DNA from: a virus
Virus record (IMG/VR): IMGVR_UViG_3300032236_001457
Location: 37,835 to 101,834 of that record
Length of the DNA stretch: 64,000 nt
Strand: one strand, 5' to 3'
Shown: positions 1 through 64,000 of the stretch, piece after piece
Numbering within the stretch: the first letter of the stretch is position 1
How the letters are laid out: the number at the start of each line of letters is the position of its first letter
Made by a program: the position numbers and the translations under genes
The notes under the pieces: generated by a model
Databases searched by the model: none
The model's input: the letters and a program-made list of their open reading frames with translations, nothing else
Told to the model about the DNA's origin: nothing

Positions 1-738
1 AATAGTAAACTCGCCAGGATTTCCAATATTAAAAGGACCTACTGTATCATCATCAGTGGCCATCAGTGCCATCATACCATCCAGTAAATCATCAACATAG
101 CAAAAACTACGAGTTTGGTGTCCGGAGCCATACATAGTGATATTCTGACCTTTTAATGCCTGAACAATAAAGTTACTGACCACTCGTCCATCTCCCTCGG
201 CCATTCTAGGTCCATAGGTGTTGAAGATACGCATGATTTTAGCTCTAACCAAATGAACACGATAGTAGTCCATAAACAGTGTTTCGGCAGCACGTTTACC
301 TTCGTCGTAGCAAGACCTAATACCAATTGGGTTAACATTACCCCAATATTCTTCAGGCTGTGGGTGAACGGAGGGATCACCATAGACCTCGCTAGTGCTG
401 GCTTGTAGGATTTTAGCACCAGTTCGTTTTGCCAGTCCGAGCAGGTTGTATGCTCCTAACACACTGGTCTTCATAGTTTGAATAGGGTCCCATTGATAAT
501 GGAATGGGCTGGCAGGACAAGCAAGATTATAAATCTCATCTACTTCCACATATAAAGGGAAGCATACATCTTGACGCATTACTTCAAAGTTTTTACGATC
601 TAACAGATGTTCAATATTCTTTTTGCTGCCTGTAAAGTAATTGTCGACACAGAGAACGTGATGTCCTTGGTTAACTAATCTGTCGCAGAGATGACTACCT
701 AAAAATCCGGCACCGCCGGTTACTAATATTTTCTTCAT
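1..738 (-). CDS. UDP-glucuronate decarboxylase (UDP-xylose synthase) family SDR, runs off left edge
   Basis: Manual translation from ATG at 738: [21 protein letters not shown]...YNLACPASP...[11 protein letters not shown]...[14 protein letters not shown]; not in ORF track because truncated. Confidence 0.85.
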
Positions 739-1560
739 TTATACCTTCAATAAATTTGTTATATCATACATTTTTTTCATGTATGGTGATGGGTTATTTA
801 AAACACTGACTTCTAAATCACCTGCTCTTCTGGGCAAAACTTCGATGTCAAAATAACAGTCATTAACTGTTTTAAAAATTTCAACAATTTCCTTTACGCT
901 GTATCCATGCCCGTGTCCGAGATTTTCAATATCGCCGCTGGACTGTTTCACAGCAGTAACTAGTGCTTGGCAGATTTCGTTAACATGAACATAGTCTCTT
1001 ATACAAGTTCCGTCGGATGTATTATAGTCATCGCCATAGAGATTAAATGTTCCTGTTTCCCCGGCACGAATTAAATTATACATTAATCCATCGGGATTGG
1101 TTGGGGCACGACATTCACTACCTAGCACATTATAGAACCTGAATATAGTATGATTTTTTGGTTGATGTATTTTGCAAAACTCTGCTGTTACCTGTTCAGC
1201 GGCTCGTTTGCTCATCCCATAAACATTTTGTGGATTGCTAGCAACCCCGGTACTGGCCAATATAAAATTATCAGTTGTTACACGATTGAGAACATTTAGT
1301 GTGCCTTGAATATTCGTTGAATAATATCGAATCGGGCGTGATTCGCCTTCTCCTACTCTGACCTGTGCTGCTAGATGTATTACAGCATCAAACTGTTGTG
1401 GTATATGGAAATTTCCAACTATATCTACAGGATAAAAATCATGAACAGGAATAACTGGATCGACAATATCTAGTCCGTGGATTTCGTATTGTCCAGCCAT
1501 CATGTGGCATAGATGAGAACCGATGTATCCTGATGATCCTGTGATTAATACTTTCTTCAT
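739..1560 (-). CDS. galE: NAD-dependent epimerase/dehydratase, UDP-glucose 4-epimerase-like
   Basis: TGSSGYIGSH Rossmann motif, YGMSK, DGTCIRDYVHV, RRAGD. Confidence 0.8.
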   Translation of the reverse strand: MKKVLITGSSGYIGSHLCHMMAGQYEIHGLDIVDPVIPVHDFYPVDIVGNFHIPQQFDAVIHLAAQVRVGEGESRPIRYYSTNIQGTLNVLNRVTTDNFILASTGVASNPQNVYGMSKRAAEQVTAEFCKIHQPKNHTIFRFYNVLGSECRAPTNPDGLMYNLIRAGETGTFNLYGDDYNTSDGTCIRDYVHVNEICQALVTAVKQSSGDIENLGHGHGYSVKEIVEIFKTVNDCYFDIEVLPRRAGDLEVSVLNNPSPYMKKMYDITNLLKV

Positions 1561-2735
1561 TGTTTCATTAACATTACTAACATTTTAGCAGTTAATGGGC
1601 TCAATGTCCAACCTAAATGGCCATGTCCAGTATGATAATATACCTTGGGATTTTTCTTGCTACGTTTAACAATGGGCATCATGTTTGGTGTCATAGGACG
1701 CAGACATGCCCAACTGGTATAGTCGCTCGTATCGATATTGGGGAAGTTTGCATGGACCCATTTCAGTAGAGGAACGATTCTATCCTGTCGAATATCATAA
1801 TTCTCTCCGGCTAATTCTGCCGTGCCGGCTACACGAAACCTATTACCCAGTGTGCTGGTTACAATTTTTGCCTGATCATCTAACAAACTAACAGTAGGCA
1901 AATATTTAGGATCAACGTCATTAATTGTGATACTGTATCCTTTTACAGGGTAGATGGGCAAATCATCGCCAATACTACGGGCAAGTTTTACACTGCCTAC
2001 ACCATTGGCCATAACAATCTGATCATAATGATCTATAGTTTTAATATTGTCTATACTGTTGCCATAGAAAAACTGCACACGATATTTCTTAATTAGAATT
2101 TTTTCTAATTCGGCACAGAATTTATGTATGTCGCCTGTAAAGTCCGATGGTGTCCAAGCGCCACCTACGATGCCTTGAATATTTCCTAATGCTGGATCTA
2201 GAGACATTACTTGTTTTGTTTCTAACAAATTCCACTCACACCCATTTGATTCGTAAATGTCTTTGGACTTTATGGCGCTGTTCCAATAGGATTTATTTTT
2301 GTAGAAATGTAGAATTCCGCTGTTGCTCTGATCAAAATCTATACCTTCTTCCTTCATGATCTCACGATATAGATCTCTAGACTCTAGCCCCATTAAGATG
2401 GTTAATTCGGTATTACGACGATAACTGTTTGTAGCAGTATAGAATAAAAATCTAGCCAACCACTTGATTTTATCGGGATCTGATATTAAGCTATCTCGGC
2501 GAATTAGTAGGGGTGCATCTTTTTTACCCAGCCATTTGATACCTTTTAAAACATTACTCCAAGTAGTCCATACTTCGCTATTGCTTACTGAGATTTGTCC
2601 ACCATTTGCGAAACTGGTTTTACGAGCAGGCCCAGATTCTTCTTCATAAACGAATACGCTGTGTCCTGCTCGTGCGAGATAATAAGCAGCAGTAATACCA
2701 GCAATTCCAGCACCAATGACTGCTATTCTTTTCAT
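1557..2735 (-). CDS. dadA: FAD-dependent D-amino acid dehydrogenase (DadA-like)
   Basis: GAGIAG, TSFANGGQ, YPVKGYSIT, LRPMTP, GHGHLGWT motifs. Confidence 0.8.
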   Translation of the reverse strand: MKRIAVIGAGIAGITAAYYLARAGHSVFVYEEESGPARKTSFANGGQISVSNSEVWTTWSNVLKGIKWLGKKDAPLLIRRDSLISDPDKIKWLARFLFYTATNSYRRNTELTILMGLESRDLYREIMKEEGIDFDQSNSGILHFYKNKSYWNSAIKSKDIYESNGCEWNLLETKQVMSLDPALGNIQGIVGGAWTPSDFTGDIHKFCAELEKILIKKYRVQFFYGNSIDNIKTIDHYDQIVMANGVGSVKLARSIGDDLPIYPVKGYSITINDVDPKYLPTVSLLDDQAKIVTSTLGNRFRVAGTAELAGENYDIRQDRIVPLLKWVHANFPNIDTSDYTSWACLRPMTPNMMPIVKRSKKNPKVYYHTGHGHLGWTLSPLTAKMLVMLMKQ

Positions 2736-3400
2736 GATTTTTTATAATTCCCGCTGGCCAATACAATTTTACAAATATGTTCAAGGCGTTCAATATGCTC
2801 ATATGCTCGCCAGGGACTGCTATCGATTGCCACAACTCCGTGTCCTTTAATACCTACAATGTCGTATTTGATATGACCACTATAGGGATCAAGTTCTAAT
2901 TTTTCATGACATTGATCGGCCAGTTCTTGGCTAATAGGAGGGACATCACCTACATTAGGTGCTACTTTGGTATATCTACTTAGTTCGGGGAAATCAGTTG
3001 TAAGTTCATTTAGTTGAATACCGGCATGCATTGCTGCAACACAATAAGTAGGATGCAAGTGAACAACCACTCGCACATCATTGTTGTGTTGTCCTAAATT
3101 CTTCTGTAACCCAAAGTGTAAAGGAATTTCACCACTGGGTTTTAGACTAGAGCTGATGGCAGTATATTCCATTTCGCTCCAACTATATCCAAACTTATCA
3201 GACCCTACCGACTCCATTCCCCATTTATGAATTTTAATCTTTTTAAATTGGTCAGGCTGTAGAGTTTGTTTTCTTACGCCAGTAGGAGTAATATAAAAAT
3301 GATCTCTGTCATAATAACGAATACTGACATTAGAATCCCTACTGGTGCTCCAATTACGTTTATATCCTTCAATTAATACATCACAAATTGTTTCTAGCAT
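2732..3400 (-). CDS. class II aldolase/adducin family protein
   Basis: ITPTG, KPSGEIPLH, VVHLHP, GHGVV zinc-aldolase motifs. Confidence 0.8.
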   Translation of the reverse strand: MLETICDVLIEGYKRNWSTSRDSNVSIRYYDRDHFYITPTGVRKQTLQPDQFKKIKIHKWGMESVGSDKFGYSWSEMEYTAISSSLKPSGEIPLHFGLQKNLGQHNNDVRVVVHLHPTYCVAAMHAGIQLNELTTDFPELSRYTKVAPNVGDVPPISQELADQCHEKLELDPYSGHIKYDIVGIKGHGVVAIDSSPWRAYEHIERLEHICKIVLASGNYKKS

Positions 3401-3402
3401 AA

Positions 3403-3948
3403 TTAACCCTCGTAGATTGCAGAATTAGCACCGTGTTCAAATACCTCGGCGCTCTTAACCCTTACATTAGGATTAATAGGATATCGCATATTTCCGCTGG
3501 CCAACAATTCAGCCATCTTATCATAGCACATTTTAGCAAACATTTCGCATCCAACGCCTTCTACAATACGTAGATCGCATAGAGAGCCTCTTTGGTATGG
3601 CTCGAAATTATTTCTATCAACTTGCATTTCATCTGGGCCGGTTTCGGGCAAAGTCCAGTTTGTGTCAATTAATGCCATTTGTTTAAAAAATTCTAAATGA
3701 GGATCGTCATGGGCGATAACCAATGTGTGATCAAACATGTAGTCGGCCCAAGCCTTAAATGATTTTAGCCCGCCAAAATCCATACACCAGTTTTTGTCAT
3801 CCAGTGTTTCACATTCAAATACTAGCTTGATTCCGATACTGTATCCATGTAGTGTAGAACAGTGGCTATGACTAGCTCGCCACTGTCTAAAACAGCAGCT
3901 TAGTCCTCGATCATTCCCATAAGTCTTAACACTATAATATTTACTCAT
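3403..3948 (-). CDS. queD: 6-carboxytetrahydropterin synthase (QueD/PTPS family)
   Basis: SHCSTLHGY, MDFGGLK, FDH, EHGANSA. Confidence 0.85.
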   Translation of the reverse strand: MSKYYSVKTYGNDRGLSCCFRQWRASHSHCSTLHGYSIGIKLVFECETLDDKNWCMDFGGLKSFKAWADYMFDHTLVIAHDDPHLEFFKQMALIDTNWTLPETGPDEMQVDRNNFEPYQRGSLCDLRIVEGVGCEMFAKMCYDKMAELLASGNMRYPINPNVRVKSAEVFEHGANSAIYEG

Positions 3949-4573
3949 ATTTAAACCCTTCTTTTCCTTTAATAATCCAATTTTTTATTGTATCCCATCT
4001 GACATTGTATGCAATGCCTGCTTCTTTAAGTGTAGTATATTTTCCTTGAGGGGTACTAACCGATATTGCCCTGCCATTATTTCCACCTAATACTTTCTTA
4101 CTTTGGTCTGGGCGCTTTTTTCCAGACCAAAATTTATTAAATCCTGTTTCAAAATTTCTTATTGATGCGTCCTGCCTTGTATAGGTTTTGGTAGATTTTG
4201 TTGATATCACAGAATCTCTAATTTGAATTTTAGATTTATTAGAATGAGAATGGCCTTTAAATGGTGGAGATTTTGGTATAAAGTTTTCAACTGTAAAGTG
4301 TTGGTTCATAAATGACTTATGAGTCACAACATTCATTCGTCGTAACACTTTTGCTTCCCAACTATTCATCGCACCTTGTGTTCTAAAGATGCGTCGAATT
4401 TCCCATACAAATGAATGTACCCCATAATTTTTAATTTCTCGTTTAACTACTTTCGAACTTGTAAAATAATGAGTCCAAAAATCCTCTAACGGAGGTTTTT
4501 TACTAGTTCTTTTTCCATAATACACTTTTTCAGTTGTTAAACATTTTAATAGATATGTGTAGAAATACATCAA
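3941..4573 (-). CDS. GIY-YIG (Seg-like) homing endonuclease
   Basis: YFYTY...YYGKR, YFTSSK, NUMOD3-like FKGHSHS; TAAATA and GGAG upstream. Confidence 0.75.
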   Translation of the reverse strand: MMYFYTYLLKCLTTEKVYYGKRTSKKPPLEDFWTHYFTSSKVVKREIKNYGVHSFVWEIRRIFRTQGAMNSWEAKVLRRMNVVTHKSFMNQHFTVENFIPKSPPFKGHSHSNKSKIQIRDSVISTKSTKTYTRQDASIRNFETGFNKFWSGKKRPDQSKKVLGGNNGRAISVSTPQGKYTTLKEAGIAYNVRWDTIKNWIIKGKEGFKYE

Positions 4574-4611
4574 TATTCTCCTTTGATGTATTTACCACGA
4601 TCGTTCCGTTG

Positions 4612-4803
4612 CTATTTAAGTTCTTTAACTTCTTCTTTAACTATTTTCAATTCTTGTTTAATTTCATTGATCATTTGTAATTCTTGATCACTATACTTAA
4701 AAATATGATATATCACAATACCTAACCCTATCCAACTGCCTATACACCCTAATATTAAAATTAATATAATATGATTATTTTCCATAAAATTCTCCATAAG
4801 CAA
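4612..4803 (-). CDS. small membrane protein
   Basis: One hydrophobic helix plus coiled tail. Confidence 0.4.
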   Translation of the reverse strand: MLMENFMENNHIILILILGCIGSWIGLGIVIYHIFKYSDQELQMINEIKQELKIVKEEVKELK

Positions 4804-4841
4804 TTTATTTACTTGCTGTATGGAGAAAATTTTATCCAGAG

Positions 4842-5429
4842 TTATCGGTTAGCTACAATCTTATCACACAGACCGTATGCCAGTGCTGCTTCAGCTGACA
4901 TAAATGTATCTCGGTCCATATCGCGTTCAAAATCCTCAAAGGTTTTACCTGCTGTATTGTGTTTAACATACAGTTCGGTTAGTCGCTTTTTCCAGAACAT
5001 GATCTCGTTATAGGAGATTTCGATATCACTGGCCATGCCACGAGCACCTCCCGACGGCTGATGTATCATATGGCGACTATTGGGCAGCATGAATCTTTTG
5101 CCTGCTGTTCCGGCTTGTGCTAGAAAACTACCCATACTACAGGCCTGGCCCATAACATAAGTTGCTACATCGGGTTTAACGAACTGCATAACATCATAGA
5201 TACCCATACCGGCGGTAATTACACCACCGGGGCTATTGATATAAAAATGAATGTCCTTTTCGCTGTCAGAACTTTCTAAGTGTAGAATCTGTGCGATAAC
5301 CAAGTTGGCACTGTGATCATCTACAGGTCCATTTAGAAACACGATTCTTTCCGATAATAATCTAGAAAAAATATCAAACGCTCTCTCTCCGCTTCCTGTT
5401 TTTTCAATAACAATAGGAACTAAACTCAT
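4842..5429 (-). CDS. clpP: ATP-dependent Clp protease proteolytic subunit
   Basis: Start MSLVPIVIE at 5429; DIFSRLL, YINSPGG, ACSMG (Ser), MIHQP (His), MDRD (Asp). Confidence 0.95.
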
Positions 5430-5494
5430 TGTGTTGCTGCCTTCTAAAAGAGTGTGTTGTAAAACATAAATAAGTATAACAAGGAAAACTGTAA

Positions 5495-6286
5495 ATGTCA
5501 ACTACTTCTGGAGTATATAAAATAACATTAAAAAATGATGGTAGAATTTATATTGGTAGTTCGGCAGGAATAGAGGACAGATGGAACTGGCACATTCGCA
5601 GACAGATCCAACTTATAGGTAAAATGATTGAAAAATATGGAAAAGAATCTTTTACCTTTGAAATTATTGAAGAAGTTGAACCTGTTAAAGAAAAATTAAT
5701 CGAACGAGAACAATTCTATCTTGATACATTACAGCCATTTCCTTGGGTTAATAACAACGGTTTTAATTTGGCGCCAACTGCCTATTCACCACTTGGAATT
5801 AAACGATCTGAAGAAACTAAAAAGAAAATGAGCAGTTCATGGCATAAATCAAGAAATACTGTTGAATATAAACAACAGGCAAGCGATAGAATTAAAGGTG
5901 ATAAAAATCCAGCAAAGCGCCCTGATGTAGCCGCTAAAATATCTAAATCTAGGCTTGGACAAACTTGGGCCAACGATGCTGATAGAGTTGAGAAGCATCG
6001 ACAGGCAAGACTAGGTAAAACTCATTCTATAGAAACTATAGAAAAAATGCGAATTTCTCAACAAAAAAACAAGACAAGATCTGATGCTGCTAAAGAAAAA
6101 TTCTATCTCTCGCAAAGAACATTATACGAAATAACCAAGCCCGATCAATCTACATTTCAAATTTATAGCCGAGAATTAAAAGAGTATTGTAAAAATAATA
6201 AACTACAATATTCTAATTTAATTACAACGGCCAAAACAGACAAAGTGTATAAGAAAGGTTGGAAGGCTCGAATATTAGTAGACTAA
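5495..6286 (+). CDS. GIY-YIG homing endonuclease with NUMOD3-type repeats
   Basis: SGVYKI...IYIGSS..R, EREQ, GFN; [14 protein letters not shown] and [14 protein letters not shown]. Confidence 0.85.
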
Positions 6287-6726
6287 TCTACTTTTTGATA
6301 AGTTTGTGCGAAGATATCTTTCTTTACTACGCCATAATCATTAGGGCCATGACGAACAATAACATCTTTGCCTGGATTATAGTGTAGCTTTTCTCCCCAG
6401 CTTGTGTCAACAGTTCCAACGTGATCTGCCAGTTTAGCTACTTTGATAATCTTTTTTGGAGTGCAGATACCATATCCATGATCATCTTTGAGTTCTTTGA
6501 ATTTTTCTGGACTAATTGGATATTTTTCTCCCTTTGGACCAGTCATAATGTAGTAACCCGCAGGATATTTTACAGGACCTTCTAGGGTATCAATAGTTCC
6601 TGGTTCAGTGGCAATGTTATAGTGTTCTTTGGCTGGCTTTTTATAAGTTTCGAATCCACCGTGTTTAAACCAATCATCGGTGATATTATCCAATGATTCC
6701 ACAATATTAATAAATTCTCTAATCAT
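6283..6726 (-). CDS. hypothetical protein with duplicated PGDYG-like module
   Basis: Two similar halves (TIDTLEG...GEKYPI / TVDTSWG...DYGVVKKDIF). Confidence 0.5.
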   Translation of the reverse strand: MIREFINIVESLDNITDDWFKHGGFETYKKPAKEHYNIATEPGTIDTLEGPVKYPAGYYIMTGPKGEKYPISPEKFKELKDDHGYGICTPKKIIKVAKLADHVGTVDTSWGEKLHYNPGKDVIVRHGPNDYGVVKKDIFAQTYQKVD

Positions 6727-7121
6727 TTTACTACCTTTAAGTTAGATAATCCCGCAATCATTTTAAATTGTTCCCAAGCCGTGCGGGCAGCTGGGTTCTC
6801 ATCCAATTCCTCATCCACTAGCACAACTTCCCGCCAATGATAGTAGGGCGATCTTGGTTGAGCACCAAACTTACGAGGTTGATGTATTTTACCATCATGC
6901 CATAGTTGGCAGATTACTGCGCGAACTTCATCCTCACGCCCTCGCAATCCGGCCCATGGTCCTTGATGTTCGTAAGCATAACCGAGCCAAATGTTATCCC
7001 ATTGATCGTCCAGTGTAGGATCAAAGTGAGTTCTGGTGATTAAGACCTGAACATCTTCGGGGTCTACACGACCTTCTACAATGTCCTTTACGCAACGACT
7101 CAGGGAATAACCAATTTTCAT
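6723..7121 (-). CDS. hypothetical protein
   Basis: Coupled ORF in operon. Confidence 0.6.
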   Translation of the reverse strand: MKIGYSLSRCVKDIVEGRVDPEDVQVLITRTHFDPTLDDQWDNIWLGYAYEHQGPWAGLRGREDEVRAVICQLWHDGKIHQPRKFGAQPRSPYYHWREVVLVDEELDENPAARTAWEQFKMIAGLSNLKVVK

Positions 7122-7597
7122 TAGACTACCTGATGTTTATCTACAACCTGTTGAATAACTTTCGCTACCAATTGATTAAGTGTGATGTCCTGTTCGTGAG
7201 CCAAGCTCATTAGACGGAACATTTCGACTTCACCCAGTTCTAGTGGAATACTAACACGAGTATCATAGTCTCGACCTGCCACAATGGCTTCAGCCTTTTC
7301 TAACCAATCTGCTTCATCTTCCAAATCTGTCCATTCAACATCATCCCAGGCTTGTTTATCAAGATCCTTACGATGATCTGGGTGGGTATACCGGTAAGCA
7401 CGACTGTTTTTATAGTCGCAGGCTTGGACACAATAGACTGTTTGATCTTGTGTATTGAAGATCACACAGAGGCTATGGCCATCTTGATCGCCGTTCCAAC
7501 TGTCCAGACTGTAGGCACCGGGCTCAAATCCATACCAATCACTACCTTCTGAAATACGATAGTTAACAGTTTCCATGAATTGTTTCAGTGTAATCAT
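7121..7597 (-). CDS. hypothetical protein with C-terminal ribbon-helix-helix-like segment
   Basis: LAHEQDITLNQLV resembles HicB-like RHH tail. Confidence 0.5.
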   Translation of the reverse strand: MITLKQFMETVNYRISEGSDWYGFEPGAYSLDSWNGDQDGHSLCVIFNTQDQTVYCVQACDYKNSRAYRYTHPDHRKDLDKQAWDDVEWTDLEDEADWLEKAEAIVAGRDYDTRVSIPLELGEVEMFRLMSLAHEQDITLNQLVAKVIQQVVDKHQVV

Positions 7598-7806
7598 TTC
7601 CGGTCCTCTTCGTTAATTGTTTCACTATTATAAATGACGGTGCCGTCTGTGTCAAGAACTTCGTATACCAGAGGTTCTGGGCCCAATGCGGATCTCAAGG
7701 AGGAGATGGCCTGTTCGGCTACGATTCTTCCTTGGGATCCAGGTTTGAATGCCACAATGAGCCATTCAAGAGCCTCCAGGGCTTCTCGCATGGCCTCTGT
7801 GCTCAT
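7594..7806 (-). CDS. hypothetical protein
   Basis: ATGA-coupled ORF. Confidence 0.5.
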   Translation of the reverse strand: MSTEAMREALEALEWLIVAFKPGSQGRIVAEQAISSLRSALGPEPLVYEVLDTDGTVIYNSETINEEDRK

Positions 7807-7973
7807 AGATCGAATTCGGAATCGTTTGGACCTTTTTTAATCTTAGCAGGTGGTTTTTGTTCACTGGCAATAATAGCATTGATCATAGCTCGTTTATAAT
7901 CGGCACGACGATCAGCGGGCATTAGGGCCATTACAGTTTTATATTGTTTAGGGAATTTTACTACTCGTTTCAT
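7803..7973 (-). CDS. small hypothetical protein (56 aa, MKRVVKFPKQY...)
   Basis: Manual translation; fills gap, coupled to neighbours. Confidence 0.5.
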   Translation of the reverse strand: MKRVVKFPKQYKTVMALMPADRRADYKRAMINAIIASEQKPPAKIKKGPNDSEFDL

Positions 7974-8144
7974 TTTATTTTACTCCAAAATGTTTTTTAA
8001 TTAGATCGGTGGCGTGGTATGGTTCGGCGGTTTCGGCTATGCGAGCGCATTCTGCTACGGCAAGTTCGATTAGTCGTTCCAATCTATCTTGTTCGTATGT
8101 TGAACTAAATCCTGCCAGTTTGATTAGTTGTTGAATATTTGTGT

Positions 8145-8879
8145 TCATTTTTTGTTGTTTATAAAAATTCCTCTCCAAGAGAGATCTAAAAACTTTGATA
8201 AATTAACATTGGATTCTTTTTCTGTGTGAAAAGGTTCTACATTTTCCTCAGAAAAATAATTCTTTAAATCTCGTAAATTGTCGGTTTTAGGATGAGCCCA
8301 CAAGTGTTTTTTAAAATCTACAGTTTCTTCTGTTATGCCGTCAGGTAGTTCAACATCTACAAGAAATTCGTCGGTTGTATTTTGAGATGGATCCACAGGC
8401 ACAATTGGCCAAGATTTCATCTTTGCATCAAACACACAAAATTTACTATTGAATTTTAATTTTTTTCGTATATTTTTAATAATTGTTTTGGTATCTATGG
8501 TATGTTGCAATGCCCAGACGGCAATACCTACAGTGAAATAATTATCAGGAAGCCGAGAGAATTCCGCATTATTGATGGCTGTGAAATTTGAATGATTAAC
8601 ATATTTGGTTGCATATTCCAACATTTTAGATTGAAAGTCTACACCTATTACTTTACAATTAAATTCTTCAATAATAGGTTTTGCTAACCTTCCTATGCCA
8701 CACCCCCAATCTAGCACAACACTGTCTTCGTTAAAGAGATTGGTCTCGCGAAAATATTTCATTGTCCATTTGGTTTCTGTTTCCCATTGATCGGGAATAG
8801 AATCATCCGTTAGTATTATTTTTTTAGCATGTTCAATATCAGTTGGCTCAAAAAAATCGTAATTGTATTTTACTAACAT
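8145..8879 (-). CDS. class I SAM-dependent methyltransferase
   Basis: VLDWGCGIGRL, GVD, WALQH. Confidence 0.8.
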   Translation of the reverse strand: MLVKYNYDFFEPTDIEHAKKIILTDDSIPDQWETETKWTMKYFRETNLFNEDSVVLDWGCGIGRLAKPIIEEFNCKVIGVDFQSKMLEYATKYVNHSNFTAINNAEFSRLPDNYFTVGIAVWALQHTIDTKTIIKNIRKKLKFNSKFCVFDAKMKSWPIVPVDPSQNTTDEFLVDVELPDGITEETVDFKKHLWAHPKTDNLRDLKNYFSEENVEPFHTEKESNVNLSKFLDLSWRGIFINNKK

Positions 8880-9120
8880 AAAACTCCAAAATGTTTAGAT
8901 ATGCGACTCATAGCCTGTTTCAATGCTCTGTTATGTGCCCGGTATAATCCTTCTATGGATTCATCATGAGGATCAGGTTCAATCAGGTCATCAACGCAGT
9001 TAATACATTCCTTTACTAATAATTCGGCAAACTTTTCCAAACTGAACTGACGAGTATGTAAACCAGTTTGCCCGGGTATATGTATCATTGCTTCTTCTGC
9101 CAATCTTTCAAATTGTTCGT

Positions 9121-9462
9121 TCATCGGCAGACCTCTATAGTAGCATCGGGTTCATTCCAGCAGGCATTACGGTATTCATAAACAAACCGCCAAAGATTAT
9201 CGTAATTACCCCAACCATTCTCTGGATTATGTTGTTTGAAACGATCGGGCTCACTCAGTAGTATGTTCCAACCTTCGTCCAGCAATTCCGCAATATCTTT
9301 AGCATAAACCAATTCATGTTCATCGGGTCGCCATAACACATCGTATAGTGTTAGTCCATTAGACAATTTAACTTCGGAAGCCATCTTACACAAGTTATGA
9401 GTAATGTTGTTGTCATAGACTCTTACAGGTTTGGTCACATTTAAGGATACGGTTAAACTCAT
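9121..9462 (-). CDS. hypothetical phage protein
   Basis: NITHNL, NPENGWG; coupled on both sides. Confidence 0.6.
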   Translation of the reverse strand: MSLTVSLNVTKPVRVYDNNITHNLCKMASEVKLSNGLTLYDVLWRPDEHELVYAKDIAELLDEGWNILLSEPDRFKQHNPENGWGNYDNLWRFVYEYRNACWNEPDATIEVCR

Positions 9463-9566
9463 TCTTCAATTCCTACTGATTTACATTTGTGGAATGGCAT
9501 AATTCGACCAAGCCATCCAATCAGTTCACCGCAATTTTGGCAACAGTATGATGGGTATTTCTTCAT
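9459..9566 (-). CDS. 35-aa Cys-rich mini-protein
   Basis: MKKYPSYCCQNCGELIGWLGRIMPFHKCKSVGIEE, ATGA overlaps at both ends. Confidence 0.55.
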   Translation of the reverse strand: MKKYPSYCCQNCGELIGWLGRIMPFHKCKSVGIEE

Positions 9567-9747
9567 TCTTCAACACCAAAATGTTCTTTGAGATAATCTA
9601 CATTGTCGCCGCGGTGAAACGCAACATCGATACATTCTCTCACCATCAACTCGGCGAACTTTTTACACTCGGGCATATCCCAATGACCAAATCCAAACAT
9701 ATCCGCTTTATATCCAGCCTGTTCGGCAAGTTGTTCAATTCGTTCGT

Positions 9748-10059
9748 TCATTCGTCAACTCCATACTTCTTGTTTAGTTTTTTAATCTCTGCTCGGAGAT
9801 TTCGTTTCTCATATTCAGCCCAACCAAGTTGCTCCTGCATATCCCGCATTTGTTGAGCAAAGTCACGATCAGCAGGTGAGAGTTCTTCTTCTGCTCGTAG
9901 AATAAACTTACCATTTTCCCAATCAAATCCATTCTGAGCACTTTTAACAGCGACCATAGGAATCGCACCAACTGTAGAGTAGGGCAGTTTAATGGCAATC
10001 ATTACTTCATTCTCATCGCGGACATGTTCCAGTATGCGTTTGAGTTCGCTAACTTTCAT
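9748..10059 (-). CDS. hypothetical protein (MKVSEL...), ends KYGVDE
   Basis: Coupled ORF sharing the family C-terminus. Confidence 0.6.
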   Translation of the reverse strand: MKVSELKRILEHVRDENEVMIAIKLPYSTVGAIPMVAVKSAQNGFDWENGKFILRAEEELSPADRDFAQQMRDMQEQLGWAEYEKRNLRAEIKKLNKKYGVDE

Positions 10060-10267
10060 TCTTCAACTCCAAAATGTTCTAGAATCTGTAGGCTACAATG
10101 TTGTCTGCTTCTAACATCATCACCGGGGCTGGGACGACTTTCACATATTAGAGCACATTCCCGCACAATCAACTCGGCGAACTTCTCAGCAAACTTTCCA
10201 TAAGTTGAAAACTGGTCGTTGACAATGACCATTCCAGCCTGTTCGGCAAGTTCTTTAATTCGTTCGT

Positions 10268-10381
10268 TCATGGTTTACCCCATATTGCTTCTAATACTGT
10301 ATTAAGAGATACATTCAATATCCTTGAGATTACTTCTATTTGGAATCCTTCTTTATACATCTCTCTGATTTCATCCTTCAT
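10268..10381 (-). CDS. 37-aa helix-turn-helix-like mini-protein
   Basis: MKDEIREMYKEGFQIEVISRILNVSLNTVLEAIWGKP, ATGA-coupled. Confidence 0.5.
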   Translation of the reverse strand: MKDEIREMYKEGFQIEVISRILNVSLNTVLEAIWGKP

Positions 10382-10595
10382 TCTTCAACTCCGAAATGTT
10401 CTAGTTTCTCGTTTAAGAGATTCCAACTGACGCTACCAACTATGAACATATCACGGCAAATCTCAATCTGTTCTTTCGCAATCAACTCGGCGAACTTTTC
10501 TAATTCATCGTAGCCTACAGTAGTGGCAGGTTTACTGCCAAACCAAAAACACTCTTCTGCTCTAGCCTGCTCTAAAAGTTGTTCAATTCGTTCGT

Positions 10596-10952
10596 TCATT
10601 TCATATTCCTTCCAATTTCAGCCGCGGCCCTGACGATGGCACGGCGGGTGGCGGCGTAGGGGTCGGTGCCGTACATGATTTTTCCAGTGCCTATGTAGCC
10701 TCCGTCAAACCAGCCGACCACGTAGTCGTCGTAATGCTTTATGTCGATCTTCAACTTCACCGCCATCCTGAAGGCATCTCCATCGTCGGTCAGGGGTAGC
10801 CAAGCAAACGGTCGCCGGCTAGGCGTTGATGGGTCGCTGACATAAAGACAATTGTCCATCATGTCGTCCCAGCCAGAGATTCCATACCCCGCCGCCTTGG
10901 CAGCGTACTGGAGCAATTCATGGTCCAATTCTTGTATTCGTTCATTCATCAT
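10596..10952 (-). CDS. hypothetical protein of temperate-phage type (DPYAATRRAIVRAAAEIG), GC-rich
   Basis: WLPLTDDGDAFRMA and DPYAATRRAIVRAAAEIG motifs; visibly higher GC than flanks. Confidence 0.7.
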   Translation of the reverse strand: MMNERIQELDHELLQYAAKAAGYGISGWDDMMDNCLYVSDPSTPSRRPFAWLPLTDDGDAFRMAVKLKIDIKHYDDYVVGWFDGGYIGTGKIMYGTDPYAATRRAIVRAAAEIGRNMK

Positions 10953-11215
10953 TTTCTTTCCCTAGTTTTTAACAACATCACTTGTTCTTCGGTGGCAAAT
11001 TCACTAATAAAGACACTGCTGTATTCTTTGCCTAACACTTTGTTTAGTAGGCCTGGCCCTAGTCCGATAAATTCATATCTATAGTTATCCAGTTCGACTA
11101 TCATGTTTTTAGTATCAACACGAAGATTTTGATTGGTAGTAAGGGTATCTTTACATTGATTAAATTTATGTTTGGCTTGTTCGTGCGTATCACAAACAAA
11201 TAGTGTGCTATTCAT
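10949..11215 (-). CDS. hypothetical protein
   Basis: Coupled ORF. Confidence 0.5.
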   Translation of the reverse strand: MNSTLFVCDTHEQAKHKFNQCKDTLTTNQNLRVDTKNMIVELDNYRYEFIGLGPGLLNKVLGKEYSSVFISEFATEEQVMLLKTRERK

Positions 11216-11682
11216 CCGTCAACTCCGAAATGTTCTTTAATCGCATCAATCATCTTCTCGCAAGCACGGTTATATCCAATAACAAAGTGTGTATCAGTTT
11301 TCGGTTCTCCTCTAACCTCTGAGGCAATGTCTAAAAATTCCCGAACAATTAACTGGGCGAACTTGAAATCATCATAGTGTGCTGAGCCATATACTTGTTC
11401 AGCAAGTTCTTTAATTCGTTCATTCATTGTTTGCCACACTATATCGTTCTGCCAGTCGGCGAATAGTGTCAATCCTTGGGCTTCCTAATGAATCATCATT
11501 GGTCAATTCGCTTAGAACATCGTAGACAATACACTTGTAGAATTTGGTCAGTTCTTCACGATTGAAAGTAAAAGATGCTGGAGGTTTGGGAAAGTCCCAT
11601 TCTTTTTGACCGGCACAATCAATAGCAAGTTGTTCAAATAGTTCGTTCACGATTCAATTCCGTTTTTACACTGTATGAATAC

Positions 11683-11711
11683 ATTATACAGACATTGCAG
11701 GGAATCGTCAA
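11683..11711 (-). promoter_or_regulatory. sigma70-type early promoter
   Basis: TTGACG-17 bp-TATAAT upstream of the mini-gene array. Confidence 0.75.
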
Positions 11712-11734
11712 TCCGTTGTGGTTATACAACAATT

Positions 11735-12577
11735 TTAGGACCACCTCAACATAAACCACATAAATTTCTTTTCATCAACAATGCGGTAGTCTTCAATACT
11801 GTGGAGTTTGTGATTCAAATCAAGTTCTATGCCGTATTCAACTAGTATACGATGTATTTGAGCGTCAAGTCTTGCATTGCCCGTGACAAGTCGTGCTTCT
11901 GGTGTAAGAGTGACTGGAACATGACGCCCAAATTCACTGTATTCTCGACTTAATATTGTTTGTAATTCGCAAGGCTTCATGACCACCTCAATATGAACCA
12001 AGCATAATCACGATCATTGTCAAAATGAAACAGCATCTCTTGAGCCATAATACGAAATCCCCATCTAAACTGGTCGCCTACACTGTATAGGTCAGGAGCC
12101 ATTTGTCCAAATTGTTGATCGCACCAATCCAGCATTTTACTCACTACATACGGATTCATACACTGAAATTTAGCTTCAATCACGACCACCTCAAAGAAAA
12201 CATTAACGCATCTTTTTCGTCGCTAAAATGATAATCAACCTTAGTATGATCATATGTATTGTATCCATCCATGTGCATATCGTTAGTAATATAACTTGAA
12301 CAATATTTTTTAGCCCAATGCAATGGTTCCCAAAATGGATCGTAAGGTATGGTAACTGTCATGACCACCTCAATATAAACCACGCACAGTCAGGTTCATT
12401 GCGAAATTTGAAAACACCCTCGCCATCATAATGCCAGCTAGAGTCCAGGGTGTAACCAAACTGTTTCTCGCACCATTCTATACAGGGTGTCCAACCTTCA
12501 TACATTTCTCCTCTTGGAGGAACCGTTGTAATCGGTGCCGGCACACTGGCCACATACCATCCATCGTAGGTCTGCAT
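11735..12577 (-). repeat. four tandem mini-genes ending F-x-L-R-W-S
   Basis: ORFs 11735-11980, 11977-12183, 12180-12362, 12359-12577, all ending TTGAGGTGGTCN-stop. Confidence 0.85.
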
Positions 12578-12961
12578 TTTAACAAAGACCGAATGTAGAG
12601 TGGGTGATTAAGTAATGGGCACTGATGATCATCACAATGATGCCAAACAGTTGGATGATTCGATCCATGTGATTATTTTTCATTACTGGGCAATCCAAAA
12701 TGTTGTCGAATTTCTCTTGCGGTGCCTCCGCCGGTCATTTTGCTTTCGGCAATTTTGACACATTCAATAGCAATCGACTCAGCGAATTCTCGCATCTGCT
12801 CAAAAGTGTATCCGTGGAGATCGCCTCGTTCTGGATCATACCCTAGCCATTCTTGAGCGGGTAGTTTAATTCTTTCGTTCACTCAATACCCCCAAGATAG
12901 TATACCACCACACCCGCTCCAATAGTAATTGTCGCAACCAATTAATTGAATAGGATAAAAT

Positions 12962-13168
12962 TCAATCACCTTTACCAACCCACATATGAGCTACTTCTTC
13001 AAAGTCAAAGATTTCTCCTGCTTGTCGATAACGATCTTCACATGGTCCGCAGACAGTTTGATACACGATGGCTCGCTCGCCATAACGATCTGTGCCTTTG
13101 GTCATAATATGATAAGCGTGTGGAAAGTCAAATACCTCATGACCGCAACTCAGTATAATTCTGCTCAT
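12962..13168 (-). CDS. small Cys/His protein
   Basis: SCGH...CGPC. Confidence 0.5.
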   Translation of the reverse strand: MSRIILSCGHEVFDFPHAYHIMTKGTDRYGERAIVYQTVCGPCEDRYRQAGEIFDFEEVAHMWVGKGD

Positions 13169-13483
13169 TACCGATCCTTGGTATCCTTTGTTTCTTCAAC
13201 TTGCGTTTCAAACCTAGGTTCGATATATCGATCCCAAACCTTTTGGCCACTGTTCCAACCAAATACTGAGAAAAACCCAAATAGTATAGCACCCCAGATC
13301 ATAGTGGTCTCGTATAAAAGTCTTTGATTTCCTGTGCCACTTGGCGGCCATTGCCATCTGACAGTAGTGCAATTCCTATGCAATCTTCAATGATCAACCG
13401 AGCAAAGCGTGTTAATTCTTTTTCGTAAGCCATTATTGGTTTACCGTGTTCAAATCCAGCAGATGCGAATCCTGATTCAAACG

Positions 13484-13840
13484 CTAGTTCTTTAATTCTT
13501 TCGTGCATGATTCCTCTCCTTTAAGAATACTCATTATTTGACGATTGCGTTCATCTTGTTCTTTACGCTCACGAGTCTTGTCGTGTTTAACGCCAAACAC
13601 CATACGATCGTATTGTCGAGCCCATTGAATACCCCTAAGCCATAGTTCGAGTTGGTCAATGGTGCCTAAAAATAATTCAGCATCGCGACTGTATACAGGG
13701 AGACTATTTTGATCTTTTGGTTTAAGGGCAAGAACATCTTGTCCGTAACTACCAAATTTACTGTGACAGAACATGAGACCCAATTCATCACATTCTCGCT
13801 CAAGACGACGAATTTTAAGAACTGCTTCGTATCCGCTCAT
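13484..13840 (-). CDS. hypothetical protein
   Basis: Coupled ORF. Confidence 0.6.
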   Translation of the reverse strand: MSGYEAVLKIRRLERECDELGLMFCHSKFGSYGQDVLALKPKDQNSLPVYSRDAELFLGTIDQLELWLRGIQWARQYDRMVFGVKHDKTRERKEQDERNRQIMSILKGEESCTKELKN

Positions 13841-14256
13841 TTTACAACCTTAGCAATTTGTTTATAACCTGCCCAACTGGGGTGAATACCATCACTTTCT
13901 GCACGGGCAATTGGGATTACCGTATCACCGTGTAGTGCAGCAATTACCTTAATTATACGCTGAACCTCTTCAACGGGCAAGCCTCCCTTAGGATTGTTGC
14001 CCTTTGGCAACACCCAGAACACACGACTGGCCTGAACCTTTTCCCGCAACCGTTCTAATTCTGCTTGAGTTTGAATACCTTTATGATCATTGCTGCCCAA
14101 ACTGATAATCACAGTGCCGGCAGTGAGGTCGTATTTGAGATAATCTCGATTCCATTGTGCTGTATTCCAGCCGGTCTTGCTGAGGGATTCACAGGGAGCC
14201 ACATGATGGTATAGGCCTACAGCAATGCTATCGCCTAACAATAAACATTCAAACAT
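13837..14256 (-). CDS. SGNH/GDSL hydrolase
   Basis: GDSIA, LGSND, DGIHP blocks. Confidence 0.85.
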   Translation of the reverse strand: MFECLLLGDSIAVGLYHHVAPCESLSKTGWNTAQWNRDYLKYDLTAGTVIISLGSNDHKGIQTQAELERLREKVQASRVFWVLPKGNNPKGGLPVEEVQRIIKVIAALHGDTVIPIARAESDGIHPSWAGYKQIAKVVK

Positions 14257-14263
14257 TTTATTT

Positions 14264-14860
14264 CTATACTACTGGATCAGTTATGACTAGGGAATCGCCG
14301 CGTTTCATAATATTACTTAGATTCAAATCATCGTCGCCGTTGTAACTACTTAGATCTAGAATGGTTTCAAAAGCGGCCAAAAGATCAGGCCAATGTTCTT
14401 TTAAAAAGTCCTCATTCTCTGGCCAAAATATTTCTTCCCAACTCCTGCTGTTTAATTCAGGATCTATATATTTGGCAAAAACAGGATCTGTTTTTGAGTT
14501 AAATGGCGTTAATCTTTCCATTCTAACTGCATAGGCTGTGGGACTTATACGCCACATCTTACCATATACTCTAGGCAAAAATGGATTTTTTTGATTGGCC
14601 ACAACATACTTGAGCCAATCTACACCCCCGGTGTGTTCAGTAAATACTTTAAGAACATACTCATATTTTGGATTAGAGTATACTAGAGAGAACATACCAC
14701 TACCCAACAGCGTCCAACCAAGTTTTTCTAAATGAGTTGATAAATTCTCTTGTTCCTTTTTTCCATAGAATTTATCATTTAATCCAGGATCGCTGCCAAG
14801 TTGTTGTGCAGCCTGAAAAGCAGGATGTTGTTTATAGCCAGTTAGTTCATTTATTCTCAT
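14264..14860 (-). CDS. Ser/Thr protein kinase, T7 gp0.7-like
   Basis: LGSGMFSLVY, VLKV, DDLNLSNIM, LVITDPV. Confidence 0.7.
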   Translation of the reverse strand: MRINELTGYKQHPAFQAAQQLGSDPGLNDKFYGKKEQENLSTHLEKLGWTLLGSGMFSLVYSNPKYEYVLKVFTEHTGGVDWLKYVVANQKNPFLPRVYGKMWRISPTAYAVRMERLTPFNSKTDPVFAKYIDPELNSRSWEEIFWPENEDFLKEHWPDLLAAFETILDLSSYNGDDDLNLSNIMKRGDSLVITDPVV

Positions 14861-14883
14861 GTAATTATTTATTTCGATAAGAT

Positions 14884-15525
14884 CTATTGTTCCATTAGAT
14901 CATTGACAAAATTCAATAATAACTCATGATGCCGAAACTCATGCCAATGTTCTTTCATGTAAGGTTGGCGATACCATGATAGCGATGATTCCGGATGACA
15001 CCCAATTAGACCAATACGGTTTTGAATGATTGCCATTGGATCACCGTTGGCATAGGTGGCAATGGTTTTTTGTTTATGTGGTTTACTGACAAAAGCACAC
15101 CCATCGTAGAAATACATGGTCTCTGGATTGCCATTCCAGGTCACTTCGGCTACAGTAGCATAACTGCGTTTGATTTCGGTGTTGGGTCGTTTGATATACT
15201 GAACTGCTTTAACGCCATCTAATAGATCAAAGTAGTAATGACCTGCCCAGTATGCTCCCATACAGATACCGAGGTATCTGCCACCTCCTGCGAGATATTC
15301 TTTAACTGTATCAACACGATCTTCGAGCAGTTCTTCAAATGATCCACTATTGCCTATACCGCCCGGGAAGGCAATAATGTCGGCTTTTTTAAGAGTTTTT
15401 TTATTAAGGTCGTGGCGAGTAAAAATACGAATATCATAGACTTCAGACAGCGCCTCATACATACCAGCACAGCAGATAACTGAGCATTCTGGATCGTTGA
15501 GGAATATTGCTATCTTAGGTTTCAT
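14884..15525 (-). CDS. class I glutamine amidotransferase-like (BPL-N) protein
   Basis: FPGG, YLGICMGAY, HPE. Confidence 0.75.
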   Translation of the reverse strand: MKPKIAIFLNDPECSVICCAGMYEALSEVYDIRIFTRHDLNKKTLKKADIIAFPGGIGNSGSFEELLEDRVDTVKEYLAGGGRYLGICMGAYWAGHYYFDLLDGVKAVQYIKRPNTEIKRSYATVAEVTWNGNPETMYFYDGCAFVSKPHKQKTIATYANGDPMAIIQNRIGLIGCHPESSLSWYRQPYMKEHWHEFRHHELLLNFVNDLMEQ

Positions 15526-15730
15526 TCTTGTTTTTTAGTCTATTAATTTCTAATTTAAGTCTTTCGCAATCATGTTTATAGCTTTCGCTAAGATTACGAT
15601 ATAGTTCTAAATCTTTTCTAACCTGTTGATCAACTTCATAAAATGTTTTATTGTATTGATCAGCAAGTCGTTGGGTTCTCATGGTAACTCCAACTAAGAT
15701 ACCTGCTATAAAAAATATAAGTTCTAACAT
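15515..15730 (-). CDS. small membrane-anchored coiled-coil protein
   Basis: N-terminal TM. Confidence 0.5.
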   Translation of the reverse strand: MLELIFFIAGILVGVTMRTQRLADQYNKTFYEVDQQVRKDLELYRNLSESYKHDCERLKLEINRLKNKNET

Positions 15731-15972
15731 TCTTTATCTTGATCGTATTGTTTAACCCATCTATACAGCGGTTCCATTTCTTTTTGGAAAACACGTGGAG
15801 CCAAGTTAGCGGTCTCCTGCATTTCCCATTCGGAAGGAAAATGTCTAAGACAGCGTCTTGCCTCTAATCTTAGGACCGCCGGCACTCTTGGCGTTTGCTT
15901 TGGATCCATCAATTTAGTTAGCAAATGACGGGCCATTGTGATGGAAAGGTATCGTTCATCTGGTAATGTCAT
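15724..15972 (-). CDS. hypothetical protein (MTLPDERY..., BPSL0761-like)
   Basis: TPRVP...ARRCLRHFP. Confidence 0.5.
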   Translation of the reverse strand: MTLPDERYLSITMARHLLTKLMDPKQTPRVPAVLRLEARRCLRHFPSEWEMQETANLAPRVFQKEMEPLYRWVKQYDQDKEC

Positions 15973-15998
15973 GATCTGTCTCTTTCTATTTAAACTGG

Positions 15999-17180
15999 TC
16001 ACTTGAACACTTTGAGAATAACTACATCCTCGTTAAGACGGCCAGTTAGCACAGTCTCAGTAGTTTTAATACGACTAAACCAAGTCTCTACTCGTTTCTG
16101 TGTATTCTGTTCTTTAAACTCTTTAAGCTCTACTAATGGCTTACGCAGAGTCTTCTGGAAACTCTTTTCTGTAAAGTTGGTAATAGTAGTGCCTTTAATC
16201 CCAAAGCCTTCGGAATTTGTAGCATAATACAGTCCCAACTTGCGAGTTTTGCTGTTAAACACAATAGCTGACTGCGCTCGAATCAATTGTGCAGGTGGCA
16301 CACTGGTAATGCCCAGTTTGTCATCGCTGACTTTGAATTTAACACGCTTAACCAACTCCTCCGCAGGCTTGACCTTACGAGCACGAGGCTTCTTAATAAC
16401 TTTGGCCTCTGCGGCAATTTGGTCACAAGCGGTAAGCACAGACTGATAAAACTCAATCAATTTGCGTACATTCTTACGGGTATGACGGCTATAGGCCTCG
16501 CGCAGTTGTTCGTCAGCATTACCACTGGCCAGTTCCGTCAGTTCATCATGCCCACGCTGGAAGAAACTTTTAATATAGCGGGCCTGTTGGGCCTTACAGC
16601 CTTTACCTCTCAGCATATTAAGCACTTTGTATGCTTTGGGATCAAATGCTTCGCTATCCACAATCCAACTGTCAATAGTGTAGTCAATATCCTCACTGAT
16701 CTTCACGGCCTGGTCTCGGATCTTTTCTTGGATAGTGGGTTCTGGTGCTGCCACCTTTTTAACTTCAGCAACCGGCACTTCATCCTCCTGCCCTGCAGAG
16801 ACCACATCGGCAATAGCATTGCGGAGCCACTCTGCGGTATTGCGACCACCGTTAAAGTCCGGGCGGGATTCTGGCATACCACGAAGCAGGCAAGCGGCAA
16901 TAGCCCCCATTACTACACTACACCGCCAATCTTTAGTGTCCTTAAATGCTCGAATTTGGTCACGGTCATAGTCGTTACGACCCATCCAATCGATCACCTT
17001 GCTTTTAAGTTCTCGCCCACTATGCTCCAGATTGTAATAACTCATCGCTTCGCGATAGCGGCGACCAAACTCAGCGCCGGTCCATTCTTCCGCACCTTCC
17101 CACTTAGGGCTACGGTCGCGTTTGGCTGCGGCACTGGCAGATTCTTTTGCGGCAATTTTACGAGTTTTAACTTCAGTCAT
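15999..17180 (-). CDS. 393-aa hypothetical early protein
   Basis: Long ORF directly behind a consensus promoter. Confidence 0.7.
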   Translation of the reverse strand: MTEVKTRKIAAKESASAAAKRDRSPKWEGAEEWTGAEFGRRYREAMSYYNLEHSGRELKSKVIDWMGRNDYDRDQIRAFKDTKDWRCSVVMGAIAACLLRGMPESRPDFNGGRNTAEWLRNAIADVVSAGQEDEVPVAEVKKVAAPEPTIQEKIRDQAVKISEDIDYTIDSWIVDSEAFDPKAYKVLNMLRGKGCKAQQARYIKSFFQRGHDELTELASGNADEQLREAYSRHTRKNVRKLIEFYQSVLTACDQIAAEAKVIKKPRARKVKPAEELVKRVKFKVSDDKLGITSVPPAQLIRAQSAIVFNSKTRKLGLYYATNSEGFGIKGTTITNFTEKSFQKTLRKPLVELKEFKEQNTQKRVETWFSRIKTTETVLTGRLNEDVVILKVFK

Positions 17181-17211
17181 TTTGGGTCTCTGTTATTTAA
17201 ACAATACATAC

Positions 17212-17240
17212 ATTATACGGCCAGATCTCGGCTGTGTCAA
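17212..17240 (-). promoter_or_regulatory. perfect sigma70 promoter
   Basis: TTGACA-17 bp-TATAAT. Confidence 0.85.
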
Positions 17241-17260
17241 TGGGTGTGGCATTTTTGCGA

Positions 17261-17842
17261 TCAGCTGTCGCAGTCGTCGTAATCGACTAGTATCCAGCCA
17301 AGCCGTTTTAGGTCTGCTCGAATCTCTTCAGTAACACAACTTTCTCCGACAAACTGATTAGTAATGGCCAATCGTTGTTGCATCTCTTCAGTTATTTCTA
17401 CTTCAGTGGTATCATACATCTCGCCTTTAATTCCACTGCAATACCAATCAATATAATCACCAGATTGCCGCATGTCAGCAACGATGCCGCCGGCATAACG
17501 CCAACTGCATGACCATTTATCATTTCGAAGAATAGGCATGACTTCTAATTTTTGGAACTCGTTATTACACATGGCAGCATATAAATGCTGGGCATATACT
17601 TCACTTGCACGAACTTTGTTGAGAATCCAATCGGTGCTACGCAGATCGTATTCCATATTATCTTTTTTCCAGGCAGGATCTTGTTCTCTTTGTTCTGTCA
17701 TGATCTTCACATTTTTATAGTATTGAATCATTTCCTGAGTATGAGTATCAGTATCTACATCAAGGCCTTTTTCTTTGGCTCGACGAATAATACCGTTTAT
17801 ACCAAAAGTTCCGCGATCTGGGCTGTTAGATAAGATCGACAT
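17261..17842 (-). CDS. hypothetical phage protein
   Basis: YAQHLYAAMCNN, WSCSWR, DYIDWYCSG. Confidence 0.65.
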   Translation of the reverse strand: MSILSNSPDRGTFGINGIIRRAKEKGLDVDTDTHTQEMIQYYKNVKIMTEQREQDPAWKKDNMEYDLRSTDWILNKVRASEVYAQHLYAAMCNNEFQKLEVMPILRNDKWSCSWRYAGGIVADMRQSGDYIDWYCSGIKGEMYDTTEVEITEEMQQRLAITNQFVGESCVTEEIRADLKRLGWILVDYDDCDS

Positions 17843-17845
17843 AAT

Positions 17846-18589
17846 TTAATCCCACAACCCTTGATAATATTTTCCAAAAAGTTTTAGTCCGTTGTTAATA
17901 CGATCTTGATGTGCCTTTAATCCTTCTTGATCGATTTTAACAGTATGATTAGGCCCATCTTTCATTTCATACATTGTAGGCTTGCCGTCCTCACCCCATG
18001 CAGTGGGAACGCTACGCAAGTCATACTCTCCTGTGTAGTATTGTTTTTCCCAATCACATTCAGGTTGTAATTGCTCAAATGTCCAAATTAATTCGTCCAT
18101 GATCCAATCCCACCGAGCAAAATGGTTGCCATCGACATCGTATTCATTTTCTCTTGGTGGTGCTGCAGTGCTACGCAGGTGTTCTGGAACATCGTCATCA
18201 TCGACCAGTGGAGCACCGTGTTTGGTAGCATGTAGTTGTTTCAGCATGGGCAGAATGATCATGCTCAGTGTAGAGTCCATGCCCCAAGTATCGTATCGAT
18301 CAATACGGATTTTGACTTTGCGTTTGCGTTTGGATTCAATCCACAGTAAAAACCGATACAGTAGTGTATTGGGGCGATCCCGATCACGATTGAGAATGTC
18401 GATGCCTGTATGGAAATCTGGCTCAGGTTCTACGCTACCATGAGCCAGCCATTCTCCAAAGTTATGGACCCAGTCTGGTTTGCTTTCAATACCATATTTG
18501 TCCTTTACAGGCTTAGCCCAAAAGCATAGCTTTTCGGCAATTTGATATGGCCCAACCCAGGACTTATGAGGTCCAATATAAACTTTCAC
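17846..18589 (-). CDS. hypothetical T4-like phage protein
   Basis: IDRYDTWGMDSTL...GLKLFGKYYQGLWD. Confidence 0.65.
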   Translation of the reverse strand: MKVYIGPHKSWVGPYQIAEKLCFWAKPVKDKYGIESKPDWVHNFGEWLAHGSVEPEPDFHTGIDILNRDRDRPNTLLYRFLLWIESKRKRKVKIRIDRYDTWGMDSTLSMIILPMLKQLHATKHGAPLVDDDDVPEHLRSTAAPPRENEYDVDGNHFARWDWIMDELIWTFEQLQPECDWEKQYYTGEYDLRSVPTAWGEDGKPTMYEMKDGPNHTVKIDQEGLKAHQDRINNGLKLFGKYYQGLWD

Positions 18590-19272
18590 TCTTTTCTTCC
18601 GCCAAATAGTTGTAACAAACTTAGGAACAGGTTGATAAAATCCATATACAGTGTCAATGCACCCATGATTTCCACACGATGATCATCATCATACATTAGC
18701 ATTTCGCGAATCTTTTGGGTATCGTAAGCAGTCAACCCGGTAAAGATCACAATAGCCAGTGCGCTAACCACCTGTGCCAGTGGGCCACTTTGCAAGAACA
18801 TGTTAATTATACTGGCAATACAGATAGCAACCAACCCCACAAACATCCATTTTCCAATGCTGTCCAAACTGCGTTTAGTGAAGTATCCATAAAAACTCAT
18901 CACACCGAACAGCACAGCAGCACTCATAAATGCACCGGCAATACTGCCCATTTGGTAGACAGCAAAAATTACAGAAAAACTCAGTCCCATAGCTGCCGCA
19001 AATACATGTAGCAGTAATGGTGCCATGGTCTTGCCAGCATTACTCAGTGCCCAAGGCACAACAAATGCCAGAACCAATGGAAGAAACATCACAATCCATT
19101 TCATTACGCCGGTAAAGAAAAAGGCGAGTAGTGATGGACTGGTTCCTACAAAGTAACTGACAATCATACTGGTCACTACTGCCAATCCCATGTGGCCATA
19201 CACACGAGCCATAGCGGTATTGATTGCTTCGGCTCCTCTATAACTACTTCCGTAATAACTGGTTCCGTACAT
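18586..19272 (-). CDS. Bax inhibitor-1/YccA family membrane protein
   Basis: 7 TM helices, LTAYDTQKI, ALTLYMDFINLF. Confidence 0.9.
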   Translation of the reverse strand: MYGTSYYGSSYRGAEAINTAMARVYGHMGLAVVTSMIVSYFVGTSPSLLAFFFTGVMKWIVMFLPLVLAFVVPWALSNAGKTMAPLLLHVFAAAMGLSFSVIFAVYQMGSIAGAFMSAAVLFGVMSFYGYFTKRSLDSIGKWMFVGLVAICIASIINMFLQSGPLAQVVSALAIVIFTGLTAYDTQKIREMLMYDDDHRVEIMGALTLYMDFINLFLSLLQLFGGRKE

Positions 19273-19276
19273 GGTA

Positions 19277-19648
19277 TTACTCCTTTGTTAAAAATGGTTT
19301 AAGGTCAGGAGGTGAGTAAGTGATGGGTTTAAGAACTTTTCCATCTTCACGCTTTCTAACCATTCCGGTTTCTTTATCAATCTTACTGAGATTTGAGCGC
19401 ATAACTTCCTTCCACGCTCCTTCGGCATCTACGCCGAGACTATGCAATGCTCCAACGGTGACCACTAGGATATCAATCAGTGCGTCTAGTTCTTCAAGAC
19501 GGTCGTTGCGAGCAAATGCTGTAGAGTGCTCTTCCATTTCTTCTCTAATAAGTTTTAGATAAAGTTTATACTGATCGTCGTCATATTTACCAACGATTTG
19601 ATCGCAAGCCCGCATAAACTTTTCTTGATCGCGAAACACATTAGGCAT
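19277..19648 (-). CDS. MazG-like/PRA-PH nucleoside triphosphate pyrophosphohydrolase
   Basis: LIREEMEE, DALIDI, EVMRSNLSK, REDGKVLKP. Confidence 0.85.
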   Translation of the reverse strand: MPNVFRDQEKFMRACDQIVGKYDDDQYKLYLKLIREEMEEHSTAFARNDRLEELDALIDILVVTVGALHSLGVDAEGAWKEVMRSNLSKIDKETGMVRKREDGKVLKPITYSPPDLKPFLTKE

Positions 19649-19832
19649 CTTTCTTCTCCACTAGCCGTAGAATTTTTTCACTGTAAACATGTAGCACACC
19701 ACGATCGTCTTCCACAACCAAACGAATTGCTCCACTCAGTTTGGCAAATACGCAAACAACGTGTCCTACAAATTGATAATCCCCGCCGACCTTTTCCACA
19801 AGGTCACCTACTTTAAATTGTGCGTTTTCCAT
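19641..19832 (-). CDS. small hypothetical protein
   Basis: FKVGDLVEKVGGDYQF. Confidence 0.55.
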   Translation of the reverse strand: MENAQFKVGDLVEKVGGDYQFVGHVVCVFAKLSGAIRLVVEDDRGVLHVYSEKILRLVEKKDA

Positions 19833-20122
19833 TATGTTCCCCATTTTAAATAATATTCTGTTACTCTTGGTCCCGGCAGTTCTGCCATTATTGCGTATCT
19901 ATATCCAAAGCTGTTATGGTCTATATCTCTATGCCAGGTCGGTGGTTCTACGGCATGTTCCATTACCCATTGACCTTTTAGTGATCGTTCCCACACCCAA
20001 AGTGGTTGTGCGGCGTAAATGTCTGGATCCGCAACATCACTTACTCTAAAAATGTGTACCACAATTTTATGTATTTCCTCAATGGAACCATCTTCTCTAA
20101 TACGTTTTCTTACTCTGCCCAT
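19832..20122 (-). CDS. hypothetical protein ending YLKWG
   Basis: DPDIYAAQPL; LKW tail like the LRWS family. Confidence 0.55.
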   Translation of the reverse strand: MGRVRKRIREDGSIEEIHKIVVHIFRVSDVADPDIYAAQPLWVWERSLKGQWVMEHAVEPPTWHRDIDHNSFGYRYAIMAELPGPRVTEYYLKWGT

Positions 20123-20439
20123 TTTAGATTGTATAAGGTGATGAATTTTTCAGCATCTCGTTTATGTTTGAAATGCCACATGTCCCACGCTTGCCTACTG
20201 ACATTTTCCCAAGTATCCAGTTGATGAGCGGCCCAAATCACTCGTGCGTCAAGGCTAGGTGTGCCCCACGGATTGCCGTAGTCATCAAACATGCCCCAGT
20301 CTATTTTAATTCGTAGAACCCAAGTTCGTTTAACCAATTCTAGCATTGGTTTAATTTGCGGCCCTTTATCCATGAATTCTTTTAACTCATCATAATTGGG
20401 TTGTAGCATACGAAGGGTATGACCCCAAGGTTGAGTCAT
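20110..20439 (-). CDS. hypothetical protein ending LKWAE
   Basis: WHFKHKRDAEKFITLYNLKW. Confidence 0.55.
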   Translation of the reverse strand: MTQPWGHTLRMLQPNYDELKEFMDKGPQIKPMLELVKRTWVLRIKIDWGMFDDYGNPWGTPSLDARVIWAAHQLDTWENVSRQAWDMWHFKHKRDAEKFITLYNLKWAE

Positions 20440-20903
20440 GGCTTGCGTGGTTTTTTATTATAACGTCGAGGTTTATTGGACTTGGAATCTTTAAGAACCA
20501 GCGGTGGAAGAACCGCGGTTTGTTGAGATCTTTCCATAGCAGCATGAATTTCTTCCGGAGTAGGATCATCTGATTCTTCATCTCCGTCAAAAAAGTCAGC
20601 AGTCCTGCCGAGATCAAACCCAGTCTTTGCCAATACCTTTCTATCTGCAGTGTCATCAAGTCCACGCAAACCACCAACCGGACCCTGATCGTCTTGACTA
20701 ATAGTTTCCCAGGTTCGCACTTCAATTAAGGGTTCAATGTGACTGTCCACAGCGATAACATAATGTTCTACGGTAGGATCAAACCCTTCAAATTTGAGAT
20801 TGAACCGATGAATGATTCGTCCCTGGCATGGAACATCGTTACGAACATAGATGCCATAAATCCAAACTGTTTCGCCGATGCTATATCGTTTTCGAATAGT
20901 CAT
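20436..20903 (-). CDS. hypothetical protein
   Basis: Coupled ORF. Confidence 0.55.
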   Translation of the reverse strand: MTIRKRYSIGETVWIYGIYVRNDVPCQGRIIHRFNLKFEGFDPTVEHYVIAVDSHIEPLIEVRTWETISQDDQGPVGGLRGLDDTADRKVLAKTGFDLGRTADFFDGDEESDDPTPEEIHAAMERSQQTAVLPPLVLKDSKSNKPRRYNKKPRKP

Positions 20904-21064
20904 GCTTCGGCCTGTTCGCGGGTCTTGGTCTCCAGCAGATCCTTGACAAATTTAACTGCCTTCCGATCCGTGTCGTAGACGTATTCTTCATCTTCGTCCT
21001 CATCGGTTCGCAAGGTCACAATGACCCCATTCTTAACCTTGCGAATTTCAATACTTTCGAACAT
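20900..21064 (-). CDS. 54-aa hypothetical protein (MFESIEIRKVKNG...)
   Basis: Manual translation, AAAGGT SD upstream, ATGA overlap. Confidence 0.55.
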   Translation of the reverse strand: MFESIEIRKVKNGVIVTLRTDEDEDEEYVYDTDRKAVKFVKDLLETKTREQAEA

Positions 21065-21079
21065 CATAAGTAAACCTTT

Positions 21080-21814
21080 TTATTTTGGTACGCTAAGGTT
21101 ATAGTTGAAATGAAAGATACCAATATGTGATGTTTCACGACTGAGTTCCTGATCACACCAAATCTCATAACCTGCTTTTTGTGCCTGTTGACAGAAGAAA
21201 ATATCCTCACCAATCTCAAGATTAAGACTAGGAACATATTCTTGCAAGTAGTGTGGGTGAGGAATCTTCTCGTAAACTTCACGTTTAACCATAACCAATC
21301 CGTGTGGCAGAACGTCAATCAATTCCATAGCCGGGCTGTTATCAGTTGTTTGAAACTCAGTAAATTGTCCGCTTTTACCCATCATACCAGTAAAGTTTGG
21401 ATTAGGGAAGCGCCGACGACGATAGTTAGCACCAACAATGTCTTTGTTACGTTGAAGCAGTCTTACTGGAGCGTCAATTGGAAACTTCATATCACTGTCA
21501 ACCCAAAAGATATAATCAAAGTCTGACTTCAAAAAGATATCAACCAAGTTGCGACGAGCAATAGTAATCACCGAACCGATGTTAAAGGCACAGTTGATTT
21601 TGATATTGTGTGCTACCATGTTGGCAGCAGCCATAGCTAGGTGTTGAGCAAATTCAGCATTAACCATTTCCATAGCAGGAACTGCAATCATTACGCTAGG
21701 GGGACGGCCTTTTGGGGCAGCACCAGGAGCATTGATAGCACCCTGAGTAGGTGGTGGCATAGTCTTCGGTTGTGCCGAGCGACTGGGAATATTCAATTTA
21801 CCTTTATTTTTCAT
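21080..21814 (-). CDS. GT-A fold glycosyltransferase-like protein
   Basis: ARRNLV, FWVDSD (DxD), GEDIFFC, HIG. Confidence 0.7.
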   Translation of the reverse strand: MKNKGKLNIPSRSAQPKTMPPPTQGAINAPGAAPKGRPPSVMIAVPAMEMVNAEFAQHLAMAAANMVAHNIKINCAFNIGSVITIARRNLVDIFLKSDFDYIFWVDSDMKFPIDAPVRLLQRNKDIVGANYRRRRFPNPNFTGMMGKSGQFTEFQTTDNSPAMELIDVLPHGLVMVKREVYEKIPHPHYLQEYVPSLNLEIGEDIFFCQQAQKAGYEIWCDQELSRETSHIGIFHFNYNLSVPK

Positions 21815-21882
21815 TTCATTCCTTAGATGTTGTAATTGTATGAGGTTATTGTGTCAAGAGCAATGACTAATTTGCTCAAAGT

Positions 21883-22569
21883 TTAACCATGTCCTTTCAT
21901 GCTGAGACAGATGTCGTAGAACTCTTTCTTTAGGGCAGGGTCGGTTCCGAATGCCCCTAGCATGATAGCAGTGGTCATGTCCGATTCATGTTCACGAACA
22001 CCACGCATTGTCATGCAATGATGCTCGGCTTTGACCACAACAGCAATATTTTCTGTCTTAGCATATTGTCGCAGTGCTTCGGCAATCTGTGTGGTCATTT
22101 CTTCCTGGATCTGTGGTCGTTCGCAAATATGGTGGACTAGTCTGTTAAACTTACTTAGTCCAATGACCTCCTGCTCTGGCACAATTCCGACCCAGCATTT
22201 GCCTACGATATTCTGAAAATGATGGGCACAGGTGCTGCGAACACTGATTGGCCCTGTGGTATATAGACTTTTGTATCCCATATTAGGAAATGCTGTTACC
22301 TTAGGAATGTTCCTATAACGACCGCTAAATGTTTCACGCACAAACATTTTGGCTACACGACGAGCAGTATCTTGTGTGTTGTGATCATTGTCTGTGTCAA
22401 TGATGAGACTAGAGAGAACACCTTGGAATCGTTCTGCTACTTCGTCTACCAGTTGATCAATTTCTTCTTCGTCTTCAATGAATTCTGCAATGTTGTCGTT
22501 ACAGTGAAACCGGGCATTTGCTGCCTTGATGCGGGCGCGAATTACTTCGCTGATGTATTTGTCACTCAT
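21883..22569 (-). CDS. folE: GTP cyclohydrolase I
   Basis: STCAHHF, GLSKF, RPQIQE, HHCMTMRG. Confidence 0.95.
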   Translation of the reverse strand: MSDKYISEVIRARIKAANARFHCNDNIAEFIEDEEEIDQLVDEVAERFQGVLSSLIIDTDNDHNTQDTARRVAKMFVRETFSGRYRNIPKVTAFPNMGYKSLYTTGPISVRSTCAHHFQNIVGKCWVGIVPEQEVIGLSKFNRLVHHICERPQIQEEMTTQIAEALRQYAKTENIAVVVKAEHHCMTMRGVREHESDMTTAIMLGAFGTDPALKKEFYDICLSMKGHG

Positions 22570-22611
22570 TTATTATTCTCCGATGTTAAGGCAGAGGATT
22601 GCCAATTGTTT

Positions 22612-22640
22612 ATTTTAAACGATTATTTAGGCTGTGTCAA
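22612..22640 (-). promoter_or_regulatory. sigma70-type promoter of folE
   Basis: TTGACA-17 bp-TAAAAT. Confidence 0.7.
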
Positions 22641-22649
22641 CCATAGAAC

Positions 22650-22702
22650 AACAAAAAGAAAGTGCCATTGTTTACAGGATTCGTTTCTGTAAACAATGGC
22701 AC
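22650..22702 (-). terminator. intrinsic terminator after rubredoxin
   Basis: 16-bp perfect inverted repeat (22662-22677/22687-22702) followed by TTTCTTTTTG on minus strand. Confidence 0.8.
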
Positions 22703-22723
22703 AGCGATTAATAAAAAGTTAAG

Positions 22724-22864
22724 TTAGACTAACTCAAAGTCTTGTTTTCCAACTCCGCATTCTGGGCAGGCATAGTCTTCTGGTAAATCTTCCCAAGGCC
22801 CGTGATTTTCTTCAGAATGAATATAACCGCAGACAATGCAAACGTGTTCTTGTTGTTCAGTCAT
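22724..22864 (-). CDS. rubredoxin (46 aa)
   Basis: Manual translation MTEQQEHVCIVCGYIH...WEDLPEDYACPECGVGKQDF; missed by ORF track. Confidence 0.9.
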   Translation of the reverse strand: MTEQQEHVCIVCGYIHSEENHGPWEDLPEDYACPECGVGKQDFELV

Positions 22865-23318
22865 GATGTAGTAATACCTCCAATTGTTGTTGATAAGCAG
22901 CAGCGTGTCTCTGTTCCACGCTCTTCAATGCAGCAAATCTTTTCTCTGCTTTAGCCAGCACAGCCTTAAATTCTTCAGCATGTTCCTGACTTTCGGCGAT
23001 TTGATCAACCATTTCTTTTTCGGCCAACTCATTGCCTTCGTAAACAGCGTCATCTCTAAAATTTGGATACATTGTGGTGAACTCGTAAGTTTCACCTGCA
23101 ATGGCTTTTTCCAAACATTCTTTAGTCGATGGGCGACCAACCAGCAGTTCCAAGTGACCCCACGCATGTTTGAGTTCTTGATCTGCGGTGTGTTCAAAGT
23201 GTTGAGCAATATCTTCGTGACCTTCTTCACGAGCAATACGGGCAAAGTAGCGATATTTGACATGTGCCATAGATTCGCCTGCCAGTGCGCTTTCTAAATT
23301 CTTTAATGTAGCTGACAT
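22857..23318 (-). CDS. rubrerythrin family ferritin-like protein
   Basis: AGESMA, EEG, QELKHA, GETYE, EQRH diiron motifs. Confidence 0.9.
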   Translation of the reverse strand: MSATLKNLESALAGESMAHVKYRYFARIAREEGHEDIAQHFEHTADQELKHAWGHLELLVGRPSTKECLEKAIAGETYEFTTMYPNFRDDAVYEGNELAEKEMVDQIAESQEHAEEFKAVLAKAEKRFAALKSVEQRHAAAYQQQLEVLLHHD

Positions 23319-23451
23319 ACAAGTGATCTCCTTAAAGTGTGTGTTGTCTTACATATATTATATATGCTTTTAATACCGGAGATCAAGTGGATTTTCACTA
23401 GTTTTGTTAAGGATAATTTCTATAACTATTATAGGAAAAGTCAATAACGAT

Positions 23452-24093
23452 TTAAATTGTTCCAGGGTCAATTCGCCCCAGTTGATCAAATCCCCATTGC
23501 CGTTCATTGCAACCGTTGCAGGATCCGCACTTACCGGGCATGTTACAACTGTGGGTAAGTTCAAATAATTTTTCTTGATTGAAATGGTAAATCAAATCTA
23601 CTATGTGGCTTTTGTTTAGATCTTTAAATGGATATTTACGAGTTTCTGTTTCTGTCCATTTTATTGGGTCTCTCCAACCTATAGTATGTATAGCCAGTTC
23701 TTCGATTAATCCTAAGTATAAAATATTTGATTTTTCTAGCACATCGGCGCACCCAGATTCTACCTGTAAGGATTCTGGTAAGGCAGGGTCTCCTGCAATC
23801 TCGGTCGATAGGTGAGGTAAATTGAATTGATCGTGAACATAGTCAATTACGGATTGAGCGAATTGACAAGATCCGTCTTTTCTAAGAATAGTATAAGGAG
23901 TAATCTTATGTGTAAGACCTTGTTCTATGTTTAGTTTCACTAACAAATAATAAAGTAAGGCACTATCCATTCCTCCACTTATCAATATGCCAACCCGTCT
24001 TCTTAATGGGTTTAGGTAAATTTTTAAGATTTTTCGGTTGATGGAGGGACCGCATTCGACTACAATTTTGTTTTTAATATTAAGAGGAAACAT
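23452..24093 (-). CDS. QueC-like PP-loop ATPase
   Basis: ISGGMDS, KSHIV, THSC...CGSCNGCNER. Confidence 0.7.
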   Translation of the reverse strand: MFPLNIKNKIVVECGPSINRKILKIYLNPLRRRVGILISGGMDSALLYYLLVKLNIEQGLTHKITPYTILRKDGSCQFAQSVIDYVHDQFNLPHLSTEIAGDPALPESLQVESGCADVLEKSNILYLGLIEELAIHTIGWRDPIKWTETETRKYPFKDLNKSHIVDLIYHFNQEKLFELTHSCNMPGKCGSCNGCNERQWGFDQLGRIDPGTI

Positions 24094-24106
24094 TTAATAT
24101 GTAGAG

Positions 24107-24961
24107 TTATATTTTATTTGTTATTATTTTTAACATAGGTGATTGCAGTTTTTTTTCGTAAGGATGTCTTAGTAATAGATCAAAAACTCTACGACTAATA
24201 TTCCTAGAAATCATTAATTTATGTTTCGGAGTTATCAAGTTCATGTAATGCTGATCATAGTAATCTTTAACTTTTTCAAATCCTGTATACTTTTGATCTT
24301 GGGGAATAACAGGATATCCGCCTAGATGATAACATTTCGTGTCGTGTATATATCCATCTGTTGTCGATGACAATTGTTGAACTATTTTTTCAAAAGAATA
24401 TGCCAGCTCGGGTGTTGCTAAAAAGAAAAATGGAACTATCGATGTATTGGAAATTTCAGAATATCTTTTTATTCCTAACTGGGTATAATCTATCGGGACC
24501 ATGGAATTAACAATGTAATTACCACTAAAAATTCTGGTTCCTGAATCTACTAAGCTAGCAATCTTCATATGTACACAAATCTGAGGGCTGCTACAATGAT
24601 ATTCAGTTGCCCAATTATCATATTCGTTGTCTAAAAAGCCAAATAGATCAAAATTTATAAATGTTATAGGTATATGATAAAGAGAGGAAAATTCTTCAAT
24701 GTTTTTTAAATCATAATCATTTAAATTATGATTGTATCTAGCAGATAATGTATTAAATTTATGTCCAGACATGTGCCAGGCCCATAGCATAGCCTGGCTA
24801 TCGATGCCACCACTTAACATTAGTGTATATGGTGGGGGATAGTTTTCTACAATATAATTGACCGTGTATATTCCGGCATCGACCGGAAACATGTCATTAA
24901 CGTTTGCTGTAAAGTCTAATGTTATTTGATTATTAGTATTCTCAAATCGAACCCAATTCAT
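24107..24961 (-). CDS. adenine-nucleotide alpha-hydrolase (PP-loop) family protein
   Basis: LMLSGGIDSQ; likely start MNWVRF at 24961. Confidence 0.6.
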   Translation of the reverse strand: MNWVRFENTNNQITLDFTANVNDMFPVDAGIYTVNYIVENYPPPYTLMLSGGIDSQAMLWAWHMSGHKFNTLSARYNHNLNDYDLKNIEEFSSLYHIPITFINFDLFGFLDNEYDNWATEYHCSSPQICVHMKIASLVDSGTRIFSGNYIVNSMVPIDYTQLGIKRYSEISNTSIVPFFFLATPELAYSFEKIVQQLSSTTDGYIHDTKCYHLGGYPVIPQDQKYTGFEKVKDYYDQHYMNLITPKHKLMISRNISRRVFDLLLRHPYEKKLQSPMLKIITNKI

Positions 24962-24965
24962 TTCA

Positions 24966-26612
24966 TTAGCAGGTGCAATTTTTCCTTGTTGCCGGTGTTT
25001 TACAAGTGCTACTATTACAAGGGGTTGAGGTACAATCATTAGTGCAACTAATACCGGTTAAAATTCCAGTAGGACACGCAGAATTGTTAGAGCAATTAGC
25101 GGCATCTAAGTTAATTTGTAAAATAGGATCACCAGCAGGAACTTGAGTTTTATCAAACTCGGGACTTAATATTGCTATAACCAAAGTAGTATCTCTTACT
25201 ACATCGTTGGTATCGGTAATTCTTACCAACGAATTAAAAATCTGATAACTACTACTAATTGAGTCGGCAATACCTCCAATTTGGCCACTAGTCATGATAT
25301 AAAAGCCAGGGGGTAATGGATTGATAATTTCTACATGTTTGGTAATTTGAGGGTTGTAAATTTGTCCTATTATTTTGTTAGAACCAACGTAGGTATGAAA
25401 CTCGTAGTAATCTAGGTCAATACTCTCATGTAGTAGTTTATTAATTAATGTAGAAATACGATTTGTAGAATTGGCATATTTAGGATCTGATAAATCCATC
25501 AGACCTCGACGAAGCATACTAATTTCTGACAACTGAAAAATGGATCCGGGTTGAAACACTCCTGGCTTTGTATTTCCACCAAGAAGTATATCTGATGTAT
25601 TATACGCCAATACACAGCTATGAATTGCTGCCGATATACTAGTTCCTGAACAATATCCATAACTTCCATCTAATGCTGCTACCCAAATTTGCTCTCCCGG
25701 AGCCCATCCATTTAGCTGACCGCTGTTAACTGTATTGGCAGTATTACTAATCACCGATGAATTAGAATAGTTTGAAAAATCGCTAGGTTCAAAATTGAGA
25801 CCATATGACCCAATGGTCAATACTTCGGGCATGGATGCTGGAGTTACTGTTTCAATAGGCACTCCGCTATTGCCAGCTGATGCTACAACAGAAATTCCCT
25901 GACTAATTAATTTTAGAAACTTGCTTTCGATATAGCTATTTTTAGCAATGTGCCAGCTACAATTTAATATAGCAGCCTGGTTATTATTATTTGAAAAATC
26001 CCCTAAAATAGAATCTAGAGCATTCAACATATCACTTTGTTTTGTTGGTTGATTTTTATCAAATATTTTTACAATTTTCAAAGTAGCATTACTTAGTCCA
26101 CAGGTTTTTCCTGAAATAATACTAGCGATAGCAGTGCCGTGGCCACTTGTATCAGTATAATTATCTGTGATTGAAAATAAATTTACAATGGTAGAATCTG
26201 AAAATTCTGTATGTGTTTCTTCTATACCGCTATCCATAATATAAACTGATACTCCGTTTCCTTTTCGGCTTACATTTACAGTTGGATTATCAAAATCGGG
26301 ATCTAATAACACATAATTTTTCCACCAATCTTTTTCATCTGTAGTTGATATAGTAGAGGATGGGTAGTTAGGGTTAGGCAAGTGATAGTATTGATTAACA
26401 GAAACAATTTCTCCGAGTGGGGATATTGTAATGTCATCGTCATTTATAATAGATTCAACAATGCCGGTAGTTGGAGGTGTGGATTCACTATTGACCAGAT
26501 ATACTCTTAAAAAACTATTGTATATTTTAATAATCTCGCATTTATTTTCTGCAAAATAATCAGTAATATCGCTATCATTTGCTACAGCAGCAAAGTCTAT
26601 AATAAATTTCAT
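24966..26612 (-). CDS. subtilisin-like S8 peptidase with Cys-rich C-terminal tail
   Basis: MDSG, GHGT, SAGN, SGTS catalytic motifs; 8 Cys in last ~42 aa. Confidence 0.85.
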   Translation of the reverse strand: MKFIIDFAAVANDSDITDYFAENKCEIIKIYNSFLRVYLVNSESTPPTTGIVESIINDDDITISPLGEIVSVNQYYHLPNPNYPSSTISTTDEKDWWKNYVLLDPDFDNPTVNVSRKGNGVSVYIMDSGIEETHTEFSDSTIVNLFSITDNYTDTSGHGTAIASIISGKTCGLSNATLKIVKIFDKNQPTKQSDMLNALDSILGDFSNNNNQAAILNCSWHIAKNSYIESKFLKLISQGISVVASAGNSGVPIETVTPASMPEVLTIGSYGLNFEPSDFSNYSNSSVISNTANTVNSGQLNGWAPGEQIWVAALDGSYGYCSGTSISAAIHSCVLAYNTSDILLGGNTKPGVFQPGSIFQLSEISMLRRGLMDLSDPKYANSTNRISTLINKLLHESIDLDYYEFHTYVGSNKIIGQIYNPQITKHVEIINPLPPGFYIMTSGQIGGIADSISSSYQIFNSLVRITDTNDVVRDTTLVIAILSPEFDKTQVPAGDPILQINLDAANCSNNSACPTGILTGISCTNDCTSTPCNSSTCKTPATRKNCTC

Positions 26613-26893
26613 ATCGATTCTTCCTGTGATTTATCAACAATAGGTATACTTTTCCACTTACCGATCGGGCAAGATTGAGAGGGCATATAAGTTTTAACAG
26701 CCATAAAGCATCCGCATTTTTTACAATTGTTCGTTGGAGTAAATAGCCACTCGCATTTTTTACAGATATCATATCTGGAATTTCTTTCGTCTTCTGATAA
26801 CTTTATCTTTTCCCACTCTATTTCTGCAGCGAAGGCGGCCTCTTCGGCTTTTTCTGCAAGTTGAGTTATTTTATTTTTTAATGCGTTTAACAC
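26609..26893 (-). CDS. small Cys-rich metal-binding protein (DUF6171-like)
   Basis: CKKC...CKKCGCF...CPIGKW; TATAAATA at 26913-26920. Confidence 0.65.
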   Translation of the reverse strand: MLNALKNKITQLAEKAEEAAFAAEIEWEKIKLSEDERNSRYDICKKCEWLFTPTNNCKKCGCFMAVKTYMPSQSCPIGKWKSIPIVDKSQEESI

Positions 26894-26939
26894 TATACTT
26901 TCCTTGTATACGTATTTATATCGGATACCGAGATGTTTT

Positions 26940-27596
26940 TTAGTTTTTAAAATACTGTTTTACTGTCACAGGATGTAAAGTTATATCGGTTGTTAGGCTC
27001 TCCTTGTTTTCTTTTTGATATATAGTTCCAGAAAAAAATGTGTTAAATGCTACAGTATATCTAGCATATGAATCAAGATTAGGGCGAGTTCCGTGTATCA
27101 ATGAACTAGGAAATAATATTAGTTTTCCCTTTTCTGGTCTAACCTTTCCGGTTAGTGTAGTAGGATGATCCGCTAGATCTTTTTCTATATCTTTGCTAGC
27201 ACGAAGAAGATCTGTTTTACCTATTTCGAAAAATGGATTTTTGTAATAAAACATCGTCTCTGCTTTTTCATGCGTAGTAAGATAGAATATACCGCTTATT
27301 ACCGCATTAGAGTGCAAATGTATATGATGTTTTTCTAGTTTAGAGGATTTATTTACCCAACAAGATACGATTGGCAATGATATTTCATCTTTATAGTAAA
27401 TCTTACTGACCTGATCTACACACTGGTCAAACCATTCGAACAATTTTTCATGGTAAAACCGATCTCGATCTGCTATTTTATTATCGGTGTTTTTTACAAA
27501 AACGGATGATACAGCATGATTGTAAATTTCTTCAGTCAGTAACTCATCGCAATAAAATTCGTAAATCGGTATTGATAATAGATTAACAATGTTCAT
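26940..27596 (-). CDS. putative 2OG-Fe(II) oxygenase
   Basis: WVN, HLHSN, SGIFY, LILFPSSLIH, R..VAFN. Confidence 0.8.
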   Translation of the reverse strand: MNIVNLLSIPIYEFYCDELLTEEIYNHAVSSVFVKNTDNKIADRDRFYHEKLFEWFDQCVDQVSKIYYKDEISLPIVSCWVNKSSKLEKHHIHLHSNAVISGIFYLTTHEKAETMFYYKNPFFEIGKTDLLRASKDIEKDLADHPTTLTGKVRPEKGKLILFPSSLIHGTRPNLDSYARYTVAFNTFFSGTIYQKENKESLTTDITLHPVTVKQYFKN

Positions 27597-27637
27597 AAAT
27601 TTTAAAACTCATATATAATCAAAAAGTAAATATCTGT

Positions 27638-28096
27638 ATGGTAATAAAGATTACATGGAAAGAAATATACAATATATGGCACGACTATCTTTGGCCAAAT
27701 AGATTCAGCCCTATCGAACCTGTTAGCGCCATGTGCTACCCTAACGGATACAATATAATCAATATGCAATCAATTCCCACTTTCTATGGTTATATTATAA
27801 ATGATAAAATTATAGCTGTCAATAGCGGTCATTCTTGCCCTAATCAAAATAATTACAGGTCTAGAGGGTTATGGGTCGATCCTGATTATAGGGGAAAAGG
27901 TATAGCTCAACAACTATTAACAGCTACGATTGAACAAGGACAACAAGAAGGATATACACAAATATGGAGTTATCCTAGACAGTCTAGTTGGCCTACGTAT
28001 AGAGCAGTAGGGTTCGAATTGACCAGTGCATGGGAAACTAGTGAGACCAGTGAAGCCAACGCTTATTGTGTATATTCGTCACCGTTACGGCTATGA
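27638..28096 (+). CDS. GNAT acetyltransferase
   Basis: LWVDPDYRGKGIAQQLL, YRAVGF. Confidence 0.85.
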   Translation: MVIKITWKEIYNIWHDYLWPNRFSPIEPVSAMCYPNGYNIINMQSIPTFYGYIINDKIIAVNSGHSCPNQNNYRSRGLWVDPDYRGKGIAQQLLTATIEQGQQEGYTQIWSYPRQSSWPTYRAVGFELTSAWETSETSEANAYCVYSSPLRL

Positions 28097-28854
28097 TATT
28101 TTTTCTCCGGATCGAATCTTTCAAACTGCTCATAGCTGGGCTCACCGGGCAACACTCTTTTACCCACAAAATATTCGCCAATATGATTAATGTAATTCTT
28201 ACCTTGACTATTTTTAATCAACGCACCTACCAATCCAAGGCCCTCATGCAGTGCTTTACCGGTCATACCTTCATTGTAATTAACCGAACCCATGTTTAAT
28301 TCTGGATAACGAGTTTCGTAAAATGCATGATAGTCATAACGAGAACGGTCTATAGGATATAGACTGGCCATAGGACTGAATAACACACTACCTTTTTCAT
28401 ATCTGTAATTACCAAACGTCCAGTCTGTGGGTAATGCTGCTGATTCATTTTCACCATAATACCATGCCTGCCTCTTGAGAACAACCTGGCTTAGATCTTT
28501 ATCTAACTGTAGTAGGGTTATGAGATCCTTAACCTTAACTGGTTCTAATATTTCTACATCGTCTTCTTGATGCCAAACATAGTCATAATCCCGATCTCTA
28601 ATCAATTTCCAAAATTCACTCCAGGTAGAGCTAAGACCTTGGTTGACTTCGTGTAGATAGATTTCATTGTAACCGAAACATTTTACCAATTCGGTAATCA
28701 TTACATTGTTTCGATCTTTTGGAAAATCATCAAAAAATATTTTGTCTACTTGACAATCACCAAAATCTAAATGACGTTGAGCAGCCAGCGTTCTAGTTAG
28801 GTATTCTATTCTGTTGGTAGAAAAGATTACTTGACAGATTTTATATGACATCAA
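28063..28854 (-). CDS. GT-A glycosyltransferase-like protein
   Basis: FFDD, WHQEDD, HIG. Confidence 0.65.
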   Translation of the reverse strand: MMSYKICQVIFSTNRIEYLTRTLAAQRHLDFGDCQVDKIFFDDFPKDRNNVMITELVKCFGYNEIYLHEVNQGLSSTWSEFWKLIRDRDYDYVWHQEDDVEILEPVKVKDLITLLQLDKDLSQVVLKRQAWYYGENESAALPTDWTFGNYRYEKGSVLFSPMASLYPIDRSRYDYHAFYETRYPELNMGSVNYNEGMTGKALHEGLGLVGALIKNSQGKNYINHIGEYFVGKRVLPGEPSYEQFERFDPEKKYHSRNGDEYTQ

Positions 28855-29399
28855 CGTCTCTCAGTATCAAAGAAAAAAGTCTGAAATAACCGACAGTTTT
28901 CGGGTTGATCACCGAAATAGTCTAAGCTAGCGTGAAATAAGTCTCCACGATACAGGATCAATCGATTATATCTATTACCAATTCTGTCAAACAGGTCCCA
29001 TTTGGTATAATCGTATCCTTCCCAATCGGTTGTTTCTCTGCGGTGTTGACCTGTGGCCTTATGCCTAAATAATCCCGTTCCTCCTGTATGCGGAGCATCC
29101 GGAGTTAGATAGCATACACCTGCCCACATGTTATATGGATCGCTATGCACCCAAGTTCTATCCTGTGCTGTAGTTAGTTGAAATGCTCCTGTATATCCTG
29201 AGCTTTCATAGGTATTAGTAATCTTTCCAGCAAATTGCATGTGGTGTTCAATAGCCGATCGAACATCGTCGGTAAAAAACGGCACGGTTCTTGAACCTGG
29301 AAAATTCCCCCGCACTTTAAATTCTTGGGATAGTGCAAATGATCTTACACCGTCGGGATTAGAATAAAAGTTGTCAACAACAATAAGTGTTACTTCCAT
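28851..29399 (-). CDS. 2OG-Fe(II) oxygenase-like (DUF6445-like)
   Basis: VVDNFY, WVHSD, GGTGLF, NRLILY..FH, RLFQTFF. Confidence 0.7.
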   Translation of the reverse strand: MEVTLIVVDNFYSNPDGVRSFALSQEFKVRGNFPGSRTVPFFTDDVRSAIEHHMQFAGKITNTYESSGYTGAFQLTTAQDRTWVHSDPYNMWAGVCYLTPDAPHTGGTGLFRHKATGQHRRETTDWEGYDYTKWDLFDRIGNRYNRLILYRGDLFHASLDYFGDQPENCRLFQTFFFDTERR

Positions 29400-29402
29400 A
29401 AT

Positions 29403-30164
29403 TTAATATCTCATAAATTGGCCACCGGCACCTAACCACCCGGTTATTTGCCAATCAGTTTCGATGACATCATTGACCCAAGGGCGGGTTAAATGATAAG
29501 TCAGTGTTTCAATATCCAGTGTTCTCATTCGTTCGCTATCTAACATATATGGGACAGCAGTCAGTAGGTCCAACATTCTATTGTGATATCCACTGCCCCA
29601 TCCGTAGAATATGGTGCAATATTGTCTCAGCTCGTTATCGCCCTGTTCAGCTCGCCGATCTACGATACCATATCTCCAATTGTCATCCCAAGGCCATCTC
29701 AGTGGATGTTTAAAAAACAACCGATTGACATTGTGTTCATTGAGCAATGAGTCATTGAAACTGCGGTTTAAGAAATATCTACCACTGACTTTGAAAAAAT
29801 AATCAAACTCTTTTAGTTCTCGTTGATATGCTCGTATGAACGTGGCCATTAACAGTGTTTCACAGAAACTTTTATTTTTGTGTGTTGTAATGGATTCGTG
29901 TATTTCTGGGAATTCTTTTTTAATACTAACATATTTGACATTGGGTTGCCAACTAAAAAAGTTTTCGTAGAGATGATAATTTTCGCTGGTGTCTACGATA
30001 TAGATCTGTGTATCTGTTGGACTGACAGTATCTATGCTGGACACTGTCATTACTGTTTGTCTTAATCGTTCTTCTGTAGAAAAATAACTTCTGGTCTGAC
30101 TATAACTCAATGGATAGTTGTTGTCAACTTCGATACTGCTGGTAACTATAAATGCTTTTTTCAT
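29403..30164 (-). CDS. hypothetical glycan-associated protein
   Basis: ERLRQT, FKVSGRY; context among GTs. Confidence 0.5.
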   Translation of the reverse strand: MKKAFIVTSSIEVDNNYPLSYSQTRSYFSTEERLRQTVMTVSSIDTVSPTDTQIYIVDTSENYHLYENFFSWQPNVKYVSIKKEFPEIHESITTHKNKSFCETLLMATFIRAYQRELKEFDYFFKVSGRYFLNRSFNDSLLNEHNVNRLFFKHPLRWPWDDNWRYGIVDRRAEQGDNELRQYCTIFYGWGSGYHNRMLDLLTAVPYMLDSERMRTLDIETLTYHLTRPWVNDVIETDWQITGWLGAGGQFMRY

Positions 30165-31183
30165 TATCTGTAAAAGTTCTTTTCTTGTATTTTTTTAAAG
30201 TATCGGTCGAATTGATCATGCACGATACCTGCTTCGTATTTGGACATTGCCCACTCTCTGCAACGATGCGGATCAATTTGATCAATACGATTTAATGCGT
30301 CAACAAATTCTCTCATTTCTCTACAGCGAAAACCGGTCTCACCGTGTATCACAGTTTCGGTAAATCCACCCCAGTCTGAAGTAATGGCAGGAGTTCCACT
30401 AAAGTATCCCTCAGCAACCATATTGCCAAACGGTTCAACATAGTAGGTTGGTCCAATTATGGCACAGGCATTGCTCATTAATTCACGTCGTTGATCAGCA
30501 TCGCAAAGACCTACCGCAGTAACATGATCAGGAATTTGATTATATCCTAAATGTGCAAGGTCACCTGGCCCTGCTACAATCAATTTATATCCAGTTCTCT
30601 CAGTTGCCTGAATAGCAATATGAACACCTTTCTCTGCAATCACTCGTCCAAAATACAAAACATAGTCGCTTTTTTTATCATTGAATGTAAACTCATCGGG
30701 ACTAAAGGCATTGGGAATAACAGCATCAAACCACGAAGGGCTCATCAACATATCATTCTGCCCATAATACATGTGCATTTGAGCATAACTGGTAAAGGCT
30801 CTGTAAGGAGCCCACACTGCTCTTGTATCATAACCGATACTGGGTTCTACTGCCAATAGGTCATTATTGGCTTGGGCTGCTTCTCGATTCTCCCACCCAT
30901 GAAAACACATGATAAGATCACCGGGTTGTTTTCTTTCGGCAATGGCTCGCCCTGCCTGGCGATTGTATTCCGCAATTTTAAAATTATTATCATTGCCGGA
31001 ATCGTTGAGACACACAACAGTTTCGCATGGAGCATTGCAGCCTGCTATACCATAATGAATACACCGCCAGCCACGCTGGGTCATATGCTCAATAAACTTA
31101 ATTGCTGCTATACTGAAAGGATCGATTCTGTTGAGAATATTAACAGGACTTTTAGGACTGGTCAATATGTGTAATGTGTTCAT
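30164..31183 (-). CDS. GT4 family glycosyltransferase
   Basis: FGRVIAEKG, EPFGNMVAE, GTPAI. Confidence 0.85.
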   Translation of the reverse strand: MNTLHILTSPKSPVNILNRIDPFSIAAIKFIEHMTQRGWRCIHYGIAGCNAPCETVVCLNDSGNDNNFKIAEYNRQAGRAIAERKQPGDLIMCFHGWENREAAQANNDLLAVEPSIGYDTRAVWAPYRAFTSYAQMHMYYGQNDMLMSPSWFDAVIPNAFSPDEFTFNDKKSDYVLYFGRVIAEKGVHIAIQATERTGYKLIVAGPGDLAHLGYNQIPDHVTAVGLCDADQRRELMSNACAIIGPTYYVEPFGNMVAEGYFSGTPAITSDWGGFTETVIHGETGFRCREMREFVDALNRIDQIDPHRCREWAMSKYEAGIVHDQFDRYFKKIQEKNFYR

Positions 31184-31318
31184 GCTGTTAATTATCTCTT
31201 GAGACGTCAGCAATCAACGATTACGATTTTTTGTAAGAATATGGATTAAAGTTAGCGCAATTGGAATCATCATTGCAATATAAATCATTAATAGTGTGTC
31301 AATTGAATCTTCCATGTT

Positions 31319-31915
31319 TTAATCCACAACGGGTCCATTGCCATTACGAAATCCCACAGTGCCACCTTCTGATTCAATACGCTTGATTACATCTTCAAAC
31401 AGTATTGGTGCAAAGTCGGTCTGTTCTACACAAACACTGTGATACCGCACATCAATCTGTTCATCAACGTATTCGGTATTACCGTAACGAGTTTTTACCA
31501 TAACACGGTTAGAGTGGAGATGACCGTGTATATTGACACCAAACCTGCCCAGACTTTCTGGATGGATGGGAATGTGAGTCAGTATCATGCCATTCAGCAC
31601 ATGACAGCCCCTAATGGCTCTAAAATATTGTCGATATTCGTCATCGGTGAAAATATCGTGATTACCACGAATCAGCACCTTGTCCCCATTCAGCCTGGCC
31701 AGAGTGGGAAATGCTTTACGATTAATTATCACATCCCCTAAAAAATAACACTTATCTTTGGTGCGAACTCTTTCATTGAACCGTTTAATGAGTTCTTCGT
31801 CCATTTCCTCGGGAGTGTTCCAAGGTCTTAATTTAGTAACACCGTCGTTTCGCATAAATCGGCAAACACCGGCATGTCCAAAATGAGGATCGGAATATAA
31901 AAAGGTAGCAGACAT
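31319..31915 (-). CDS. calcineurin-like metallophosphoesterase
   Basis: SDPHFGH, LGD, GNHD, HGHLH. Confidence 0.9.
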   Translation of the reverse strand: MSATFLYSDPHFGHAGVCRFMRNDGVTKLRPWNTPEEMDEELIKRFNERVRTKDKCYFLGDVIINRKAFPTLARLNGDKVLIRGNHDIFTDDEYRQYFRAIRGCHVLNGMILTHIPIHPESLGRFGVNIHGHLHSNRVMVKTRYGNTEYVDEQIDVRYHSVCVEQTDFAPILFEDVIKRIESEGGTVGFRNGNGPVVD

Positions 31916-31983
31916 AACAACATCTCCGTTGTGATAAAATGATAAATAATTATAACATAAAACAAGTTAGGAGTCAACCAAAA

Positions 31984-32721
31984 ATGGCCTATGTTTATAA
32001 AGTAATTTTTTTACCTACAACCCAATACTATATTGGATATCGGGGCAGTAAAAAAGCAACACCAGATGACTTATTTACAACATATTTTACATCAAGTAAA
32101 GTAATAGCAAATCTAATTAAAGAGCACGGCGTAGATAAATTTTCTAAAGAAATATTGGCAGAGTTTGAAACTGGTATCGAAGCATATGAATATGAACAAC
32201 AGTTGCTTCGAGAACACAATGTAGAGGCAAATACACAGATGTTAAACAAACGCCTTACCTCCTGTGCATTAGATTCTTTTAAAAAACATACAGAAAAATC
32301 TAAAACACAAATGAGCAATAGCAGAAAATCTCTTTGGGAAGATCCTGATTACAGATCAAAAGTATCTAATTCTATTAGACAGTCTTGGGAAGATCCTGAT
32401 AGAATCAAAAGTTTGCAAACCGATGAGTTTCGACTACTAAAAAGCCAACAATCAAAAAAGTTATGGAAAGATCCTGCCTATTTAGAAAATTATAATCAGG
32501 CACACGCCAAAGCGGTAGACGATCCGGACTATCGAGTATGGCACAGTAATCACAAAACTGAATTATGGAAAGATCCTATTTATAAACAGCAACAAAATGA
32601 ATCTCGCAAAAAACGATGGGCGGATCCGGAATATAAAAAAATGATGAGTGATCGTCGTAAGGCCAAGTGGGCCGATCCTGAATACAAGGCCATGATGCTA
32701 GCCTCAAGAAAGAAAAGTTAA
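31984..32721 (+). CDS. GIY-YIG homing endonuclease with W-x-D-P-x-Y repeats
   Basis: AYVY...YYIGYR, YFTSSK; ~7 WxDPxY repeats; GATAAATA and GGAG upstream of ATG 31984. Confidence 0.75.
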   Translation: MAYVYKVIFLPTTQYYIGYRGSKKATPDDLFTTYFTSSKVIANLIKEHGVDKFSKEILAEFETGIEAYEYEQQLLREHNVEANTQMLNKRLTSCALDSFKKHTEKSKTQMSNSRKSLWEDPDYRSKVSNSIRQSWEDPDRIKSLQTDEFRLLKSQQSKKLWKDPAYLENYNQAHAKAVDDPDYRVWHSNHKTELWKDPIYKQQQNESRKKRWADPEYKKMMSDRRKAKWADPEYKAMMLASRKKS

Positions 32722-32728
32722 AAATATA

Positions 32729-32802
32729 TGGTAGCCCCTGACGGTAACGCTCCGCCGTATCCCACGTGTAAGGAGGGTGTTCTGCTTTTAAACTAAGGGG
32801 CC
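32729..32802 (-). tRNA. tRNA-Val(TAC), atypical T-loop
   Basis: GGCCCCT/AGGGGCT-ACCA acceptor, CTTACAC loop, T-loop AGCGTTA. Confidence 0.75.
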
Positions 32803-32826
32803 CTCTACCAACTGAGTTAAGGTCCT
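32803..32826 (-). pseudogene. 5' fragment of a tRNA gene
   Basis: AGGACCTTAACTCAGTTGGTAGAG = acceptor strand plus D-arm only, abutting tRNA-Val. Confidence 0.55.
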
Positions 32827-32832
32827 GGATTA

Positions 32833-32906
32833 TGGAGCGGGATGCGAGAATCGAACTCGCGACTTCAGCTTGGAAGGCTGAGGTAATACCATTTTACGAA
32901 TCCCGC
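32833..32906 (-). tRNA. tRNA-Gly(TCC)
   Basis: Canonical cloverleaf, CTTCCAA loop, CCA. Confidence 0.95.
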
Positions 32907-32914
32907 AATAAATT

Positions 32915-32989
32915 TGGTGCCCCATGACAGAATCGAACTGCCGAATTCGGATTACAAAACCGACGTTTTACCACTAGAACTAATAGGGC
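32915..32989 (-). tRNA. tRNA-Thr(TGT)
   Basis: Cloverleaf, TTTGTAA loop, CCA. Confidence 0.9.
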
Positions 32990-32999
32990 ATATGAACAT

Positions 33000-33242
33000 T
33001 TACTTAGTCTTTGTTAGGGGTGTTCGAACTTTTTTTAGGTATTCACGTCCGACCAATCCTGCTTCAATTTCTTGAAGTGCGCTAACGATTGGACCGTTGT
33101 TGGTATTTACTCGCTTGGCATCGCCGCGTTTAAGTTCTCGAGCACGAGCAGCAGCAATCAACACCATGTCAAATTTATTACCAACTTGGTGGGCAGCACG
33201 AATAACATCTACACTATTGGTCAACGCTTTAACTTTATTCAC
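33000..33242 (-). CDS. rpoZ: RNA polymerase omega subunit
   Basis: VGNKFDMVLIAAARAREL...PIVSALQEIEAG matches the omega signature; AAGGA SD before GTG. Confidence 0.85.
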   Translation of the reverse strand: MNKVKALTNSVDVIRAAHQVGNKFDMVLIAAARARELKRGDAKRVNTNNGPIVSALQEIEAGLVGREYLKKVRTPLTKTK

Positions 33243-33286
33243 ACTATTTCCTTTAAATTAAAAATATACACACAAAACAAAACTAC

Positions 33287-33360
33287 TGGCTCCGGTGGAT
33301 GGAATCGAACCACCACTAGTGGTTTTGGAGACCACCGCACTGCCATTATACTACACCGGA
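33287..33360 (-). tRNA. tRNA-Trp(CCA)
   Basis: Cloverleaf, CTCCAAA loop, CCA. Confidence 0.9.
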
Positions 33361-33367
33361 ATAAAAT

Positions 33368-33455
33368 TGGCGGAAGTGGTGAGATTCGAACTCACGGAGC
33401 CTTTCGACTCTTCAATTTTCAAGACTGACGGATTAAACCACTCTCCCACACTTCC
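33368..33455 (-). tRNA. tRNA-Ser(TGA)
   Basis: Class II cloverleaf, CTTGAAA loop, GCCA end. Confidence 0.95.
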
Positions 33456-33461
33456 TAAAAC

Positions 33462-33544
33462 TGGCTCCGCGGCTAGGGCTCGAACCTAGCTAGTCTCTCG
33501 ACACAGATTAACAGTCTGCTGCCACACCCGGCGGCTCCCGCGGA
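33462..33544 (-). tRNA. tRNA-Asn(GTT) with extended variable arm
   Basis: CTGTTAA loop, GTC-GAGA-GAC extra hairpin, GCCA end. Confidence 0.85.
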
Positions 33545-33553
33545 ATAAAACTT

Positions 33554-33645
33554 TGGAGGACAGTGCGAGATTCGAACTCGCGGTCCATATTACTACAGAC
33601 GAGGGTTTAGCAAACCCTTGATTTAAGCCACTCATCCAACTGTCC
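33554..33645 (-). tRNA. tRNA-Ser(GCT)
   Basis: Class II cloverleaf, TTGCTAA loop. Confidence 0.9.
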
Positions 33646-33651
33646 AAACTC

Positions 33652-33737
33652 TGGTGGGTAGCCAGGGAATCGAACCCCGTATGTCTAAAGACGCCGGATT
33701 TACAATCCAGTGCAGTCACCAATGCTGCTCGCTACCC
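33652..33737 (-). tRNA. tRNA-Tyr(GTA)
   Basis: Class II cloverleaf, TTGTAAA loop. Confidence 0.9.
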
Positions 33738-34058
33738 ATATTGAAACACACTGCGGAAGGGCTTGCACCTTCACTTTGGCTTTCCTTTCGGATACCCCAT
33801 CAAAGACCTGTTGCGGACAATGTGTTTCCATATGGTGTCAGTGTTGCTGACTCGGGAATCCCGACGCCCAGTGCTAAGAGAACACCTATTCGTCACCCTA
33901 CTCTTACCATATGGAAACACACTATGCCACGCTCTGAACCTGGACTCTTAGTAATGTGTTTCAATATGGTGTCACTCTCCTGACCACTTTTAACGGAGGG
34001 GGTAGAGCCTTGAGTGACGTGTCTTAGACAGGCTTTATTCCTGGTTACGTAACCATTT
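33736..34058 (-). ncRNA. unidentified structured RNA cassette inside tRNA array
   Basis: Four copies of a 15-16 nt element in alternating orientation, internal hairpins, two stems ending in ACCA. Confidence 0.6.
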
Positions 34059-34143
34059 TGGTGGGAATGGTGAGACTCGAACTCACACGTCTTTCAACGC
34101 CAGAACCTAAATCTGGTGCGGCTGCCAATTACGCCACATTCCC
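34059..34143 (-). tRNA. tRNA-Leu(TAG)
   Basis: Class II cloverleaf, TTTAGGT loop, ACCA. Confidence 0.95.
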
Positions 34144-34155
34144 AATAATCTTTTT

Positions 34156-34447
34156 TGGTGCCCAGGGCGGGACTCGAACCCGCATGCCATTACAGCGAGA
34201 GATTTTCTTACCACTATAGTTTTCACTACCCTTTCAGTTTGTGGTCTGGACTATACCTTGACCGTTGCTTTCGCTTTAGGTCCTCGCCGTCTAGTCTCTA
34301 CACGTTCCTAACATTTCTATTAGGCTTCGCTCGGTATTAGCATTTTACAGCCTTCACCGAATTTGACGAGTTCTACTCCTGCCGTTTCCTGCAGGGCACT
34401 CAAATTTCTTTCAAGTCTCTTATGTCTACCGATTTCATCACCCGGGC
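34156..34447 (-). tRNA. tRNA-Leu(TAA), split by intron (exons 34413-34447 and 34156-34206)
   Basis: Joined exons give AGAGA-CTTAAAA-TCTCT anticodon arm and GCCCGGG/CCTGGGC-ACCA acceptor. Confidence 0.9.
34207..34412 (-). mobile_element. self-splicing group I intron (trnL-UAA type, 206 nt)
   Basis: 5' exon ends in U and intron ends in G; P/Q/R/S-like elements AAATTCGGTGAA, AATACCGAGC, GTGTAGAGACTAGACG, AAGGTATAGTCC; IGS GAGT pairs exon ACTT. Confidence 0.9.
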
Positions 34448-35056
34448 GGTTAATCGTTTTAATCTTTCGTAGTTTCCACCTTTAGCAGCAAGACCCACTT
34501 CTATTAACGCTTGTCTAATGTTACTACATCTTTCATATGCTGTCAATAGTTCTTGGTCAGTTACTTTAGGTTTTCCACTATTTTTATTTCTACCTTTGTA
34601 AGTATCAGTTTGGCTATGACAATTAGGGCAGAGGTATCTTAAATTTGTTAATCTGTTATCACGATTATTACCGTTGATATGATCAAGATCTAAAACAATA
34701 GTTTCTCCACACCATTCATTAATACCGCACTTGATACATTTATATTCTAACAAATTATCTTTTACGATCCTTTGCTTAACCATTTCGTTTGAATACAAAC
34801 TATTTTCTGTAAAGACCAATTCATTTGGGATTAAATTTTTACCTTTTGCCCAATTCATTTTATCTTTAGTTTCCTGCGGTAACCTGTTATAAACAGTTGT
34901 CGACGCAGGTCTTTTATTAGCAGTATAAGACAATTTGGTTTTTTCAGAATTGATTTTTTTCAAAACTTCACAACCAGATGGTCTTTTACTACAACAATTT
35001 TTACCATTTTTAAGAGTAAAATTTGCGGCTCTACTACATCCATAATCACATAACAT
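34400..35056 (-). CDS. HNH endonuclease overlapping tRNA-Leu 5' exon
   Basis: CIKCG...LDHINGNNRDNRLTNLRYLCPNCHS; N-terminal CDYGC. Confidence 0.9.
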   Translation of the reverse strand: MLCDYGCSRAANFTLKNGKNCCSKRPSGCEVLKKINSEKTKLSYTANKRPASTTVYNRLPQETKDKMNWAKGKNLIPNELVFTENSLYSNEMVKQRIVKDNLLEYKCIKCGINEWCGETIVLDLDHINGNNRDNRLTNLRYLCPNCHSQTDTYKGRNKNSGKPKVTDQELLTAYERCSNIRQALIEVGLAAKGGNYERLKRLTARVMKSVDIRDLKEI

Positions 35057-35150
35057 GATAATCTCCTGTTATGATTATTTATCTGGTAAAGACAAATTTT
35101 AACTTAAAACACAACTAATTTTTAAAGAACAATTAACTAACTAAGTATCT

Positions 35151-35179
35151 ATTGTATGACAACTATCTCACGCTGTCAA
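35151..35179 (-). promoter_or_regulatory. sigma70-type promoter for HNH/tRNA array
   Basis: TTGACA-17 bp-TACAAT. Confidence 0.7.
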
Positions 35180-35189
35180 CACACTGTGG

Positions 35190-35369
35190 CTATTTTCCTA
35201 CAGTTTTGGCAACTTTCCTCAAACTGTCTCGTCTAACTAAACATTCTCTACGATTGCTTTCACGCAGAACACGCAAGTATTCAATACCGTCGATCAGCCT
35301 GATATCGGTGGGATCTGGGCAGACAAATCGTTCTTTGTTTACAATGTTTTCAAAATGTGTAGATTTCAT
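35190..35369 (-). CDS. 59-aa hypothetical protein (MKSTHFENIVNKERF...)
   Basis: Manual translation, GGAG SD in upstream gene end. Confidence 0.5.
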   Translation of the reverse strand: MKSTHFENIVNKERFVCPDPTDIRLIDGIEYLRVLRESNRRECLVRRDSLRKVAKTVGK

Positions 35370-35370
35370 T

Positions 35371-35811
35371 TCATGCTCCCATGTATTCGTAGTTTACAGT
35401 TTCTGCGTTTTCCCTAAAAACTCGGGCACCGTTTTTCAAGTGGAACCTACGAGCCATTTCGGTCTGTGGGCTCAGCGTAACAAAACGGTTGATACTGGGT
35501 TTGTTGGTTCGAATATAGTTTACAGCATTTAGTATCAAATCTCTACCTGCTCCGGGTTTATAACTCCAGATAGTGTAGAATACAGCAACTTCCGGTTCTT
35601 GCTTAACATCAAATAGTTCGTTCTCTGTGGTAGGAACGCTGTCCTGATAACTGACACAAGTAATAGCAGTAGGGTCATCCTTGTCGTTTTTAAGGACAAA
35701 AATATCTCGGTTATTGCCAATTCTTTTATTATGGTCAATACTAGGGCGTACCGGATCTTCCTTGAGTTTAGGAAAGTATTGGTCTTGATCTGATGTGATG
35801 AGGTATAGCAT
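35371..35811 (-). CDS. phage hypothetical protein, GNAT-like
   Basis: EDPVRP, FYTIWSY.PGAGR, TLSP, RFHLKNGA; TATAAATA at 35832-35839. Confidence 0.6.
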   Translation of the reverse strand: MLYLITSDQDQYFPKLKEDPVRPSIDHNKRIGNNRDIFVLKNDKDDPTAITCVSYQDSVPTTENELFDVKQEPEVAVFYTIWSYKPGAGRDLILNAVNYIRTNKPSINRFVTLSPQTEMARRFHLKNGARVFRENAETVNYEYMGA

Positions 35812-35863
35812 GATAGGGGAGTTATTAACGCTATTTATAATGATTAAAAAGGATTGGATAGAA

Positions 35864-35956
35864 TACGACCGGTAGGTTTCGAACCTACAAAGGCTGTGTC
35901 TAAGACTGCGCCCCATCCTGCTTTAGCAGAGGTCTGCCAATTCCACTCACGGTCGT
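35864..35956 (-). ncRNA. tRNA-like RNA with aberrant anticodon arm
   Basis: ACGACCG/CGGTCGT acceptor, Leu-type D-loop GGAATTGGCAGAC, GTAGG-TTCGAAA-CCTAC T-arm; own TTGACA-18-TATAAT promoter at 35963-35992. Confidence 0.65.
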
Positions 35957-35997
35957 CTAGTAATTATACATTAAGTATAGGATCTGTGTCAACACTT

Positions 35998-36843
35998 TTA
36001 ATAGGTTGAAAGCACCATAGGTATATCTCCGGGAACATGTTCTAACACGGATTTTTCACCATCGGGTAATATATAATTTTTAAACTTATCTTTATTATCA
36101 ATAATATATTTTGGAAAATAGTTATCAAATTTAACTGGACAAAAAACAAAGCCTGGTCTTGCCATAATATCTTTACCTTTTTCGATTGCTTTCGCAACAT
36201 TAAAACGACTGGTAATATGTGGAAGATTCCATTCAGAATGGGAAAAGCTACGCAATTTATTTCTACAATATTCTTCGTCCCCTAAGTAGCTAAAATGCCA
36301 TCCTGAGTGATGAAGATCAACGTGTCTTCCGTCTGGAACGCTATGTACATTTCTCATTCCGTCCATACCTTCTATAAAGTATCCACGGAATGCTTTAACT
36401 GACGGCCATGGGTTATGCGGACTTAAATTTAAATAATTAAATTTCAAATTAAAGAAAGGCATCCCTAATCTATAAAAATCATAGTCAGTTTCTTTAATAA
36501 AGTCAAATGCTTCAGGGCGTAGTATTTCATCTAAATCTGTAATCAGAACAACGTCATCTTGTGTTAAATTGTTCCATTGTGTTTGAAAATGATTACGCAT
36601 CCAGTGTTCGGAACGCCATGGATTATTATATGGTGGTTTACCTGGTTGCACTAGTTTAACTTTATCCCACCATTGAGCATAGCGGTCTTTTTGTTTGATT
36701 AAATTAAATCCTTTATGTATACCAGTAAATGTATGGTCACATTCTACAATAGTAAATTGATCTACATGATCATAATGTGTGCCTAATCGAATTTCTAAAA
36801 GATCAAATTCATTATGAAATAAGAAATTATCGATAATTTTCAT
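35998..36843 (-). CDS. GT17 (beta-1,4-GlcNAc transferase-like) glycosyltransferase
   Basis: FHNEFDLLEIRL, TDLDEI, GWHFSY, KLRSFSH. Confidence 0.85.
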   Translation of the reverse strand: MKIIDNFLFHNEFDLLEIRLGTHYDHVDQFTIVECDHTFTGIHKGFNLIKQKDRYAQWWDKVKLVQPGKPPYNNPWRSEHWMRNHFQTQWNNLTQDDVVLITDLDEILRPEAFDFIKETDYDFYRLGMPFFNLKFNYLNLSPHNPWPSVKAFRGYFIEGMDGMRNVHSVPDGRHVDLHHSGWHFSYLGDEEYCRNKLRSFSHSEWNLPHITSRFNVAKAIEKGKDIMARPGFVFCPVKFDNYFPKYIIDNKDKFKNYILPDGEKSVLEHVPGDIPMVLSTY

Positions 36844-36850
36844 ATGCTGT

Positions 36851-37480
36851 TTATTTTTTTACGGCATACCAGATCTTATCATTATCGTGACCGCTTCTAT
36901 TGTCATGATGGCAAGTAACGAACATATCAAACTCTAAATCATTTTTTTCAATTAGGTGATCAAAGCGATCTTCAGGATCATTTCTGTAAATATCTTCGAT
37001 AATTAATATCCCTCCACTCTTTAAGAATTTTGGAGCGGTCCTAATAATATTAAGTTGGTGGGGATAGTGATGAGATGAATCGTCGATGATAATATCAAAA
37101 GTAACGCCTGTATCTAAAAAGGTTTGATTTAATATTTGTTTATCATCAACATTGGTTTCGAGGAATGTTGTTTTGGTTGTTAATTTTTTAGATTTTTCAA
37201 TTTTATCAGGATCCAATTCAAACGCAAATAAATTTGCCCGGGTAAAATAATTTTCCCACATTTGGATAGATCCGCCGTCTTCAATTCCAATTTCACAAAA
37301 ATTAATTGCTTGATTTCTCAAACCGGCAAATATCATTGAATAGAATGGAGTGAAACCTTTTCGTGCCTTAAGAGTGTCTCCACCGGGATTGAATGGAGAC
37401 TTATCTGTTTTAAATTTTTCACCTAACAGACATAAATCTGTTACACAATTGGTGCCATCTAAAAAGATTGTTTTAGACAT
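36851..37480 (-). CDS. class I SAM methyltransferase (sugar O-methyltransferase-like)
   Basis: EIGIEDGGS, FDIIIDDSSH, GGILIIED. Confidence 0.8.
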   Translation of the reverse strand: MSKTIFLDGTNCVTDLCLLGEKFKTDKSPFNPGGDTLKARKGFTPFYSMIFAGLRNQAINFCEIGIEDGGSIQMWENYFTRANLFAFELDPDKIEKSKKLTTKTTFLETNVDDKQILNQTFLDTGVTFDIIIDDSSHHYPHQLNIIRTAPKFLKSGGILIIEDIYRNDPEDRFDHLIEKNDLEFDMFVTCHHDNRSGHDNDKIWYAVKK

Positions 37481-38166
37481 TACTTTACTGCGGCTTCAAT
37501 TAAGTATTTTTTGATACAGACTAAATCGCTTTCACCATGCGGATGGTCAATTACTGCTTGGAGATCGATTACTTCGGTGTCAAAGTTTTGTTGATGTAGC
37601 CATTCTTCTAGTTCGTTCTTTAGAATATGTCCTTTGTAGTAGGGCCTCAGTGCTGCTTCGGCATGGATCATTTTGATATGGTCGATGTAAGTGCCCATAC
37701 CTTTTAGTGCTTTAAGTTCAACTCCTTGGACATCCATCCAAACAAGATCTACCTTTTCCACACCCAACTCACACAATACATTATCAATTCTTCTAGCACG
37801 AATCCCGGAGATTTTATCCCATGTGCAAGACCTGTATCCATACTGCCAACCGGCGTTGATTTCAATGGGTTCCAGCATAGAGGAAGCGCCTTGATTTTCG
37901 TTCACGATCCAAAAGTCTACAATAGATTCTTCGTCGCTACAAGCATATTCATGCACTTCGATATTGGGATAGTTTTTGCTTAATTCATAGCAATATTGAA
38001 ATTGTTTAGGATTGGGTTCGAAAGCAATTATTCTTGAGCTAGGAAATGCCTGGCTAAGCTGGATGCTTTCTTCAAGATCTCTAGTCCCAACATCTAGTAT
38101 TACTTCTGGGGAATAATTACCCAATATCTTTTTTACTGACTTTATAAAATTTCCAGCAACCGGCAT
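37480..38166 (-). CDS. FkbM family methyltransferase
   Basis: ILDVG, FEPNP, WMDVQGVE. Confidence 0.85.
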   Translation of the reverse strand: MPVAGNFIKSVKKILGNYSPEVILDVGTRDLEESIQLSQAFPSSRIIAFEPNPKQFQYCYELSKNYPNIEVHEYACSDEESIVDFWIVNENQGASSMLEPIEINAGWQYGYRSCTWDKISGIRARRIDNVLCELGVEKVDLVWMDVQGVELKALKGMGTYIDHIKMIHAEAALRPYYKGHILKNELEEWLHQQNFDTEVIDLQAVIDHPHGESDLVCIKKYLIEAAVK

Positions 38167-38240
38167 TTGTTTTATCCTTTAAATTACACTTACTTATATA
38201 ACATTATGTCTTCGATAGAGAGAATCGAATCACTGCTATA

Positions 38241-38789
38241 CTACATAGGACCTGTTTCATTAATTTTTTCTCCGTTTTGACTAAAATTAAAAGCGATTAC
38301 AGTTTTTCTTTTTTGTGAAATATTAGGCGGAGATCGATGTTCTAACCACCCTGGAAATATCAGCACATCACCTTCCTTAATACTAGGGAAAATTGGAGTA
38401 TTTGAAACATAATTTTTGAATTGAGTACCCGGAGATTTTTTATCAAGTTCTACATAGTAGATTCCAGACCATTGGTTATTATGAATATGAAATGAATGGT
38501 GATCCAATTTAATATATTGTTGATACCAAATATGGTTATCATGATCGATAAAACTACAATTAATTGGTAAGTCTTTTAATATTTCAGTTATAAACGGAGA
38601 TAGTATATTAAAATATTCTCTATTTTCTTTTTTTAAAAAATAGTCAGTTTTGTAAATAGTTTGATCAAAATCTGTTCTTCGTTGTCCTTCGTCCTTTTCT
38701 ATTATTTCTAATAGTTTTTCCTTAATTTCTAAATGTTCTTTTATAGGAACTATAAAATATGGAATTTCAAAGGTGCCGGTAAACAACAT
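38241..38789 (-). CDS. putative 2OG-Fe(II) oxygenase
   Basis: WYQQY, HSFHIH, SGIYY, IFPGWLEH, KTVIAFN. Confidence 0.8.
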   Translation of the reverse strand: MLFTGTFEIPYFIVPIKEHLEIKEKLLEIIEKDEGQRRTDFDQTIYKTDYFLKKENREYFNILSPFITEILKDLPINCSFIDHDNHIWYQQYIKLDHHSFHIHNNQWSGIYYVELDKKSPGTQFKNYVSNTPIFPSIKEGDVLIFPGWLEHRSPPNISQKRKTVIAFNFSQNGEKINETGPM

Positions 38790-38801
38790 AAATTATTTTG
38801 T

Positions 38802-38896
38802 TGGTAGTAGACCAGGGTTACGATCCCTGCCGTTCCAGCCCATCTGACCAGTCTCCGGGAATTATAAGGCCCCGCCGCACACCAGTGCTGTCTACC
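38802..38896 (-). tRNA. atypical class II tRNA with TAT anticodon (nominally Ile)
   Basis: GGTAGAC/GTCTACT-ACCA; D-arm GCAC-TGGT-GTGC; CTTATAA loop; long variable arm; T-arm CAGGG-ATCGTAA-CCCTG. Confidence 0.7.
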
Positions 38897-38899
38897 ATT

Positions 38900-39211
38900 T
38901 TACGATCTTCTTCGTCTAAATCTATATTCCATATCTTCCATTGCGCTGCGATTTTCGTATCTCACACGATCCCGTCTATTTTCGCTAGCAGTGCCCCAAT
39001 ATAGATGTTTTGGATTGCTACACTTACCGTTGTTACAAGCATGGCACACATGAATCATGTGTCCGCTAGGTATTGTTGTTTCCAACAAGTGAGCAAGCAA
39101 TCCTTTACAATATGTGCTACCACCGCCTCTTTCGATACAAGGATCGTCAAGATCCAAATGTTCTTGTCGCTGAACTTTTGGAAGTTCTATGTATTCGTAG
39201 ATGTTTCGCAT
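38900..39211 (-). CDS. His-Me finger (HNH/His-Cys box-like) endonuclease
   Basis: VCHACNNGKCSNPKHLYWGTASEN. Confidence 0.8.
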   Translation of the reverse strand: MRNIYEYIELPKVQRQEHLDLDDPCIERGGGSTYCKGLLAHLLETTIPSGHMIHVCHACNNGKCSNPKHLYWGTASENRRDRVRYENRSAMEDMEYRFRRRRS

Positions 39212-39231
39212 CCACTATTTACAGTGTATAT

Positions 39232-39260
39232 ATTATATGGTAGAAATTTGTGATTGTCAA
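39232..39260 (-). promoter_or_regulatory. perfect sigma70 promoter
   Basis: TTGACA-17 bp-TATAAT upstream of the HNH + tRNA(TAT) unit. Confidence 0.85.
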
Positions 39261-39267
39261 CGGCTAA

Positions 39268-39678
39268 TTAAATCAAAGCATCCAAATCTTCATGAGTTGT
39301 TGCAGCATCAACTGCTGCTTCTTTGGTCAGCATGGTTTGACGGGCTGTCTCTACTACAGATACATCGAGTTGTTGATTAGAATCAGCAGATAGTTGTTGT
39401 TCAAGTTGATCGTTTACAACCTTACGAAAATCTTGCTTTAATTTATTTTTCATTGAAATCTTACGTTCATCAACAGTAATGTCGGATGCATCCCAAATAA
39501 TCTGTACCGGATCGGTGTTCAAATCGAACCTGTGTGAATTGTATCTTTGACGATTTGGTGTAAGAGTAGGACGTATTTCAACGGCATTCCTCCATCCATT
39601 ATGCCCAACTCCTTCTGCAGGGGCTGTGTCCCAAACATCCTTAACTTCACCGTTTACTACTCTAACAAAATGTGTCAT
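39268..39678 (-). CDS. hypothetical protein, possibly tail-fibre assembly-like
   Basis: C-terminal VDAATTHEDLDAL; follows RCC1 protein. Confidence 0.4.
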   Translation of the reverse strand: MTHFVRVVNGEVKDVWDTAPAEGVGHNGWRNAVEIRPTLTPNRQRYNSHRFDLNTDPVQIIWDASDITVDERKISMKNKLKQDFRKVVNDQLEQQLSADSNQQLDVSVVETARQTMLTKEAAVDAATTHEDLDALI

Positions 39679-39704
39679 TTAAATCTCCTTTGTAAATGTT
39701 TTGT

Positions 39705-41471
39705 TTATGCTATTTTTCTCAATTTCGAACCTTTAAGCAACTGTTTGACTCGCTTGAACGGATGTGTCCAATCTCCAAAAACTTCTTGCCTAATTAAACG
39801 CATTGAGTCGTAATACGGTGTTCGATCGCCATCCATAGCATATAGGAAATACGGCATCACTGGAACAATGACCCAGGTCTCTACACCCATCGCTGCTGCC
39901 AAATGACTTACACTAGTGCAGGAAGAAATAATTAAATCGCATGATGCTATGGCCTGTTGAGTATCCCTCCATGTGTCTAAAGGCACTTGTTTAACCCAAT
40001 CAGGACATGCATCAGCTCCTTCATCGCGTTGCAGACTGACAAACTCGGCATCAACATTCTCAACAGCATCGAACATTAGATCATAAGGAAATTTCTTATG
40101 ATGCTCGTGCTCAAATCGAGATTGGCCCTGCCATCTTAATCCTATGCGTTTTTTACGTCCCTTAATAGCGATTGGTTTTTCAATATATTGTTTACCGGAT
40201 AAGTCTTTCAGTGATAATCCTAATGGAACCACGGCCGACATTCCGGCGACCCAATAGTCATGATAAATGCCAAAGGCAGCTTCATGCTGCACTACTGCAC
40301 TGACTCCTTCGACTCCTACAAACAAACCAACTAAAGAACCACTAGCAGCAACCACAACATGGCATCCGCGTTCGGCGATATTTTTAGCATAGCGTATTTG
40401 ATGTATTTGATCACCTAGCCCGCCTTCCAAATATAACAACACAATTCCACGTTCTCTACCTGTCCATTGCGGGGTAGGAACGTTAGGCCGTTGATTGCCA
40501 AATACCCCAACTATTCGTCCCCGATCCATTAGTTCATAGCCTTTTTGAATTTGACCCTGGCGTAGATAATACCATCCTCGATTGTATGCGGCACGATGGT
40601 TATTAGGTTGTTCTAATTCAATCTTCTGTGCTAATCTCCACCCTTCGGCAAAGTTACCTATAGTGGATGCTGTTAATTGTAGATCAAGGTCCTGCACTTC
40701 AAGAACAGTGCGGGGGCTGTCCAACCAAAATTCAGGTTGGCAAAAATCTGGATAATAGTGTTTTAAAACATCGCGAGGATCTTGATTGTGCTGTCGAGCT
40801 AGCACTGGTTTGATGTCATGCATGCCTGCATACCCATGTAGGTTTTCATCATCCTCCTTGACCGTGGATCCATCTATATTTTTAAAATCATATTCGAATG
40901 GATCTAATTCTAAAAATTCGTGTATGCGATCTAACTCAGTTTTAGGATCTTTGATTAGATCTTCATATTCAACGAATAGAAAGTTTTCCGGAGACTGCTG
41001 ATATCCGTCCTGCAGACTAATATAGGCCGCACGAAGATGATCCATTAATCCGCCATTGGCCATGAAATGATCAAGATTGTCAGGATTAGCTATACGCACA
41101 AATGAAGCAGCACAGTCCGGAATAGATCGCACAGTGGCAATGATTCTTGGAGGACGCTCTATTACCTGCGACATAGCACTCATGATTTCAGCAATAGGCC
41201 AACCACGACTTTTATCAATGACAACAGGCTTGGCAGTATCTTGATAAAAAGCGTCAATTAACCCACGCATGGTCTGAGCAAGTTTCTTTCGTTCAGGATC
41301 ATTTTCGCCCAACAATTCTGCAGAATGCCAAGTAGTTGCCAGTCCATTCAATGCAGCAACTAGTCCTGAGGTAGTAGAAACATGCACCGCAGGATTTTGG
41401 TTCAATATGGCCGCAAGAACAGTAGATCCGCTACGTGGAATACCGGATAAAAAATGTAGTGTTTTATTCAT
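39705..41471 (-). CDS. sulfotransferase fused to TPR/GT9-like domain
   Basis: PRSGST PAPS-binding motif, VEYEDL; GGLGDQI, DLIISSCTSVSHLAAAMG. Confidence 0.8.
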   Translation of the reverse strand: MNKTLHFLSGIPRSGSTVLAAILNQNPAVHVSTTSGLVAALNGLATTWHSAELLGENDPERKKLAQTMRGLIDAFYQDTAKPVVIDKSRGWPIAEIMSAMSQVIERPPRIIATVRSIPDCAASFVRIANPDNLDHFMANGGLMDHLRAAYISLQDGYQQSPENFLFVEYEDLIKDPKTELDRIHEFLELDPFEYDFKNIDGSTVKEDDENLHGYAGMHDIKPVLARQHNQDPRDVLKHYYPDFCQPEFWLDSPRTVLEVQDLDLQLTASTIGNFAEGWRLAQKIELEQPNNHRAAYNRGWYYLRQGQIQKGYELMDRGRIVGVFGNQRPNVPTPQWTGRERGIVLLYLEGGLGDQIHQIRYAKNIAERGCHVVVAASGSLVGLFVGVEGVSAVVQHEAAFGIYHDYWVAGMSAVVPLGLSLKDLSGKQYIEKPIAIKGRKKRIGLRWQGQSRFEHEHHKKFPYDLMFDAVENVDAEFVSLQRDEGADACPDWVKQVPLDTWRDTQQAIASCDLIISSCTSVSHLAAAMGVETWVIVPVMPYFLYAMDGDRTPYYDSMRLIRQEVFGDWTHPFKRVKQLLKGSKLRKIA

Positions 41472-41479
41472 GCGTATAC

Positions 41480-42670
41480 TTATGTCGAGATCGCTGCCGA
41501 GACACTAGTTCCCATATTTGATTCAGGCAACTTGATCCACGTGGTCAACGCACCAACCTGCACTGGAGAATTATAATCGGTAGAACCGCCAAGACCCAAC
41601 TGACCATAATATCCACGGCCCCATGCCCATAATGTACCGTTAGTTTTGAGAGCAAGCGTATGATCATACCCGGTAGCAACACTGAGCCAATTGGTCAATG
41701 CACCAACTTGAGTGGGAGAAGATCGACCTAACGCATCACCTACTCCTAGTGGGGTACCATCACCCCACGCCCATAGTGTACCATCTGTTTTTACCGCAAG
41801 TGTGTGATAACGAGATGCAGTGACACTTAACCAATTAGTTAACGCTCCGACCTGTACTGGCGATTGATAATAAGTTAGATTACCTAATCCTAATTCACCG
41901 CTGGAATTTTTACCCCATGTCCATAATGTCCCATCAGACTTGACAGCAGCCATATGATAGGTTCCACAGGCAACATCTGTCCATGTAGTCAACGCTCCTA
42001 CTTGGTTTGGGGAAGATTTCACAGTATATGAACCAATCCCTAGCTGCCCACTGCTGTTCTGTCCCCACGTCCACAATGTCCCATTGGTCTTAATGGCAGC
42101 AGTGTTGAGCTTGCCTTTGACAATCTTCGACCAATTGGTTAACGCACCGACTTGTTTGGGTGAACTATAGGCTGTTGTATTGCCTAAACCGAGATTTCCA
42201 GTATTTCCCGATCCCCATGACCATAAAGTACCATCAGTCTTGACAGCAGCCATACTGATCAATGAAGTACTGCCCTTACTGACAGAAATCTTACTCCAAT
42301 TAGTTAGTGCGCCAACCTGCTTAGGAGAACTGTAACCAGTTATGTTACCTAATCCAAGGTTTCCAGATCCTCCACTACCCCATGTCCATAATGTGCCATC
42401 GGTTTTAACGGCACCCATACTGTATCCACCGGTGGCAATGGCTGTCCAAGTGGTTAATGCGCCAACTTGGTTTGGAGAATATTTTATTACCTTGTTGTTA
42501 AGACCTAGTTGACCACTGCTATTAGTACCCCATGTATACAATTTTCCATTGGTGGCACCGCCTCCGCCGCCACCTCCGCCACCTGCTACAGGTCTCGGTG
42601 TGGCTGTCATTTTATGAGCTCTTGTAGGACCTCCGGTTCCAAATGTACCTTTTCTCCAGATCGTTGCCAT
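41480..42670 (-). CDS. RCC1-repeat beta-propeller protein
   Basis: Seven ~50-aa repeats KTDGTLWxWG...GxLG...SSPxQVGALTxW; poly-Gly linker. Confidence 0.9.
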   Translation of the reverse strand: MATIWRKGTFGTGGPTRAHKMTATPRPVAGGGGGGGGGATNGKLYTWGTNSSGQLGLNNKVIKYSPNQVGALTTWTAIATGGYSMGAVKTDGTLWTWGSGGSGNLGLGNITGYSSPKQVGALTNWSKISVSKGSTSLISMAAVKTDGTLWSWGSGNTGNLGLGNTTAYSSPKQVGALTNWSKIVKGKLNTAAIKTNGTLWTWGQNSSGQLGIGSYTVKSSPNQVGALTTWTDVACGTYHMAAVKSDGTLWTWGKNSSGELGLGNLTYYQSPVQVGALTNWLSVTASRYHTLAVKTDGTLWAWGDGTPLGVGDALGRSSPTQVGALTNWLSVATGYDHTLALKTNGTLWAWGRGYYGQLGLGGSTDYNSPVQVGALTTWIKLPESNMGTSVSAAIST

Positions 42671-42755
42671 CGATGTCTCCTTAATATTGAGTATTTAGTG
42701 TTTTTTCAATATCAAATTCGTTGACTCTTAGCGGTAAGTGTGTTTAAATAGCAGG

Positions 42756-43544
42756 ATGAAAAGAAATCTTTTAGTTGTACTAAGAACTTGTACAATAATA
42801 AATTCCGCTAGTAAAAGCGACAGATATATCCCAGTTAGCAAACACGAGTTAGTTAAGGTCTGTATCAGTAGTCTAGTTAACAGTATTAACCAAGTTGCGG
42901 ACCACGATGTTAAACTTATAGTGTTAGATGATCACAGCAGCCCAGAGGCTGTAGCAGATATCACTAATATTATTTCACACTGCCGGTTTCCAGTTGAGTT
43001 CATTCCTGTAACGGATGGAACAGGCAATGGACACACTATGGGCCGTGTTTACGAACAGGTAGAAAAACATTGCACAGATCTTTGGTATCATATCGAAGAC
43101 GATTATCTACACGTTCCGGAAGCCATTAACGACATGATTGAGTCGGTGGATCAATTTGAAGGTAATACTGGAAAATTGGTAGCTATCAATCCGCATGATG
43201 ATATTTGGCGATATACCAAACAGATTTACGAAAGTTTCCTGTTGTTAGGACCATATCGTCACTATAGAACAGTTAGACATACTACCTACACCTGCTTGGC
43301 CAGTCGTGCTTTGTTTGATCGATACAGGGAAGTATTTCGTGCCCTAGTTGATTTGACTATACAGGATGCCGGTTGGGTCGAAGATCGATCCATCAATCAA
43401 ATTTGGAATCAACCGGATGTCATGTTGTTCAGTCCTATTCCCGGATTAGGATTTCACATTATGGATGAAAGCGGACGTGATCCTTATATTGATATTATGG
43501 CTATATGGAATAGTGTGCCAAAATTATGGTTGGAGACCAAATGA
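42756..43544 (+). CDS. GT2-like glycosyltransferase
   Basis: VLDDHS, YHIEDDYLH; TTAAATA directly upstream of ATG 42756. Confidence 0.7.
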   Translation: MKRNLLVVLRTCTIINSASKSDRYIPVSKHELVKVCISSLVNSINQVADHDVKLIVLDDHSSPEAVADITNIISHCRFPVEFIPVTDGTGNGHTMGRVYEQVEKHCTDLWYHIEDDYLHVPEAINDMIESVDQFEGNTGKLVAINPHDDIWRYTKQIYESFLLLGPYRHYRTVRHTTYTCLASRALFDRYREVFRALVDLTIQDAGWVEDRSINQIWNQPDVMLFSPIPGLGFHIMDESGRDPYIDIMAIWNSVPKLWLETK

Positions 43545-44386
43545 AAATTTACGATTGTTTTACTTTTTTTAATGAATTAGATCTGCTAGAAATCAGGCTA
43601 CAAGAGCTGTATGATACTGTAGATTATTTTGTAATTGCCGAAGCCAATATGAGTCACAGTGGTAAGCCCAAGGGATATACACTTTTAGAAAATTGGGAGA
43701 GATTTGCGCCATGGCATGATAAAATCCGTCGTATCGCAGTAGATGACATGCCTGTTACCAATAACAGTTGGGTTAGAGAAAAGTTTCAGCGTGATGCGTT
43801 GTCAAGAGGATTGACTGATCTCGAATCAGATGATCTCATTATAGTCAGCGACTTGGATGAAATTCCACGAGCAGAAATCATTGCAATGATTCGTGAGGAC
43901 GAGAATCGGTATGAACGTTATGTATTGCGTGTTCCCTTATTCCGTTACAAGTTTAATTTCCTAAAATGGCATCAACCTGTGATCAATAATCAAATGATTG
44001 TTACCAGGGCCCATGTGTTTACTCATCCCGAAAAAGAGCGTGATTATACTCATGCTTGGTTACCACCTGCTCCAGATTTTGTCTATGTTGATCATGCCGG
44101 ATGGCATTTTAGTTATTTGGGCGATGATCGCAACGCAGTCCATAAATTACAGAACTTTGCTCATACCGAACAGAACATTCCAGAGATTGTAGATGTGTTT
44201 AGCATTGATCGTATGATCGCAGAAAAGTGCGGGCCTAATCCCAACGATCCGGAAAAGTTTGAGCATGTGGTCATGGATGATTATTTTCCTGCTTGTATTG
44301 TGAATAACATGGAAAAATACAGTCATTTGATTATACCCAATGCAACTGCAAATGTTACTGATTTTTATCCAATGGGTGAAGAATGA
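43541..44386 (+). CDS. GT17-like glycosyltransferase
   Basis: FFNELDLLEIRL, SDLDEIP, GWHFSY. Confidence 0.85.
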   Translation: MKIYDCFTFFNELDLLEIRLQELYDTVDYFVIAEANMSHSGKPKGYTLLENWERFAPWHDKIRRIAVDDMPVTNNSWVREKFQRDALSRGLTDLESDDLIIVSDLDEIPRAEIIAMIREDENRYERYVLRVPLFRYKFNFLKWHQPVINNQMIVTRAHVFTHPEKERDYTHAWLPPAPDFVYVDHAGWHFSYLGDDRNAVHKLQNFAHTEQNIPEIVDVFSIDRMIAEKCGPNPNDPEKFEHVVMDDYFPACIVNNMEKYSHLIIPNATANVTDFYPMGEE

Positions 44387-45267
44387 AAGTTTATGACGTA
44401 TTCTCTTTCTATAATGAATTTGACATTTTAGAAATACGACTAAAAGAGTTATGGGATACTGTTGACCATTTTGTGTTGCTCGAAGCCAGCACAACCTTTG
44501 TTGGGAATCCAAAAGAATATCTTTTTGAAAAAAATAAAGAACGTTTTGCTCCATACATGAGTAAAATTAGGCATATCAAATTAGATGATTCTATTGAAAT
44601 GCAGAAACAGGTTTTTCCAAGAGAGATTGACGATACCTGGGTTCGTGAAAAGTATCAGAGATACGCTGCTCGTACAGCGTTACATGATATCGGTCCTGAT
44701 GATATTATTGTTATCAGTGATTGCGATGAAATACCTCGTGCCGATATGATCGAATTGATCAAAGAAGATGAAAACGATTATGATCGATATATTTTGTATG
44801 TTGCTCAGTTCAACTACAAAATTAACTATATGAAAATTCAAAATCCCAGTAGGCATCCAGCAATCATAGCAACCAGAGGAAGAGTATTCACTAACCCTCA
44901 ACAAGAAAGAGAATATTCGTTCTATTGGAATCAGAAGCCAGAAAACACCATCGGAGTAGATCACGGCGGGTGGCATTTTACATATTTCGGTGATGAAAGG
45001 CATTGTGTCAACAAGATTCAAAACTTTGCTCACACTGAACAAAATAATCCTAACATAATTGACGAATTTAGTATTGAGTGGATGATTCGTAACAAGTATG
45101 GGCATGAAGGCATAGATAGCAAAGACAATGAAAGATTTGAATATGTAATTATTGATGAATACTTTCCTAAATGTATCACCGACAATATCAACGATTGGGC
45201 AGATATGATCATTCCCGATGCTGTATTTCGAGTAGAAGATTTATATCGAACCAACGAGAACAATTAA
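44383..45267 (+). CDS. GT17-like glycosyltransferase (tandem paralog)
   Basis: FYNEFDILEIRL, SDCDEIP, GWHFTY. Confidence 0.85.
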   Translation: MKVYDVFSFYNEFDILEIRLKELWDTVDHFVLLEASTTFVGNPKEYLFEKNKERFAPYMSKIRHIKLDDSIEMQKQVFPREIDDTWVREKYQRYAARTALHDIGPDDIIVISDCDEIPRADMIELIKEDENDYDRYILYVAQFNYKINYMKIQNPSRHPAIIATRGRVFTNPQQEREYSFYWNQKPENTIGVDHGGWHFTYFGDERHCVNKIQNFAHTEQNNPNIIDEFSIEWMIRNKYGHEGIDSKDNERFEYVIIDEYFPKCITDNINDWADMIIPDAVFRVEDLYRTNENN

Positions 45268-45268
45268 A

Positions 45269-46006
45269 ATGAAAATACCCCCGAAGAATGTTCCGCATAG
45301 CCCAACCCCTGATCAAGAAACATCTATAGTGTTTGCCGGAGAGTGGGATTCTGAATTATCTGCTAAAATGCAAAATGCGTGGTTTAGTTCTATTGCTATG
45401 GAATTTAAACTGCCAGATTGGATAAGATACATGGAAGGTGCTAGTGGCAAAAAATACAGATACTTTATCAATAATTTTATCGAATCTATAGATGATGCTA
45501 GGTATTTAGAAATAGGCACTTGGGCAGGGTCAACAGCTTGCTCTGCTTTATATGGGAATAAAGTTAAAACTATTTGCATAGATAATTGGGCAGAATTTGG
45601 CGGACCAAAAGATCGATTCTTTTCCAATATTGAAAAGGTGCGATCGCCTGATATAGATTTTTCATTCATTGAAAGTGATTTTAATTTAGTCGATTATACA
45701 GATATTGGAAAATTTAATATCTATATGTATGACGGAGATCATTCTGAAGAATGTCAATATAAAGGAATTGCACATGTTCTTCCTGCACTTGACGACGATT
45801 TTGTGTTAATCGTCGATGATTGGAATTGGGAAAGAGTTAGAGTGGGCACATTAAATGCTATCAAAGACAACAATTTAGAAATAATCTCTAGTATAGAAAT
45901 ACGAACCATGCAAGAAGAAGTTTGGTGGGCACCCGATGTGTTAGGAGCAAATAGCGATTGGCATAATGGATATTTTATAGCAGTAATTAAAAAAGGTAAT
46001 CAATGA
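45269..46006 (+). CDS. class I SAM methyltransferase
   Basis: YLEIGTWAGST, YDGDH, IVDDWNW. Confidence 0.8.
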   Translation: MKIPPKNVPHSPTPDQETSIVFAGEWDSELSAKMQNAWFSSIAMEFKLPDWIRYMEGASGKKYRYFINNFIESIDDARYLEIGTWAGSTACSALYGNKVKTICIDNWAEFGGPKDRFFSNIEKVRSPDIDFSFIESDFNLVDYTDIGKFNIYMYDGDHSEECQYKGIAHVLPALDDDFVLIVDDWNWERVRVGTLNAIKDNNLEIISSIEIRTMQEEVWWAPDVLGANSDWHNGYFIAVIKKGNQ

Positions 46007-46779
46007 CAACTTTTTCACATTCTGGCACAACTGGAGACACTTTCTGTGCCTTGGTCATTCCAAAGATTTTCGGAGAGGGCGAAGTATACCTCAAGTTGAA
46101 TAATATTCAAAATGTAGTTACCAGTAAACTAGGTTGGGGTGATGTCGGCCGACATCGTGGTCGAATGACCGCAGAAGATTACGACCTCATGCGTGAACTA
46201 ATTTTACATCAAAAATACGTTACTGATTTTAAAATCTGGAACGGTGAAACTATTGACTATGAGTTAGAAGATGCTTATGATCATTTAGAAACAGGCTTCT
46301 TCCCTAGAAATTTCAGTAACCAGTATGCTCTAGCAGTTGGGCTTGATCCTAAAAAACACTATAAAGAATTACAGATGCTGCCTTGGATGGAGTGTCGAGA
46401 AGAAAGAAAGTTTCCAGGTCGCCCGGTTGTCATACATCGTAGTCCTAATTATCAAGAAGGCAATCCAGTAGATAGTCCAAAATGGAAAGGATTTATCCAA
46501 CGTGGACTGATTGAACAGGCAGTGTTTGTTGGTGGCGAAAGCGATCATGCGTATTTTGAAGAGACTTTCAAAGTTCGTGTCCCTCATTATAGAACACCAG
46601 ACTGGATGGAATTAGCCCGTGTTATTCAAGGCAGTGAATTGATGATTACCAGTATGGGTGGTCCTAGTGCATTATGTCTATGCTTGGGCAAGACTATGAT
46701 GTTAGAAAGTCGTAAGAATGAAACCCATGAAAGACTGGAAATTAATTATCCTTCAAGGATCAACATTCAGTATTTTTAA
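46003..46779 (+). CDS. GT9-like glycosyltransferase
   Basis: HSGTTGD, ELARVIQGSELMI. Confidence 0.55.
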   Translation: MTTFSHSGTTGDTFCALVIPKIFGEGEVYLKLNNIQNVVTSKLGWGDVGRHRGRMTAEDYDLMRELILHQKYVTDFKIWNGETIDYELEDAYDHLETGFFPRNFSNQYALAVGLDPKKHYKELQMLPWMECREERKFPGRPVVIHRSPNYQEGNPVDSPKWKGFIQRGLIEQAVFVGGESDHAYFEETFKVRVPHYRTPDWMELARVIQGSELMITSMGGPSALCLCLGKTMMLESRKNETHERLEINYPSRINIQYF

Positions 46780-47498
46780 TTGCTATCGCCTCTGAGAGAT
46801 ACGATAAAATCACCGTGAGTTAGTGGAACACGATTTACCAATAGATACAATGCCAATGCACTTTCAGTATGCCATTGCCGTCTGTTCTGTGTGAAAAAGT
46901 TTTGTTGAGCGGTTTGAATCATTCCACTATAGATATTCATATGTTCGGCTGAAGCAATTGCAAACAAGTCACACATTTCTGGACTATTGATACTAAAATG
47001 AAAGTGCCCAGCAACTTTATTTTTAGGTGTAACGATAGCCATTTTTAACAGATCAAGATTTATACCACGCAGATCCAACACATTGACTAGCCCAGTATCA
47101 GGTCTTGTTCTTATAACCATGTCGTAGGTAACATTGTTTTGCTGTTCATACTTTAATCGAAGTTGGTTAACCTGAAACATGTTATACCACATTTTATAAG
47201 CAGGAGTTGGCACACCGTTGGGTTCTGTCGGGAGATCAATATAATCACTATCAGACAGTTCGAATGATTTTACATAATTATTTTTTGGTAGTATCGATTC
47301 TAAATAGTCTGATGTTTTTTTAGTATCGGTTATTTCTCTCCAAATGTTTGATGGTAATTTTTCAGGAGGAAGATGACGATTGTCCCCGGTGAAGTAACAA
47401 AACCAATCTGCTTGATCGTAACCTGTTAGATTGTTTAGAAAGTTAGTGAAATCGGAAGTAAAGCGTGGTTGTCCACAAATTTGTATAGCAATTCTCAT
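46776..47498 (-). CDS. glycosyltransferase-like protein (GQPRF...IRxRxD family)
   Basis: Start MRIAIQICGQPRF at 47498; YDMVIRTRPD. Confidence 0.6.
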   Translation of the reverse strand: MRIAIQICGQPRFTSDFTNFLNNLTGYDQADWFCYFTGDNRHLPPEKLPSNIWREITDTKKTSDYLESILPKNNYVKSFELSDSDYIDLPTEPNGVPTPAYKMWYNMFQVNQLRLKYEQQNNVTYDMVIRTRPDTGLVNVLDLRGINLDLLKMAIVTPKNKVAGHFHFSINSPEMCDLFAIASAEHMNIYSGMIQTAQQNFFTQNRRQWHTESALALYLLVNRVPLTHGDFIVSLRGDSN

Positions 47499-47562
47499 AT
47501 CATTATTTAAACGCATTAAAACATAGAAAAATAAATATTGAGTCCTATTATAAAGCATAAAA

Positions 47563-49212
47563 ATGAAAATAGCATTAATAGCTAGCGGATTACCTAGGTT
47601 CATGCCAGACTTTATTGACCTAATGAGCAAACTCAAAGGGTTTGAATGCGCTGACATATATATGTGTCTTTGGAAAACAGATTGGGCAACAACTGCCGAA
47701 GAAGCTAGAAACAAAATTGAAAAAATACTAGCACCTGAATTTCGTTTGGCAAAAATAAAAGTTGTTGATGAGCCGCCATATCAATTACCTGATCATACTT
47801 TTCCCTTGGCTCCTCCGGCTCCTGAAAACACAACTTGGTGGTATAAAAGGATATTTGCTCAGTTCACAGGCCTTACTATGGCATTCGATCTTATTGATCA
47901 AGAATACGATGCTGTTATTAAGTTTAGAGTCGATGGATCATTAGAAAAAGAATTAGATGTAAGAACACTAGATCTCAAAACACATCCTTTATTATTTCCC
48001 TGTAATAATGGGGCAGGATTTGACTATTGTCGAGTAAGTGATTTGTTTTTTGTCGGAACACAGGAAGCAATGAGATTTACCTGTAACCTCAGTAAAGAAT
48101 TTCGCGAGTTGGTTCCTGCTGCTGATCCTACGTGGGGAGACTCGGATATTGTCGATGGCACCTGGAATTGGGGCACTGAACACTTAATCGGGTTCTATAT
48201 GAGGAAATATAACTTTCCTGTAGCTTATGGCGATTTTCGTGCTACACTAAATTCGTTCGGCAGGTCAAAATATACCGATAGGCATTACCATCACAGGATA
48301 GTTCCCGACCCCACTGAAACAAATCCTAAGGTTTTGTTGTTAGGTGATTCCCATACAGATGTATTCTTAGGCAGCCCAAATGTAAATAGATTCGATATGA
48401 GATTGTGCAGTCAACGGGCATTTACAATCCATAGATTTACAGATTTTAATGAAACAGATCTTTGGGCTCCTTTGATCAATTGGTTTGAGCAGAACACTAT
48501 CAATTCTCAAGACCCTTGCAGAACGTTAGTTATTACCGGAGGTGAAATTGATGTTCGTGCTCATTTCTGGAGACACATCCCTCGGCATTATCAAGGAAAG
48601 GACAGTATCTTAAATTATGTTCAATCTGTTGCTGTAAAATTTTATCAGGCGTTGGCAGCAGTTTGCAATCATTATGATATAAGACGAGTAGTAGTTTGGG
48701 GATCACCAGTTGCAGGAGAACGTGCTCATTACAATAGCGAGCATCCGTTTGTCGGTCCATCACAAACAAGAAACCGGTTAATTCACATTTGGAACCGAGA
48801 ATTTGTTAGAGCGATTGAAAATGATCAAAGAATTTCATTAGCAACTGCGTATTACAACTTTATCGATCCTACAAACTATTCTACCGTAGATCCTTCTCCG
48901 TCGCATGACGGAGTGCATTGGCATGATAGTTATGGTCCTGTATTTTGGGAAAAGCTCATTCAGCCTTGTATAGATGGTAATAAAATTGCAGTAGGAATGA
49001 ATTGGAATAACATGTATAATGATCAATTTGACATTGTTGAATCAATTTCTCAAGGTACTCAACAATATGATACTTGGGCAAGGACAGATCAAATTTCAAA
49101 TCTAGATGGAATTGATCGTCATGTTGTAATAAATGGTCAATCATATTCATGGGTTCGAGCAGAGCATCGTAGTTTATTGCCATCGCAATATAACGAAATA
49201 GTAATACAATAA
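47563..49212 (+). CDS. GQPRF-family GT-like domain fused to SGNH-like domain
   Basis: SGLPRF...IKFRVD; then LGDSH, GEIDVRAH, DGVH. Confidence 0.6.
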   Translation: MKIALIASGLPRFMPDFIDLMSKLKGFECADIYMCLWKTDWATTAEEARNKIEKILAPEFRLAKIKVVDEPPYQLPDHTFPLAPPAPENTTWWYKRIFAQFTGLTMAFDLIDQEYDAVIKFRVDGSLEKELDVRTLDLKTHPLLFPCNNGAGFDYCRVSDLFFVGTQEAMRFTCNLSKEFRELVPAADPTWGDSDIVDGTWNWGTEHLIGFYMRKYNFPVAYGDFRATLNSFGRSKYTDRHYHHRIVPDPTETNPKVLLLGDSHTDVFLGSPNVNRFDMRLCSQRAFTIHRFTDFNETDLWAPLINWFEQNTINSQDPCRTLVITGGEIDVRAHFWRHIPRHYQGKDSILNYVQSVAVKFYQALAAVCNHYDIRRVVVWGSPVAGERAHYNSEHPFVGPSQTRNRLIHIWNREFVRAIENDQRISLATAYYNFIDPTNYSTVDPSPSHDGVHWHDSYGPVFWEKLIQPCIDGNKIAVGMNWNNMYNDQFDIVESISQGTQQYDTWARTDQISNLDGIDRHVVINGQSYSWVRAEHRSLLPSQYNEIVIQ

Positions 49213-49234
49213 ATAACACTTTAAAGGAAAACGC

Positions 49235-49849
49235 ATGAAATGGGAAGGTGATTTAGTTCGAGATATTAGAACATATACGGAGTTTGATAACGAAGATGGT
49301 AATCAATTAGGAAGAGTTATCAGAGACGTGCCCGGTAGTGGAACGCATCGAGAATTTAGTGATTGTAATCGCGCTGAACTAACTGAAAAATTTCTAAAAG
49401 TTAAAGATCAAGCAAAAGCCGTTTTAGAAATAGGAGTTTGTAGGAATGGGGAGGAAAGTTCTACATTTTGTTTTCTCAATAATAAACTCGACGAAACAGC
49501 ATATGTTGGCATAGATCTTGAAAATAAATCTTTTTTAGATAATCAAGAAAAAAGAATTTATACTATTTGTGGAAACAGTAGTGATGTTGACCATAATATC
49601 GAAATCATGAAATCGTGGGGAATCACTGAGTTAGATTTTATTTTTATCGACGGATGGCACAGTATCAATCAAGTTCTCGTTGATTGGGAGTATACTAAAA
49701 TCTTATCACCTGGAGGTATTGTAGCATTTCATGATGTTAGTGAGCACCCCGGACCACATATGTTTATAAGAAATCTAAATACAGACATATGGAATGTAGA
49801 AATTCTTTGCCCCACCGATTGGGGTATTGGATTTGCCTGGCGCAAATGA
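49235..49849 (+). CDS. class I SAM methyltransferase
   Basis: VLEIGV, FIFIDGWHS, GGIVAFHD. Confidence 0.8.
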   Translation: MKWEGDLVRDIRTYTEFDNEDGNQLGRVIRDVPGSGTHREFSDCNRAELTEKFLKVKDQAKAVLEIGVCRNGEESSTFCFLNNKLDETAYVGIDLENKSFLDNQEKRIYTICGNSSDVDHNIEIMKSWGITELDFIFIDGWHSINQVLVDWEYTKILSPGGIVAFHDVSEHPGPHMFIRNLNTDIWNVEILCPTDWGIGFAWRK

Positions 49850-50346
49850 AATTAATAGCGCATCGTGGGCTAATCAACGGTCCGGATAAAACTATAGAAA
49901 ATCATCCGGATCAGATTGAATTTGCAATCGAGCAAGGATTTGATTGCGAAATTGATTTATGGTTCGAAGATGCTAGATTTTGTCTTGGGCATGATAATCC
50001 ACAATATCCTATAGATAAAGATTTTCTTATTAAACATAAGAAACGGCTATGGATTCATGCCAAGAATTTAAAAGCATTACATTGGTTATCTACCACCAAT
50101 GGGTTTTTTAATTATTTTTGGCATCAAAACGATGACTGTGTTATTACCAGTCAGGGGTATATTTGGACCTACCCCGAAAAGCCATTAACTGATCGTAGTG
50201 TTAGATTAATGCCAGAATGGGCAGATCCCGAATTTAAAACTATTTTAAAAAATCACTGCTATGCTGTATGCAGTGATTATGTTGTTAGAATTAAAGCAAT
50301 TATTTCCAACGACCATAATCTACAAAATCAGGATGTGACAAGCTAA
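49846..50346 (+). CDS. glycerophosphodiester phosphodiesterase-like protein
   Basis: IAHRG, EN, CEIDLW, LGHD, WIHAKN. Confidence 0.75.
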   Translation: MKLIAHRGLINGPDKTIENHPDQIEFAIEQGFDCEIDLWFEDARFCLGHDNPQYPIDKDFLIKHKKRLWIHAKNLKALHWLSTTNGFFNYFWHQNDDCVITSQGYIWTYPEKPLTDRSVRLMPEWADPEFKTILKNHCYAVCSDYVVRIKAIISNDHNLQNQDVTS

Positions 50347-51037
50347 CTGGGGTTTGATATTCGTTCTTAACCTGTTCAATTCCAGTTAGTGGATAAACAA
50401 TTCCGTTTACTTTTAAGTGCTGTCCTAATAAAGTTTCAGCATGATAATGCAGTCCTTGTCTATGATATTGCTCAAAGTAATCTATAGCATTACAATAGAC
50501 CGACATTGCAGCACTAGTTCCAAATGCAATCATATCATTTAAAGCGAATCCGATACCATTTCGAAGATTATCAGGTGTAATTATAACATTAGGATTTGCC
50601 TGTATAAACTGATTTACCAGTCTAAGATTCAGTTTAGATCGTATCCCAACATCACCCCTTGACCTAATTACCATATCATAGGGGTTGTGTTTTTCTCTTA
50701 GTATATTGACCTGTTTTAGTGCTGAATAATTATTCCACACATGAATAGGATTGGTCCATGGATTGCGCTGTAGCCAATCTGGTATGGTATATTCGGGAGG
50801 GTTAGTCACTACTAATTCTACCAGATTGGACTTAGGTGGGAGATTTTTAATTATCCTTGATTTTACATCTTCCTCAGCGATTGGCCAAGTCCTGGGTATT
50901 AGCATACTTTCTTCATGCTTGGCTATCCATATATAGAAGAAAAAATCTAGTTGATCATAATCTTCTAAATTATCAAGGAAATCATCGAATTCACGAGTGA
51001 ATCTGGGCTGTCCTGTGATAAGAACAGCAGCCTTCAT
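50300..51037 (-). CDS. GQPRF-family GT-like protein
   Basis: ITGQPRF, YDMVIRSRGD. Confidence 0.6.
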   Translation of the reverse strand: MKAAVLITGQPRFTREFDDFLDNLEDYDQLDFFFYIWIAKHEESMLIPRTWPIAEEDVKSRIIKNLPPKSNLVELVVTNPPEYTIPDWLQRNPWTNPIHVWNNYSALKQVNILREKHNPYDMVIRSRGDVGIRSKLNLRLVNQFIQANPNVIITPDNLRNGIGFALNDMIAFGTSAAMSVYCNAIDYFEQYHRQGLHYHAETLLGQHLKVNGIVYPLTGIEQVKNEYQTPVSLSHPDFVDYGRWK

Positions 51038-52227
51038 CAGCAATATCCCCATTTAGCAATGGCAACACGATATTCTTCGCCTGGTGTTTTGTCCACGGCT
51101 TGACGCATGGCACGAGCACCCGCTACAGTTCCCCCGGGGTGTCCGTGAACAGCACCGCCCACATTGGCCATATAATCTACGCCAACCTGTCCTGTAACAT
51201 AATCAATTAGCCCCGCATGCATTCCGCAACTGAGAACAGGAGTAGTATTGCCATCTCTTAGTACTCGCATACTTTCCATTAGCTCTTCAGGATCGTCATT
51301 ACTATATCCACCAATCATTCCGGTTTGAATAGTGTCTACTCCCATTAGAGTGGCTAGTTGACAAATCACAGGCCATGCAATGCTAAATCTATGACTGGCA
51401 TCTGTAAAGACTTTATCTCCGCTTTTCTGGAAATGTAGGAATAATGGCAAGTCTAATTTACGAATACTGTTATAAACACCTAGTCCACTGAATACATTAA
51501 TGTGAACACCGTTGCCGCCTAGTTCATGCACTCGGTTAACACGATCAACAATAACATGTGGATCAGCATTGATAGTATGACAGATTACAACTTTACGACT
51601 TTGTTTAGCCATATAGTTGGCAATCAAGTCAACCCTACGTTCTAACGGAGCACAGGCAGGGTTACTCATGATTTCATCCTCTTTGATAAAATCAACACCG
51701 CCGTCGACCATTTGTTTTACCATTTCTAGCAATACTTCTGGAGTGATACCAATCTTAGGTTTAACAATACTACCAAATAGCGGTTTACCGTATTGTCCTG
51801 TAAACTGTCTAAATCCACTTAATCCAAATTTAGGTCCTAGAAAATGTTTAGTAACGGTCTCAGGTAGTTCTAATTTAATCAATCTACAGCGTGTGATAAT
51901 ATCAATATCAACATGCCCGCCCATTAATTGGCATAGCAAGTGACTGATACCATCGGTTTCCCAATCTGTATTAGCTACAGGAAAGGCAATGGATACCTCT
52001 CCGTGTTTTGCAACTTCTAAGTTATGTTCGTTTCCAAGAATAATACAACTGTGATTTTCAAATAGGTCATCAGTTTCCCATTCGTTACGCACATTGGGAT
52101 TACCTACACTTTGACCGATGGCTAGGTTCCATGCGGCTTCTTTAAGATTTTTACTACTTGCCATGTCGTAGGTAGCAATGTAGTAATCGTTTTTGTTGAT
52201 CTCATTAATGGTTTTAAAGAACTTCAT
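51037..52227 (-). CDS. RuBisCO-like protein (form IV-type large subunit)
   Basis: SIVKPKIG, GGVDFIKEDE, GGAVHGHPGG..AGARAMRQA; start MKFFK at 52227. Confidence 0.9.
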   Translation of the reverse strand: MKFFKTINEINKNDYYIATYDMASSKNLKEAAWNLAIGQSVGNPNVRNEWETDDLFENHSCIILGNEHNLEVAKHGEVSIAFPVANTDWETDGISHLLCQLMGGHVDIDIITRCRLIKLELPETVTKHFLGPKFGLSGFRQFTGQYGKPLFGSIVKPKIGITPEVLLEMVKQMVDGGVDFIKEDEIMSNPACAPLERRVDLIANYMAKQSRKVVICHTINADPHVIVDRVNRVHELGGNGVHINVFSGLGVYNSIRKLDLPLFLHFQKSGDKVFTDASHRFSIAWPVICQLATLMGVDTIQTGMIGGYSNDDPEELMESMRVLRDGNTTPVLSCGMHAGLIDYVTGQVGVDYMANVGGAVHGHPGGTVAGARAMRQAVDKTPGEEYRVAIAKWGYC

Positions 52228-52537
52228 ATTTGTCTCCGGGTAAGCTAGGTGTTTTAACACAGACCAATTGGCAATCCTCTAAAAATTCAGGTTCGGCAAC
52301 TTCTCCGGGTTCGATAACAAATACATCTCCTGCTACCATTTCTACTCCATTTATTTTCATATGTCCTTTAATTAATACATTATATTCAGTAGCGACAGCA
52401 TGATAATGTTTAGCCCACTGTTCGCCTTTGGTATGATTCAGTAGACTAACTTCAAATTGATCAGTTTTAAGTAGGGTGGGTTCAAAATTGCCAATAAACC
52501 AACCACGATAGAATTCACTAATATTACGCTTTATCAT
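52214..52537 (-). CDS. cupin domain protein
   Basis: GWFIGNF, HYH...EYN, GDVFVIEPGE. Confidence 0.8.
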   Translation of the reverse strand: MIKRNISEFYRGWFIGNFEPTLLKTDQFEVSLLNHTKGEQWAKHYHAVATEYNVLIKGHMKINGVEMVAGDVFVIEPGEVAEPEFLEDCQLVCVKTPSLPGDKYEVL

Positions 52538-53237
52538 GTTTCAGGAATCTCTCTAAATCTACAGGAACTCCTACAGCATGGTGCTGCTCATTAGGTATAT
52601 GATATATACCTACACTTAGTCCTTCTTTGATCATATAGTTATAGCTAGGACCGATATAGAACTCTCCGTTAGGAGCTCGATCATCGGCAGCAATCATAGC
52701 TTCGGCACTGCGAACAAAATGTCGACCTTGTCGCCAATAATGAATGCCGTTTAAACTAACATTGCTGATAACTTCTTTCTCGCGGATTTCTTTGACAAAA
52801 CCCTTGCGATCGAGCCGGGCATAACTGTTTTTATCAGTGTCACTGTAGTAGGTAACCACAGCACCATCATATAGCCTAACATTATGAAAAAATGCCGAGC
52901 TATTCCATTCCATGATTTGATCACAGTTGGCTGTAATTAATTCATCGTCATTGTTGATTTTGTCTTTAAACAACAGAACAGATGATGCTGGTCCACGTGT
53001 AGTTTGTGTAACTTCAACGAACCTAGGATTATCTACAGTCCTACTGATAATTTCTTCGATGATTGGAGTATATTCGTTGCGTCTAATAACAAAATGATAC
53101 TGTCCATCAATGTTCAAACTTTCTATAGCGCGAACTATCATGGGCTTGCCATTTACGTCGATTAAGGGTTTGGGCAGATATTGATCTTTGGGAAACCGGG
53201 TGCCCTCTCCGGCCATTGGGATTACGATATTAACCAT
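52524..53237 (-). CDS. sugar nucleotidyltransferase
   Basis: IPMAGEGTRF, PKPLI, ANCDQ, NGEFYI. Confidence 0.85.
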   Translation of the reverse strand: MVNIVIPMAGEGTRFPKDQYLPKPLIDVNGKPMIVRAIESLNIDGQYHFVIRRNEYTPIIEEIISRTVDNPRFVEVTQTTRGPASSVLLFKDKINNDDELITANCDQIMEWNSSAFFHNVRLYDGAVVTYYSDTDKNSYARLDRKGFVKEIREKEVISNVSLNGIHYWRQGRHFVRSAEAMIAADDRAPNGEFYIGPSYNYMIKEGLSVGIYHIPNEQHHAVGVPVDLERFLKHDKA

Positions 53238-53318
53238 GCTGATATTTATTAAGGGGTTTTAACTGCATATATTTTATTGATAATATACTAAGTAAATACG
53301 GTGTAGGAGGATACGCCA

Positions 53319-53600
53319 ATGGATTCTGATTTTTTTAAATTAATCGCCGAGTTAGGTTTTCCTATCGCAGCCGCATGTGCATCGGGATATTTTGTATTCC
53401 TCACTATCAAGTTTATTTTAGCAGGTGTTACTAGCAGTGTCAATAGTATGAATAATATTGTTCGTGGGTTAGATGACAGAATTGACACCATGACAGACGA
53501 ATTACAAAGACTTGATATTAAAATTAGTCAAACACTAGGGCTTGACCCTGATTATGATCGCATTGCTAGAGCAGAGCGTATAGATCACCGGAGAGACTAA
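53319..53600 (+). CDS. single-TM coiled-coil protein (holin-like?)
   Basis: LIAELGFPIAA; late-type TAAATA and GGAGG upstream. Confidence 0.5.
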   Translation: MDSDFFKLIAELGFPIAAACASGYFVFLTIKFILAGVTSSVNSMNNIVRGLDDRIDTMTDELQRLDIKISQTLGLDPDYDRIARAERIDHRRD

Positions 53601-53601
53601 A

Positions 53602-53898
53602 ATGGAAAATCTAGCAGACTTGATCAATAGATTCGGGTTTCCTGTAGTAGCTGCTGTAGGTCTCAGCGGAATGACTTACTATGTATGGTCTTGGGCTACT
53701 AAAGAAATTAAGCCTGTACTCAGCCAAGCAAACACAACACTGGTAGCATTAATTGATCGTATTCGAGTGCTGGATAACGATCTCATACGACTGGATCAAA
53801 AGGTACAAACAGTAATTCAACTACGCAGAATAGTTTTAGAAATAGAAAAAAAAGATGCTTATGAAAAAATTAATCAACAAGATGAGGAATTAAAATGA
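53602..53898 (+). CDS. single-TM coiled-coil protein, paralog of previous
   Basis: LINRFGFPVVA. Confidence 0.5.
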   Translation: MENLADLINRFGFPVVAAVGLSGMTYYVWSWATKEIKPVLSQANTTLVALIDRIRVLDNDLIRLDQKVQTVIQLRRIVLEIEKKDAYEKINQQDEELK

Positions 53899-54260
53899 AG
53901 AAATTTATTCTCGCTGCTGTGTTAATGTCATTAACAGGATGTGCCAGCACAGTCGATACCGTGCGTAAATATTGGCCCAGAGATCACGATCCGGTAGCAT
54001 TTCATCAATTGGTGCTGATCAATATTGCTGTCGAACGTATTGATTGTGATGAACCAAATTGGGTACCGGTTGTAGACATGTCACACGCATTGGCAAAAAA
54101 TACAGAATGGCGTCGTGATCCGCAAGCAGAAAACATCACAGGGTTATACAAGCATACACTAAAGATGTTTAGCAGTAGCAATAAAACCTTTTGCGAATTT
54201 GGCAAAAGAACAGCACTAGAAAGAATTAACGCTGTTAAATCAGCATGGGCAGGGAGATAA
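53895..54260 (+). CDS. lipoprotein
   Basis: MKK + hydrophobic core + LTGC lipobox. Confidence 0.7.
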   Translation: MKKFILAAVLMSLTGCASTVDTVRKYWPRDHDPVAFHQLVLINIAVERIDCDEPNWVPVVDMSHALAKNTEWRRDPQAENITGLYKHTLKMFSSSNKTFCEFGKRTALERINAVKSAWAGR

Positions 54261-54262
54261 CA

Positions 54263-54451
54263 ATGCATCCATTAGAACAAGAAATCCAAAATATTGAAGC
54301 TGCTTATCGTGCGGGACAACTAAGTCTCGACGAGCGTAATTATCTATTACAAGAAATTAGAGATGTTCGTGCTGCCCAAGACTGTGCCGACAACGAAGAA
54401 ATGTTTAGATATATTGTCCAAGCCTGCAATTTAGCAGCGTCAGTTGCCTGA
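54263..54451 (+). CDS. small hypothetical protein
   Basis: GGAG SD before MHPLEQ. Confidence 0.5.
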   Translation: MHPLEQEIQNIEAAYRAGQLSLDERNYLLQEIRDVRAAQDCADNEEMFRYIVQACNLAASVA

Positions 54452-54478
54452 CATATAAATATTACAAAAGGTGTATAC

Positions 54479-55105
54479 ATGAGCGAAATTGCTGTTACTT
54501 CGATACGTGAAACATTGAGAATTCAACGTTGGGACGACCACAGATACTATCATCACAGTAGAATTAATCAATTTTTACATTTGATTTCGGCTACCAGCTT
54601 TCTAGTTGCTTATGTGTATTTGTTCATTAATCCTGTAATTAGTGCTTACATTGCTTGGTTCATTGCCATGACTACTAGACAAATTGGTCATTTCTTTTTT
54701 GAGCCCGATGGATATGATGAATACAATAAAGCCACTTTTGAATATAAAGAAAAAATCAAAGTTGGGTTCAACTTAAAACGAAAAAGAGTATTGTTAACCT
54801 GTTGGGCATTAGTTCCTGTATTAGCCTTTTTTGATGCTGCTAACTTTAACTTAATCATGCCGGATACTAGTCCGGATACATTGTTTAACCGCATCGGTTG
54901 GGGATGGTTATGGTTGGGTGTAGCAGGAGTGGTATTTAGAATGATTCAACTTACTGCGATTGAAAGCCGTCGCACTGCTATCACTTGGTGTATTAAGATC
55001 GTTACAGATCCATTCCACGATGTAATAATTTATCGTAACAGTTGGTTATACTTATTACGGGGCCAACTAATTGACCCCGATCTACGCCAAGATTACGAAG
55101 ATTAA
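54479..55105 (+). CDS. Mpo1/DUF962-like membrane protein
   Basis: HHSRINQFLH and RQIGHFFFE His motifs, 4 TM; TATAAATA upstream. Confidence 0.6.
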   Translation: MSEIAVTSIRETLRIQRWDDHRYYHHSRINQFLHLISATSFLVAYVYLFINPVISAYIAWFIAMTTRQIGHFFFEPDGYDEYNKATFEYKEKIKVGFNLKRKRVLLTCWALVPVLAFFDAANFNLIMPDTSPDTLFNRIGWGWLWLGVAGVVFRMIQLTAIESRRTAITWCIKIVTDPFHDVIIYRNSWLYLLRGQLIDPDLRQDYED

Positions 55106-55106
55106 A

Positions 55107-55727
55107 TTACTTTCCGGCTAATGGATTGTCCATAGCCTTTTGAATCTTTTGATCAACTTCCCGCTTTAGTGTTTCTACTTCGCGATTAATTTCTCTACGT
55201 GCAGTGGTAAACTCTGAATTAATCTCTTTGCGAGTCTGTTCCATGTCTTTGCGAATAGTAGCAGCTTCACTACGAGCTCTTTCCAAATCTTCACGCACTG
55301 CTTTACGCATATCACGCATTTCACTTTCAGTTTCACGTTGTGCCTGTTTAACACTGCGTTCTACCTGTTCAGTAACAGTTTCATTACGTCGTATGTCATT
55401 CTTTAAATCGTTCTTAATATCGCGTGTATAATCGCTGGTTTTGCCTGAATTTTCTTCAATAACCGCCAATCTTTTGTCAAAACCTGACAGATCTGGGGCA
55501 GAATATTCAGAGATCTTTTTCTTCATTGAAATATAGTCTTTGTATACCTCAAAGCAGCCGTATAGTCCACCCAGCAGCGAACTGGCCAGTGTAAATGCTA
55601 CCATCAGTTTAGCAGGGGTGAATTCGTATCCACCAATACTGATCACTGTGTCCTTGCTGGCATACTTTTTTACTGCGGCTTCTGCTTCGTCAATTGTGGC
55701 ATTGACGTCTTTAATTTCTTCGGTCAT
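55107..55727 (-). CDS. membrane-anchored coiled-coil protein
   Basis: One TM, long heptad region, ends AMDNPL. Confidence 0.6.
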   Translation of the reverse strand: MTEEIKDVNATIDEAEAAVKKYASKDTVISIGGYEFTPAKLMVAFTLASSLLGGLYGCFEVYKDYISMKKKISEYSAPDLSGFDKRLAVIEENSGKTSDYTRDIKNDLKNDIRRNETVTEQVERSVKQAQRETESEMRDMRKAVREDLERARSEAATIRKDMEQTRKEINSEFTTARREINREVETLKREVDQKIQKAMDNPLAGK

Positions 55728-55728
55728 A

Positions 55729-57651
55729 TCATCTCCTATACTGTTGCTCTATCATCTGTTGATGTAGGCGATCTGTTGATAACTGCCTTAATGCCCTAGC
55801 ATTATCAACTGGTGTTTGATTTTTATAAATCTCCTTTGGTTCATACATTTTTCCATCTTGTAGCATTAAACTGGTATAACTGCCATATCCAACTGGGGTT
55901 GTGGCTAATTTACTGATATCCACTCCACCTGCTAGTTCGTTATCCGATACTGAGGTTTTAATTGGTTGAGCAGATTCTGTAGTATTGGTAGTGGTTACTG
56001 CGGTCTTTGATTCAACAACTTCGTTCAGTGGATCTGTGCGATTGGTCATAAAACCTGCTGTGTTACTGACCTGTTCTATTTCTGCTTGTCTAGCGAAACT
56101 CACCTGCTGTGCTGTGGCCTGTTGCTGTTGTTCAACCGGTGCTGCTGCCATAGCATAGAACATGGTGTTCTGTGGTTGAGTATAAGCCGAAATCATTGTG
56201 GACTGTTGGGAGTCTGTGTTGGCCTGTGAGAATGTTGGAGTGTTAGTTGTTGTTACGGTTATAGGAACAACTGTTACCAAAGGTGCAGTAGTGGCAGATT
56301 TATTAGGCTGCGGTGGCAGTGTAGGTATGCTGGGTGCATCCTGAACTGTCTGTGTTGATGTAGGCTGTGTCCTAGAAAAATAAGACTGTAGTGTGGGTAT
56401 GCTGAACTGTTGTGTGTCTACATTAGAAACGCTTGAAACTACGGTTGCATTGGTAGTAACAGGAGTTGATGTCCTCGGTGCTGGCATTTGAAAAGTAGGC
56501 GATACTGAAACAGATTTATTTTCATTGTTGGAATTAGCAGTGTTAGGAGTAGGTGGTGCTAATGTTGTTTGGCTTGTGGTAGGGCTAGCAACAGGAGTAG
56601 TTGATTGCCGTTGTGTTTGAATTGTTGCATTAGACAGTGCTTGACTCATTGCGGCCGAACTAGCAGCAACGGCTACAGCCTGTTGTTGTGCTGCGGTAGC
56701 TGATGCGGCTGCTTCTGCTACGGCTGCTTGTGATACACTGGTTTGTAATGCCTGTGTTTGTTGTTGATTCCTAGCAATTAAATTCAGTGCTGTGGCCACG
56801 GTTTTAGACGGTGGTTTAATGGCAGCAGTATCCGTTTGTGATTTATTAGTTGTGCTAACAGTTACAGCAGGTGCGGTAGTAATGGCAACTGTTTCTACTG
56901 CGGGGGCCGCGGTTACTGCCATACTAGGAATAACTGTTGGGTTTTTAGCGCTCATTGCTGCGGCATAGCCTGGACATGCTGGGCTACTAGTAGGATCTGT
57001 AGCACAAGGATCAACACGATATTTTAGATTGAAACTGACATTGGTGATTTCTGGACCATAATTGCCTGCCCAATAGTTGTTGTCTCTGCCAATGAATCCA
57101 TACTGTGCCGCTCTATAACTTGTTGCTAGACTGGGATTGGCAAATGTTTCACTAAAATTAAAATTGGTCCAATCATATTGTCTATTAGTATATTGACCAT
57201 AACCATATAGGGCAGCCACACCACCGTCGGGTCTGTAAAATTGCACATAGGCATTCAAATAGTCTTGTCTACCGTCATCCCACCCATTGCCATTTTTAGC
57301 CATAAAGCCAAAATTAAATCCAGTAACTTGTAGATTATTACCTGCTGCTTTTAACGCTGCATTTATGTTGACTACTTGATATAGATTAACTCCTCCATAA
57401 CTAAAGTTAATATTACCAGATTGATTAACACTTGGATAAGGTCCGCAGTTACCTGGATCACCAGCATGAAAGCATATTGTATTGGTATAAACGCCATTGA
57501 CCCAGTTACCGGTTGTGGCCGTAGGTGTACCGGTAAAATTAACTAGATTACCGGTGGTAGGGTCCGGAGTTAATGCGTTAGTGGAAGCCGAATAGCTTGA
57601 AAGCAAACATGCCCAATAAACTACCCAAACCAATTTTCTTAAGGCTGTCAT
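55729..57651 (-). CDS. exported protein with Ser/Thr/Gln/Ala-rich stalk
   Basis: Beta-rich N-domain, DPC...SPACPGY, long low-complexity region. Confidence 0.65.
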   Translation of the reverse strand: MTALRKLVWVVYWACLLSSYSASTNALTPDPTTGNLVNFTGTPTATTGNWVNGVYTNTICFHAGDPGNCGPYPSVNQSGNINFSYGGVNLYQVVNINAALKAAGNNLQVTGFNFGFMAKNGNGWDDGRQDYLNAYVQFYRPDGGVAALYGYGQYTNRQYDWTNFNFSETFANPSLATSYRAAQYGFIGRDNNYWAGNYGPEITNVSFNLKYRVDPCATDPTSSPACPGYAAAMSAKNPTVIPSMAVTAAPAVETVAITTAPAVTVSTTNKSQTDTAAIKPPSKTVATALNLIARNQQQTQALQTSVSQAAVAEAAASATAAQQQAVAVAASSAAMSQALSNATIQTQRQSTTPVASPTTSQTTLAPPTPNTANSNNENKSVSVSPTFQMPAPRTSTPVTTNATVVSSVSNVDTQQFSIPTLQSYFSRTQPTSTQTVQDAPSIPTLPPQPNKSATTAPLVTVVPITVTTTNTPTFSQANTDSQQSTMISAYTQPQNTMFYAMAAAPVEQQQQATAQQVSFARQAEIEQVSNTAGFMTNRTDPLNEVVESKTAVTTTNTTESAQPIKTSVSDNELAGGVDISKLATTPVGYGSYTSLMLQDGKMYEPKEIYKNQTPVDNARALRQLSTDRLHQQMIEQQYRR

Positions 57652-59134
57652 CTTCTTTTACCTCTATTGCTACTGGCATTTTTTCAGGATTAGCTTCCCA
57701 TGCCGCTCTTGCTGCATCACCAATCTTGCCTTCATATGGGCAAGGAGTACCTGCTGACCACATAGCATCAAATACACGGCGATCTTGACACATAGTAGCT
57801 ACAGCAGCCACTTTCATTCCCATGTCATATAATGTTTTGGCTAGTTTCAATCTTTCACAATTGACATCTCTAATAGTGGATCCGCTGCTTACACCAAAGA
57901 TTTGTGTTTGAACAGCACCACTTACGCCGGTGGTACATAGGTCAGCATTACCGCCACTCATCATTGTTGGGGCAATTGCTGTGGGCGGTGGTTGTATGAC
58001 TCGCTGTGTGATCTCCGATGAGTTGATATTGCGGTTTGTCATGTCACCAGTTTGTACATTTTGATTAACATTGTTGCTGTTATTGACATTATTACTAGTG
58101 CTTGCGCTGACACTGGTATTCACATTATTGTTATTATTGGTCATTGTGCCAGTGTTAATGTTGTTATTGGTATTAACATTGCTATTTGAACTGGTGCTGG
58201 TATTAATATTCCTATTAGTCATGCTGCCACTAGTAATGTTATTATTAGTATTAACATTGGTACTAGTGCTTGTGCTAGCATTGTTATTGTTATAAGTCAT
58301 TGTACCAGTATTAACATTGATATTTTTATTTGTATTGCTACTGGTGCTGTTACTTGTATTAATGTTATTATTAGTCATTGTACCATAATTGTAATTAGTG
58401 CTTGTACTGGTGTTAATGTTTTTATTCACATTATTGCTAGTACTGCTATTGAGATTAACATTTTTATTAACCGAGCTACTAACATTATTGTTATTATATG
58501 TCATCGTACCACTGTTAATGTTATTATTGGTATTGACATTTGTGCTTGTGCTACTACTGGTGCTAGCATTATTGTTATTATATGTCATCGTGCCACTGTT
58601 AATGTTGTTATTAGTATTGACACTGGTACTTGTGCTGGTATTAATATTGCGATTAGTCATATCGCCGGTATTCACATTATTGTTATTGTTTGTTATTGTG
58701 CCACTTTGAATGTTATTGTTAGTATTAACCGATGTACTAGAATTAGTATTGTTATTATTGTTTGTTACAGTTCCGCTTTGAATGTTATTGTTATTGTAGG
58801 TAACGGTTCCGCTATTAACGTTGTTATTGTTATTGTTGTAGGTAACGGTGCCACTATTAACGTTGTTGTTTGTTACAGTGCCACTTTGAATATTATTATT
58901 TGTATTAACACTGGTGTTGAGGTTAGTGCTGTTACTGTTTACCGTGGACTGGCTAGTGCTTGTGCTATTGCTTGTGCTGTTATTTGTGGTGTTAACAATG
59001 CTGGTGCTGTTACTGGTACTATTGGTATCTACCAGTGTCTTTGAATCGTAGCCACCTTGATTGATTAATGTTTGAGCATTGGTGGCAGTAATGGCAAAAA
59101 TCATACCAATACTTACTACTATTTTTTTGAACAT
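57578..59134 (-). CDS. exported Asn/Thr/Ser-repeat protein with Cys-rich C-terminal domain and TM anchor
   Basis: Signal peptide; repeated NTNNNIxSGTMTYNNNN; QPPPTAIAP...CERLKLAK...CQD...GTPCP. Confidence 0.75.
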   Translation of the reverse strand: MFKKIVVSIGMIFAITATNAQTLINQGGYDSKTLVDTNSTSNSTSIVNTTNNSTSNSTSTSQSTVNSNSTNLNTSVNTNNNIQSGTVTNNNVNSGTVTYNNNNNNVNSGTVTYNNNNIQSGTVTNNNNNTNSSTSVNTNNNIQSGTITNNNNNVNTGDMTNRNINTSTSTSVNTNNNINSGTMTYNNNNASTSSSTSTNVNTNNNINSGTMTYNNNNVSSSVNKNVNLNSSTSNNVNKNINTSTSTNYNYGTMTNNNINTSNSTSSNTNKNINVNTGTMTYNNNNASTSTSTNVNTNNNITSGSMTNRNINTSTSSNSNVNTNNNINTGTMTNNNNNVNTSVSASTSNNVNNSNNVNQNVQTGDMTNRNINSSEITQRVIQPPPTAIAPTMMSGGNADLCTTGVSGAVQTQIFGVSSGSTIRDVNCERLKLAKTLYDMGMKVAAVATMCQDRRVFDAMWSAGTPCPYEGKIGDAARAAWEANPEKMPVAIEVKEDDSLKKIGLGSLLGMFAFKLFGFH

Positions 59135-59189
59135 GGCGATTATTTCCTTATGTTGGCATCTCCGCTTATTATTTAAAGATTAATAACAA

Positions 59190-60188
59190 TCATTTATCTA
59201 CCAAGTTATCTCTGAATATACGCCAGCACTCTTCCCAACTCCAACGTAGACTAGCTTCTTCTACTCTAACACGATCTAGTCTCAAACATTGGTCTATAGC
59301 AACTTTTAGATCCTCATCCATATAACCTGTTATTCCCTGATCAATAACATCTTTAGGACCGGTCACTGGATATGCTGCTACTGGGGTGCCGCAGGCCATG
59401 GCTTCGATCATTACTATACCAAATGTATCCCACCGACTGGGGAATACAAATACATCAGCATCGGCGTAATGTTTAGCTAACTCTGCCCCGCGTTTTACTC
59501 CAACGAACTGTACATCGGGGTATTCACGCTCCATACGACGACGGCATGGACCATCACCTACTACTATTTTAGTAGCACCGGGATAATATAGTCTACAAAA
59601 GTCATCTAAATTCTTTTCTTTGCTTACACGGCCTACACTTAACAATATAGGTTGTGACTGTTCTGTGGCAGTTCTACTACTGCTACCAAATACTTTACGA
59701 TCGACACCGCGAGTCCATGGTTTAATATCAGTTCTAAACCCACGACTGACCAAATCATCTACCATGCTTTGTGTAGTGGTTAGCACACGGCCGCTGTGTT
59801 TATGAAACCAGCGTAGGTATCGATAACTCCAATCTGTGGGTATGCCTGCAATTTTTTCTATGGCTTCAGGAAAACGGGTATGATAACTGGTATTATATCG
59901 CCAGCCCCAATAGTCCATCCAGCAACGAGCAGCAAATCCTACTGGGCCTTCTGTGGCAATATGTATGTAGTCAGGATTTACTCGTTCGATGATTTTGCCA
60001 ATGCCCCACGTCCAGCTAAGTTTAATCTCACTATAGCCAGGACAGGGAATATTAGCAAACTGCCGGGGATCAAGATAAACAAAATCATAGCCATCACGCT
60101 CAGCAAGGATTTCCAAGTTGTGAAATGTTGTAACAACGCCGTTAACTTGTGCAGGTTCATTATCTGTTATAATTAAAACTTTTTTCAT
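59190..60188 (-). CDS. GT4 diacylglycerol glycosyltransferase (Agt-like)
   Basis: QVNGVVTT, HIATEGP, SYHTRFPE, VGRVSKEKN, DTFGIVMIEAMACG. Confidence 0.8.
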   Translation of the reverse strand: MKKVLIITDNEPAQVNGVVTTFHNLEILAERDGYDFVYLDPRQFANIPCPGYSEIKLSWTWGIGKIIERVNPDYIHIATEGPVGFAARCWMDYWGWRYNTSYHTRFPEAIEKIAGIPTDWSYRYLRWFHKHSGRVLTTTQSMVDDLVSRGFRTDIKPWTRGVDRKVFGSSSRTATEQSQPILLSVGRVSKEKNLDDFCRLYYPGATKIVVGDGPCRRRMEREYPDVQFVGVKRGAELAKHYADADVFVFPSRWDTFGIVMIEAMACGTPVAAYPVTGPKDVIDQGITGYMDEDLKVAIDQCLRLDRVRVEEASLRWSWEECWRIFRDNLVDK

Positions 60189-61075
60189 TGTATTTTAAAT
60201 TTTATGTAGTCTGTTATTATATCTGCAACATTGACTCCACAATATTTTTCAAATCCTGAAAATCCCGGATTGCTATTTGCTTCGCATACTCTAAATCCAC
60301 GACTATCAAATAATAAATCAATGCCCGCGATATCTAAGTTTAATGCTCTAGCCGTTTCTCTAGCTATATATTCTATTTCATCTGTAACAGGAAAACTTTC
60401 TCCTGTGCCACCACCGGTAATATTAGCACGGAAATCACCTTCGGGTGCTGTGCGTTTCATGGCACCTATTACTTTTCCGCCAACTACCAGAACACGAAGA
60501 TCTTCCCCCACTCGTTCGCCTAGATATTCCTGTACGATCATTGTTTTCTTGTTACCTAAGTTATCGATAAATTCCATTAATTTTTTATAATCTCTTTGTT
60601 TTTCACAAAGGTAAACTCCTTCACCGTAACTACCTGTAACAACTTTTACTACACAAGGGAATCCTATATTATCTTTTACTAAGTTATCATCGATGGGCAT
60701 ACGCACCATCATAGTGTTAGGGATTGGTATACTATATCTACTTAATATTTGACTTGTTCTTAATTTATCTTTAACTGTTTCAATAGCAACACTACCATTG
60801 ACACAATGAACTCCGGCCTGTTCTAAATGACGAATAACGGCCAATTGAAAAGGAAGTATACCAGCACCTAGTCGTACAAGTACTAAACTAGGCAGATCCA
60901 TATCCTTACCATTATATTTTAATCCTTTGTGTATGTCACGATCAACAATGATATCAAAATCATCTGGATGTGCCATAGTTATTGGAATACCTTTGGCTTC
61001 AAAACTTTCGACCAGTTTGTTAGATTCATATTCGTTACGATCTAACTTTGTTATCATTAAGACTTTTTTATACAT
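60185..61075 (-). CDS. rimK: RimK family ATP-grasp ligase
   Basis: DKL, GSYGEGV, VQEY, DLRV, DFRAN, GIDLL, EANSNPG. Confidence 0.85.
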   Translation of the reverse strand: MYKKVLMITKLDRNEYESNKLVESFEAKGIPITMAHPDDFDIIVDRDIHKGLKYNGKDMDLPSLVLVRLGAGILPFQLAVIRHLEQAGVHCVNGSVAIETVKDKLRTSQILSRYSIPIPNTMMVRMPIDDNLVKDNIGFPCVVKVVTGSYGEGVYLCEKQRDYKKLMEFIDNLGNKKTMIVQEYLGERVGEDLRVLVVGGKVIGAMKRTAPEGDFRANITGGGTGESFPVTDEIEYIARETARALNLDIAGIDLLFDSRGFRVCEANSNPGFSGFEKYCGVNVADIITDYIKFKIQ

Positions 61076-61236
61076 CGACCTTCTACCTTGAAACTGTCAA
61101 ACTTGAGCCAATAATCAATACTATTTAAACTGCGTTCGCAGGCCGCTTGGCTATCAAACTCCAGTGTTACTCGCCCGGGAATATCGTTAGAATTAGTTTT
61201 GTGTACTGCTAACAGTATTAATAGCCATGTTGTCAT
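61057..61236 (-). CDS. 59-aa exported mini-protein
   Basis: MTTWLLILLAV...EFDSQAACE...RCIKKS by manual translation. Confidence 0.5.
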   Translation of the reverse strand: MTTWLLILLAVHKTNSNDIPGRVTLEFDSQAACERSLNSIDYWLKFDSFKVEGRCIKKS

Positions 61237-61990
61237 CTTTACGCACCTCTGCCCACGTTACGATTTCCCAACGACCATCCCAATGTTCAACCAGTGCTGT
61301 ACAACTTTCGCACCAATCGCCATCATTCATGTAGGTTATGCCGTTAATATCTTTAATTTCGGCCTTGTGAATATGACCGCAGATTACACCATCGTAGCCT
61401 TTCTTTTTACAATAATTGGCTAGATTTAGTTCAAACTGGAACATAAAGTCTACCGCTTTTTTGACACGGTGCTTAAGGAACAGGCTAAGGCTCCAGTAGC
61501 CAAAACCCATACGATGACGAATCCAATTGAATTTAGTATTAATGTTGAGTACGCAGTCATATGCTTTGTCTCCTAACATGCTGAGCCATGGTGCTAATCT
61601 TGTAATACCGTCAAACATATCGCCATGCACTACAAGATATCTCTTGCCATCTAATCCGATATGTTCTGCTTGGTTACAAATTTTAATTCGACCAAAACTT
61701 ACACCATATGGTATAAGCGGGCGTAAAAATTCATCATGGTTACCTGCTATGTAAATTACTTGGGTTCCATGTTTGGCATGGCCCAATACACGGCGAATCA
61801 CATTGGTATGGCTTTGATGCCACTTCAGTGTGTTTTGTTTCATTTTCCATGCATCTATTATATCGCCTACTAGATATAATGTTTCACATGTATTATTTTT
61901 GAGAAAATTATTTAGAAAGTCTGCTTTACAGGCTTTGGTACCAAGGTGTACATCGCTGATAGAGATTGTACGGTAAGTTTTCTTCGGCAT
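61193..61990 (-). CDS. plcP: PlcP-like phospholipase C (LpxH-superfamily metallophosphoesterase)
   Basis: SDVHLG, VGDIID, GNHD, HGD, CGHIH, NDGDWCESCTALVE; linked to Agt-like GT. Confidence 0.75.
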   Translation of the reverse strand: MPKKTYRTISISDVHLGTKACKADFLNNFLKNNTCETLYLVGDIIDAWKMKQNTLKWHQSHTNVIRRVLGHAKHGTQVIYIAGNHDEFLRPLIPYGVSFGRIKICNQAEHIGLDGKRYLVVHGDMFDGITRLAPWLSMLGDKAYDCVLNINTKFNWIRHRMGFGYWSLSLFLKHRVKKAVDFMFQFELNLANYCKKKGYDGVICGHIHKAEIKDINGITYMNDGDWCESCTALVEHWDGRWEIVTWAEVRKDDNMAINTVSSTQN

Positions 61991-62012
61991 AATATTATTT
62001 AACTTTAGCAAT

Positions 62013-62030
62013 ATTACAATCCTATTACAG
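62013..62030 (-). promoter_or_regulatory. Pho box (PhoB-binding site)
   Basis: CTGTAAT-AGGA-TTGTAAT, 11-bp-spaced direct repeat matching CTGTCAT-N4-CTGTCAT, 22 bp upstream of the plcP ATG. Confidence 0.7.
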
Positions 62031-62033
62031 CCA

Positions 62034-62058
62034 TAAAAAAAGAGCCTTTCGGCTCTTT
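62034..62058 (-). terminator. intrinsic terminator
   Basis: AAAGAGCC-GAAA-GGCTCTTTTTTT. Confidence 0.85.
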
Positions 62059-62104
62059 AGTGCTGGTTACGAGCATCCAGCGATCCCTCTATCATGGGCC
62101 CGAT

Positions 62105-62323
62105 TTACAATTGCCCTCCACAATGTGGGCATTTATGCTCTGAACTTTTACGGAGTTGCTTGAGGGTAGAGTTCCAACTTTTGATTTCCTTAATAACAGA
62201 TTTCAAAGTTCGCCGATTTCGTTCCTTTTTATCTTTAGCTAATTCATCTTTAAGACGCTTGCGCAAAAGACCTACTCGTTGTTCGAATACCGCTATAAAC
62301 CCACCACCAGCATCTCCGCTCAT
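62105..62323 (-). CDS. small basic protein with C-terminal CPHCG
   Basis: GGAG SD; coiled coil plus Zn knuckle. Confidence 0.55.
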   Translation of the reverse strand: MSGDAGGGFIAVFEQRVGLLRKRLKDELAKDKKERNRRTLKSVIKEIKSWNSTLKQLRKSSEHKCPHCGGQL

Positions 62324-62389
62324 TTGCTCTCTCCTGTTGTGTTTCTAACATTATACAATACTTTTGGTAACTTAGCAACAGTATTTGGC

Positions 62390-63649
62390 TTAAGGTTTGA
62401 CCATTCTCGTCCATTTAAATGGGCCAAATGCGTCAACACCATGAGCAGCATTTACGCTAGGATCAATAGTCAACTTCAAATACTCTAGTGGCAATGTGCT
62501 ACCGTGATAAGTGATTCTGTGAAAGTTAGGAACATTGTATCCGCCTGGCTGATTCAGATAAGCATCAGTGCCATATACACTGAGCCCGGCAGTATCAGCA
62601 CAGGTATTAGCAGTAACACCCGAAGTAACACCGACTCCCCCAGTATTGACCACTAGGTCTTTTACACAACTAAATCCCGAAACAAACGGGTTATCACTGC
62701 GATAAGCATGAGAGTCACCATTCAGCAACAGCACAGGATTACCAAATGACTTGGCAGCAGTGGCTAGTGCATCAACTAATGGTTTGTGCTGTGTCAAGTG
62801 GGCACGACCTGCTACAAAGTCAGTGGTGTCTGGGTCCCACATGTCGCCCTGTACAGTGATTACAACACCAGCAACCTTATTGGTAGTGGCCTGCGTGAAT
62901 GCTGTATTGAGCCAACGAATATTGGCAGCAGTACGATTAGCAATTTCTGCTGTTTGGGCAGCAGTCATAGTAGGGGTACCATACCAAATGTCATTGTCGT
63001 TGTTGGACCCACCGGGCACATTTAAGGTAACAAACAGCACATTGTTCTTAATGAACCAAACATTCTCTACATAGTCTTTATCAGTGGGGAATTTGGTATC
63101 ATATTCAACCGCTTGACTATGCACAGCCATTGCTCCACCAATAGTCTTACCTGCTGTAGGAAAGAAAATTTGGCGAACTAATGCTAGGTTAGCGATAGGA
63201 TCACCACCGGCATAACTAACTGGTTTGCCATCAGTGCCTAATACATAGTTAATAGCGTTGGTTGTAGCACTATACGATCCACCGCCCTGTTTGACTTTAT
63301 GACAATCAGTCCACTCATTATCACCTGGTGTATAAACAATAGGCAATGTGATTGCTGTAGTAAGTTGGCTGTAGATACTACGGTCATATGCTTCTGTGCA
63401 GTATTCTTTACCGCTGTGAATATCACCACCGTGGATAACAAAACTAAGGTCCTTGTCATCATTAATGGTTTTCAAAAAAGCAGGTTGTAATAGGAACTGA
63501 GCTGTATCTGTTGGAGTAAGACCATATGGTGTATCACCAATTACACCTACGCTGAATTTTTGTGATACTGGTGCTGCTGCGTTATCGCTGCCACATGCCG
63601 CAAGACATACTACTAGTCCTGCAGCAAGCACTGAGAGTTTTAATTTCAT
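62390..63649 (-). CDS. lipoprotein metallophosphoesterase (secreted phosphatase-like)
   Basis: LAAC lipobox; GDTPY, HGGDI, PGDNEW, GDSH. Confidence 0.8.
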   Translation of the reverse strand: MKLKLSVLAAGLVVCLAACGSDNAAAPVSQKFSVGVIGDTPYGLTPTDTAQFLLQPAFLKTINDDKDLSFVIHGGDIHSGKEYCTEAYDRSIYSQLTTAITLPIVYTPGDNEWTDCHKVKQGGGSYSATTNAINYVLGTDGKPVSYAGGDPIANLALVRQIFFPTAGKTIGGAMAVHSQAVEYDTKFPTDKDYVENVWFIKNNVLFVTLNVPGGSNNDNDIWYGTPTMTAAQTAEIANRTAANIRWLNTAFTQATTNKVAGVVITVQGDMWDPDTTDFVAGRAHLTQHKPLVDALATAAKSFGNPVLLLNGDSHAYRSDNPFVSGFSCVKDLVVNTGGVGVTSGVTANTCADTAGLSVYGTDAYLNQPGGYNVPNFHRITYHGSTLPLEYLKLTIDPSVNAAHGVDAFGPFKWTRMVKP

Positions 63650-63669
63650 CGAATTTTCCTTTTGTTAGT

Positions 63670-64000
63670 TTATTTTACGAGTTTTGCCCAATCGGCACGG
63701 ACTTGATCCTTAACCTTTTGGGGTAGTGGAACATAGTCTAAATCAGTTGCTTCTTTGTCGCCCTTGTTATACACCCAATCAAAGAACTTAATGACTTGTT
63801 TTGTTTTCTCTCCAGTAGGATAGATTAGAATAAATGTAGCGGCTGTGATGGGCCATCCATCTAGATCATTTAGATTGACTGCCATGTTAGGCACTGACCA
63901 ATCTGCTGTTTTAGCACTTTCAGCAAATGTTAAGTCATCCGGTTGAACAACAACACCTTTGCGATTTCGCATAGCCACATGAGTTAGTTTGCTCTGTTTA
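63670..64000 (-). CDS. pstS: phosphate ABC transporter binding protein, C-terminal part (truncated at window edge)
   Basis: WPITAATFIL, KFFDW...G...LDYVPLP. Confidence 0.85.
   Translation of the reverse strand, partial: KQSKLTHVAMRNRKGVVVQPDDLTFAESAKTADWSVPNMAVNLNDLDGWPITAATFILIYPTGEKTKQVIKFFDWVYNKGDKEATDLDYVPLPQKVKDQVRADWAKLVK

What the first reader, a model, noticed from the sequence alone, without database searches (positions are those of the whole stretch)
33736..34058. Unexplained 320-nt structured RNA cassette with switchable nested inverted repeats and CCA-ended mini-stems
Seen: four copies of one element. L1 CCATATTGAAACACA (33736-33750), R1 TGTGTTTCCATATGGT (33821-33836), L2 ACCATATGGAAACACA (33906-33921), R2 TGTGTTTCAATATGG (33955-33969). 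L1/R1 and L2/R2 pair with one mismatch each, whereas L1/R2 and R1/L2 pair perfectly, giving two alternative folds. On the transcribed strand, the enclosed segments hold a TCC-GAAA-GGA tetraloop, a T-arm mimic GAAGG-TGCAAGC-CCTTC, a 7-bp acceptor-like stem GTCACTC/GAGTGAC followed by ACCA (33967-34018), and a GTCAG/CTGAC hairpin followed by ACCA (33833-33851). No credible ORF. Inference: processed non-tRNA small RNAs (tRNA decoys, or analogues of the T4 tRNA-cluster stable RNAs), or RNase III-type processing stems.
Basis: partly seen in the sequence, partly recalled or inferred. Interest (0 to 1): 0.75.

Follow-up and report, generated by a model that had tools for sequence, protein, structure and literature searches.

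The report
Clamp-hairpin RNA cassettes in phage tRNA operon
The four repeats are the arms of two copies of a long RNA hairpin found in the tRNA gene clusters of many uncultured lake phages; it starts on the CCA end of the RNA before it, carries interchangeable small RNAs at its tip, and is probably cut out like a spacer.

Summary
The four 15-16 nt arms, the mini-stems and the T-arm-like hairpin are all at the stated coordinates, on the transcribed minus strand between tRNA-Leu(UAG) and tRNA-Tyr.

The stretch is not one RNA. It holds four conserved modules:
- X1, a small RNA.
- Clamp hairpin 1, with a 33-nt cargo (loop1).
- X2, a structured RNA of about 72 nt.
- Clamp hairpin 2, with a 70-nt cargo (loop2) that carries a T-arm.

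The clamp is a 19-bp stem, CCAUAUUGAAACACAUU paired with AGUGUGUUUCAAUAUGG. It recurs in IMG/VR viral contigs, 93 of the first 120 holding tRNA arrays. In half of 146 cases it starts exactly on a tRNA's CCA. Compensatory changes and a strong G-U over A-C bias on the tRNA strand show RNA-level pairing. The 145 hairpins carry 115 unrelated cargo families, and empty clamps also exist.

The loop1 hairpin also fills the intervening segment of phage two-piece tmRNA genes, a position that must be removed. My best reading is therefore an excisable spacer that releases both its neighbours and its cargo. The enzyme, perhaps RNase III, is inferred.

The "switch" is not general: local pairing wins in 56 adjacent clamp pairs and nested pairing in 2. 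In this window the nested match looks like a recombination scar.

I found no Rfam match, paper, cellular genome or cultured phage carrying the element. The scan has noted this family before on other DNA.

The parts
34059..34143 (-). tRNA-Leu(UAG), the RNA just upstream of the cassette in the transcript
   Evidence: ARAGORN; Rfam tRNA at 52.4 bits.
33971..34058 (-). Module X1: a conserved non-tRNA small RNA of about 88 nt. It has a GGUU-loop-AACC hairpin, a UGUC-UAA-GACA hairpin and a closing 7-bp stem GUCACUC/GAGUGAC.
   Evidence: Found in 7 contigs, directly after a tRNA's CCA in six of them and followed by a clamp in all. It is almost invariant and shows no covariation. It is not called as a tRNA.
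33906..33970 (-). Clamp hairpin 1: 5' arm 33955-33969 plus A33970, 3' arm 33907-33921 plus U33906. It has a U-C mismatch at stem position 7.
   Evidence: Repeat and inverted-repeat. Family census. In the alignment of 38 loop1 hairpins, 94% of cells pair, 8 pairs show compensatory changes and 0 of 500 shuffles match.
33922..33954 (-). Cargo loop1 (33 nt, UUACUAAGAGUCCAGGUUCAGAGCGUGGCAUAG)
   Evidence: Its 22-nt core occurs exactly in 59 IMG/VR contigs. In every copy that could be read with its flanks it sits inside a clamp whose stem sequence varies. In L133, L138, L166, L174 and L176 it lies inside a beta-type permuted tmRNA gene, in the intervening segment. It is absent from 185,579 prokaryote species genomes.
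33837..33905 (-). Module X2: a conserved structured small RNA of about 69-72 nt, ending in the GUCAG-CAACA-CUGAC hairpin.
   Evidence: Exact 22-mer in 6 IMG/VR contigs, plus divergent copies in L055, L049 and L218. RNAalifold predicts 20 pairs, 6 with compensatory changes. In relatives it is flanked by clamps that are empty or carry other cargo.
33736..33836 (-). Clamp hairpin 2: 5' arm 33821-33835 plus A33836, 3' arm 33736-33750. It has a G-A mismatch at position 7. The last two bases of the 3' arm (33736-33737) are G1 and G2 of tRNA-Tyr.
   Evidence: The same overlap with the next tRNA's start is seen in 17 of 146 family members.
33751..33820 (-). Cargo loop2 (70 nt). It holds a GAAA-capped hairpin (33783-33792) and a T-arm-like hairpin GAAGG-UGCAAGC-CCUUC (33756-33772) that ends 2 nt before the top of the clamp helix.
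   Evidence: An identical cargo sits in a perfect clamp after a divergent X2 in metagenome contig L218, and a variant copy lies in L215. The 17-mer is the T-arm of phage tRNA-like genes in L125 and L127-L131, as read from their flanks. T-arm-like hairpins occur in 16 of 145 cargos, against 1.8 in shuffled loops.
33652..33737 (-). tRNA-Tyr, the RNA just downstream of the cassette
   Evidence: ARAGORN; Rfam at 43.3 bits. The same tRNA-Tyr follows an empty clamp in L187, L206 and L207.

Best explanation
The stretch is part of the phage's polycistronic tRNA transcript. It reads: tRNA-Leu, X1, clamp hairpin 1 with cargo loop1, X2, clamp hairpin 2 with cargo loop2, tRNA-Tyr.

The four repeats are the arms of two copies of one family of 'clamp' hairpins. 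The clamp is a 19-bp helix whose 5' strand begins at the discriminator and CCA of the preceding RNA. Its 3' strand ends at, or overlaps, the first bases of the following RNA. The tip is either closed by about 4 nt (empty) or carries one of very many unrelated small structured RNAs.

I propose that the clamp is an excisable spacer, like the intervening segment of two-piece tmRNA genes or of some rRNA genes. It folds locally as it is transcribed. Host enzymes then cut it away: RNase P at the junction with a following tRNA, a double-strand-specific endonuclease (most simply RNase III) within the AU-rich stem, and 3' exonucleases that trim back to the CCA. This would free the flanking RNAs (tRNAs, X1, X2) and release the cargo as a short hairpin RNA.

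Because the stem is nearly the same in many phages, it also serves as a site of homology where modules are exchanged. The mismatch in each of this window's hairpins, together with the perfect outer (a-d) and inner (b-c) matches, is the scar of such an exchange.

Shown here: the family, RNA-level pairing, modularity, cargo conservation and occupancy of the tmRNA intervening position. Inferred: excision itself, the enzymes involved, and what X1, X2 and the cargos do.
For: 1. Family and context.
2. Position. Of 146 unique hairpins on the tRNA strand, 73 start exactly on the CCA of a called tRNA and 17 end on the first bases of the next tRNA. In an unbiased scan, 100 of 1149 tRNAs have at least 15 of 16 pairs starting at the discriminator, against 1 in the control.
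3. RNA-level helix. Pairing runs from position -1 to 18 and then falls to chance. At positions 11-14 and 16 there are 208 G-U or U-G pairs and 2 A-C pairs on the tRNA strand. Positions 16-18 were not imposed by the search, yet position 16 is U-G in 116 of 144, position 17 is U-A in 138 of 144, and position 18 covaries with all four Watson-Crick pair types. In the formal count, 94% of cells pair against 27-53% when the partner is slid, 8 pairs are compensatory, and 0 of 500 shuffles match.
4. Modularity. There are 115 cargo families among 145 hairpins, and some have their own compensatory changes. The same cargo occurs behind different tRNAs and in different stems. Empty clamps exist in L184, L185, L187 and L206-L208. 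A contig from a lake metatranscriptome run carries clamp 2 without its 70-nt cargo.
5. Removal. The loop1 hairpin lies between the CCA and the +1 G of beta-type permuted tmRNA genes (ARAGORN tmRNA*; RF01850 and RF04321 above their gathering scores). That segment is absent from mature two-piece tmRNA and is removed by tRNA-processing enzymes (PMC11915505).
6. Local hairpins are the selected fold: local pairing is better in 56 adjacent pairs, equal in 26 and worse in 2.
7. Exchange. L206 and L207 have X1, an empty clamp and then tRNA-Tyr. This window has the same outer arms with loop1, arm b, X2, arm c and loop2 between them. Arms b and c are the GG/CC variant, which forms a perfect local hairpin in L206.
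Against: - No RNA ends were seen. The only runs that hold the region are assembled contigs, which cannot show ends or strand.
- The RNA-library contig that spans tRNA-Tyr, a clamp and X2 is compatible with an uncut precursor or with contaminating DNA.
- 19 bp is at the short end for E. coli RNase III (from general knowledge).
- 22 of the 38 loop1 clamps have an A-C opposition at position 8, and both clamps here have a mismatch at position 7. These could hinder or redirect a double-strand nuclease.
- The strong sequence conservation of the stem, including CCAUAU in 85 of 113 hairpins found without any sequence constraint, goes beyond what a structure-only substrate needs. It hints at a sequence-specific factor that I could not identify.
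- The tmRNA argument shows removal for a diverged clamp with a 3-nt bulge, not for this exact stem.
Confidence: 0.55

Rival explanations
1. Regulatory switch. The four arms toggle between two local hairpins and a nested fold (a-d with b-c), which controls processing or release of X2 and the cargos.
For: In this window the nested pairs are perfect and each local pair has one mismatch. The nested fold is the predicted minimum at -110.2 kcal/mol, against -105.0 for the local fold. L184, which also has X1, a clamp, X2 and a clamp, shows the same bias.
Against: Any two copies of the same palindromic stem can pair both ways. Among 84 adjacent clamp pairs, local pairing is better in 56 and nested in only 2. 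Most clamps occur singly, with no second copy to switch to. The other X2 loci I checked (L185, L055) favour local pairing, and L005, L186 and L187 show no nested advantage. The hairpin that forms first during transcription is the local one.
Confidence: 0.07
2. DNA-level mobile or recombination element. On this view the inverted repeats are terminal repeats of a miniature transposon, or attC-like recombination sites that move tRNA and small-RNA cassettes, and the RNA hairpin is incidental.
For: The cargo shows presence/absence polymorphism at an otherwise identical site. This window and L184 have chimeric arms. The same cargo sits in many contexts. Homing-endonuclease genes lie beside the array.
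Against: Wobble pairs are strongly asymmetric between strands, with 208 G-U against 2 A-C at positions 11-14 and 16. That is expected for selection on RNA, not on double-stranded repeats bound by a protein. The stem starts precisely on the functional CCA ends. I noted no target-site duplication and no linked transposase or integrase; the commonest neighbours are a phosphoesterase, an RNase H-like protein, dCMP deaminase and T4 RNase H. Exchange by ordinary homologous recombination needs no dedicated machinery and is already part of the best explanation.
Confidence: 0.13
3. tRNA-end mimics or decoys. X1 and X2, as mini-helices ending in ACCA, are the functional point. They would be charged, bind CCA-adding or repair enzymes, or soak up tRNA-targeting defence nucleases, and the clamps would be mere spacers.
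For: Both modules end in a stem followed by ACCA. X2 is a conserved structured RNA with covariation. X1 is nearly invariant across 7 contigs. 11% of cargos carry T-arm-like hairpins.
Against: Neither module is recognised by ARAGORN or by the Rfam tRNA or tmRNA models, even at E up to 10. X1's CCA reads UCA in L205 and CUA in L075. The ACCA is the first four bases of the clamp consensus, and it also follows simple leader hairpins in L187 and L005.
Confidence: 0.1
4. Stable display scaffold. The clamp is not cleaved internally. After RNase P and trimming, the whole hairpin survives as a nuclease-resistant stalk that presents the cargo, much as a laboratory tRNA scaffold does.
For: The helix is long, nearly perfect and of fixed length. 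Cargo is more conserved than the stem: loop1 is invariant over 26 columns while the stems vary. Cargo always sits at the tip.
Against: If the hairpin were not separated from the upstream CCA by an endonuclease, the upstream tRNA or tmRNA acceptor piece could not be charged. A cut at or in the stem is therefore needed at least on the 5' side (an inference from the tmRNA case). Empty clamps have nothing to display.
Confidence: 0.15

Closest known systems
Intervening segment (IVS) of circularly permuted two-piece tmRNA genes (Rfam RF01850 beta_tmRNA, RF04321 tmRNA_permuted; PMC11915505)
   Same: It lies between an encoded CCA 3' end and the +1 base of the next RNA piece and is absent from the mature RNA. 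In phage contigs L133, L138, L166, L174 and L176, the hairpin that fills this position carries the same loop1 cargo as clamp 1 of this window.
   Different: Here the hairpin links two unrelated RNAs in a tRNA operon rather than the two halves of one RNA. The window region itself gives no tmRNA match. The stems in the tmRNA copies are a diverged, bulged variant. A shared stem with many alternative cargos is not mentioned in the tmRNA database paper I read.
RNase III processing stalks of rRNA operons, 23S rRNA intervening sequences and phage T7 early sites (general knowledge; reviewed in PMC8708148, which was listed but not read)
   Same: A long double-stranded stem formed by sequences that flank or separate stable RNAs in a polycistronic precursor. 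Cutting it releases the parts.
   Different: Cleavage has not been shown here. The helix is only 19 bp, often has a central A-C or other mismatch, is strongly conserved in sequence across phages, starts exactly on a CCA end and carries interchangeable cargo.
Theta (minimal HDV-like) ribozymes next to phage tRNAs (bioRxiv 10.1101/2023.06.13.544163, abstract seen)
   Same: An RNA element found next to viral tRNA genes and proposed to take part in tRNA processing.
   Different: No ribozyme family of Rfam matches the region, even at E up to 10. The clamp is a plain helix with no conserved catalytic core, and the variable part differs completely between copies.
Phage T4 tRNA-cluster stable RNAs (species 1 and 2, rnaC and rnaD), from general knowledge
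   Same: Non-tRNA small RNAs co-transcribed with phage tRNAs, of unknown function. X1 and X2 fit that description.
   Different: No sequence similarity to any record in the 50,697-record phage collection at E 1e-5. I did not compare structures, and I know of no clamp stems described for T4.
Integron attC sites and gene cassettes (general knowledge)
   Same: Hairpin-forming inverted repeats with conserved bases and a variable centre that delimit exchangeable modules.
   Different: attC sites act as folded single-stranded DNA with an integrase. Here the strand-asymmetric wobble pattern points to RNA, no integrase was seen among the commonest neighbours, and the variable centre is itself highly conserved cargo.

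Membership tests
tRNA (Rfam RF00005 / ARAGORN) | A cloverleaf with an anticodon arm that scores above the family threshold | tested here: not met
   ARAGORN and Rfam call the flanking tRNAs but nothing in 33738-34058, even at E up to 10.
Any described RNA family (Rfam 15, 4227 models), including HDV-like, hammerhead, twister, hatchet and pistol ribozymes, tmRNA, YrlA, GOLLD and ROOL | A covariance-model match | tested here: not met
   The only hits over the region are chance-level microRNA and lncRNA models at E of 5 to 8.
Phage tRNA-operon clamp hairpin family (defined in this scan, undescribed in the papers searched) | An 18-19 bp helix whose 5' strand starts at the discriminator and CCA, with consensus CCAUAUUGAAACACAUU paired to AGUGUGUUUCAAUAUGG | tested here: met
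   Both window hairpins match, with one mismatch each.
Phage tRNA-operon clamp hairpin family | Location within a phage tRNA array, on the tRNA strand | tested here: met
   The hairpins lie between tRNA-Leu and tRNA-Tyr on the minus strand. 93 of 120 family loci hold tRNA arrays.
Phage tRNA-operon clamp hairpin family | Cargo at the tip that is shared with other members | tested here: met
   The 22-nt core of loop1 is in 59 contigs. loop2 is in L218 and L215.
Permuted two-piece tmRNA | An acceptor piece with a T-arm and a 3' strand ending in CCA, then an IVS, then a coding piece that starts with the 5' acceptor strand and carries a tag reading frame | tested here: not met
   There is no tmRNA call in the window or the whole 101.8-kb record. 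There is no RF04321 or RF01850 match over X1 or X2. Only the IVS-like hairpin is shared.
RNase III substrate | About two turns of uninterrupted double-stranded RNA | tested here: inconclusive
   The helix is 19 bp. It has a central mismatch in both window copies and an A-C opposition at position 8 in 22 of 38 loop1 copies.
RNase III substrate | Staggered cleavage that leaves 2-nt 3' overhangs | not testable with these tools
   Only assembled contigs were available, and they cannot show RNA ends.
Miniature inverted-repeat transposable element | Terminal inverted repeats with a target-site duplication and symmetric conservation of both repeats at the DNA level | tested here: not met
   Inverted repeats are present. 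However, non-Watson-Crick positions are strand-asymmetric, with 208 G-U against 2 A-C at positions 11-14 and 16. I noted no flanking direct duplication in the listed flanks; this was by eye, not a formal test.

The most novel reading that the evidence does not exclude
The clamp is a universal adaptor of a phage-specific RNA cassette system. Any small RNA placed at the tip of this stem is expressed from the tRNA operon, released by the host's own stable-RNA processing enzymes, and traded between phages by recombination in the stems. The hundreds of cargos and the inter-clamp modules (X1, X2) would then be a large, unexplored repertoire of phage effector RNAs, for example decoys or guides aimed at host translation, RNA-repair or defence factors. 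Some, like loop1, are so conserved that they probably bind one specific partner.
Probability: 0.3. Interest if true: 0.85.

Novelty: new variant of a known kind. Interest (0 to 1): 0.68.

Why it matters
Phage tRNA clusters are usually annotated as tRNAs plus empty spacers. Here the spacers are a conserved RNA architecture present in many uncultured large phages, and it carries a very diverse set of small structured RNAs. Some of these are invariant across dozens of otherwise different genomes.

If the clamps are excised as proposed, several things follow:
- They define a new route by which phages make small RNAs.
- They explain how CCA ends and two-piece tmRNAs are matured in these phages.
- They point to many candidate effector RNAs of unknown function.
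- They offer a natural, portable expression-and-release scaffold for RNA.

The system is directly testable by expressing a few hundred bases in a laboratory bacterium.

Tried and rejected
- blastn of the region against 50,697 phage records found no match. The flanks matched only tRNAs and a group I intron.
- The pattern search in the five nearest cultured jumbo phages (PA5oct, Atu_ph07, XacN1, Phosso, SCTP-2) gave no exact copy and no clamp pair in the listed hits. I found no cultured carrier.
- The clamp pattern and the loop1 22-mer gave 0 hits in 185,579 prokaryote species genomes. So there is no prophage or host copy, and no exact antisense target for loop1.
- RNA evidence was limited. One lake metatranscriptome run and four runs of unknown kind hold relatives, but only as assembled contigs, which show no ends, strand or expression level. 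A part without cover there means nothing.
- Two exact-pattern scans of viral contigs gave nothing: the X2 3' part and the loop2 5' part. Other patterns, and the metagenome scan, did find homologues.
- Literature: the arm sequences appear in no paper. Searches on tRNA arrays, ribozymes, RNase III and two-piece tmRNA found no description of the element.
- I looked for a linked phage enzyme. The commonest neighbours are a metallophosphoesterase (32 loci) and a PF04308 RNase H-like protein (30 loci), but they are far from universal and may only reflect conserved T4-like gene order. The 1212-aa protein flagged by another note has no Pfam match.
- I considered X1 plus X2 as a degenerate two-piece tmRNA and rejected it, because no model matches and there is no T-arm next to the 3' strand.
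- I considered RNase P or RNase Z measuring from the cargo T-arm. Only 11% of cargos have a T-arm, so this cannot be general.

Full report
**What is in the window**

The window is the 3' 64 kb of a 101.8-kb IMG/VR viral contig that CheckV rates 27% complete. It comes from a large myovirus. Its clamp-loader protein is 57% identical to that of Pseudomonas jumbo phage PA5oct, and it has collagen-like tail fibres and many auxiliary metabolic genes.

A tRNA operon lies on the minus strand from about 34450 to 32732. The finding, 33738-34058, sits between tRNA-Leu(UAG) at 34059-34143 and tRNA-Tyr at 33652-33737.

The motif occurs four times exactly, with a fifth site at 2 mismatches, against about 0.5 sites at up to 2 mismatches expected by chance. 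The region folds better than shuffles (z = -3.55). No Rfam family matches it, even at E up to 10.

**The repeats belong to a widespread family**

Of these, 93 hold tRNA arrays with 1183 tRNAs in total.

On the tRNA strand I collected 146 unique hairpins of the form CCAUAU-N9, loop, N9-AUAUGG. Of these, 73 start exactly on the CCA of a called tRNA, and 17 end on the first bases of the next tRNA, as clamp 2 does here.

A second scan imposed no sequence beyond the encoded CCA. It found at least 15 of 16 pairs starting at the discriminator for 100 of 1149 tRNAs, against 1 in the control. Of the 113 hairpins with at least 14 pairs, 85 read CCAUAU. They are enriched after tRNA-Lys, Leu, Glu and Gln.

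**The pairing is selected at the RNA level**

The helix runs from the discriminator pair (position -1) to position 18 and then drops to chance. Positions 16-18 were not part of the search, yet:
- Position 16 is U-G in 116 of 144.
- Position 17 is U-A in 138 of 144.
- Position 18 covaries with all four Watson-Crick pair types.

Non-Watson-Crick pairs are strand-asymmetric. At positions 11-14 and 16 there are 208 G-U or U-G pairs and 2 A-C pairs. The one exception is an A-C opposition at position 8.

A gap-free alignment of 38 hairpins that share the loop1 cargo gives 94% paired cells, against 27-53% when the partner strand is slid. Eight pairs show changes on both sides, and 0 of 500 shuffles reach the observed values. 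These sequences are related, so the shuffle control overstates significance. The slide control and the wobble asymmetry do not have that weakness.

**The tips are interchangeable cargo**

The 145 hairpins carry 115 unrelated loop families, from 9 to 126 nt long. Some have their own compensatory changes.

Empty clamps, closed by UUAG-NN-UUAG, occur in L184, L185, L187 and L206-L208. A contig from a lake metatranscriptome run carries clamp 2 of a roughly 95% identical relative with 5 nt in place of the 70-nt cargo.

T-arm-like hairpins occur in 16 of 145 cargos, against 1.8 in shuffled loops. In half of these the T-arm ends 2-3 nt before the 3' arm.

**The four modules of this window are each conserved elsewhere, in other combinations**

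- **loop1.** Its 22-nt core is exact in 59 IMG/VR contigs. In every copy that could be read with its flanks it sits inside a clamp. The cargo is invariant over 26 columns while the stems vary.
- **X2.** It occurs in at least 9 contigs. A consensus fold has 20 pairs, 6 of them with compensatory changes.
- **X1.** It occurs in 7 contigs, directly after a tRNA's CCA in six of them and followed by a clamp in all, and is almost invariant. Its terminal ACCA reads AUCA in L205 and ACUA in L075, so the CCA is part of the clamp consensus rather than a conserved chargeable end.
- **loop2.** It is identical in metagenome contig L218, where it sits in a perfect clamp after a divergent X2. A variant copy lies in L215. 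Its GAAGG-UGCAAGC-CCUUC hairpin is the T-arm of phage tRNA-like genes elsewhere, as read from their flanks.

**Link to two-piece tmRNA**

In L133, L138, L166, L174 and L176 the loop1 hairpin lies inside a permuted tmRNA gene of the betaproteobacterial type. ARAGORN calls tmRNA* in all five; of the four scanned with Rfam (not L166), RF01850 and RF04321 score above their gathering thresholds. Read from the sequence, the hairpin sits precisely between ...GGUCC-A-CCA and GGGCCUG.... That is the intervening segment.

This segment is absent from the mature two-piece RNA and is removed by tRNA-processing enzymes (PMC11915505). A tmRNA cannot be charged unless that hairpin is cut off its CCA.

This is my main reason to read clamps as excisable spacers. 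The clamp in those genes is a diverged, bulged variant, so the inference is by homology of position and cargo, not identity.

**The proposed switch**

Two copies of one palindromic stem can always pair locally or nested. In this window the nested pairs are perfect and each local pair has one mismatch. The nested fold is predicted about 5 kcal/mol more stable, at -110.2 against -105.0 kcal/mol.

Across 84 adjacent clamp pairs, however, local pairing is better in 56, equal in 26 and worse in only 2. Those two are this window and L184, the two loci arranged as X1, clamp, X2, clamp.

L206 and L207 have X1, an empty clamp and tRNA-Tyr. This window has the same outer arms (a, d), with loop1, arm b, X2, arm c and loop2 between them. 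Arms b and c are the GG/CC stem variant, which forms a perfect local hairpin in L206.

The simplest account is a double crossover within clamp stems, between a recipient clamp of the U7-A type and donor clamps of the G7-C type. That would leave two chimeric clamps. This is an inference, but it explains the exact mismatch pattern and fits the module shuffling seen throughout the family.

**Mechanism, and how sure I am**

| Claim | Status | My estimate |
|---|---|---|
| A widespread RNA-level hairpin family that punctuates phage tRNA operons and carries modular, conserved cargo | Shown | about 0.9 |
| Clamps are cut out, freeing the flanking RNAs and the cargo | Inferred | about 0.6 |
| RNase III cuts in the stem, with RNase P at the tRNA junction and exonucleases trimming to CCA | Inferred | about 0.35 for RNase III specifically |

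The 19-bp length, the central mismatches and the strong sequence conservation leave room for another, sequence-specific factor. The commonest neighbouring genes are a metallophosphoesterase and a PF04308 RNase H-like protein, but neither is universal. What X1, X2 and the cargos do is unknown.

**Comparison with what is known, and novelty**

The closest known things are the intervening segment of permuted tmRNA genes and RNase III stalks or intervening sequences of rRNA operons. Theta ribozymes occupy a similar place next to phage tRNAs, but no ribozyme model matches here.

I found the element in none of the following:
- Rfam.
- The papers searched, either by sequence or by topic.
- 185,579 prokaryote species genomes.
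- 50,697 phage records.
- The five nearest cultured jumbo phages.

Other agents of this scan reported the same family on other DNA (e1-5833960, e1-5699318, e1-5379362). I re-derived their main points independently. I add the position-by-position helix analysis, the local-versus-nested test, the recombination-scar reading, the homologues of all four modules of this window, and verification of the tmRNA link.

Noticed in passing
window 34156-34450 (-): A tRNA gene interrupted by a group I intron. Rfam Intron_gpI scores 45 bits at 34225-34422, just under its gathering score of 50. A tRNA 3'-half-like sequence lies at 34156-34181, and ARAGORN does not call the gene. The intron resembles sequence in 735-kb uncultured huge-phage records (LR756501, about 75% identity).
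   Followed up: partly
window 34400-35056 (-): An HNH homing-endonuclease ORF (PHROG 10822, E 1.5e-33) directly upstream of, and overlapping, the 5' part of the intron-containing tRNA. A second homing-endonuclease-like ORF lies at 31939-32721 (+).
   Followed up: partly
window 33000-33242 (-): An 80-aa ORF inside the tRNA array matches the RNA polymerase omega/Rpb6 family (PF01192, 45 bits against a cut-off of 26). A phage-encoded omega-like subunit between tRNA genes is unusual.
   Followed up: no
window 51037-52260 (-): A RuBisCO large-subunit-like protein (PF00016, E 5.7e-38) encoded by a phage. Nearby are an RCC1-repeat protein (41480-42670), a sulfotransferase (39705-41471), three GT17 glycosyltransferases and a RimK-like ATP-grasp enzyme.
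   Followed up: no
window 32732-32802 (-): A ninth tRNA found by Rfam (42.8 bits) but not by ARAGORN.
   Followed up: no
L133:6917-7292, L138:2486-2931, L166:7206-7571, L174:2069-2436, L176:80-438, L011:13937-14332: Phage-encoded circularly permuted (two-piece) tmRNA genes, of the betaproteobacterial type in the four scanned with Rfam. This hints that some clamp-bearing phages infect Betaproteobacteria.
   Followed up: partly
example loci L168:3066-3626, L006:3560-4027; window 31319-31915: Among 190 clamp or cargo loci, the most frequent neighbouring proteins are a calcineurin-like metallophosphoesterase (32 loci, and also next to this window's array) and a small PF04308 RNase H-like protein (30 loci). 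They could be RNA end-healing or processing factors, or simply reflect conserved gene order.
   Followed up: partly
L016:~930-1010 (-), L041 (- strand, downstream of loop1 hairpin): Another recurrent non-tRNA module, GGGUACUAAGAAUAUCCGUUCUCGAAAGGUGCAAAUCCUGG, lies between clamps. It has a UGCAAAU loop like the T-arm variant of loop2.
   Followed up: no
clamp stem position 8 (window 33962 and 33914 for clamp 1): An A-C opposition at stem position 8 is the only tolerated non-wobble mismatch in the family: 24 A-C plus 2 C-A among 144 hairpins overall, and 22 of 38 unpaired cells in loop1 clamps. Both window clamps have their mismatch at the adjacent position 7. A conserved central defect may matter for cleavage.
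   Followed up: partly

Follow-up and report, generated by a model that had tools for sequence, protein, structure and literature searches.

Group I introns of phages have usually been described in protein-coding genes according to a 2014 review (PMC3984707), while the survey from which the class name Leu.3Ug comes, with 5292 such introns located in the tRNA genes of bacteria, covered cellular genomes only (Williams 2020). Collaborative homing is an established pathway for free-standing endonucleases that lie beside endonuclease-less introns (PMC3984707, PMC2988022), and T4 mobE with the nrdB intron is an example of such collaborative or trans homing (PMC2790892). For the free-standing endonucleases of phage T4, embedded promoters, late expression, and insertion into the tRNA cluster are likewise established (PMC2988022). 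The ORFs of segG, segA, segE, mobB, and mobC contain the promoter of the downstream host gene (PMC2988022), and SegB, an enzyme of the GIY-YIG type, is a free-standing homing endonuclease encoded in the T4 tRNA cluster (Table 1 of PMC2988022; PMC13096335). Our literature search returned no description of phage tRNA genes with group I introns and none of an endonuclease (HNH) ORF ending inside a tRNA gene. Cyanophage psbA with the endonuclease F-CphI is reportedly another case of collaborative homing, attributed to work by Zeng, Bonocora and Shub in 2009, and Bonocora and Shub are said to have proposed a pathway in which a free-standing endonuclease and an ORF-less intron give rise to a mobile intron.

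The locus studied here has an intron of this kind and an HNH ORF that runs into a tRNA gene. It is located in a window of 64,000 nucleotides (the whole stretch of DNA that was analysed) from a 101.8-kb IMG/VR virus entry (IMGVR_UViG_3300032236_001457), which we take to be a fragment of a very large phage because its CheckV completeness is only 27%. The HNH ORF, the tRNA-Leu(UAA) gene, the intron, and all other features of interest lie on the minus strand (Table 1). In our view, the HNH gene, which is fused to the tRNA gene, likely encodes a free-standing homing endonuclease with specificity for tRNA-Leu(UAA) genes; the group I intron would be an intact element of its own to which the HNH gene is only loosely coupled.

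Table 1. Features of the HNH/tRNA-Leu(UAA) locus, in positions of the window
Feature	Position	Strand	Description
Promoter-like site outside the conserved cassette	35179..35151	-	TTGACA, 17 nt, TACAAT; 11/12 consensus match
Leader of the HNH cassette	35130..35057	-	TTTTAAGTTAAAA at 35109-35097; box GATAAATA at 35083-35076; Shine-Dalgarno AGGAG at 35067-35063
HNH ORF	35056..34400	-	218 aa, no stop codon of its own; ends in LTARVMKSVDIRDLKEI / GGNYERLKRLTARVMKSVDIRDLKEI before the stop
HNH ORF, codons 204-215			tRNA 5' exon
HNH ORF, codons 216-218 (KEI) and stop			intron sequence
Embedded sigma-70-type promoter (candidate)	34546-34518	-	TTGACA, 17 nt, TAACAT; starts 99 and ends 71 nt upstream of tRNA nucleotide 1
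tRNA-Leu(UAA)	34447..34156	-	ARAGORN with introns allowed: 206-nt intron after gene position 35
tRNA-Leu(UAA) 5' exon	34447-34413	-	35 nt, last base U34
D-loop codon TCG	34432-34430	-	TAG (stop) at the same place in most relatives
Group I intron	34412-34207	-	206 nt, ORF-less, IC3 trnL type, between U34 and A35, omega-G end
P1 3' strand, internal guide UUUGAGU	34404-34398	-	includes the HNH stop TGA (34402-34400)
tRNA-Leu(UAA) 3' exon	34206-34156	-	CCA encoded
tRNA-Leu(UAG), next gene of the array	34143..34059	-	anticodon 34109-34107

Some further features lie downstream. An 80-aa ORF within the tRNA array (33000-33242, minus strand) matches Pfam RNA_pol_Rpb6 (RNA polymerase omega subunit, RpoZ) with 45 bits against a cut-off of 26; its product is an omega homologue encoded by the phage. 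Where the array is interrupted for 320 nt (33738-34058), there are repeated 15-nt elements that are complementary to each other; no tRNA or intron was called in it, and Rfam gave spurious miRNA-like hairpins only. At 32732-32802 (minus strand), Rfam detects a tRNA with 42.8 bits that is absent from ARAGORN output with or without introns allowed.

A previous reading of this DNA (the sequence-only reading) had placed a 206-nt ORF-less group I intron after the first anticodon base, and all of its coordinates hold in ARAGORN with introns allowed (-i), in Rfam, and on the sequence itself. ARAGORN -i called tRNA-Leu(taa) with i(36,206) and the junction gactt-intron-aaaat, which also bears out the proposed insertion at the classical trnL(UAA) site, U34/A35, and thereby places the intron in the Leu.3Ug class. 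Default ARAGORN missed the split tRNA, and Rfam missed the intron at the gathering threshold. In a local search of 701 nt, RF00028 (Intron_gpI) gave a full-model match at 34422-34225 with 45 bits (E 3.5e-10), short of this family's gathering score of 50; the seed of the model has 12 sequences, with no bacterial one among them (Williams 2020). Read from the sequence, P1 pairs U34402 with intron G1, G34401 in a wobble with the splice-site U34 (34413), and A34400 with U33, and P1 in the Rfam alignment agrees with this pairing.

For the intron structure, we drew P1-P9 by hand with the P3/P7 pseudoknot and scored the drawing on 39 distinct aligned phage tRNA-Leu introns. Across these, 94.8% of the cells were paired, compared with 30-43% when partners were slid, and 27 of the 53 pairs showed compensatory changes on both sides; none of 500 shuffles reached the observed values. 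RNAalifold concurs for P2, P3, P4, P8, and P9. The window intron has both the U.G wobble that marks the 5' splice site in P1 and a terminal omega-G (G34207), and neither feature varies among the 39 relatives, and the P1 pairs U-1/G, U/A, and C/G do not vary across the 39 introns either. With a P3-P9 core and P3/P7 pseudoknot that are supported by covariation, the window intron is by all structural signs a genuine, conserved group I intron, beyond a chance match, and presumably self-splices.

Introns of this type are widespread. At least 120 IMG/VR stretches contain the 17-nt core word GTGTAGAGACTAGACGG; ARAGORN -i puts most of their introns into tRNA-Leu(UAA), at the same site, and others into tRNA-Met, Lys, Thr, Arg, and Phe. 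The word also turns up in bacteria of several phyla (at least 120 genomes), where it mostly lies within tRNA-Leu(UAA), in keeping with the bacterial survey (Williams 2020). On IMG/VR contigs, related phage introns were found in tRNA-Met(CAU) (L043, L058, L090, L112, L116, L117, and L134), tRNA-Lys (L049 and L101), tRNA-Thr (L127), tRNA-Arg(UCU) (L144), and tRNA-Phe (L074), while some ARAGORN calls of "Tyr-ata" or "Ser-aga" are tRNA-Leu(UAA) with an intron boundary that is off by 1-3 nt. Three published genomes have the same intron without annotation: that of the Agrobacterium jumbo phage Atu_ph07 and those of two huge phages, in one of which an HNH gene lies inside the intron. An Rfam search by E-value found no match at the loci of Atu_ph07, LR756501, and LR756511, yet the introns are clear by ARAGORN -i and alignment, and we read this null result as a limit of the filter and not as absence of the intron. 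In Atu_ph07 (MF403008.1; locus L001, record positions 110390-115678), the unannotated tRNA-Leu(UAA) with a 278-nt group I intron occupies positions 2501-2862 of the locus (minus strand), whereas the annotation in the record is a CDS for a "hypothetical protein" (AUZ94936.1) across the 3' exon. A 455-kb phage contig (L013 / L167) differs in that tRNA-Leu(UAA) begins 6 nt past the HNH stop and contains, at U34/A35, an insert of 71 nt without group I core and without terminal G; this insert may be the remnant of a deleted intron (which would make the gene a pseudo-tRNA) or an insert of another kind.

The HNH protein of the window belongs to a large family with more than 860 homologues and matches PHROG 10822 (E 1.5e-33) and PHROG 14736 (E 2.9e-30) at profile level. 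In an alignment of 41 sequences, C107, C110, H126, N138, C143, C146, and H147 show no variation or a conservation of at least 90%, and the H-N-H catalytic residues as well as two CxxC pairs of zinc ligands are kept in the window protein. The Pfam HNH models scored below their cut-offs (HNH_3 18.8 versus 24.8 and HNH 14.9 versus 21.4; PF01844 / PF13392), NCBIfam gave weak HNH-domain matches only (to ZorE and IscB), and a sequence search of the PDB gave no match. Foldseek against the PDB found nothing at E <= 0.001, and its weak top matches were HNH proteins (Cas9 HNH, McrA, Cap5, and Gme HNH). In the AlphaFold2 model (mean pLDDT 82), the part of the tail that is found family-wide prolongs the last helix, while residues 209-218, which are specific to the window, have a pLDDT below 50 and are predicted to be disordered. 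Homologues of the window HNH (E 1e-13 to 1e-21) are also encoded inside the long introns of phage tRNA-Leu genes, where they lie in sense or antisense orientation and have the module "IRQ..L...GL..KGGNY" on the N-terminal side, whereas it is C-terminal in the window HNH. Several family members of 161-171 aa (L009, L010, L165, L166, P0086, P0102, P0103, and others) come without the N-terminal Cys-rich domain of about 55 aa, and such members are found on intron-less and intron-containing alleles alike.

The tRNA-Leu(UAA) gene begins straight after the ...LKKLI codons, so that the ORF of the family has no stop codon of its own and translation would end at whatever stop the tRNA gene or the intron supplies. 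Searches with the HNH protein yielded 27 viral and 44 metagenome DNA loci, and counts of loci given here are those among the matches listed. This immediate junction is found in the window and in L005-L010, L014-L021, L153-L156, L160-L162, L165/166, and L174-L176, and in nearly all homologues the tail peptide is the translated 5' end of a tRNA (at least 92 of 120). In most members of the family, the stop is a TAG in the D-loop (GAAATAGGTAGAC); others stop at the TAA of the tRNA anticodon, past the anticodon, or within the intron. At five intron-less loci (L008, L020, L021, L175, and L176), the HNH stop is the anticodon TAA of tRNA-Leu itself.

In the window, TCG stands at the D-loop position where the nearest relatives have TAG, and this replacement makes the ORF ten codons longer, up to the first in-frame stop, which lies in P1. 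In our reading, the stop inside the intron is an incidental by-product of a single base change in the D-loop. That the HNH ORF reads through the whole 5' exon and takes its TGA from P1, as had been noticed before, is plain on the sequence, and the claim that the frame would enter the next tRNA after splicing is equally correct: The spliced frame would span 247 codons up to the TAG that forms the anticodon of tRNA-Leu(UAG). Read-through into the intron is seen in 17 of 120 homologue tails and at L162, which terminates with the same KEI and stop as the window, and at L142; since it recurs in several lineages, a function for read-through is possible. We also considered the tRNA-encoded tail as a functional extension of the protein and rejected this idea, given that the tail is lineage-specific and predicted to be disordered.

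Recurrent read-through is one of the observations that would be expected if intron and nuclease formed an obligate interlocked unit, with an HNH that cleaves trnL alleles devoid of the intron where it would insert, an intron that shields its own allele, and a regulatory stop in P1 that sets splicing, translation, and RNase P processing in competition. The same could be said of the wobble partner of the splice-site U, which is the G of the HNH stop codon, of the homology between the HNH and endonucleases encoded in introns of the same family, and of collaborative homing as an established pathway. We nevertheless judge this explanation unlikely on account of how HNH and intron are distributed. 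Among the matches listed, 14 non-duplicate loci at which the HNH precedes and abuts tRNA-Leu(UAA) have the intron and 10-11 do not; these intron-less fusions include L154, whose HNH is about 85% identical to that of the window. One of the remaining HNH loci adjoins tRNA-Leu(CAA), L013 and L157 lie apart from the tRNA, and a few are without any tRNA. The 120 protein tails gave a similar picture, with 17 for an intron, 13 against, and 75 undecidable. On a tree of 26 distinct HNH genes, intron state is scattered and requires 6 changes, which is no fewer than is typical for shuffled labels (71 of 500 shuffles gave a value as low). Also speaking against an obligate unit are the D-loop stop of most members, the predicted disorder of the extra tail, and an embedded promoter that uncouples tRNA transcripts from HNH translation (see below).

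The reverse view, from the intron, is no different: Among the matches listed, most intron-bearing tRNA-Leu loci located via the intron word have no HNH, and these HNH-less loci include the window's own intron subtype. Judging from these loci, the HNH gene belongs to the tRNA gene and not to the intron, and its presence on intron-less alleles about as often as on intron-containing ones means that the intron is not needed to protect the HNH gene's own copy. Among the matches listed, the interlocked unit proposed in the sequence-only reading is thus not a conserved design, and about equal occurrence with intron-less alleles is what that reading itself had named as speaking against it. Its suggestion of collaborative homing fares better in part. 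A free-standing HNH beside an ORF-less intron and its homology to intron-encoded HNHs make such homing plausible, but a consistent co-occurrence of the HNH with a self-protecting intron was not found among these loci. We do not regard collaborative homing as the organising principle of this locus, but with no more than 35 nt between intron and cassette it may plausibly happen now and then.

Several comparisons address the mobility of the HNH gene itself. Loci L155 and L009 share a common backbone and a 95% identical HNH 3' end through tRNA nucleotide 2, beyond which they continue into different tRNA-Leu alleles, of which only one has the intron. In blastn comparisons of the window with L005, L153, and L154, the left limit of similarity is the same for all three, 74 nt upstream of the ATG (35130), and the right limit is the tRNA 3' end (34156) or, for L154, 24 nt into the tRNA; the flanks of these three loci are unrelated to those of the window even by tblastx. 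These junction breakpoints favour mobility of the HNH cassette. Among close relatives, no HNH-less empty site in the window's backbone was found, as all flanks are unrelated and L155/L009 form the only syntenic pair, so that insertion and differential conservation are not separable for this particular phage. At other tRNA-Leu loci, L032 retains the last 12 nt of an HNH gene and L086 and L061 retain HNH fragments, which we interpret as visible gain, decay, and loss of the gene. Patchy presence, sharp cassette boundaries, and decayed copies are signs of a free-standing homing endonuclease, and they support the view that the HNH is a free-standing, horizontally mobile gene beside an ORF-less intron.

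The cassette appears to bring its own expression signals. In all relatives (46-95% amino acid identity), the leader has the same order of TTTTAAGTTAAAA, then (G/T)ATAAATA, then AGGAG, and the ATAAATA box is similar to the T4 late promoter, from which we infer a late-promoter role of the GATAAATA box in the window. A sigma-70-type promoter with a 10/12 consensus match is embedded in the 3' end of the HNH ORF, and TTGACA, 17 nt, and TAnnAT recur at the same place and spacing in at least 22 non-duplicate relatives that abut tRNA-Leu (with L013 6 nt off). The Leu171 codon is TTG in 25 of 25 genes and the sole invariant codon among 44 columns of conserved residues, and T, A, A, and T of the -10 hexamer are retained though the encoded residues vary. 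HNH relatives without a tRNA do not have the motif, and a consensus promoter is located 10-35 nt upstream at 31 of 57 HNH-less tRNA-Leu loci. The promoter-like site outside the cassette, at 35151..35179, showed no conservation in relatives. We consider the embedded promoter a candidate for driving the tRNA array. With such a promoter inside the HNH 3' end, most pre-tRNA would not have to be translated, and tRNA transcripts could be free of any translatable HNH message. This makes the earlier idea of a three-way competition between translation, tRNA 5' processing, and splicing weaker.

Strong conservation of the embedded promoter, together with a large, well-conserved family with invariant catalytic residues, would also be in line with a domesticated phage nuclease (e.g., directed against host or competitor DNA) that is retained because its 3' end supplies the promoter of the array. 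This explanation seems improbable to us, and slightly more so than an interlocked unit, in view of the patchy presence of the gene, truncated or deleted copies in related tRNA loci, sharp cassette boundaries within unrelated flanks, homology to intron-encoded endonucleases, and tight association with one tRNA gene. Loss of the family's usual stop and decayed copies elsewhere (L086 and L061) could still mean that the window ORF is a decaying gene with read-through as the first step of degeneration, but we give this very little credence since the ORF is not shortened, retains every conserved residue, is up to 95% identical to intact relatives, and is preceded by an intact Shine-Dalgarno sequence and late-type box.

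Our preferred reading, a free-standing endonuclease specific for tRNA-Leu(UAA), would thus involve two separate selfish elements, both on the gene with which a phage tRNA array begins. One would be the intact, ORF-less, and presumably self-splicing group I intron at the classical U34/A35 site, the other an HNH cassette composed of late-type box, Shine-Dalgarno sequence, and stop-less ORF with its right end at tRNA nucleotide +1. Most likely, the HNH recognises the DNA of tRNA-Leu(UAA) genes in phages without the HNH and would spread via break repair during co-infection, with the nearby intron being co-converted along with it but not required. The embedded promoter would replace the directly upstream promoter of HNH-less loci and drive the tRNA array. 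Early tRNA transcripts would then start inside the HNH ORF, lack the HNH start codon, and never be translated, and ribosomes would reach the 5' exon and P1 only on late transcripts of HNH length.

A broader version of this reading, which we put forward tentatively and as somewhat less probable than not, is that the HNH family is a dedicated homing endonuclease "capping" tRNA-Leu(UAA): It would land at +1, rely on the tRNA for a stop and for the final five codons, and take over the promoter of the array so that its loss becomes costly, and the intronic (in either orientation), separate, and fused forms would represent a series in which endonuclease and ORF-less intron merge into a mobile intron. 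If this is true, the pathway ascribed to Bonocora and Shub would become accessible to experiments in this system. The natural variants (fused, separate, and intron-encoded in sense or antisense, with or without intron) could be used to study the transition from free-standing endonuclease and intron to mobile intron and the way in which a selfish gene, through carrying the promoter of its host gene, becomes hard to lose. More generally, tRNA genes with group I introns and HNH-tRNA fusions are common in uncultured phages, and such introns go unannotated in sequenced jumbo phages like Atu_ph07 and are missed by standard tRNA finders. Annotation pipelines should therefore allow long introns in phage tRNA genes and expect ORFs that end within tRNA genes.

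Compared with the introns of bacterial trnL(UAA) genes, the window intron has the same insertion site (CUU/intron/AAAA), the same P1 U.G wobble, omega-G, and P3-P9 core, and the core word GTGTAGAGACTAGACGG that is found in bacterial genomes, but it resides in a phage genome. The pre-tRNA of the window is 83-88% identical to phage copies, which cluster together, and 69-75% identical to the best listed bacterial copies. Among the matches listed, these values lend no support to the notion of the phage as a vector for trnL introns, and we saw no sign of recent intron transfer between phage and bacterium.

Pairs known or reported for collaborative homing (mobE/nrdB and F-CphI) resemble the window in that a free-standing endonuclease, an HNH in the window, lies directly beside an endonuclease-less intron and in that introns of the same family harbour relatives of the enzyme. 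The window differs from these pairs in that its host gene encodes a tRNA, that the ORF overlaps the exon without a stop of its own, and that HNHs of the window type occur as readily with intron-less alleles. T4 SegB shares with the window HNH that a free-standing endonuclease gene is located in a phage tRNA cluster and probably targets DNA of the tRNA region, and it too has a predicted late promoter upstream; however, SegB is a GIY-YIG and not an HNH enzyme, and its gene lies between tRNA genes and has its own stop, whereas the window HNH is fused to nucleotide +1 and apparently specific for tRNA-Leu(UAA). With T4 segG, segA, segE, mobB, and mobC, the window HNH has in common an embedded downstream promoter, an arrangement thought to favour the retention of a selfish gene. 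Unlike in these T4 genes, the evidence for the promoter in the window comes from conservation at the codon level and not from transcript mapping, and the promoter would serve a tRNA array and keeps a fixed position across a family of 46-95% identity.

What the first reader, a model, noticed from the sequence alone, without database searches (positions are those of the whole stretch)
49846..53250. Phage RuBisCO-like protein in a nucleotidyltransferase-cupin-RLP-GT operon: candidate new sugar pathway
Seen: four overlapping genes behind AATAAATA, converging on a GDPD-like gene. The RLP keeps the KPK lysines and a carbamylation-type motif altered to KEDE. By eye it has Gln at the two conserved His positions (LHFQKS, DTIQTG) and no loop-6 Lys (GMIGGYSND). 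Known: form IV RLPs do not fix CO2 but catalyse enolisation, isomerisation or decarboxylation of sugar-phosphate-like substrates. Inference: here the RuBisCO fold is used biosynthetically to make an unusual (ketose or branched) NDP-sugar for the adjacent transferases.
Basis: partly seen in the sequence, partly recalled or inferred. Interest (0 to 1): 0.75.

Follow-up and report, generated by a model that had tools for sequence, protein, structure and literature searches.

The report
Phage RuBisCO-like sugar-activation gene cassette
A large uncultured phage carries an intact RuBisCO relative that cannot fix CO2 and that, in phages, SAR11, Legionella and tiny archaea and bacteria, sits beside (and is sometimes fused to) a sugar-activating enzyme inside surface-glycan gene clusters, which points to an untested sugar-building job for the RuBisCO fold.

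Summary
Four translationally coupled minus-strand genes encode a sugar-1-phosphate nucleotidyltransferase-like protein, a 107-aa metal cupin, a 396-aa RuBisCO-like protein (RLP) and a GT-A-fold transferase. They converge on a methyltransferase and a miniature GDPD-like phosphodiesterase.

The RLP keeps the enolisation core (K175, K177, K201, D203, E204) and the P1 phosphate loop. E60, N123, H294 and K334 are replaced, so it is not a carboxylase. It is not a methionine-salvage MtnW. It belongs to a separate, well-supported clade of about 70 sampled sequences, whose deep branches are cellular (Legionella, Nonomuraea, DPANN, CPR, SAR11) and which holds a nested clade of T4-like phages.

A nucleotidyltransferase lies in 81 of the 85 loci with a full RLP gene. 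Natural RLP-NTP, GDPD-RLP, NTP-GDPD and HAD-NTP fusions exist. The neighbours are glycosyltransferases, methyltransferases and NDP-sugar epimerases.

Best reading: the RLP isomerises or epimerises a keto-sugar phosphate that is then NDP-activated for a glycan. Substrate and product are unknown. Phage RLPs were reported by Jaffe et al. (2018/19); I found no paper describing this linkage. This scan has already flagged the same cassette on other DNA (96 notes, at least 60 genomes).

The parts
52524..53237 (-). Sugar-1-phosphate nucleotidyltransferase-like protein (237 aa), first gene of the operon
   Evidence: Pfam NTP_transf_3 6e-8. Full-length NCBIfam matches to archaeal GlmU N-domain, AglF and RmlA, all far below their cut-offs. 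Best solved relative is 4evw, an NDP-sugar pyrophosphorylase of Vibrio cholerae, 2.4e-13 over residues 4-234. PMAGEGTRF and EK motifs. phrog_3980 3.7e-55.
52214..52537 (-). Small metal-binding cupin (107 aa)
   Evidence: G-x5-H-x-H-x4-E-x6-G motif with H44, H46 and E51 invariant in 15 orthologues. The second-motif His is absent. Weak Pfam Cupin_7/Cupin_2 matches. The profile hits quercetinase and small cupins including a mannose-6-phosphate isomerase. Present in 42 of 85 RLP loci.
51037..52227 (-). RuBisCO-like protein (396 aa) of a distinct NTP-linked clade
   Evidence: PF00016 5.7e-38. All NCBIfam RuBisCO/RLP models score far below their cut-offs. Clade split supported at 99-100 SH-aLRT. Active-site map.
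50300..51037 (-). GT-A-fold transferase-like protein (245 aa; phrog_13607 family)
   Evidence: No Pfam match. AlphaFold model pLDDT 80, pTM 0.83. Foldseek top hits are GT6 alpha-1,3-galactosyltransferase and blood-group GTA/GTB, E 3e-6, probability 1.0, TM 0.45-0.5. Paralogues lie at 47563-49212 and 46776-47657.
49846..50346 (+). Miniature GDPD-like phosphodiesterase (166 aa), convergent with the operon
   Evidence: Invariant H6-R7-G8, E18-N19, E35, D37 and H49-D50. Profile against solved GDPD 7e0v gives 5e-4. Model pLDDT 93 with weak GDPD fold hits. In most relatives it lies on the same strand as the RLP. Fused to the RLP in P0287. In DPANN loci the partner is a full-length PF03009 GDPD.
49235..49849 (+). 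SAM-dependent methyltransferase (204 aa), coupled by ATGA to the GDPD-like gene
   Evidence: Pfam Methyltransf_24 5.9e-8. An orthologue follows the RLP on the same strand in 22 of 39 viral loci.
42738..49212 (.). Adjoining glycan island: GT2-like (42738-43544), two GT17 (43526-44386, 44383-45267), methyltransferase (45269-46006), unknown (46003-46779), two GT-A-like phrog_13607 paralogues
   Evidence: Pfam Glyco_transf_17 about 1.5e-29 for each of the two, Glycos_transf_2 0.003. Methyltransf_24 5.1e-8. phrog_13607 matches.
53243..53250 (-). AATAAATA motif 5 nt upstream of the NTP start codon
   Evidence: Read directly from the sequence. No statistical or comparative support for a promoter role.

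Best explanation
The RLP is a catalytically competent, non-carboxylating member of the RuBisCO superfamily. It most likely works in a biosynthetic cassette for an activated sugar.

Inferred mechanism. The carbamylated Lys (K182), with Mg2+ held by D184 and E185, abstracts a proton next to the carbonyl of a phosphorylated keto-sugar. This makes a metal-stabilised enediolate with the help of K156 and K158. Reprotonation then gives an isomer or epimer rather than a carboxylated product.

The product, possibly after a cupin-catalysed isomerisation and a phosphoester-trimming step (GDPD-like protein, or a HAD domain in relatives), is coupled to an NMP by the adjacent sugar-1-phosphate nucleotidyltransferase-like enzyme. 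The activated unit is then installed by the neighbouring GT-A-type transferases, and the sugar or glycan is methylated. The glycan could be on the virion or on the infected cell.

Shown here: the fold, the retained and lost residues, the gene linkage, the fusions, the glycan context, the phylogeny and the purifying selection. Inferred: catalysis, the nature of the substrate, the order of steps, and the final acceptor.
For: 1. The enolisation core and P1 loop are invariant in all 70 family members: K175, K177, K201, D203, E204, S379, G381, G403 and, in 69 of 70, G404. E60->Q, T65->N, W66->P, N123->G, H294->Q and K334->Y are equally invariant. This is a fixed alternative active site, not decay. 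dN is about 0.10 with dS saturated.

2. Linkage. NTP lies in 37 of 39 viral loci and 44 of 50 cellular loci, GDPD-like in 50 loci and the cupin in 42.

3. Fusions. RLP-NTP forms a cluster of 128 members of 667-671 aa. GDPD-RLP is 546 aa and was seen on 4 contigs. NTP-GDPD is 505 aa and HAD-NTP 457 aa.

4. The NTP resembles NDP-sugar pyrophosphorylases along its whole length.

5. Neighbours in phages and cells are GT2, GT17, GT25, GT61, WavE-like, a GT-A-like family, NAD-dependent epimerase/dehydratases, FkbM and Methyltransf_24 methyltransferases, and LicD in Legionella.

6. Relatives' contigs carry a T4-type capsid and terminase, so the carriers are real phages.
Against: No substrate, product or activity is known for any member.

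All characterised RLPs act in salvage or catabolism, so a biosynthetic role has no precedent.

The cupin and the GDPD-like gene are missing from many loci (Legionella has neither), so the pathway is not uniform.

The P2-site Lys (R295 position) is kept in the window and in cellular members but is Ser in 21 of 27 viral sequences. The viral enzymes may therefore bind a different substrate tail.

A phosphodiesterase has no obvious place in a textbook NDP-sugar route.

Gene neighbourhood cannot distinguish making an NDP-sugar from making an NDP-linked phospho-sugar or phospho-polyol donor.
Confidence: 0.55

Rival explanations
1. Phospho-sugar or phospho-polyol donor variant. The RLP product keeps a non-anomeric phosphate and is cytidylylated, as in CDP-ribitol, CDP-glycerol or CDP-ME. 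It is then transferred as a phosphodiester-linked decoration by LicD-type or GDPD-like phosphotransferases, rather than as a glycosyl unit.
For: A LicD family gene (2.2e-43) lies divergently next to RLP-NTP in all four Legionellaceae loci. The GDPD-like protein has intact His/His/Glu/Asp phosphodiester chemistry and is fused to the RLP or to the NTP in some genomes. The NTP also gives matches to inositol-1-phosphate and ribitol-5-phosphate cytidylyltransferases and to IspD.
Against: The NTP's best full-length matches are sugar-1-phosphate enzymes, and it has the EK motif typical of them. LicD is confined to one lineage. The transferases next to the phage gene are GT-A-like.
Confidence: 0.2
2. 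Salvage or catabolic pathway of the known RLP kind. One form is methionine salvage (MtnW-like enolase with a cupin dioxygenase). Another is an MTA-isoprenoid shunt like that of Rhodospirillum rubrum: RLP isomerase, then cupin methylsulfurylase, then an IspD-like cytidylyltransferase.
For: The single-sequence best PDB hits are YkrW-type proteins (4nas 2.7e-36, 2oej 2e-33). RLP plus a small cupin is the pairing used in the R. rubrum shunt (PMC6302742). There is a weak IspD match at the NTP N-terminus.
Against: MtnW models score 155 and 125 bits against cut-offs of 409 and 514. With the clade profile, form III RuBisCO and 3nwr score better than MtnW. The trees separate the clade from true MtnW at 99-100 support. 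The MtnW base Lys position is Gly. No methionine-salvage family turned up among the roughly 30 neighbouring proteins that I scanned against Pfam; most neighbours were not scanned and no directed search for these families was made. The context is glycosyltransferases. The cupin is absent from half of the loci.
Confidence: 0.07
3. Nucleotide or ribose-phosphate recycling. The RLP acts on a pentose bisphosphate derived from nucleotides (ribose-1,5-bisphosphate or RuBP-like), as form III RuBisCO does in the AMP pathway. The NTP and the phosphoesterases rebuild a nucleotide-linked ribose derivative.
For: The clade profile is closest to form III RuBisCOs. The family is common in DPANN and CPR. Jaffe et al. 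(PMC6389311) describe RuBisCO-based nucleotide metabolism in these lineages. The R295 and H327 positions (P2 phosphate ligands) are kept as Lys and His in cellular members.
Against: I saw no AMP phosphorylase or IF-2B isomerase in the neighbouring genes that I annotated. The IF-2B fusions I found belong to the distant, roughly 31%-identity form III relatives, not to this clade. The glycan context is unexplained by this reading. The P2 Lys is lost in most phage copies.
Confidence: 0.1
4. The RLP is a non-catalytic scaffold or a binding protein, kept for assembly of the other enzymes.
For: None direct. Several canonical catalytic residues are replaced.
Against: The carbamylation Lys, both metal ligands and both KPK lysines are invariant across 70 sequences from viruses, bacteria and archaea. 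That pattern is what catalysis, not scaffolding, predicts.
Confidence: 0.03

Closest known systems
'Form IV-like' RuBisCO-related proteins of phages and Beckwithbacteria (Jaffe, Castelle, Dupont, Banfield; Mol Biol Evol 36:435; PMC6389311)
   Same: Found on IMG/VR phage contigs, some of them myoviruses. Divergent from all named RLP groups. Groups with Beckwithbacteria sequences: here L051, 50% identity, lies in the same clade. Function was left open there.
   Different: Here the family is shown to be mainly cellular (SAR11, DPANN, CPR, Legionella, Nonomuraea and others), with the phage genes nested inside it. It is also linked and fused to a nucleotidyltransferase, a GDPD-like protein and a cupin inside glycan clusters. 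In the passages I retrieved by searching the paper for 'phage' and 'viral', this linkage is not described.
MtnW / YkrW 2,3-diketo-5-methylthiopentyl-1-phosphate enolase (Bacillus, Geobacillus; PDB 2oej, 4nas)
   Same: Same fold, about 30% identity, the same carbamate-Mg2+ enolisation core, and no carboxylation.
   Different: Separate clade. K177 is kept here but lost in MtnW. H294 is kept in MtnW but is Gln here. The MtnW base Lys position is Gly here. The context is glycan synthesis, not methionine salvage.
Form III RuBisCO of archaea (PDB 8dht, 2cwx, 1geh)
   Same: Best profile matches (3e-64 to 2e-61). KPK, KxDE, S379, G381 and G403/G404 are shared.
   Different: E60, T65, W66, N123, H294, H298 and K334 are all replaced, so carboxylation is excluded on established RuBisCO mechanism.
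OiaX-type RLPs of D-apiose catabolism (3-oxo-isoapionate-4-phosphate decarboxylase; related structure 3nwr)
   Same: An RLP acting on a branched or keto sugar-acid phosphate. Similar overall score (156.8 bits; 3nwr 3e-62 with the profile).
   Different: Far below the equivalog cut-off of 700 bits. Different clade. OiaX-like sequences keep H294 and R295. Those pathways are catabolic.
Rhodospirillum rubrum RLP plus cupin (MTA-isoprenoid shunt)
   Same: The pairing of an RLP with a small cupin (PMC6302742).
   Different: The DeepYkrW representative 2qyg is a weaker match (2.6e-22). The cupins were not compared because no reference sequence was obtainable. The partner here is a sugar nucleotidyltransferase within a glycan island.

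Membership tests
RuBisCO large-subunit superfamily (PF00016) | Catalytic-domain profile match above the gathering score | tested here: met
   131.3 bits against a cut-off of 30.1, residues 149-392.
RuBisCO large-subunit superfamily (PF00016) | Carbamylated Lys with Asp/Glu metal ligands, and the KPK lysines | tested here: met
   K182, D184, E185, K156 and K158 are invariant in 70 family members.
Carboxylating RuBisCO (forms I-III) | E60, N123, H294 and K334 needed for carboxylation and hydration | tested here: not met
   These are Q, G, Q and Y respectively, by profile alignment to solved form III enzymes.
MtnW / YkrW DK-MTP-1-P enolase | Equivalog model score above the cut-off | tested here: not met
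   NF007095 gives 155.2 against 409. TIGR03332 gives 125 against 513.6.
MtnW / YkrW DK-MTP-1-P enolase | Phylogenetic placement with true MtnW | tested here: not met
   The clade is split from the rows holding true MtnW (P0230, 652 bits) at 99-100 SH-aLRT. These are quick LG+G4 trees.
MtnW / YkrW DK-MTP-1-P enolase | General-base Lys at the N123 position (Lys98 of the Geobacillus enzyme; recalled from Imker et al. 2007) | tested here: not met
   Gly at that column, followed by His or Gln.
OiaX 3-oxo-isoapionate-4-phosphate decarboxylase | Equivalog model score above the cut-off | tested here: not met
   156.8 against 700 bits.
IV-DeepYkrW (R. rubrum MTRu-1-P isomerase) | Grouping with DeepYkrW sequences | tested here: inconclusive
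   Only 2qyg at 2.6e-22, weaker than YkrW and form III. No DeepYkrW sequence was in the trees.
Phage/Beckwithbacteria 'form IV-like' clade (Jaffe et al.) | On phage contigs, groups with Beckwithbacteria, lies outside named RLP groups | tested here: met
   A Beckwithbacteria MAG sequence (L051) is in the clade. Relatives lie on contigs with a Gp23 capsid and a terminase. The clade is separate from MtnW, OiaX-like and III-like rows. The paper's own sequences were not compared.
IV-GOS RLP group (Tabita et al. 2007) | Identity with the Global Ocean Sampling RLP sequences | not testable with these tools
   The paper is not held and no reference sequences are available. This is a lead from memory only.
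Sugar-1-phosphate nucleotidyltransferase (the NTP gene) | N-terminal G-x-G-T-R loop and full-length similarity to NDP-sugar pyrophosphorylases | tested here: met
   PMAGEGTRF motif. 4evw matches at 2.4e-13 over residues 4-234. Matches to TIGR03992 and AglF cover the whole length. The substrate is not determined, and no equivalog cut-off is reached.
GDPD (PF03009), for the convergent gene | HRG, ExD and HD catalytic motifs on a TIM-like barrel | tested here: inconclusive
   The motifs are invariant. The profile matches a solved GDPD at 5e-4, but only over the first 52 residues. Fold hits have TM 0.39-0.57. The window's protein has no Pfam hit. The protein is about 100 aa shorter than a GDPD. 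The partner gene in the DPANN loci is a full-length PF03009 protein.
GT-A glycosyltransferase, for the 245-aa gene | GT-A Rossmann-like fold with an acidic metal/NDP-binding motif | tested here: inconclusive
   Fold match to GT6 enzymes at probability 1.0 but TM only 0.45-0.5. D31, D121, R127, D129, D168 and E201 are conserved, but no clear DxD motif was assigned.

The most novel reading that the evidence does not exclude
The RuBisCO fold has been recruited for anabolism. A widespread, uncharacterised RLP clade would isomerise or epimerise a keto-sugar phosphate whose product is NDP-activated and built into surface glycans. The clade occurs in SAR11, Legionella, actinomycetes, CPR bacteria and DPANN archaea, and was captured by T4-like phages. 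This would be the first biosynthetic, nucleotide-sugar-linked function in the RuBisCO superfamily, and possibly a new route to an unusual (ketose, pentofuranose or branched) sugar donor.
Probability: 0.45. Interest if true: 0.8.

Novelty: new variant of a known kind. Interest (0 to 1): 0.6.

Why it matters
Every RuBisCO-like protein with a known function works in salvage or catabolism. A clade wired to sugar activation would add a new reaction class and a new pathway logic to one of the best-studied enzyme superfamilies.

The family is abundant. A search of 5.8 billion proteins gave 2580 relatives. It sits in the surface-glycan regions of SAR11, the most abundant marine bacteria, and of their phages. 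Its product may therefore shape phage-host recognition in lakes and oceans.

The hypothesis is directly testable, because cultured carriers exist (three Legionella species, Nonomuraea rosea) and the enzymes are small and soluble-looking.

Within this scan the cassette is no longer a new sighting. It has been noted on at least 60 other genomes, and my independent tests reach the same reading.

Tried and rejected
1. Isolated-phage collection: tblastn of the RLP found no match, and megablast of 20 kb found only an 83-bp chance-level hit.

2. The first genome-contig scan, with the 107-row alignment, failed because no conserved stretch was available. It was repeated with the clade alignment.

3. 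Complex prediction for RLP plus NTP returned 'no answer' (score 0.00, mark 0.32). This is no evidence either way.

5. Hallmark searches on the window's own 101.8-kb record found no terminase or Gp23. The record is only 27% complete, so the phage nature rests on IMG/VR's call, PHROG hits, the tRNA cluster and relatives that do carry these genes.

6. The Legionella 328-aa and Pelagibacter 346-aa neighbours gave nothing against solved structures.

7. Literature searches for RLP with nucleotidyltransferase, polysaccharide clusters, Pelagibacter, IV-GOS or genome neighbourhoods found no description of this linkage. Tabita et al. 2007 is not held.

8. I first read the His of LHFQ as H294, from a pairwise alignment. 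I rejected this after the family and profile alignments.

9. A bisphosphate substrate, inferred from the kept R295/H327 positions, was downgraded. Most phage copies have Ser at the R295 position and Gln at H327.

10. The idea that LicD is a general partner was rejected, because it is confined to Legionellaceae.

Full report
WHAT IS THERE

The window is the last 64 kb of a 101.8-kb IMG/VR virus record that CheckV rates 27% complete.

On the minus strand, four ORFs run head to tail with overlapping stop and start codons:
- a 237-aa nucleotidyltransferase (52524-53237);
- a 107-aa cupin (52214-52537);
- a RuBisCO-like protein (RLP; 51037-52227);
- a 245-aa protein of PHROG family 13607 (50300-51037).

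The RLP start is the ATG at 52227 (MKFFK...), not the upstream GTG, because several hundred database relatives are 396-397 aa long.

On the plus strand, a Methyltransf_24 gene (49235-49849) is coupled by ATGA to a 166-aa GDPD-like gene (49846-50346). The 3' end of that gene overlaps the 3' end of the operon.

Upstream lies a glycan island: one GT2-like gene, two GT17 genes, a second methyltransferase and two more phrog_13607 paralogues.

AATAAATA is present 5 nt before the first ATG. Nothing shows it to be a promoter.

THE RLP

Pfam RuBisCO_large matches at 5.7e-38. NCBIfam models for form III (163 bits), OiaX (157) and MtnW (155 and 125) all score far below their cut-offs of 409-700 bits.

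I aligned 107 cluster representatives, and I aligned a profile of the clade to solved form III RuBisCOs. The two give one consistent residue map:
- Kept: K175, K177, K201, D203, E204, S379, G381, G403, G404.
- Replaced: E60 to Q, T65 to N, W66 to P, N123 to G, H294 to Q, K334 to Y.

These states are invariant in all 70 non-identical family members that I collected from viruses, bacteria and archaea (one cellular sequence has Ser at G404). This is a fixed alternative active site, not a decaying gene. Against the closest relative, dN is about 0.10 while dS is saturated.

On the established RuBisCO mechanism, loss of E60, N123, H294 and K334 excludes carboxylation. The carbamate-Mg2+ enolisation machinery is intact.

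One qualification applies: KEDE differs from KDDE only at the non-catalytic position 202.

The main phage subclade (24 sequences, including this window) has His after the N123-position Gly and Gln at the H327 position. Nearly all cellular members have Gln and His at these two places. This looks like a His/Gln exchange between two positions. It is a single evolutionary event, so it is suggestive only. That the two positions face each other across the dimer interface is my inference from RuBisCO structures; it was not tested here.

The window, L030 and L003 still carry Lys at the R295 position. The other 21 phage sequences have Ser there.

PHYLOGENY

I searched 1.84 billion cluster representatives. 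About twenty relatives had 37-60% identity, then identity dropped to about 30%.

In a tree of 107 sequences, the window falls in a 21-row clade. That clade is split at 99 SH-aLRT from the other 86 rows. Spot labelling showed that those 86 rows include true MtnW, OiaX-like and form III-like proteins.

A second tree, with 27 viral and 43 cellular family members and seven outgroups, keeps the family together at 100. The deepest branches are cellular: Legionellaceae/Francisellaceae, Nonomuraea, Elusimicrobia and Turneriella. Next come a DPANN-plus-SAR11 group, then CPR, Verrucomicrobia and others.

Twenty-four viral sequences form one nested clade (100), next to a SAR11-rich group. On this rooting the phages acquired the gene from cells.

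These are quick LG+G4 trees with several long branches. The deep order is provisional, but the separation from MtnW is robust.

LINKAGE

I fetched 38 viral loci and 50 cellular loci, and clustered their ORFs. Of the 85 loci with a full RLP gene:
- 81 hold a nucleotidyltransferase of the same family, nearly always adjacent or separated only by the cupin;
- 50 hold the GDPD-like gene;
- 42 hold the cupin;
- 25 hold a phrog_13607 GT-A-like gene.

Twenty-two of the 39 viral loci also have the Methyltransf_24 gene directly after the RLP.

The usual phage order is NTP, cupin, RLP, methyltransferase, a roughly 250-aa transferase, then GDPD, all on one strand. In this window the last two genes are inverted.

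Fusions confirm the functional coupling:
- RLP-NTP, 667-671 aa, in a cluster of 128 members that includes a Tara Oceans scaffold;
- GDPD-RLP, 546 aa, on four contigs;
- NTP-GDPD, 505 aa, in a Micrarchaeota MAG;
- HAD-NTP, 457 aa, next to cupin and RLP in a viral locus.

THE PARTNERS

The NTP has the PMAGEGTRF loop and an EK motif. It aligns over its whole length to the Vibrio cholerae NDP-sugar pyrophosphorylase 4evw (2.4e-13) and to the archaeal GlmU N-domain, AglF and RmlA models.

The cupin has a complete G-x5-H-x-H-x4-E-x6-G metal motif but lacks the second-motif His. Its nearest solved relatives are generic: quercetinase and small cupins, including a mannose-6-phosphate isomerase.

The GDPD-like protein keeps the two catalytic His and the Glu/Asp metal ligands of glycerophosphodiesterases on a shortened barrel. 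In DPANN loci the equivalent gene is a full-length PF03009 GDPD.

The 245-aa protein models with pLDDT 80 as a GT-A fold. It is nearest to GT6 galactosyltransferases, with TM about 0.48.

Other recurrent neighbours are GT2, GT17, GT25, GT61, WavE-like proteins, NAD-dependent epimerase/dehydratases and FkbM methyltransferases. In the four Legionellaceae loci there is a LicD phosphotransferase.

In SAR11 single-cell genomes the cassette lies a few genes from pheT and lepA. It also occurs in a complete Ca. Pelagibacter chromosome. So it is genuinely cellular there.

ARE THE CARRIERS PHAGES?

The window's own fragment shows no terminase or T4-type capsid. It does have PHROG-type genes and a cluster of eight tRNAs.

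Related RLP-bearing IMG/VR contigs carry Gp23-type capsid and terminase genes. One of them is 187 kb and rated complete. This agrees with the Myoviridae assignment of Jaffe et al..

HOW IT MOST LIKELY WORKS

Shown: an intact enolisation site, obligatory partnership with an NDP-sugar-pyrophosphorylase-like enzyme, frequent partnership with a metal cupin and a phosphodiesterase or HAD phosphatase, and a glycan-building neighbourhood.

Inferred steps:
1. The RLP enolises a phosphorylated keto-sugar and reprotonates it to an isomer or epimer.
2. The cupin may carry out an aldose-ketose or keto-shift step.
3. A phosphoesterase adjusts the phosphate pattern.
4. The NTP makes the NDP-linked donor.
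5. GT-A transferases and methyltransferases use and decorate it.

I put about 0.55 on this general reading. I put about 0.2 on the variant in which the unit is transferred as a phosphodiester (CDP-polyol/LicD logic).

A specific guess is a pentulose phosphate converted to an unusual pentose-1-phosphate, by analogy with the MtnA and ribose-1,5-bisphosphate isomerases and with RuBisCO's own xylulose-bisphosphate side reaction. This is only a candidate for the assay list. The analogy rests on my own knowledge, not on a tool result.

The salvage-type rivals are disfavoured by scores, trees, residues and context, but they are not excluded biochemically.

COMPARISON WITH WHAT IS KNOWN, AND NOVELTY

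Phage RLPs, and their grouping with Beckwithbacteria, were published in 2018/19 (PMC6389311). That paper left the function open.

I found no paper that links this clade to nucleotidyltransferases or glycan clusters. The library does not hold most subscription journals.

The scan's own index already holds 96 notes of this cassette in at least 60 other genomes, with follow-ups that reached the same reading. I consulted them only after my own tests. One note's mention of HAD-nucleotidyltransferases prompted.

I class the finding as a new variant of a known kind: a known superfamily and a known phage RLP clade, with a new and testable functional context.

LIMITS

- No activity data exist for any member.
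- The trees are quick trees.
- Named reference sequences for IV-GOS and IV-DeepYkrW could not be obtained.
- The complex prediction gave no answer.

Noticed in passing
protein P0184 (583 aa), a roughly 29%-identity relative from the representative library: A TIR_2 domain (3.3e-13) is fused to a complete RuBisCO-like protein (N and C domains). TIR domains cleave NAD into ADP-ribose-type signals. A TIR-RLP fusion may be a defence-type protein in which an RLP handles a ribose-phosphate product.
   Followed up: no
proteins P0163 (726 aa) and P0172 (742 aa): An IF-2B family isomerase domain is fused to a form III-like RuBisCO. This may join two consecutive steps of the archaeal AMP pathway (ribose-1,5-bisphosphate isomerase and RuBisCO) in one chain.
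   Followed up: no
window 51037-52227 compared with loci L002-L039 and L040-L089: The phage subclade has GGH plus DTIQTG where cellular members have GGQ plus DxIHAG, a His/Gln exchange between two active-site positions. 21 of 24 phage copies also change QKSGD to QSSGA. The window, L003 and L030 keep the cellular QKSGD.
   Followed up: partly
window 32833-34143: A cluster of eight tRNA genes (Gly, Thr, Trp, Ser x2, Asn, Tyr, Leu) lies on the minus strand.
   Followed up: no
window 60185-61075 (-): This ORF matches phrog_2599, 'ribosomal protein S6 glutaminyl transferase' (RimK-like ATP-grasp), at 1.4e-32. It lies inside the stretch that another first-reader note describes as a phosphate-scavenging and lipid-remodelling system.
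   Followed up: no
window 41480-42670 (-): A 396-aa protein with RCC1-like repeats (phrog_4219, 2.5e-44) lies directly before the glycan island.
   Followed up: no
window 54479-55105 (+): There is a weak Mpo1-like (2-hydroxy-palmitic acid dioxygenase) match at 1.1e-4, just below the gathering score.
   Followed up: no
L086:3314-5531, L082:3471-5683 and L084 (Legionella isolates): A conserved divergent trio lies next to RLP-NTP: LicD (2.2e-43), an unannotated 328-aa protein and a carboxymuconolactone-decarboxylase-family protein (6.7e-22).
   Followed up: partly
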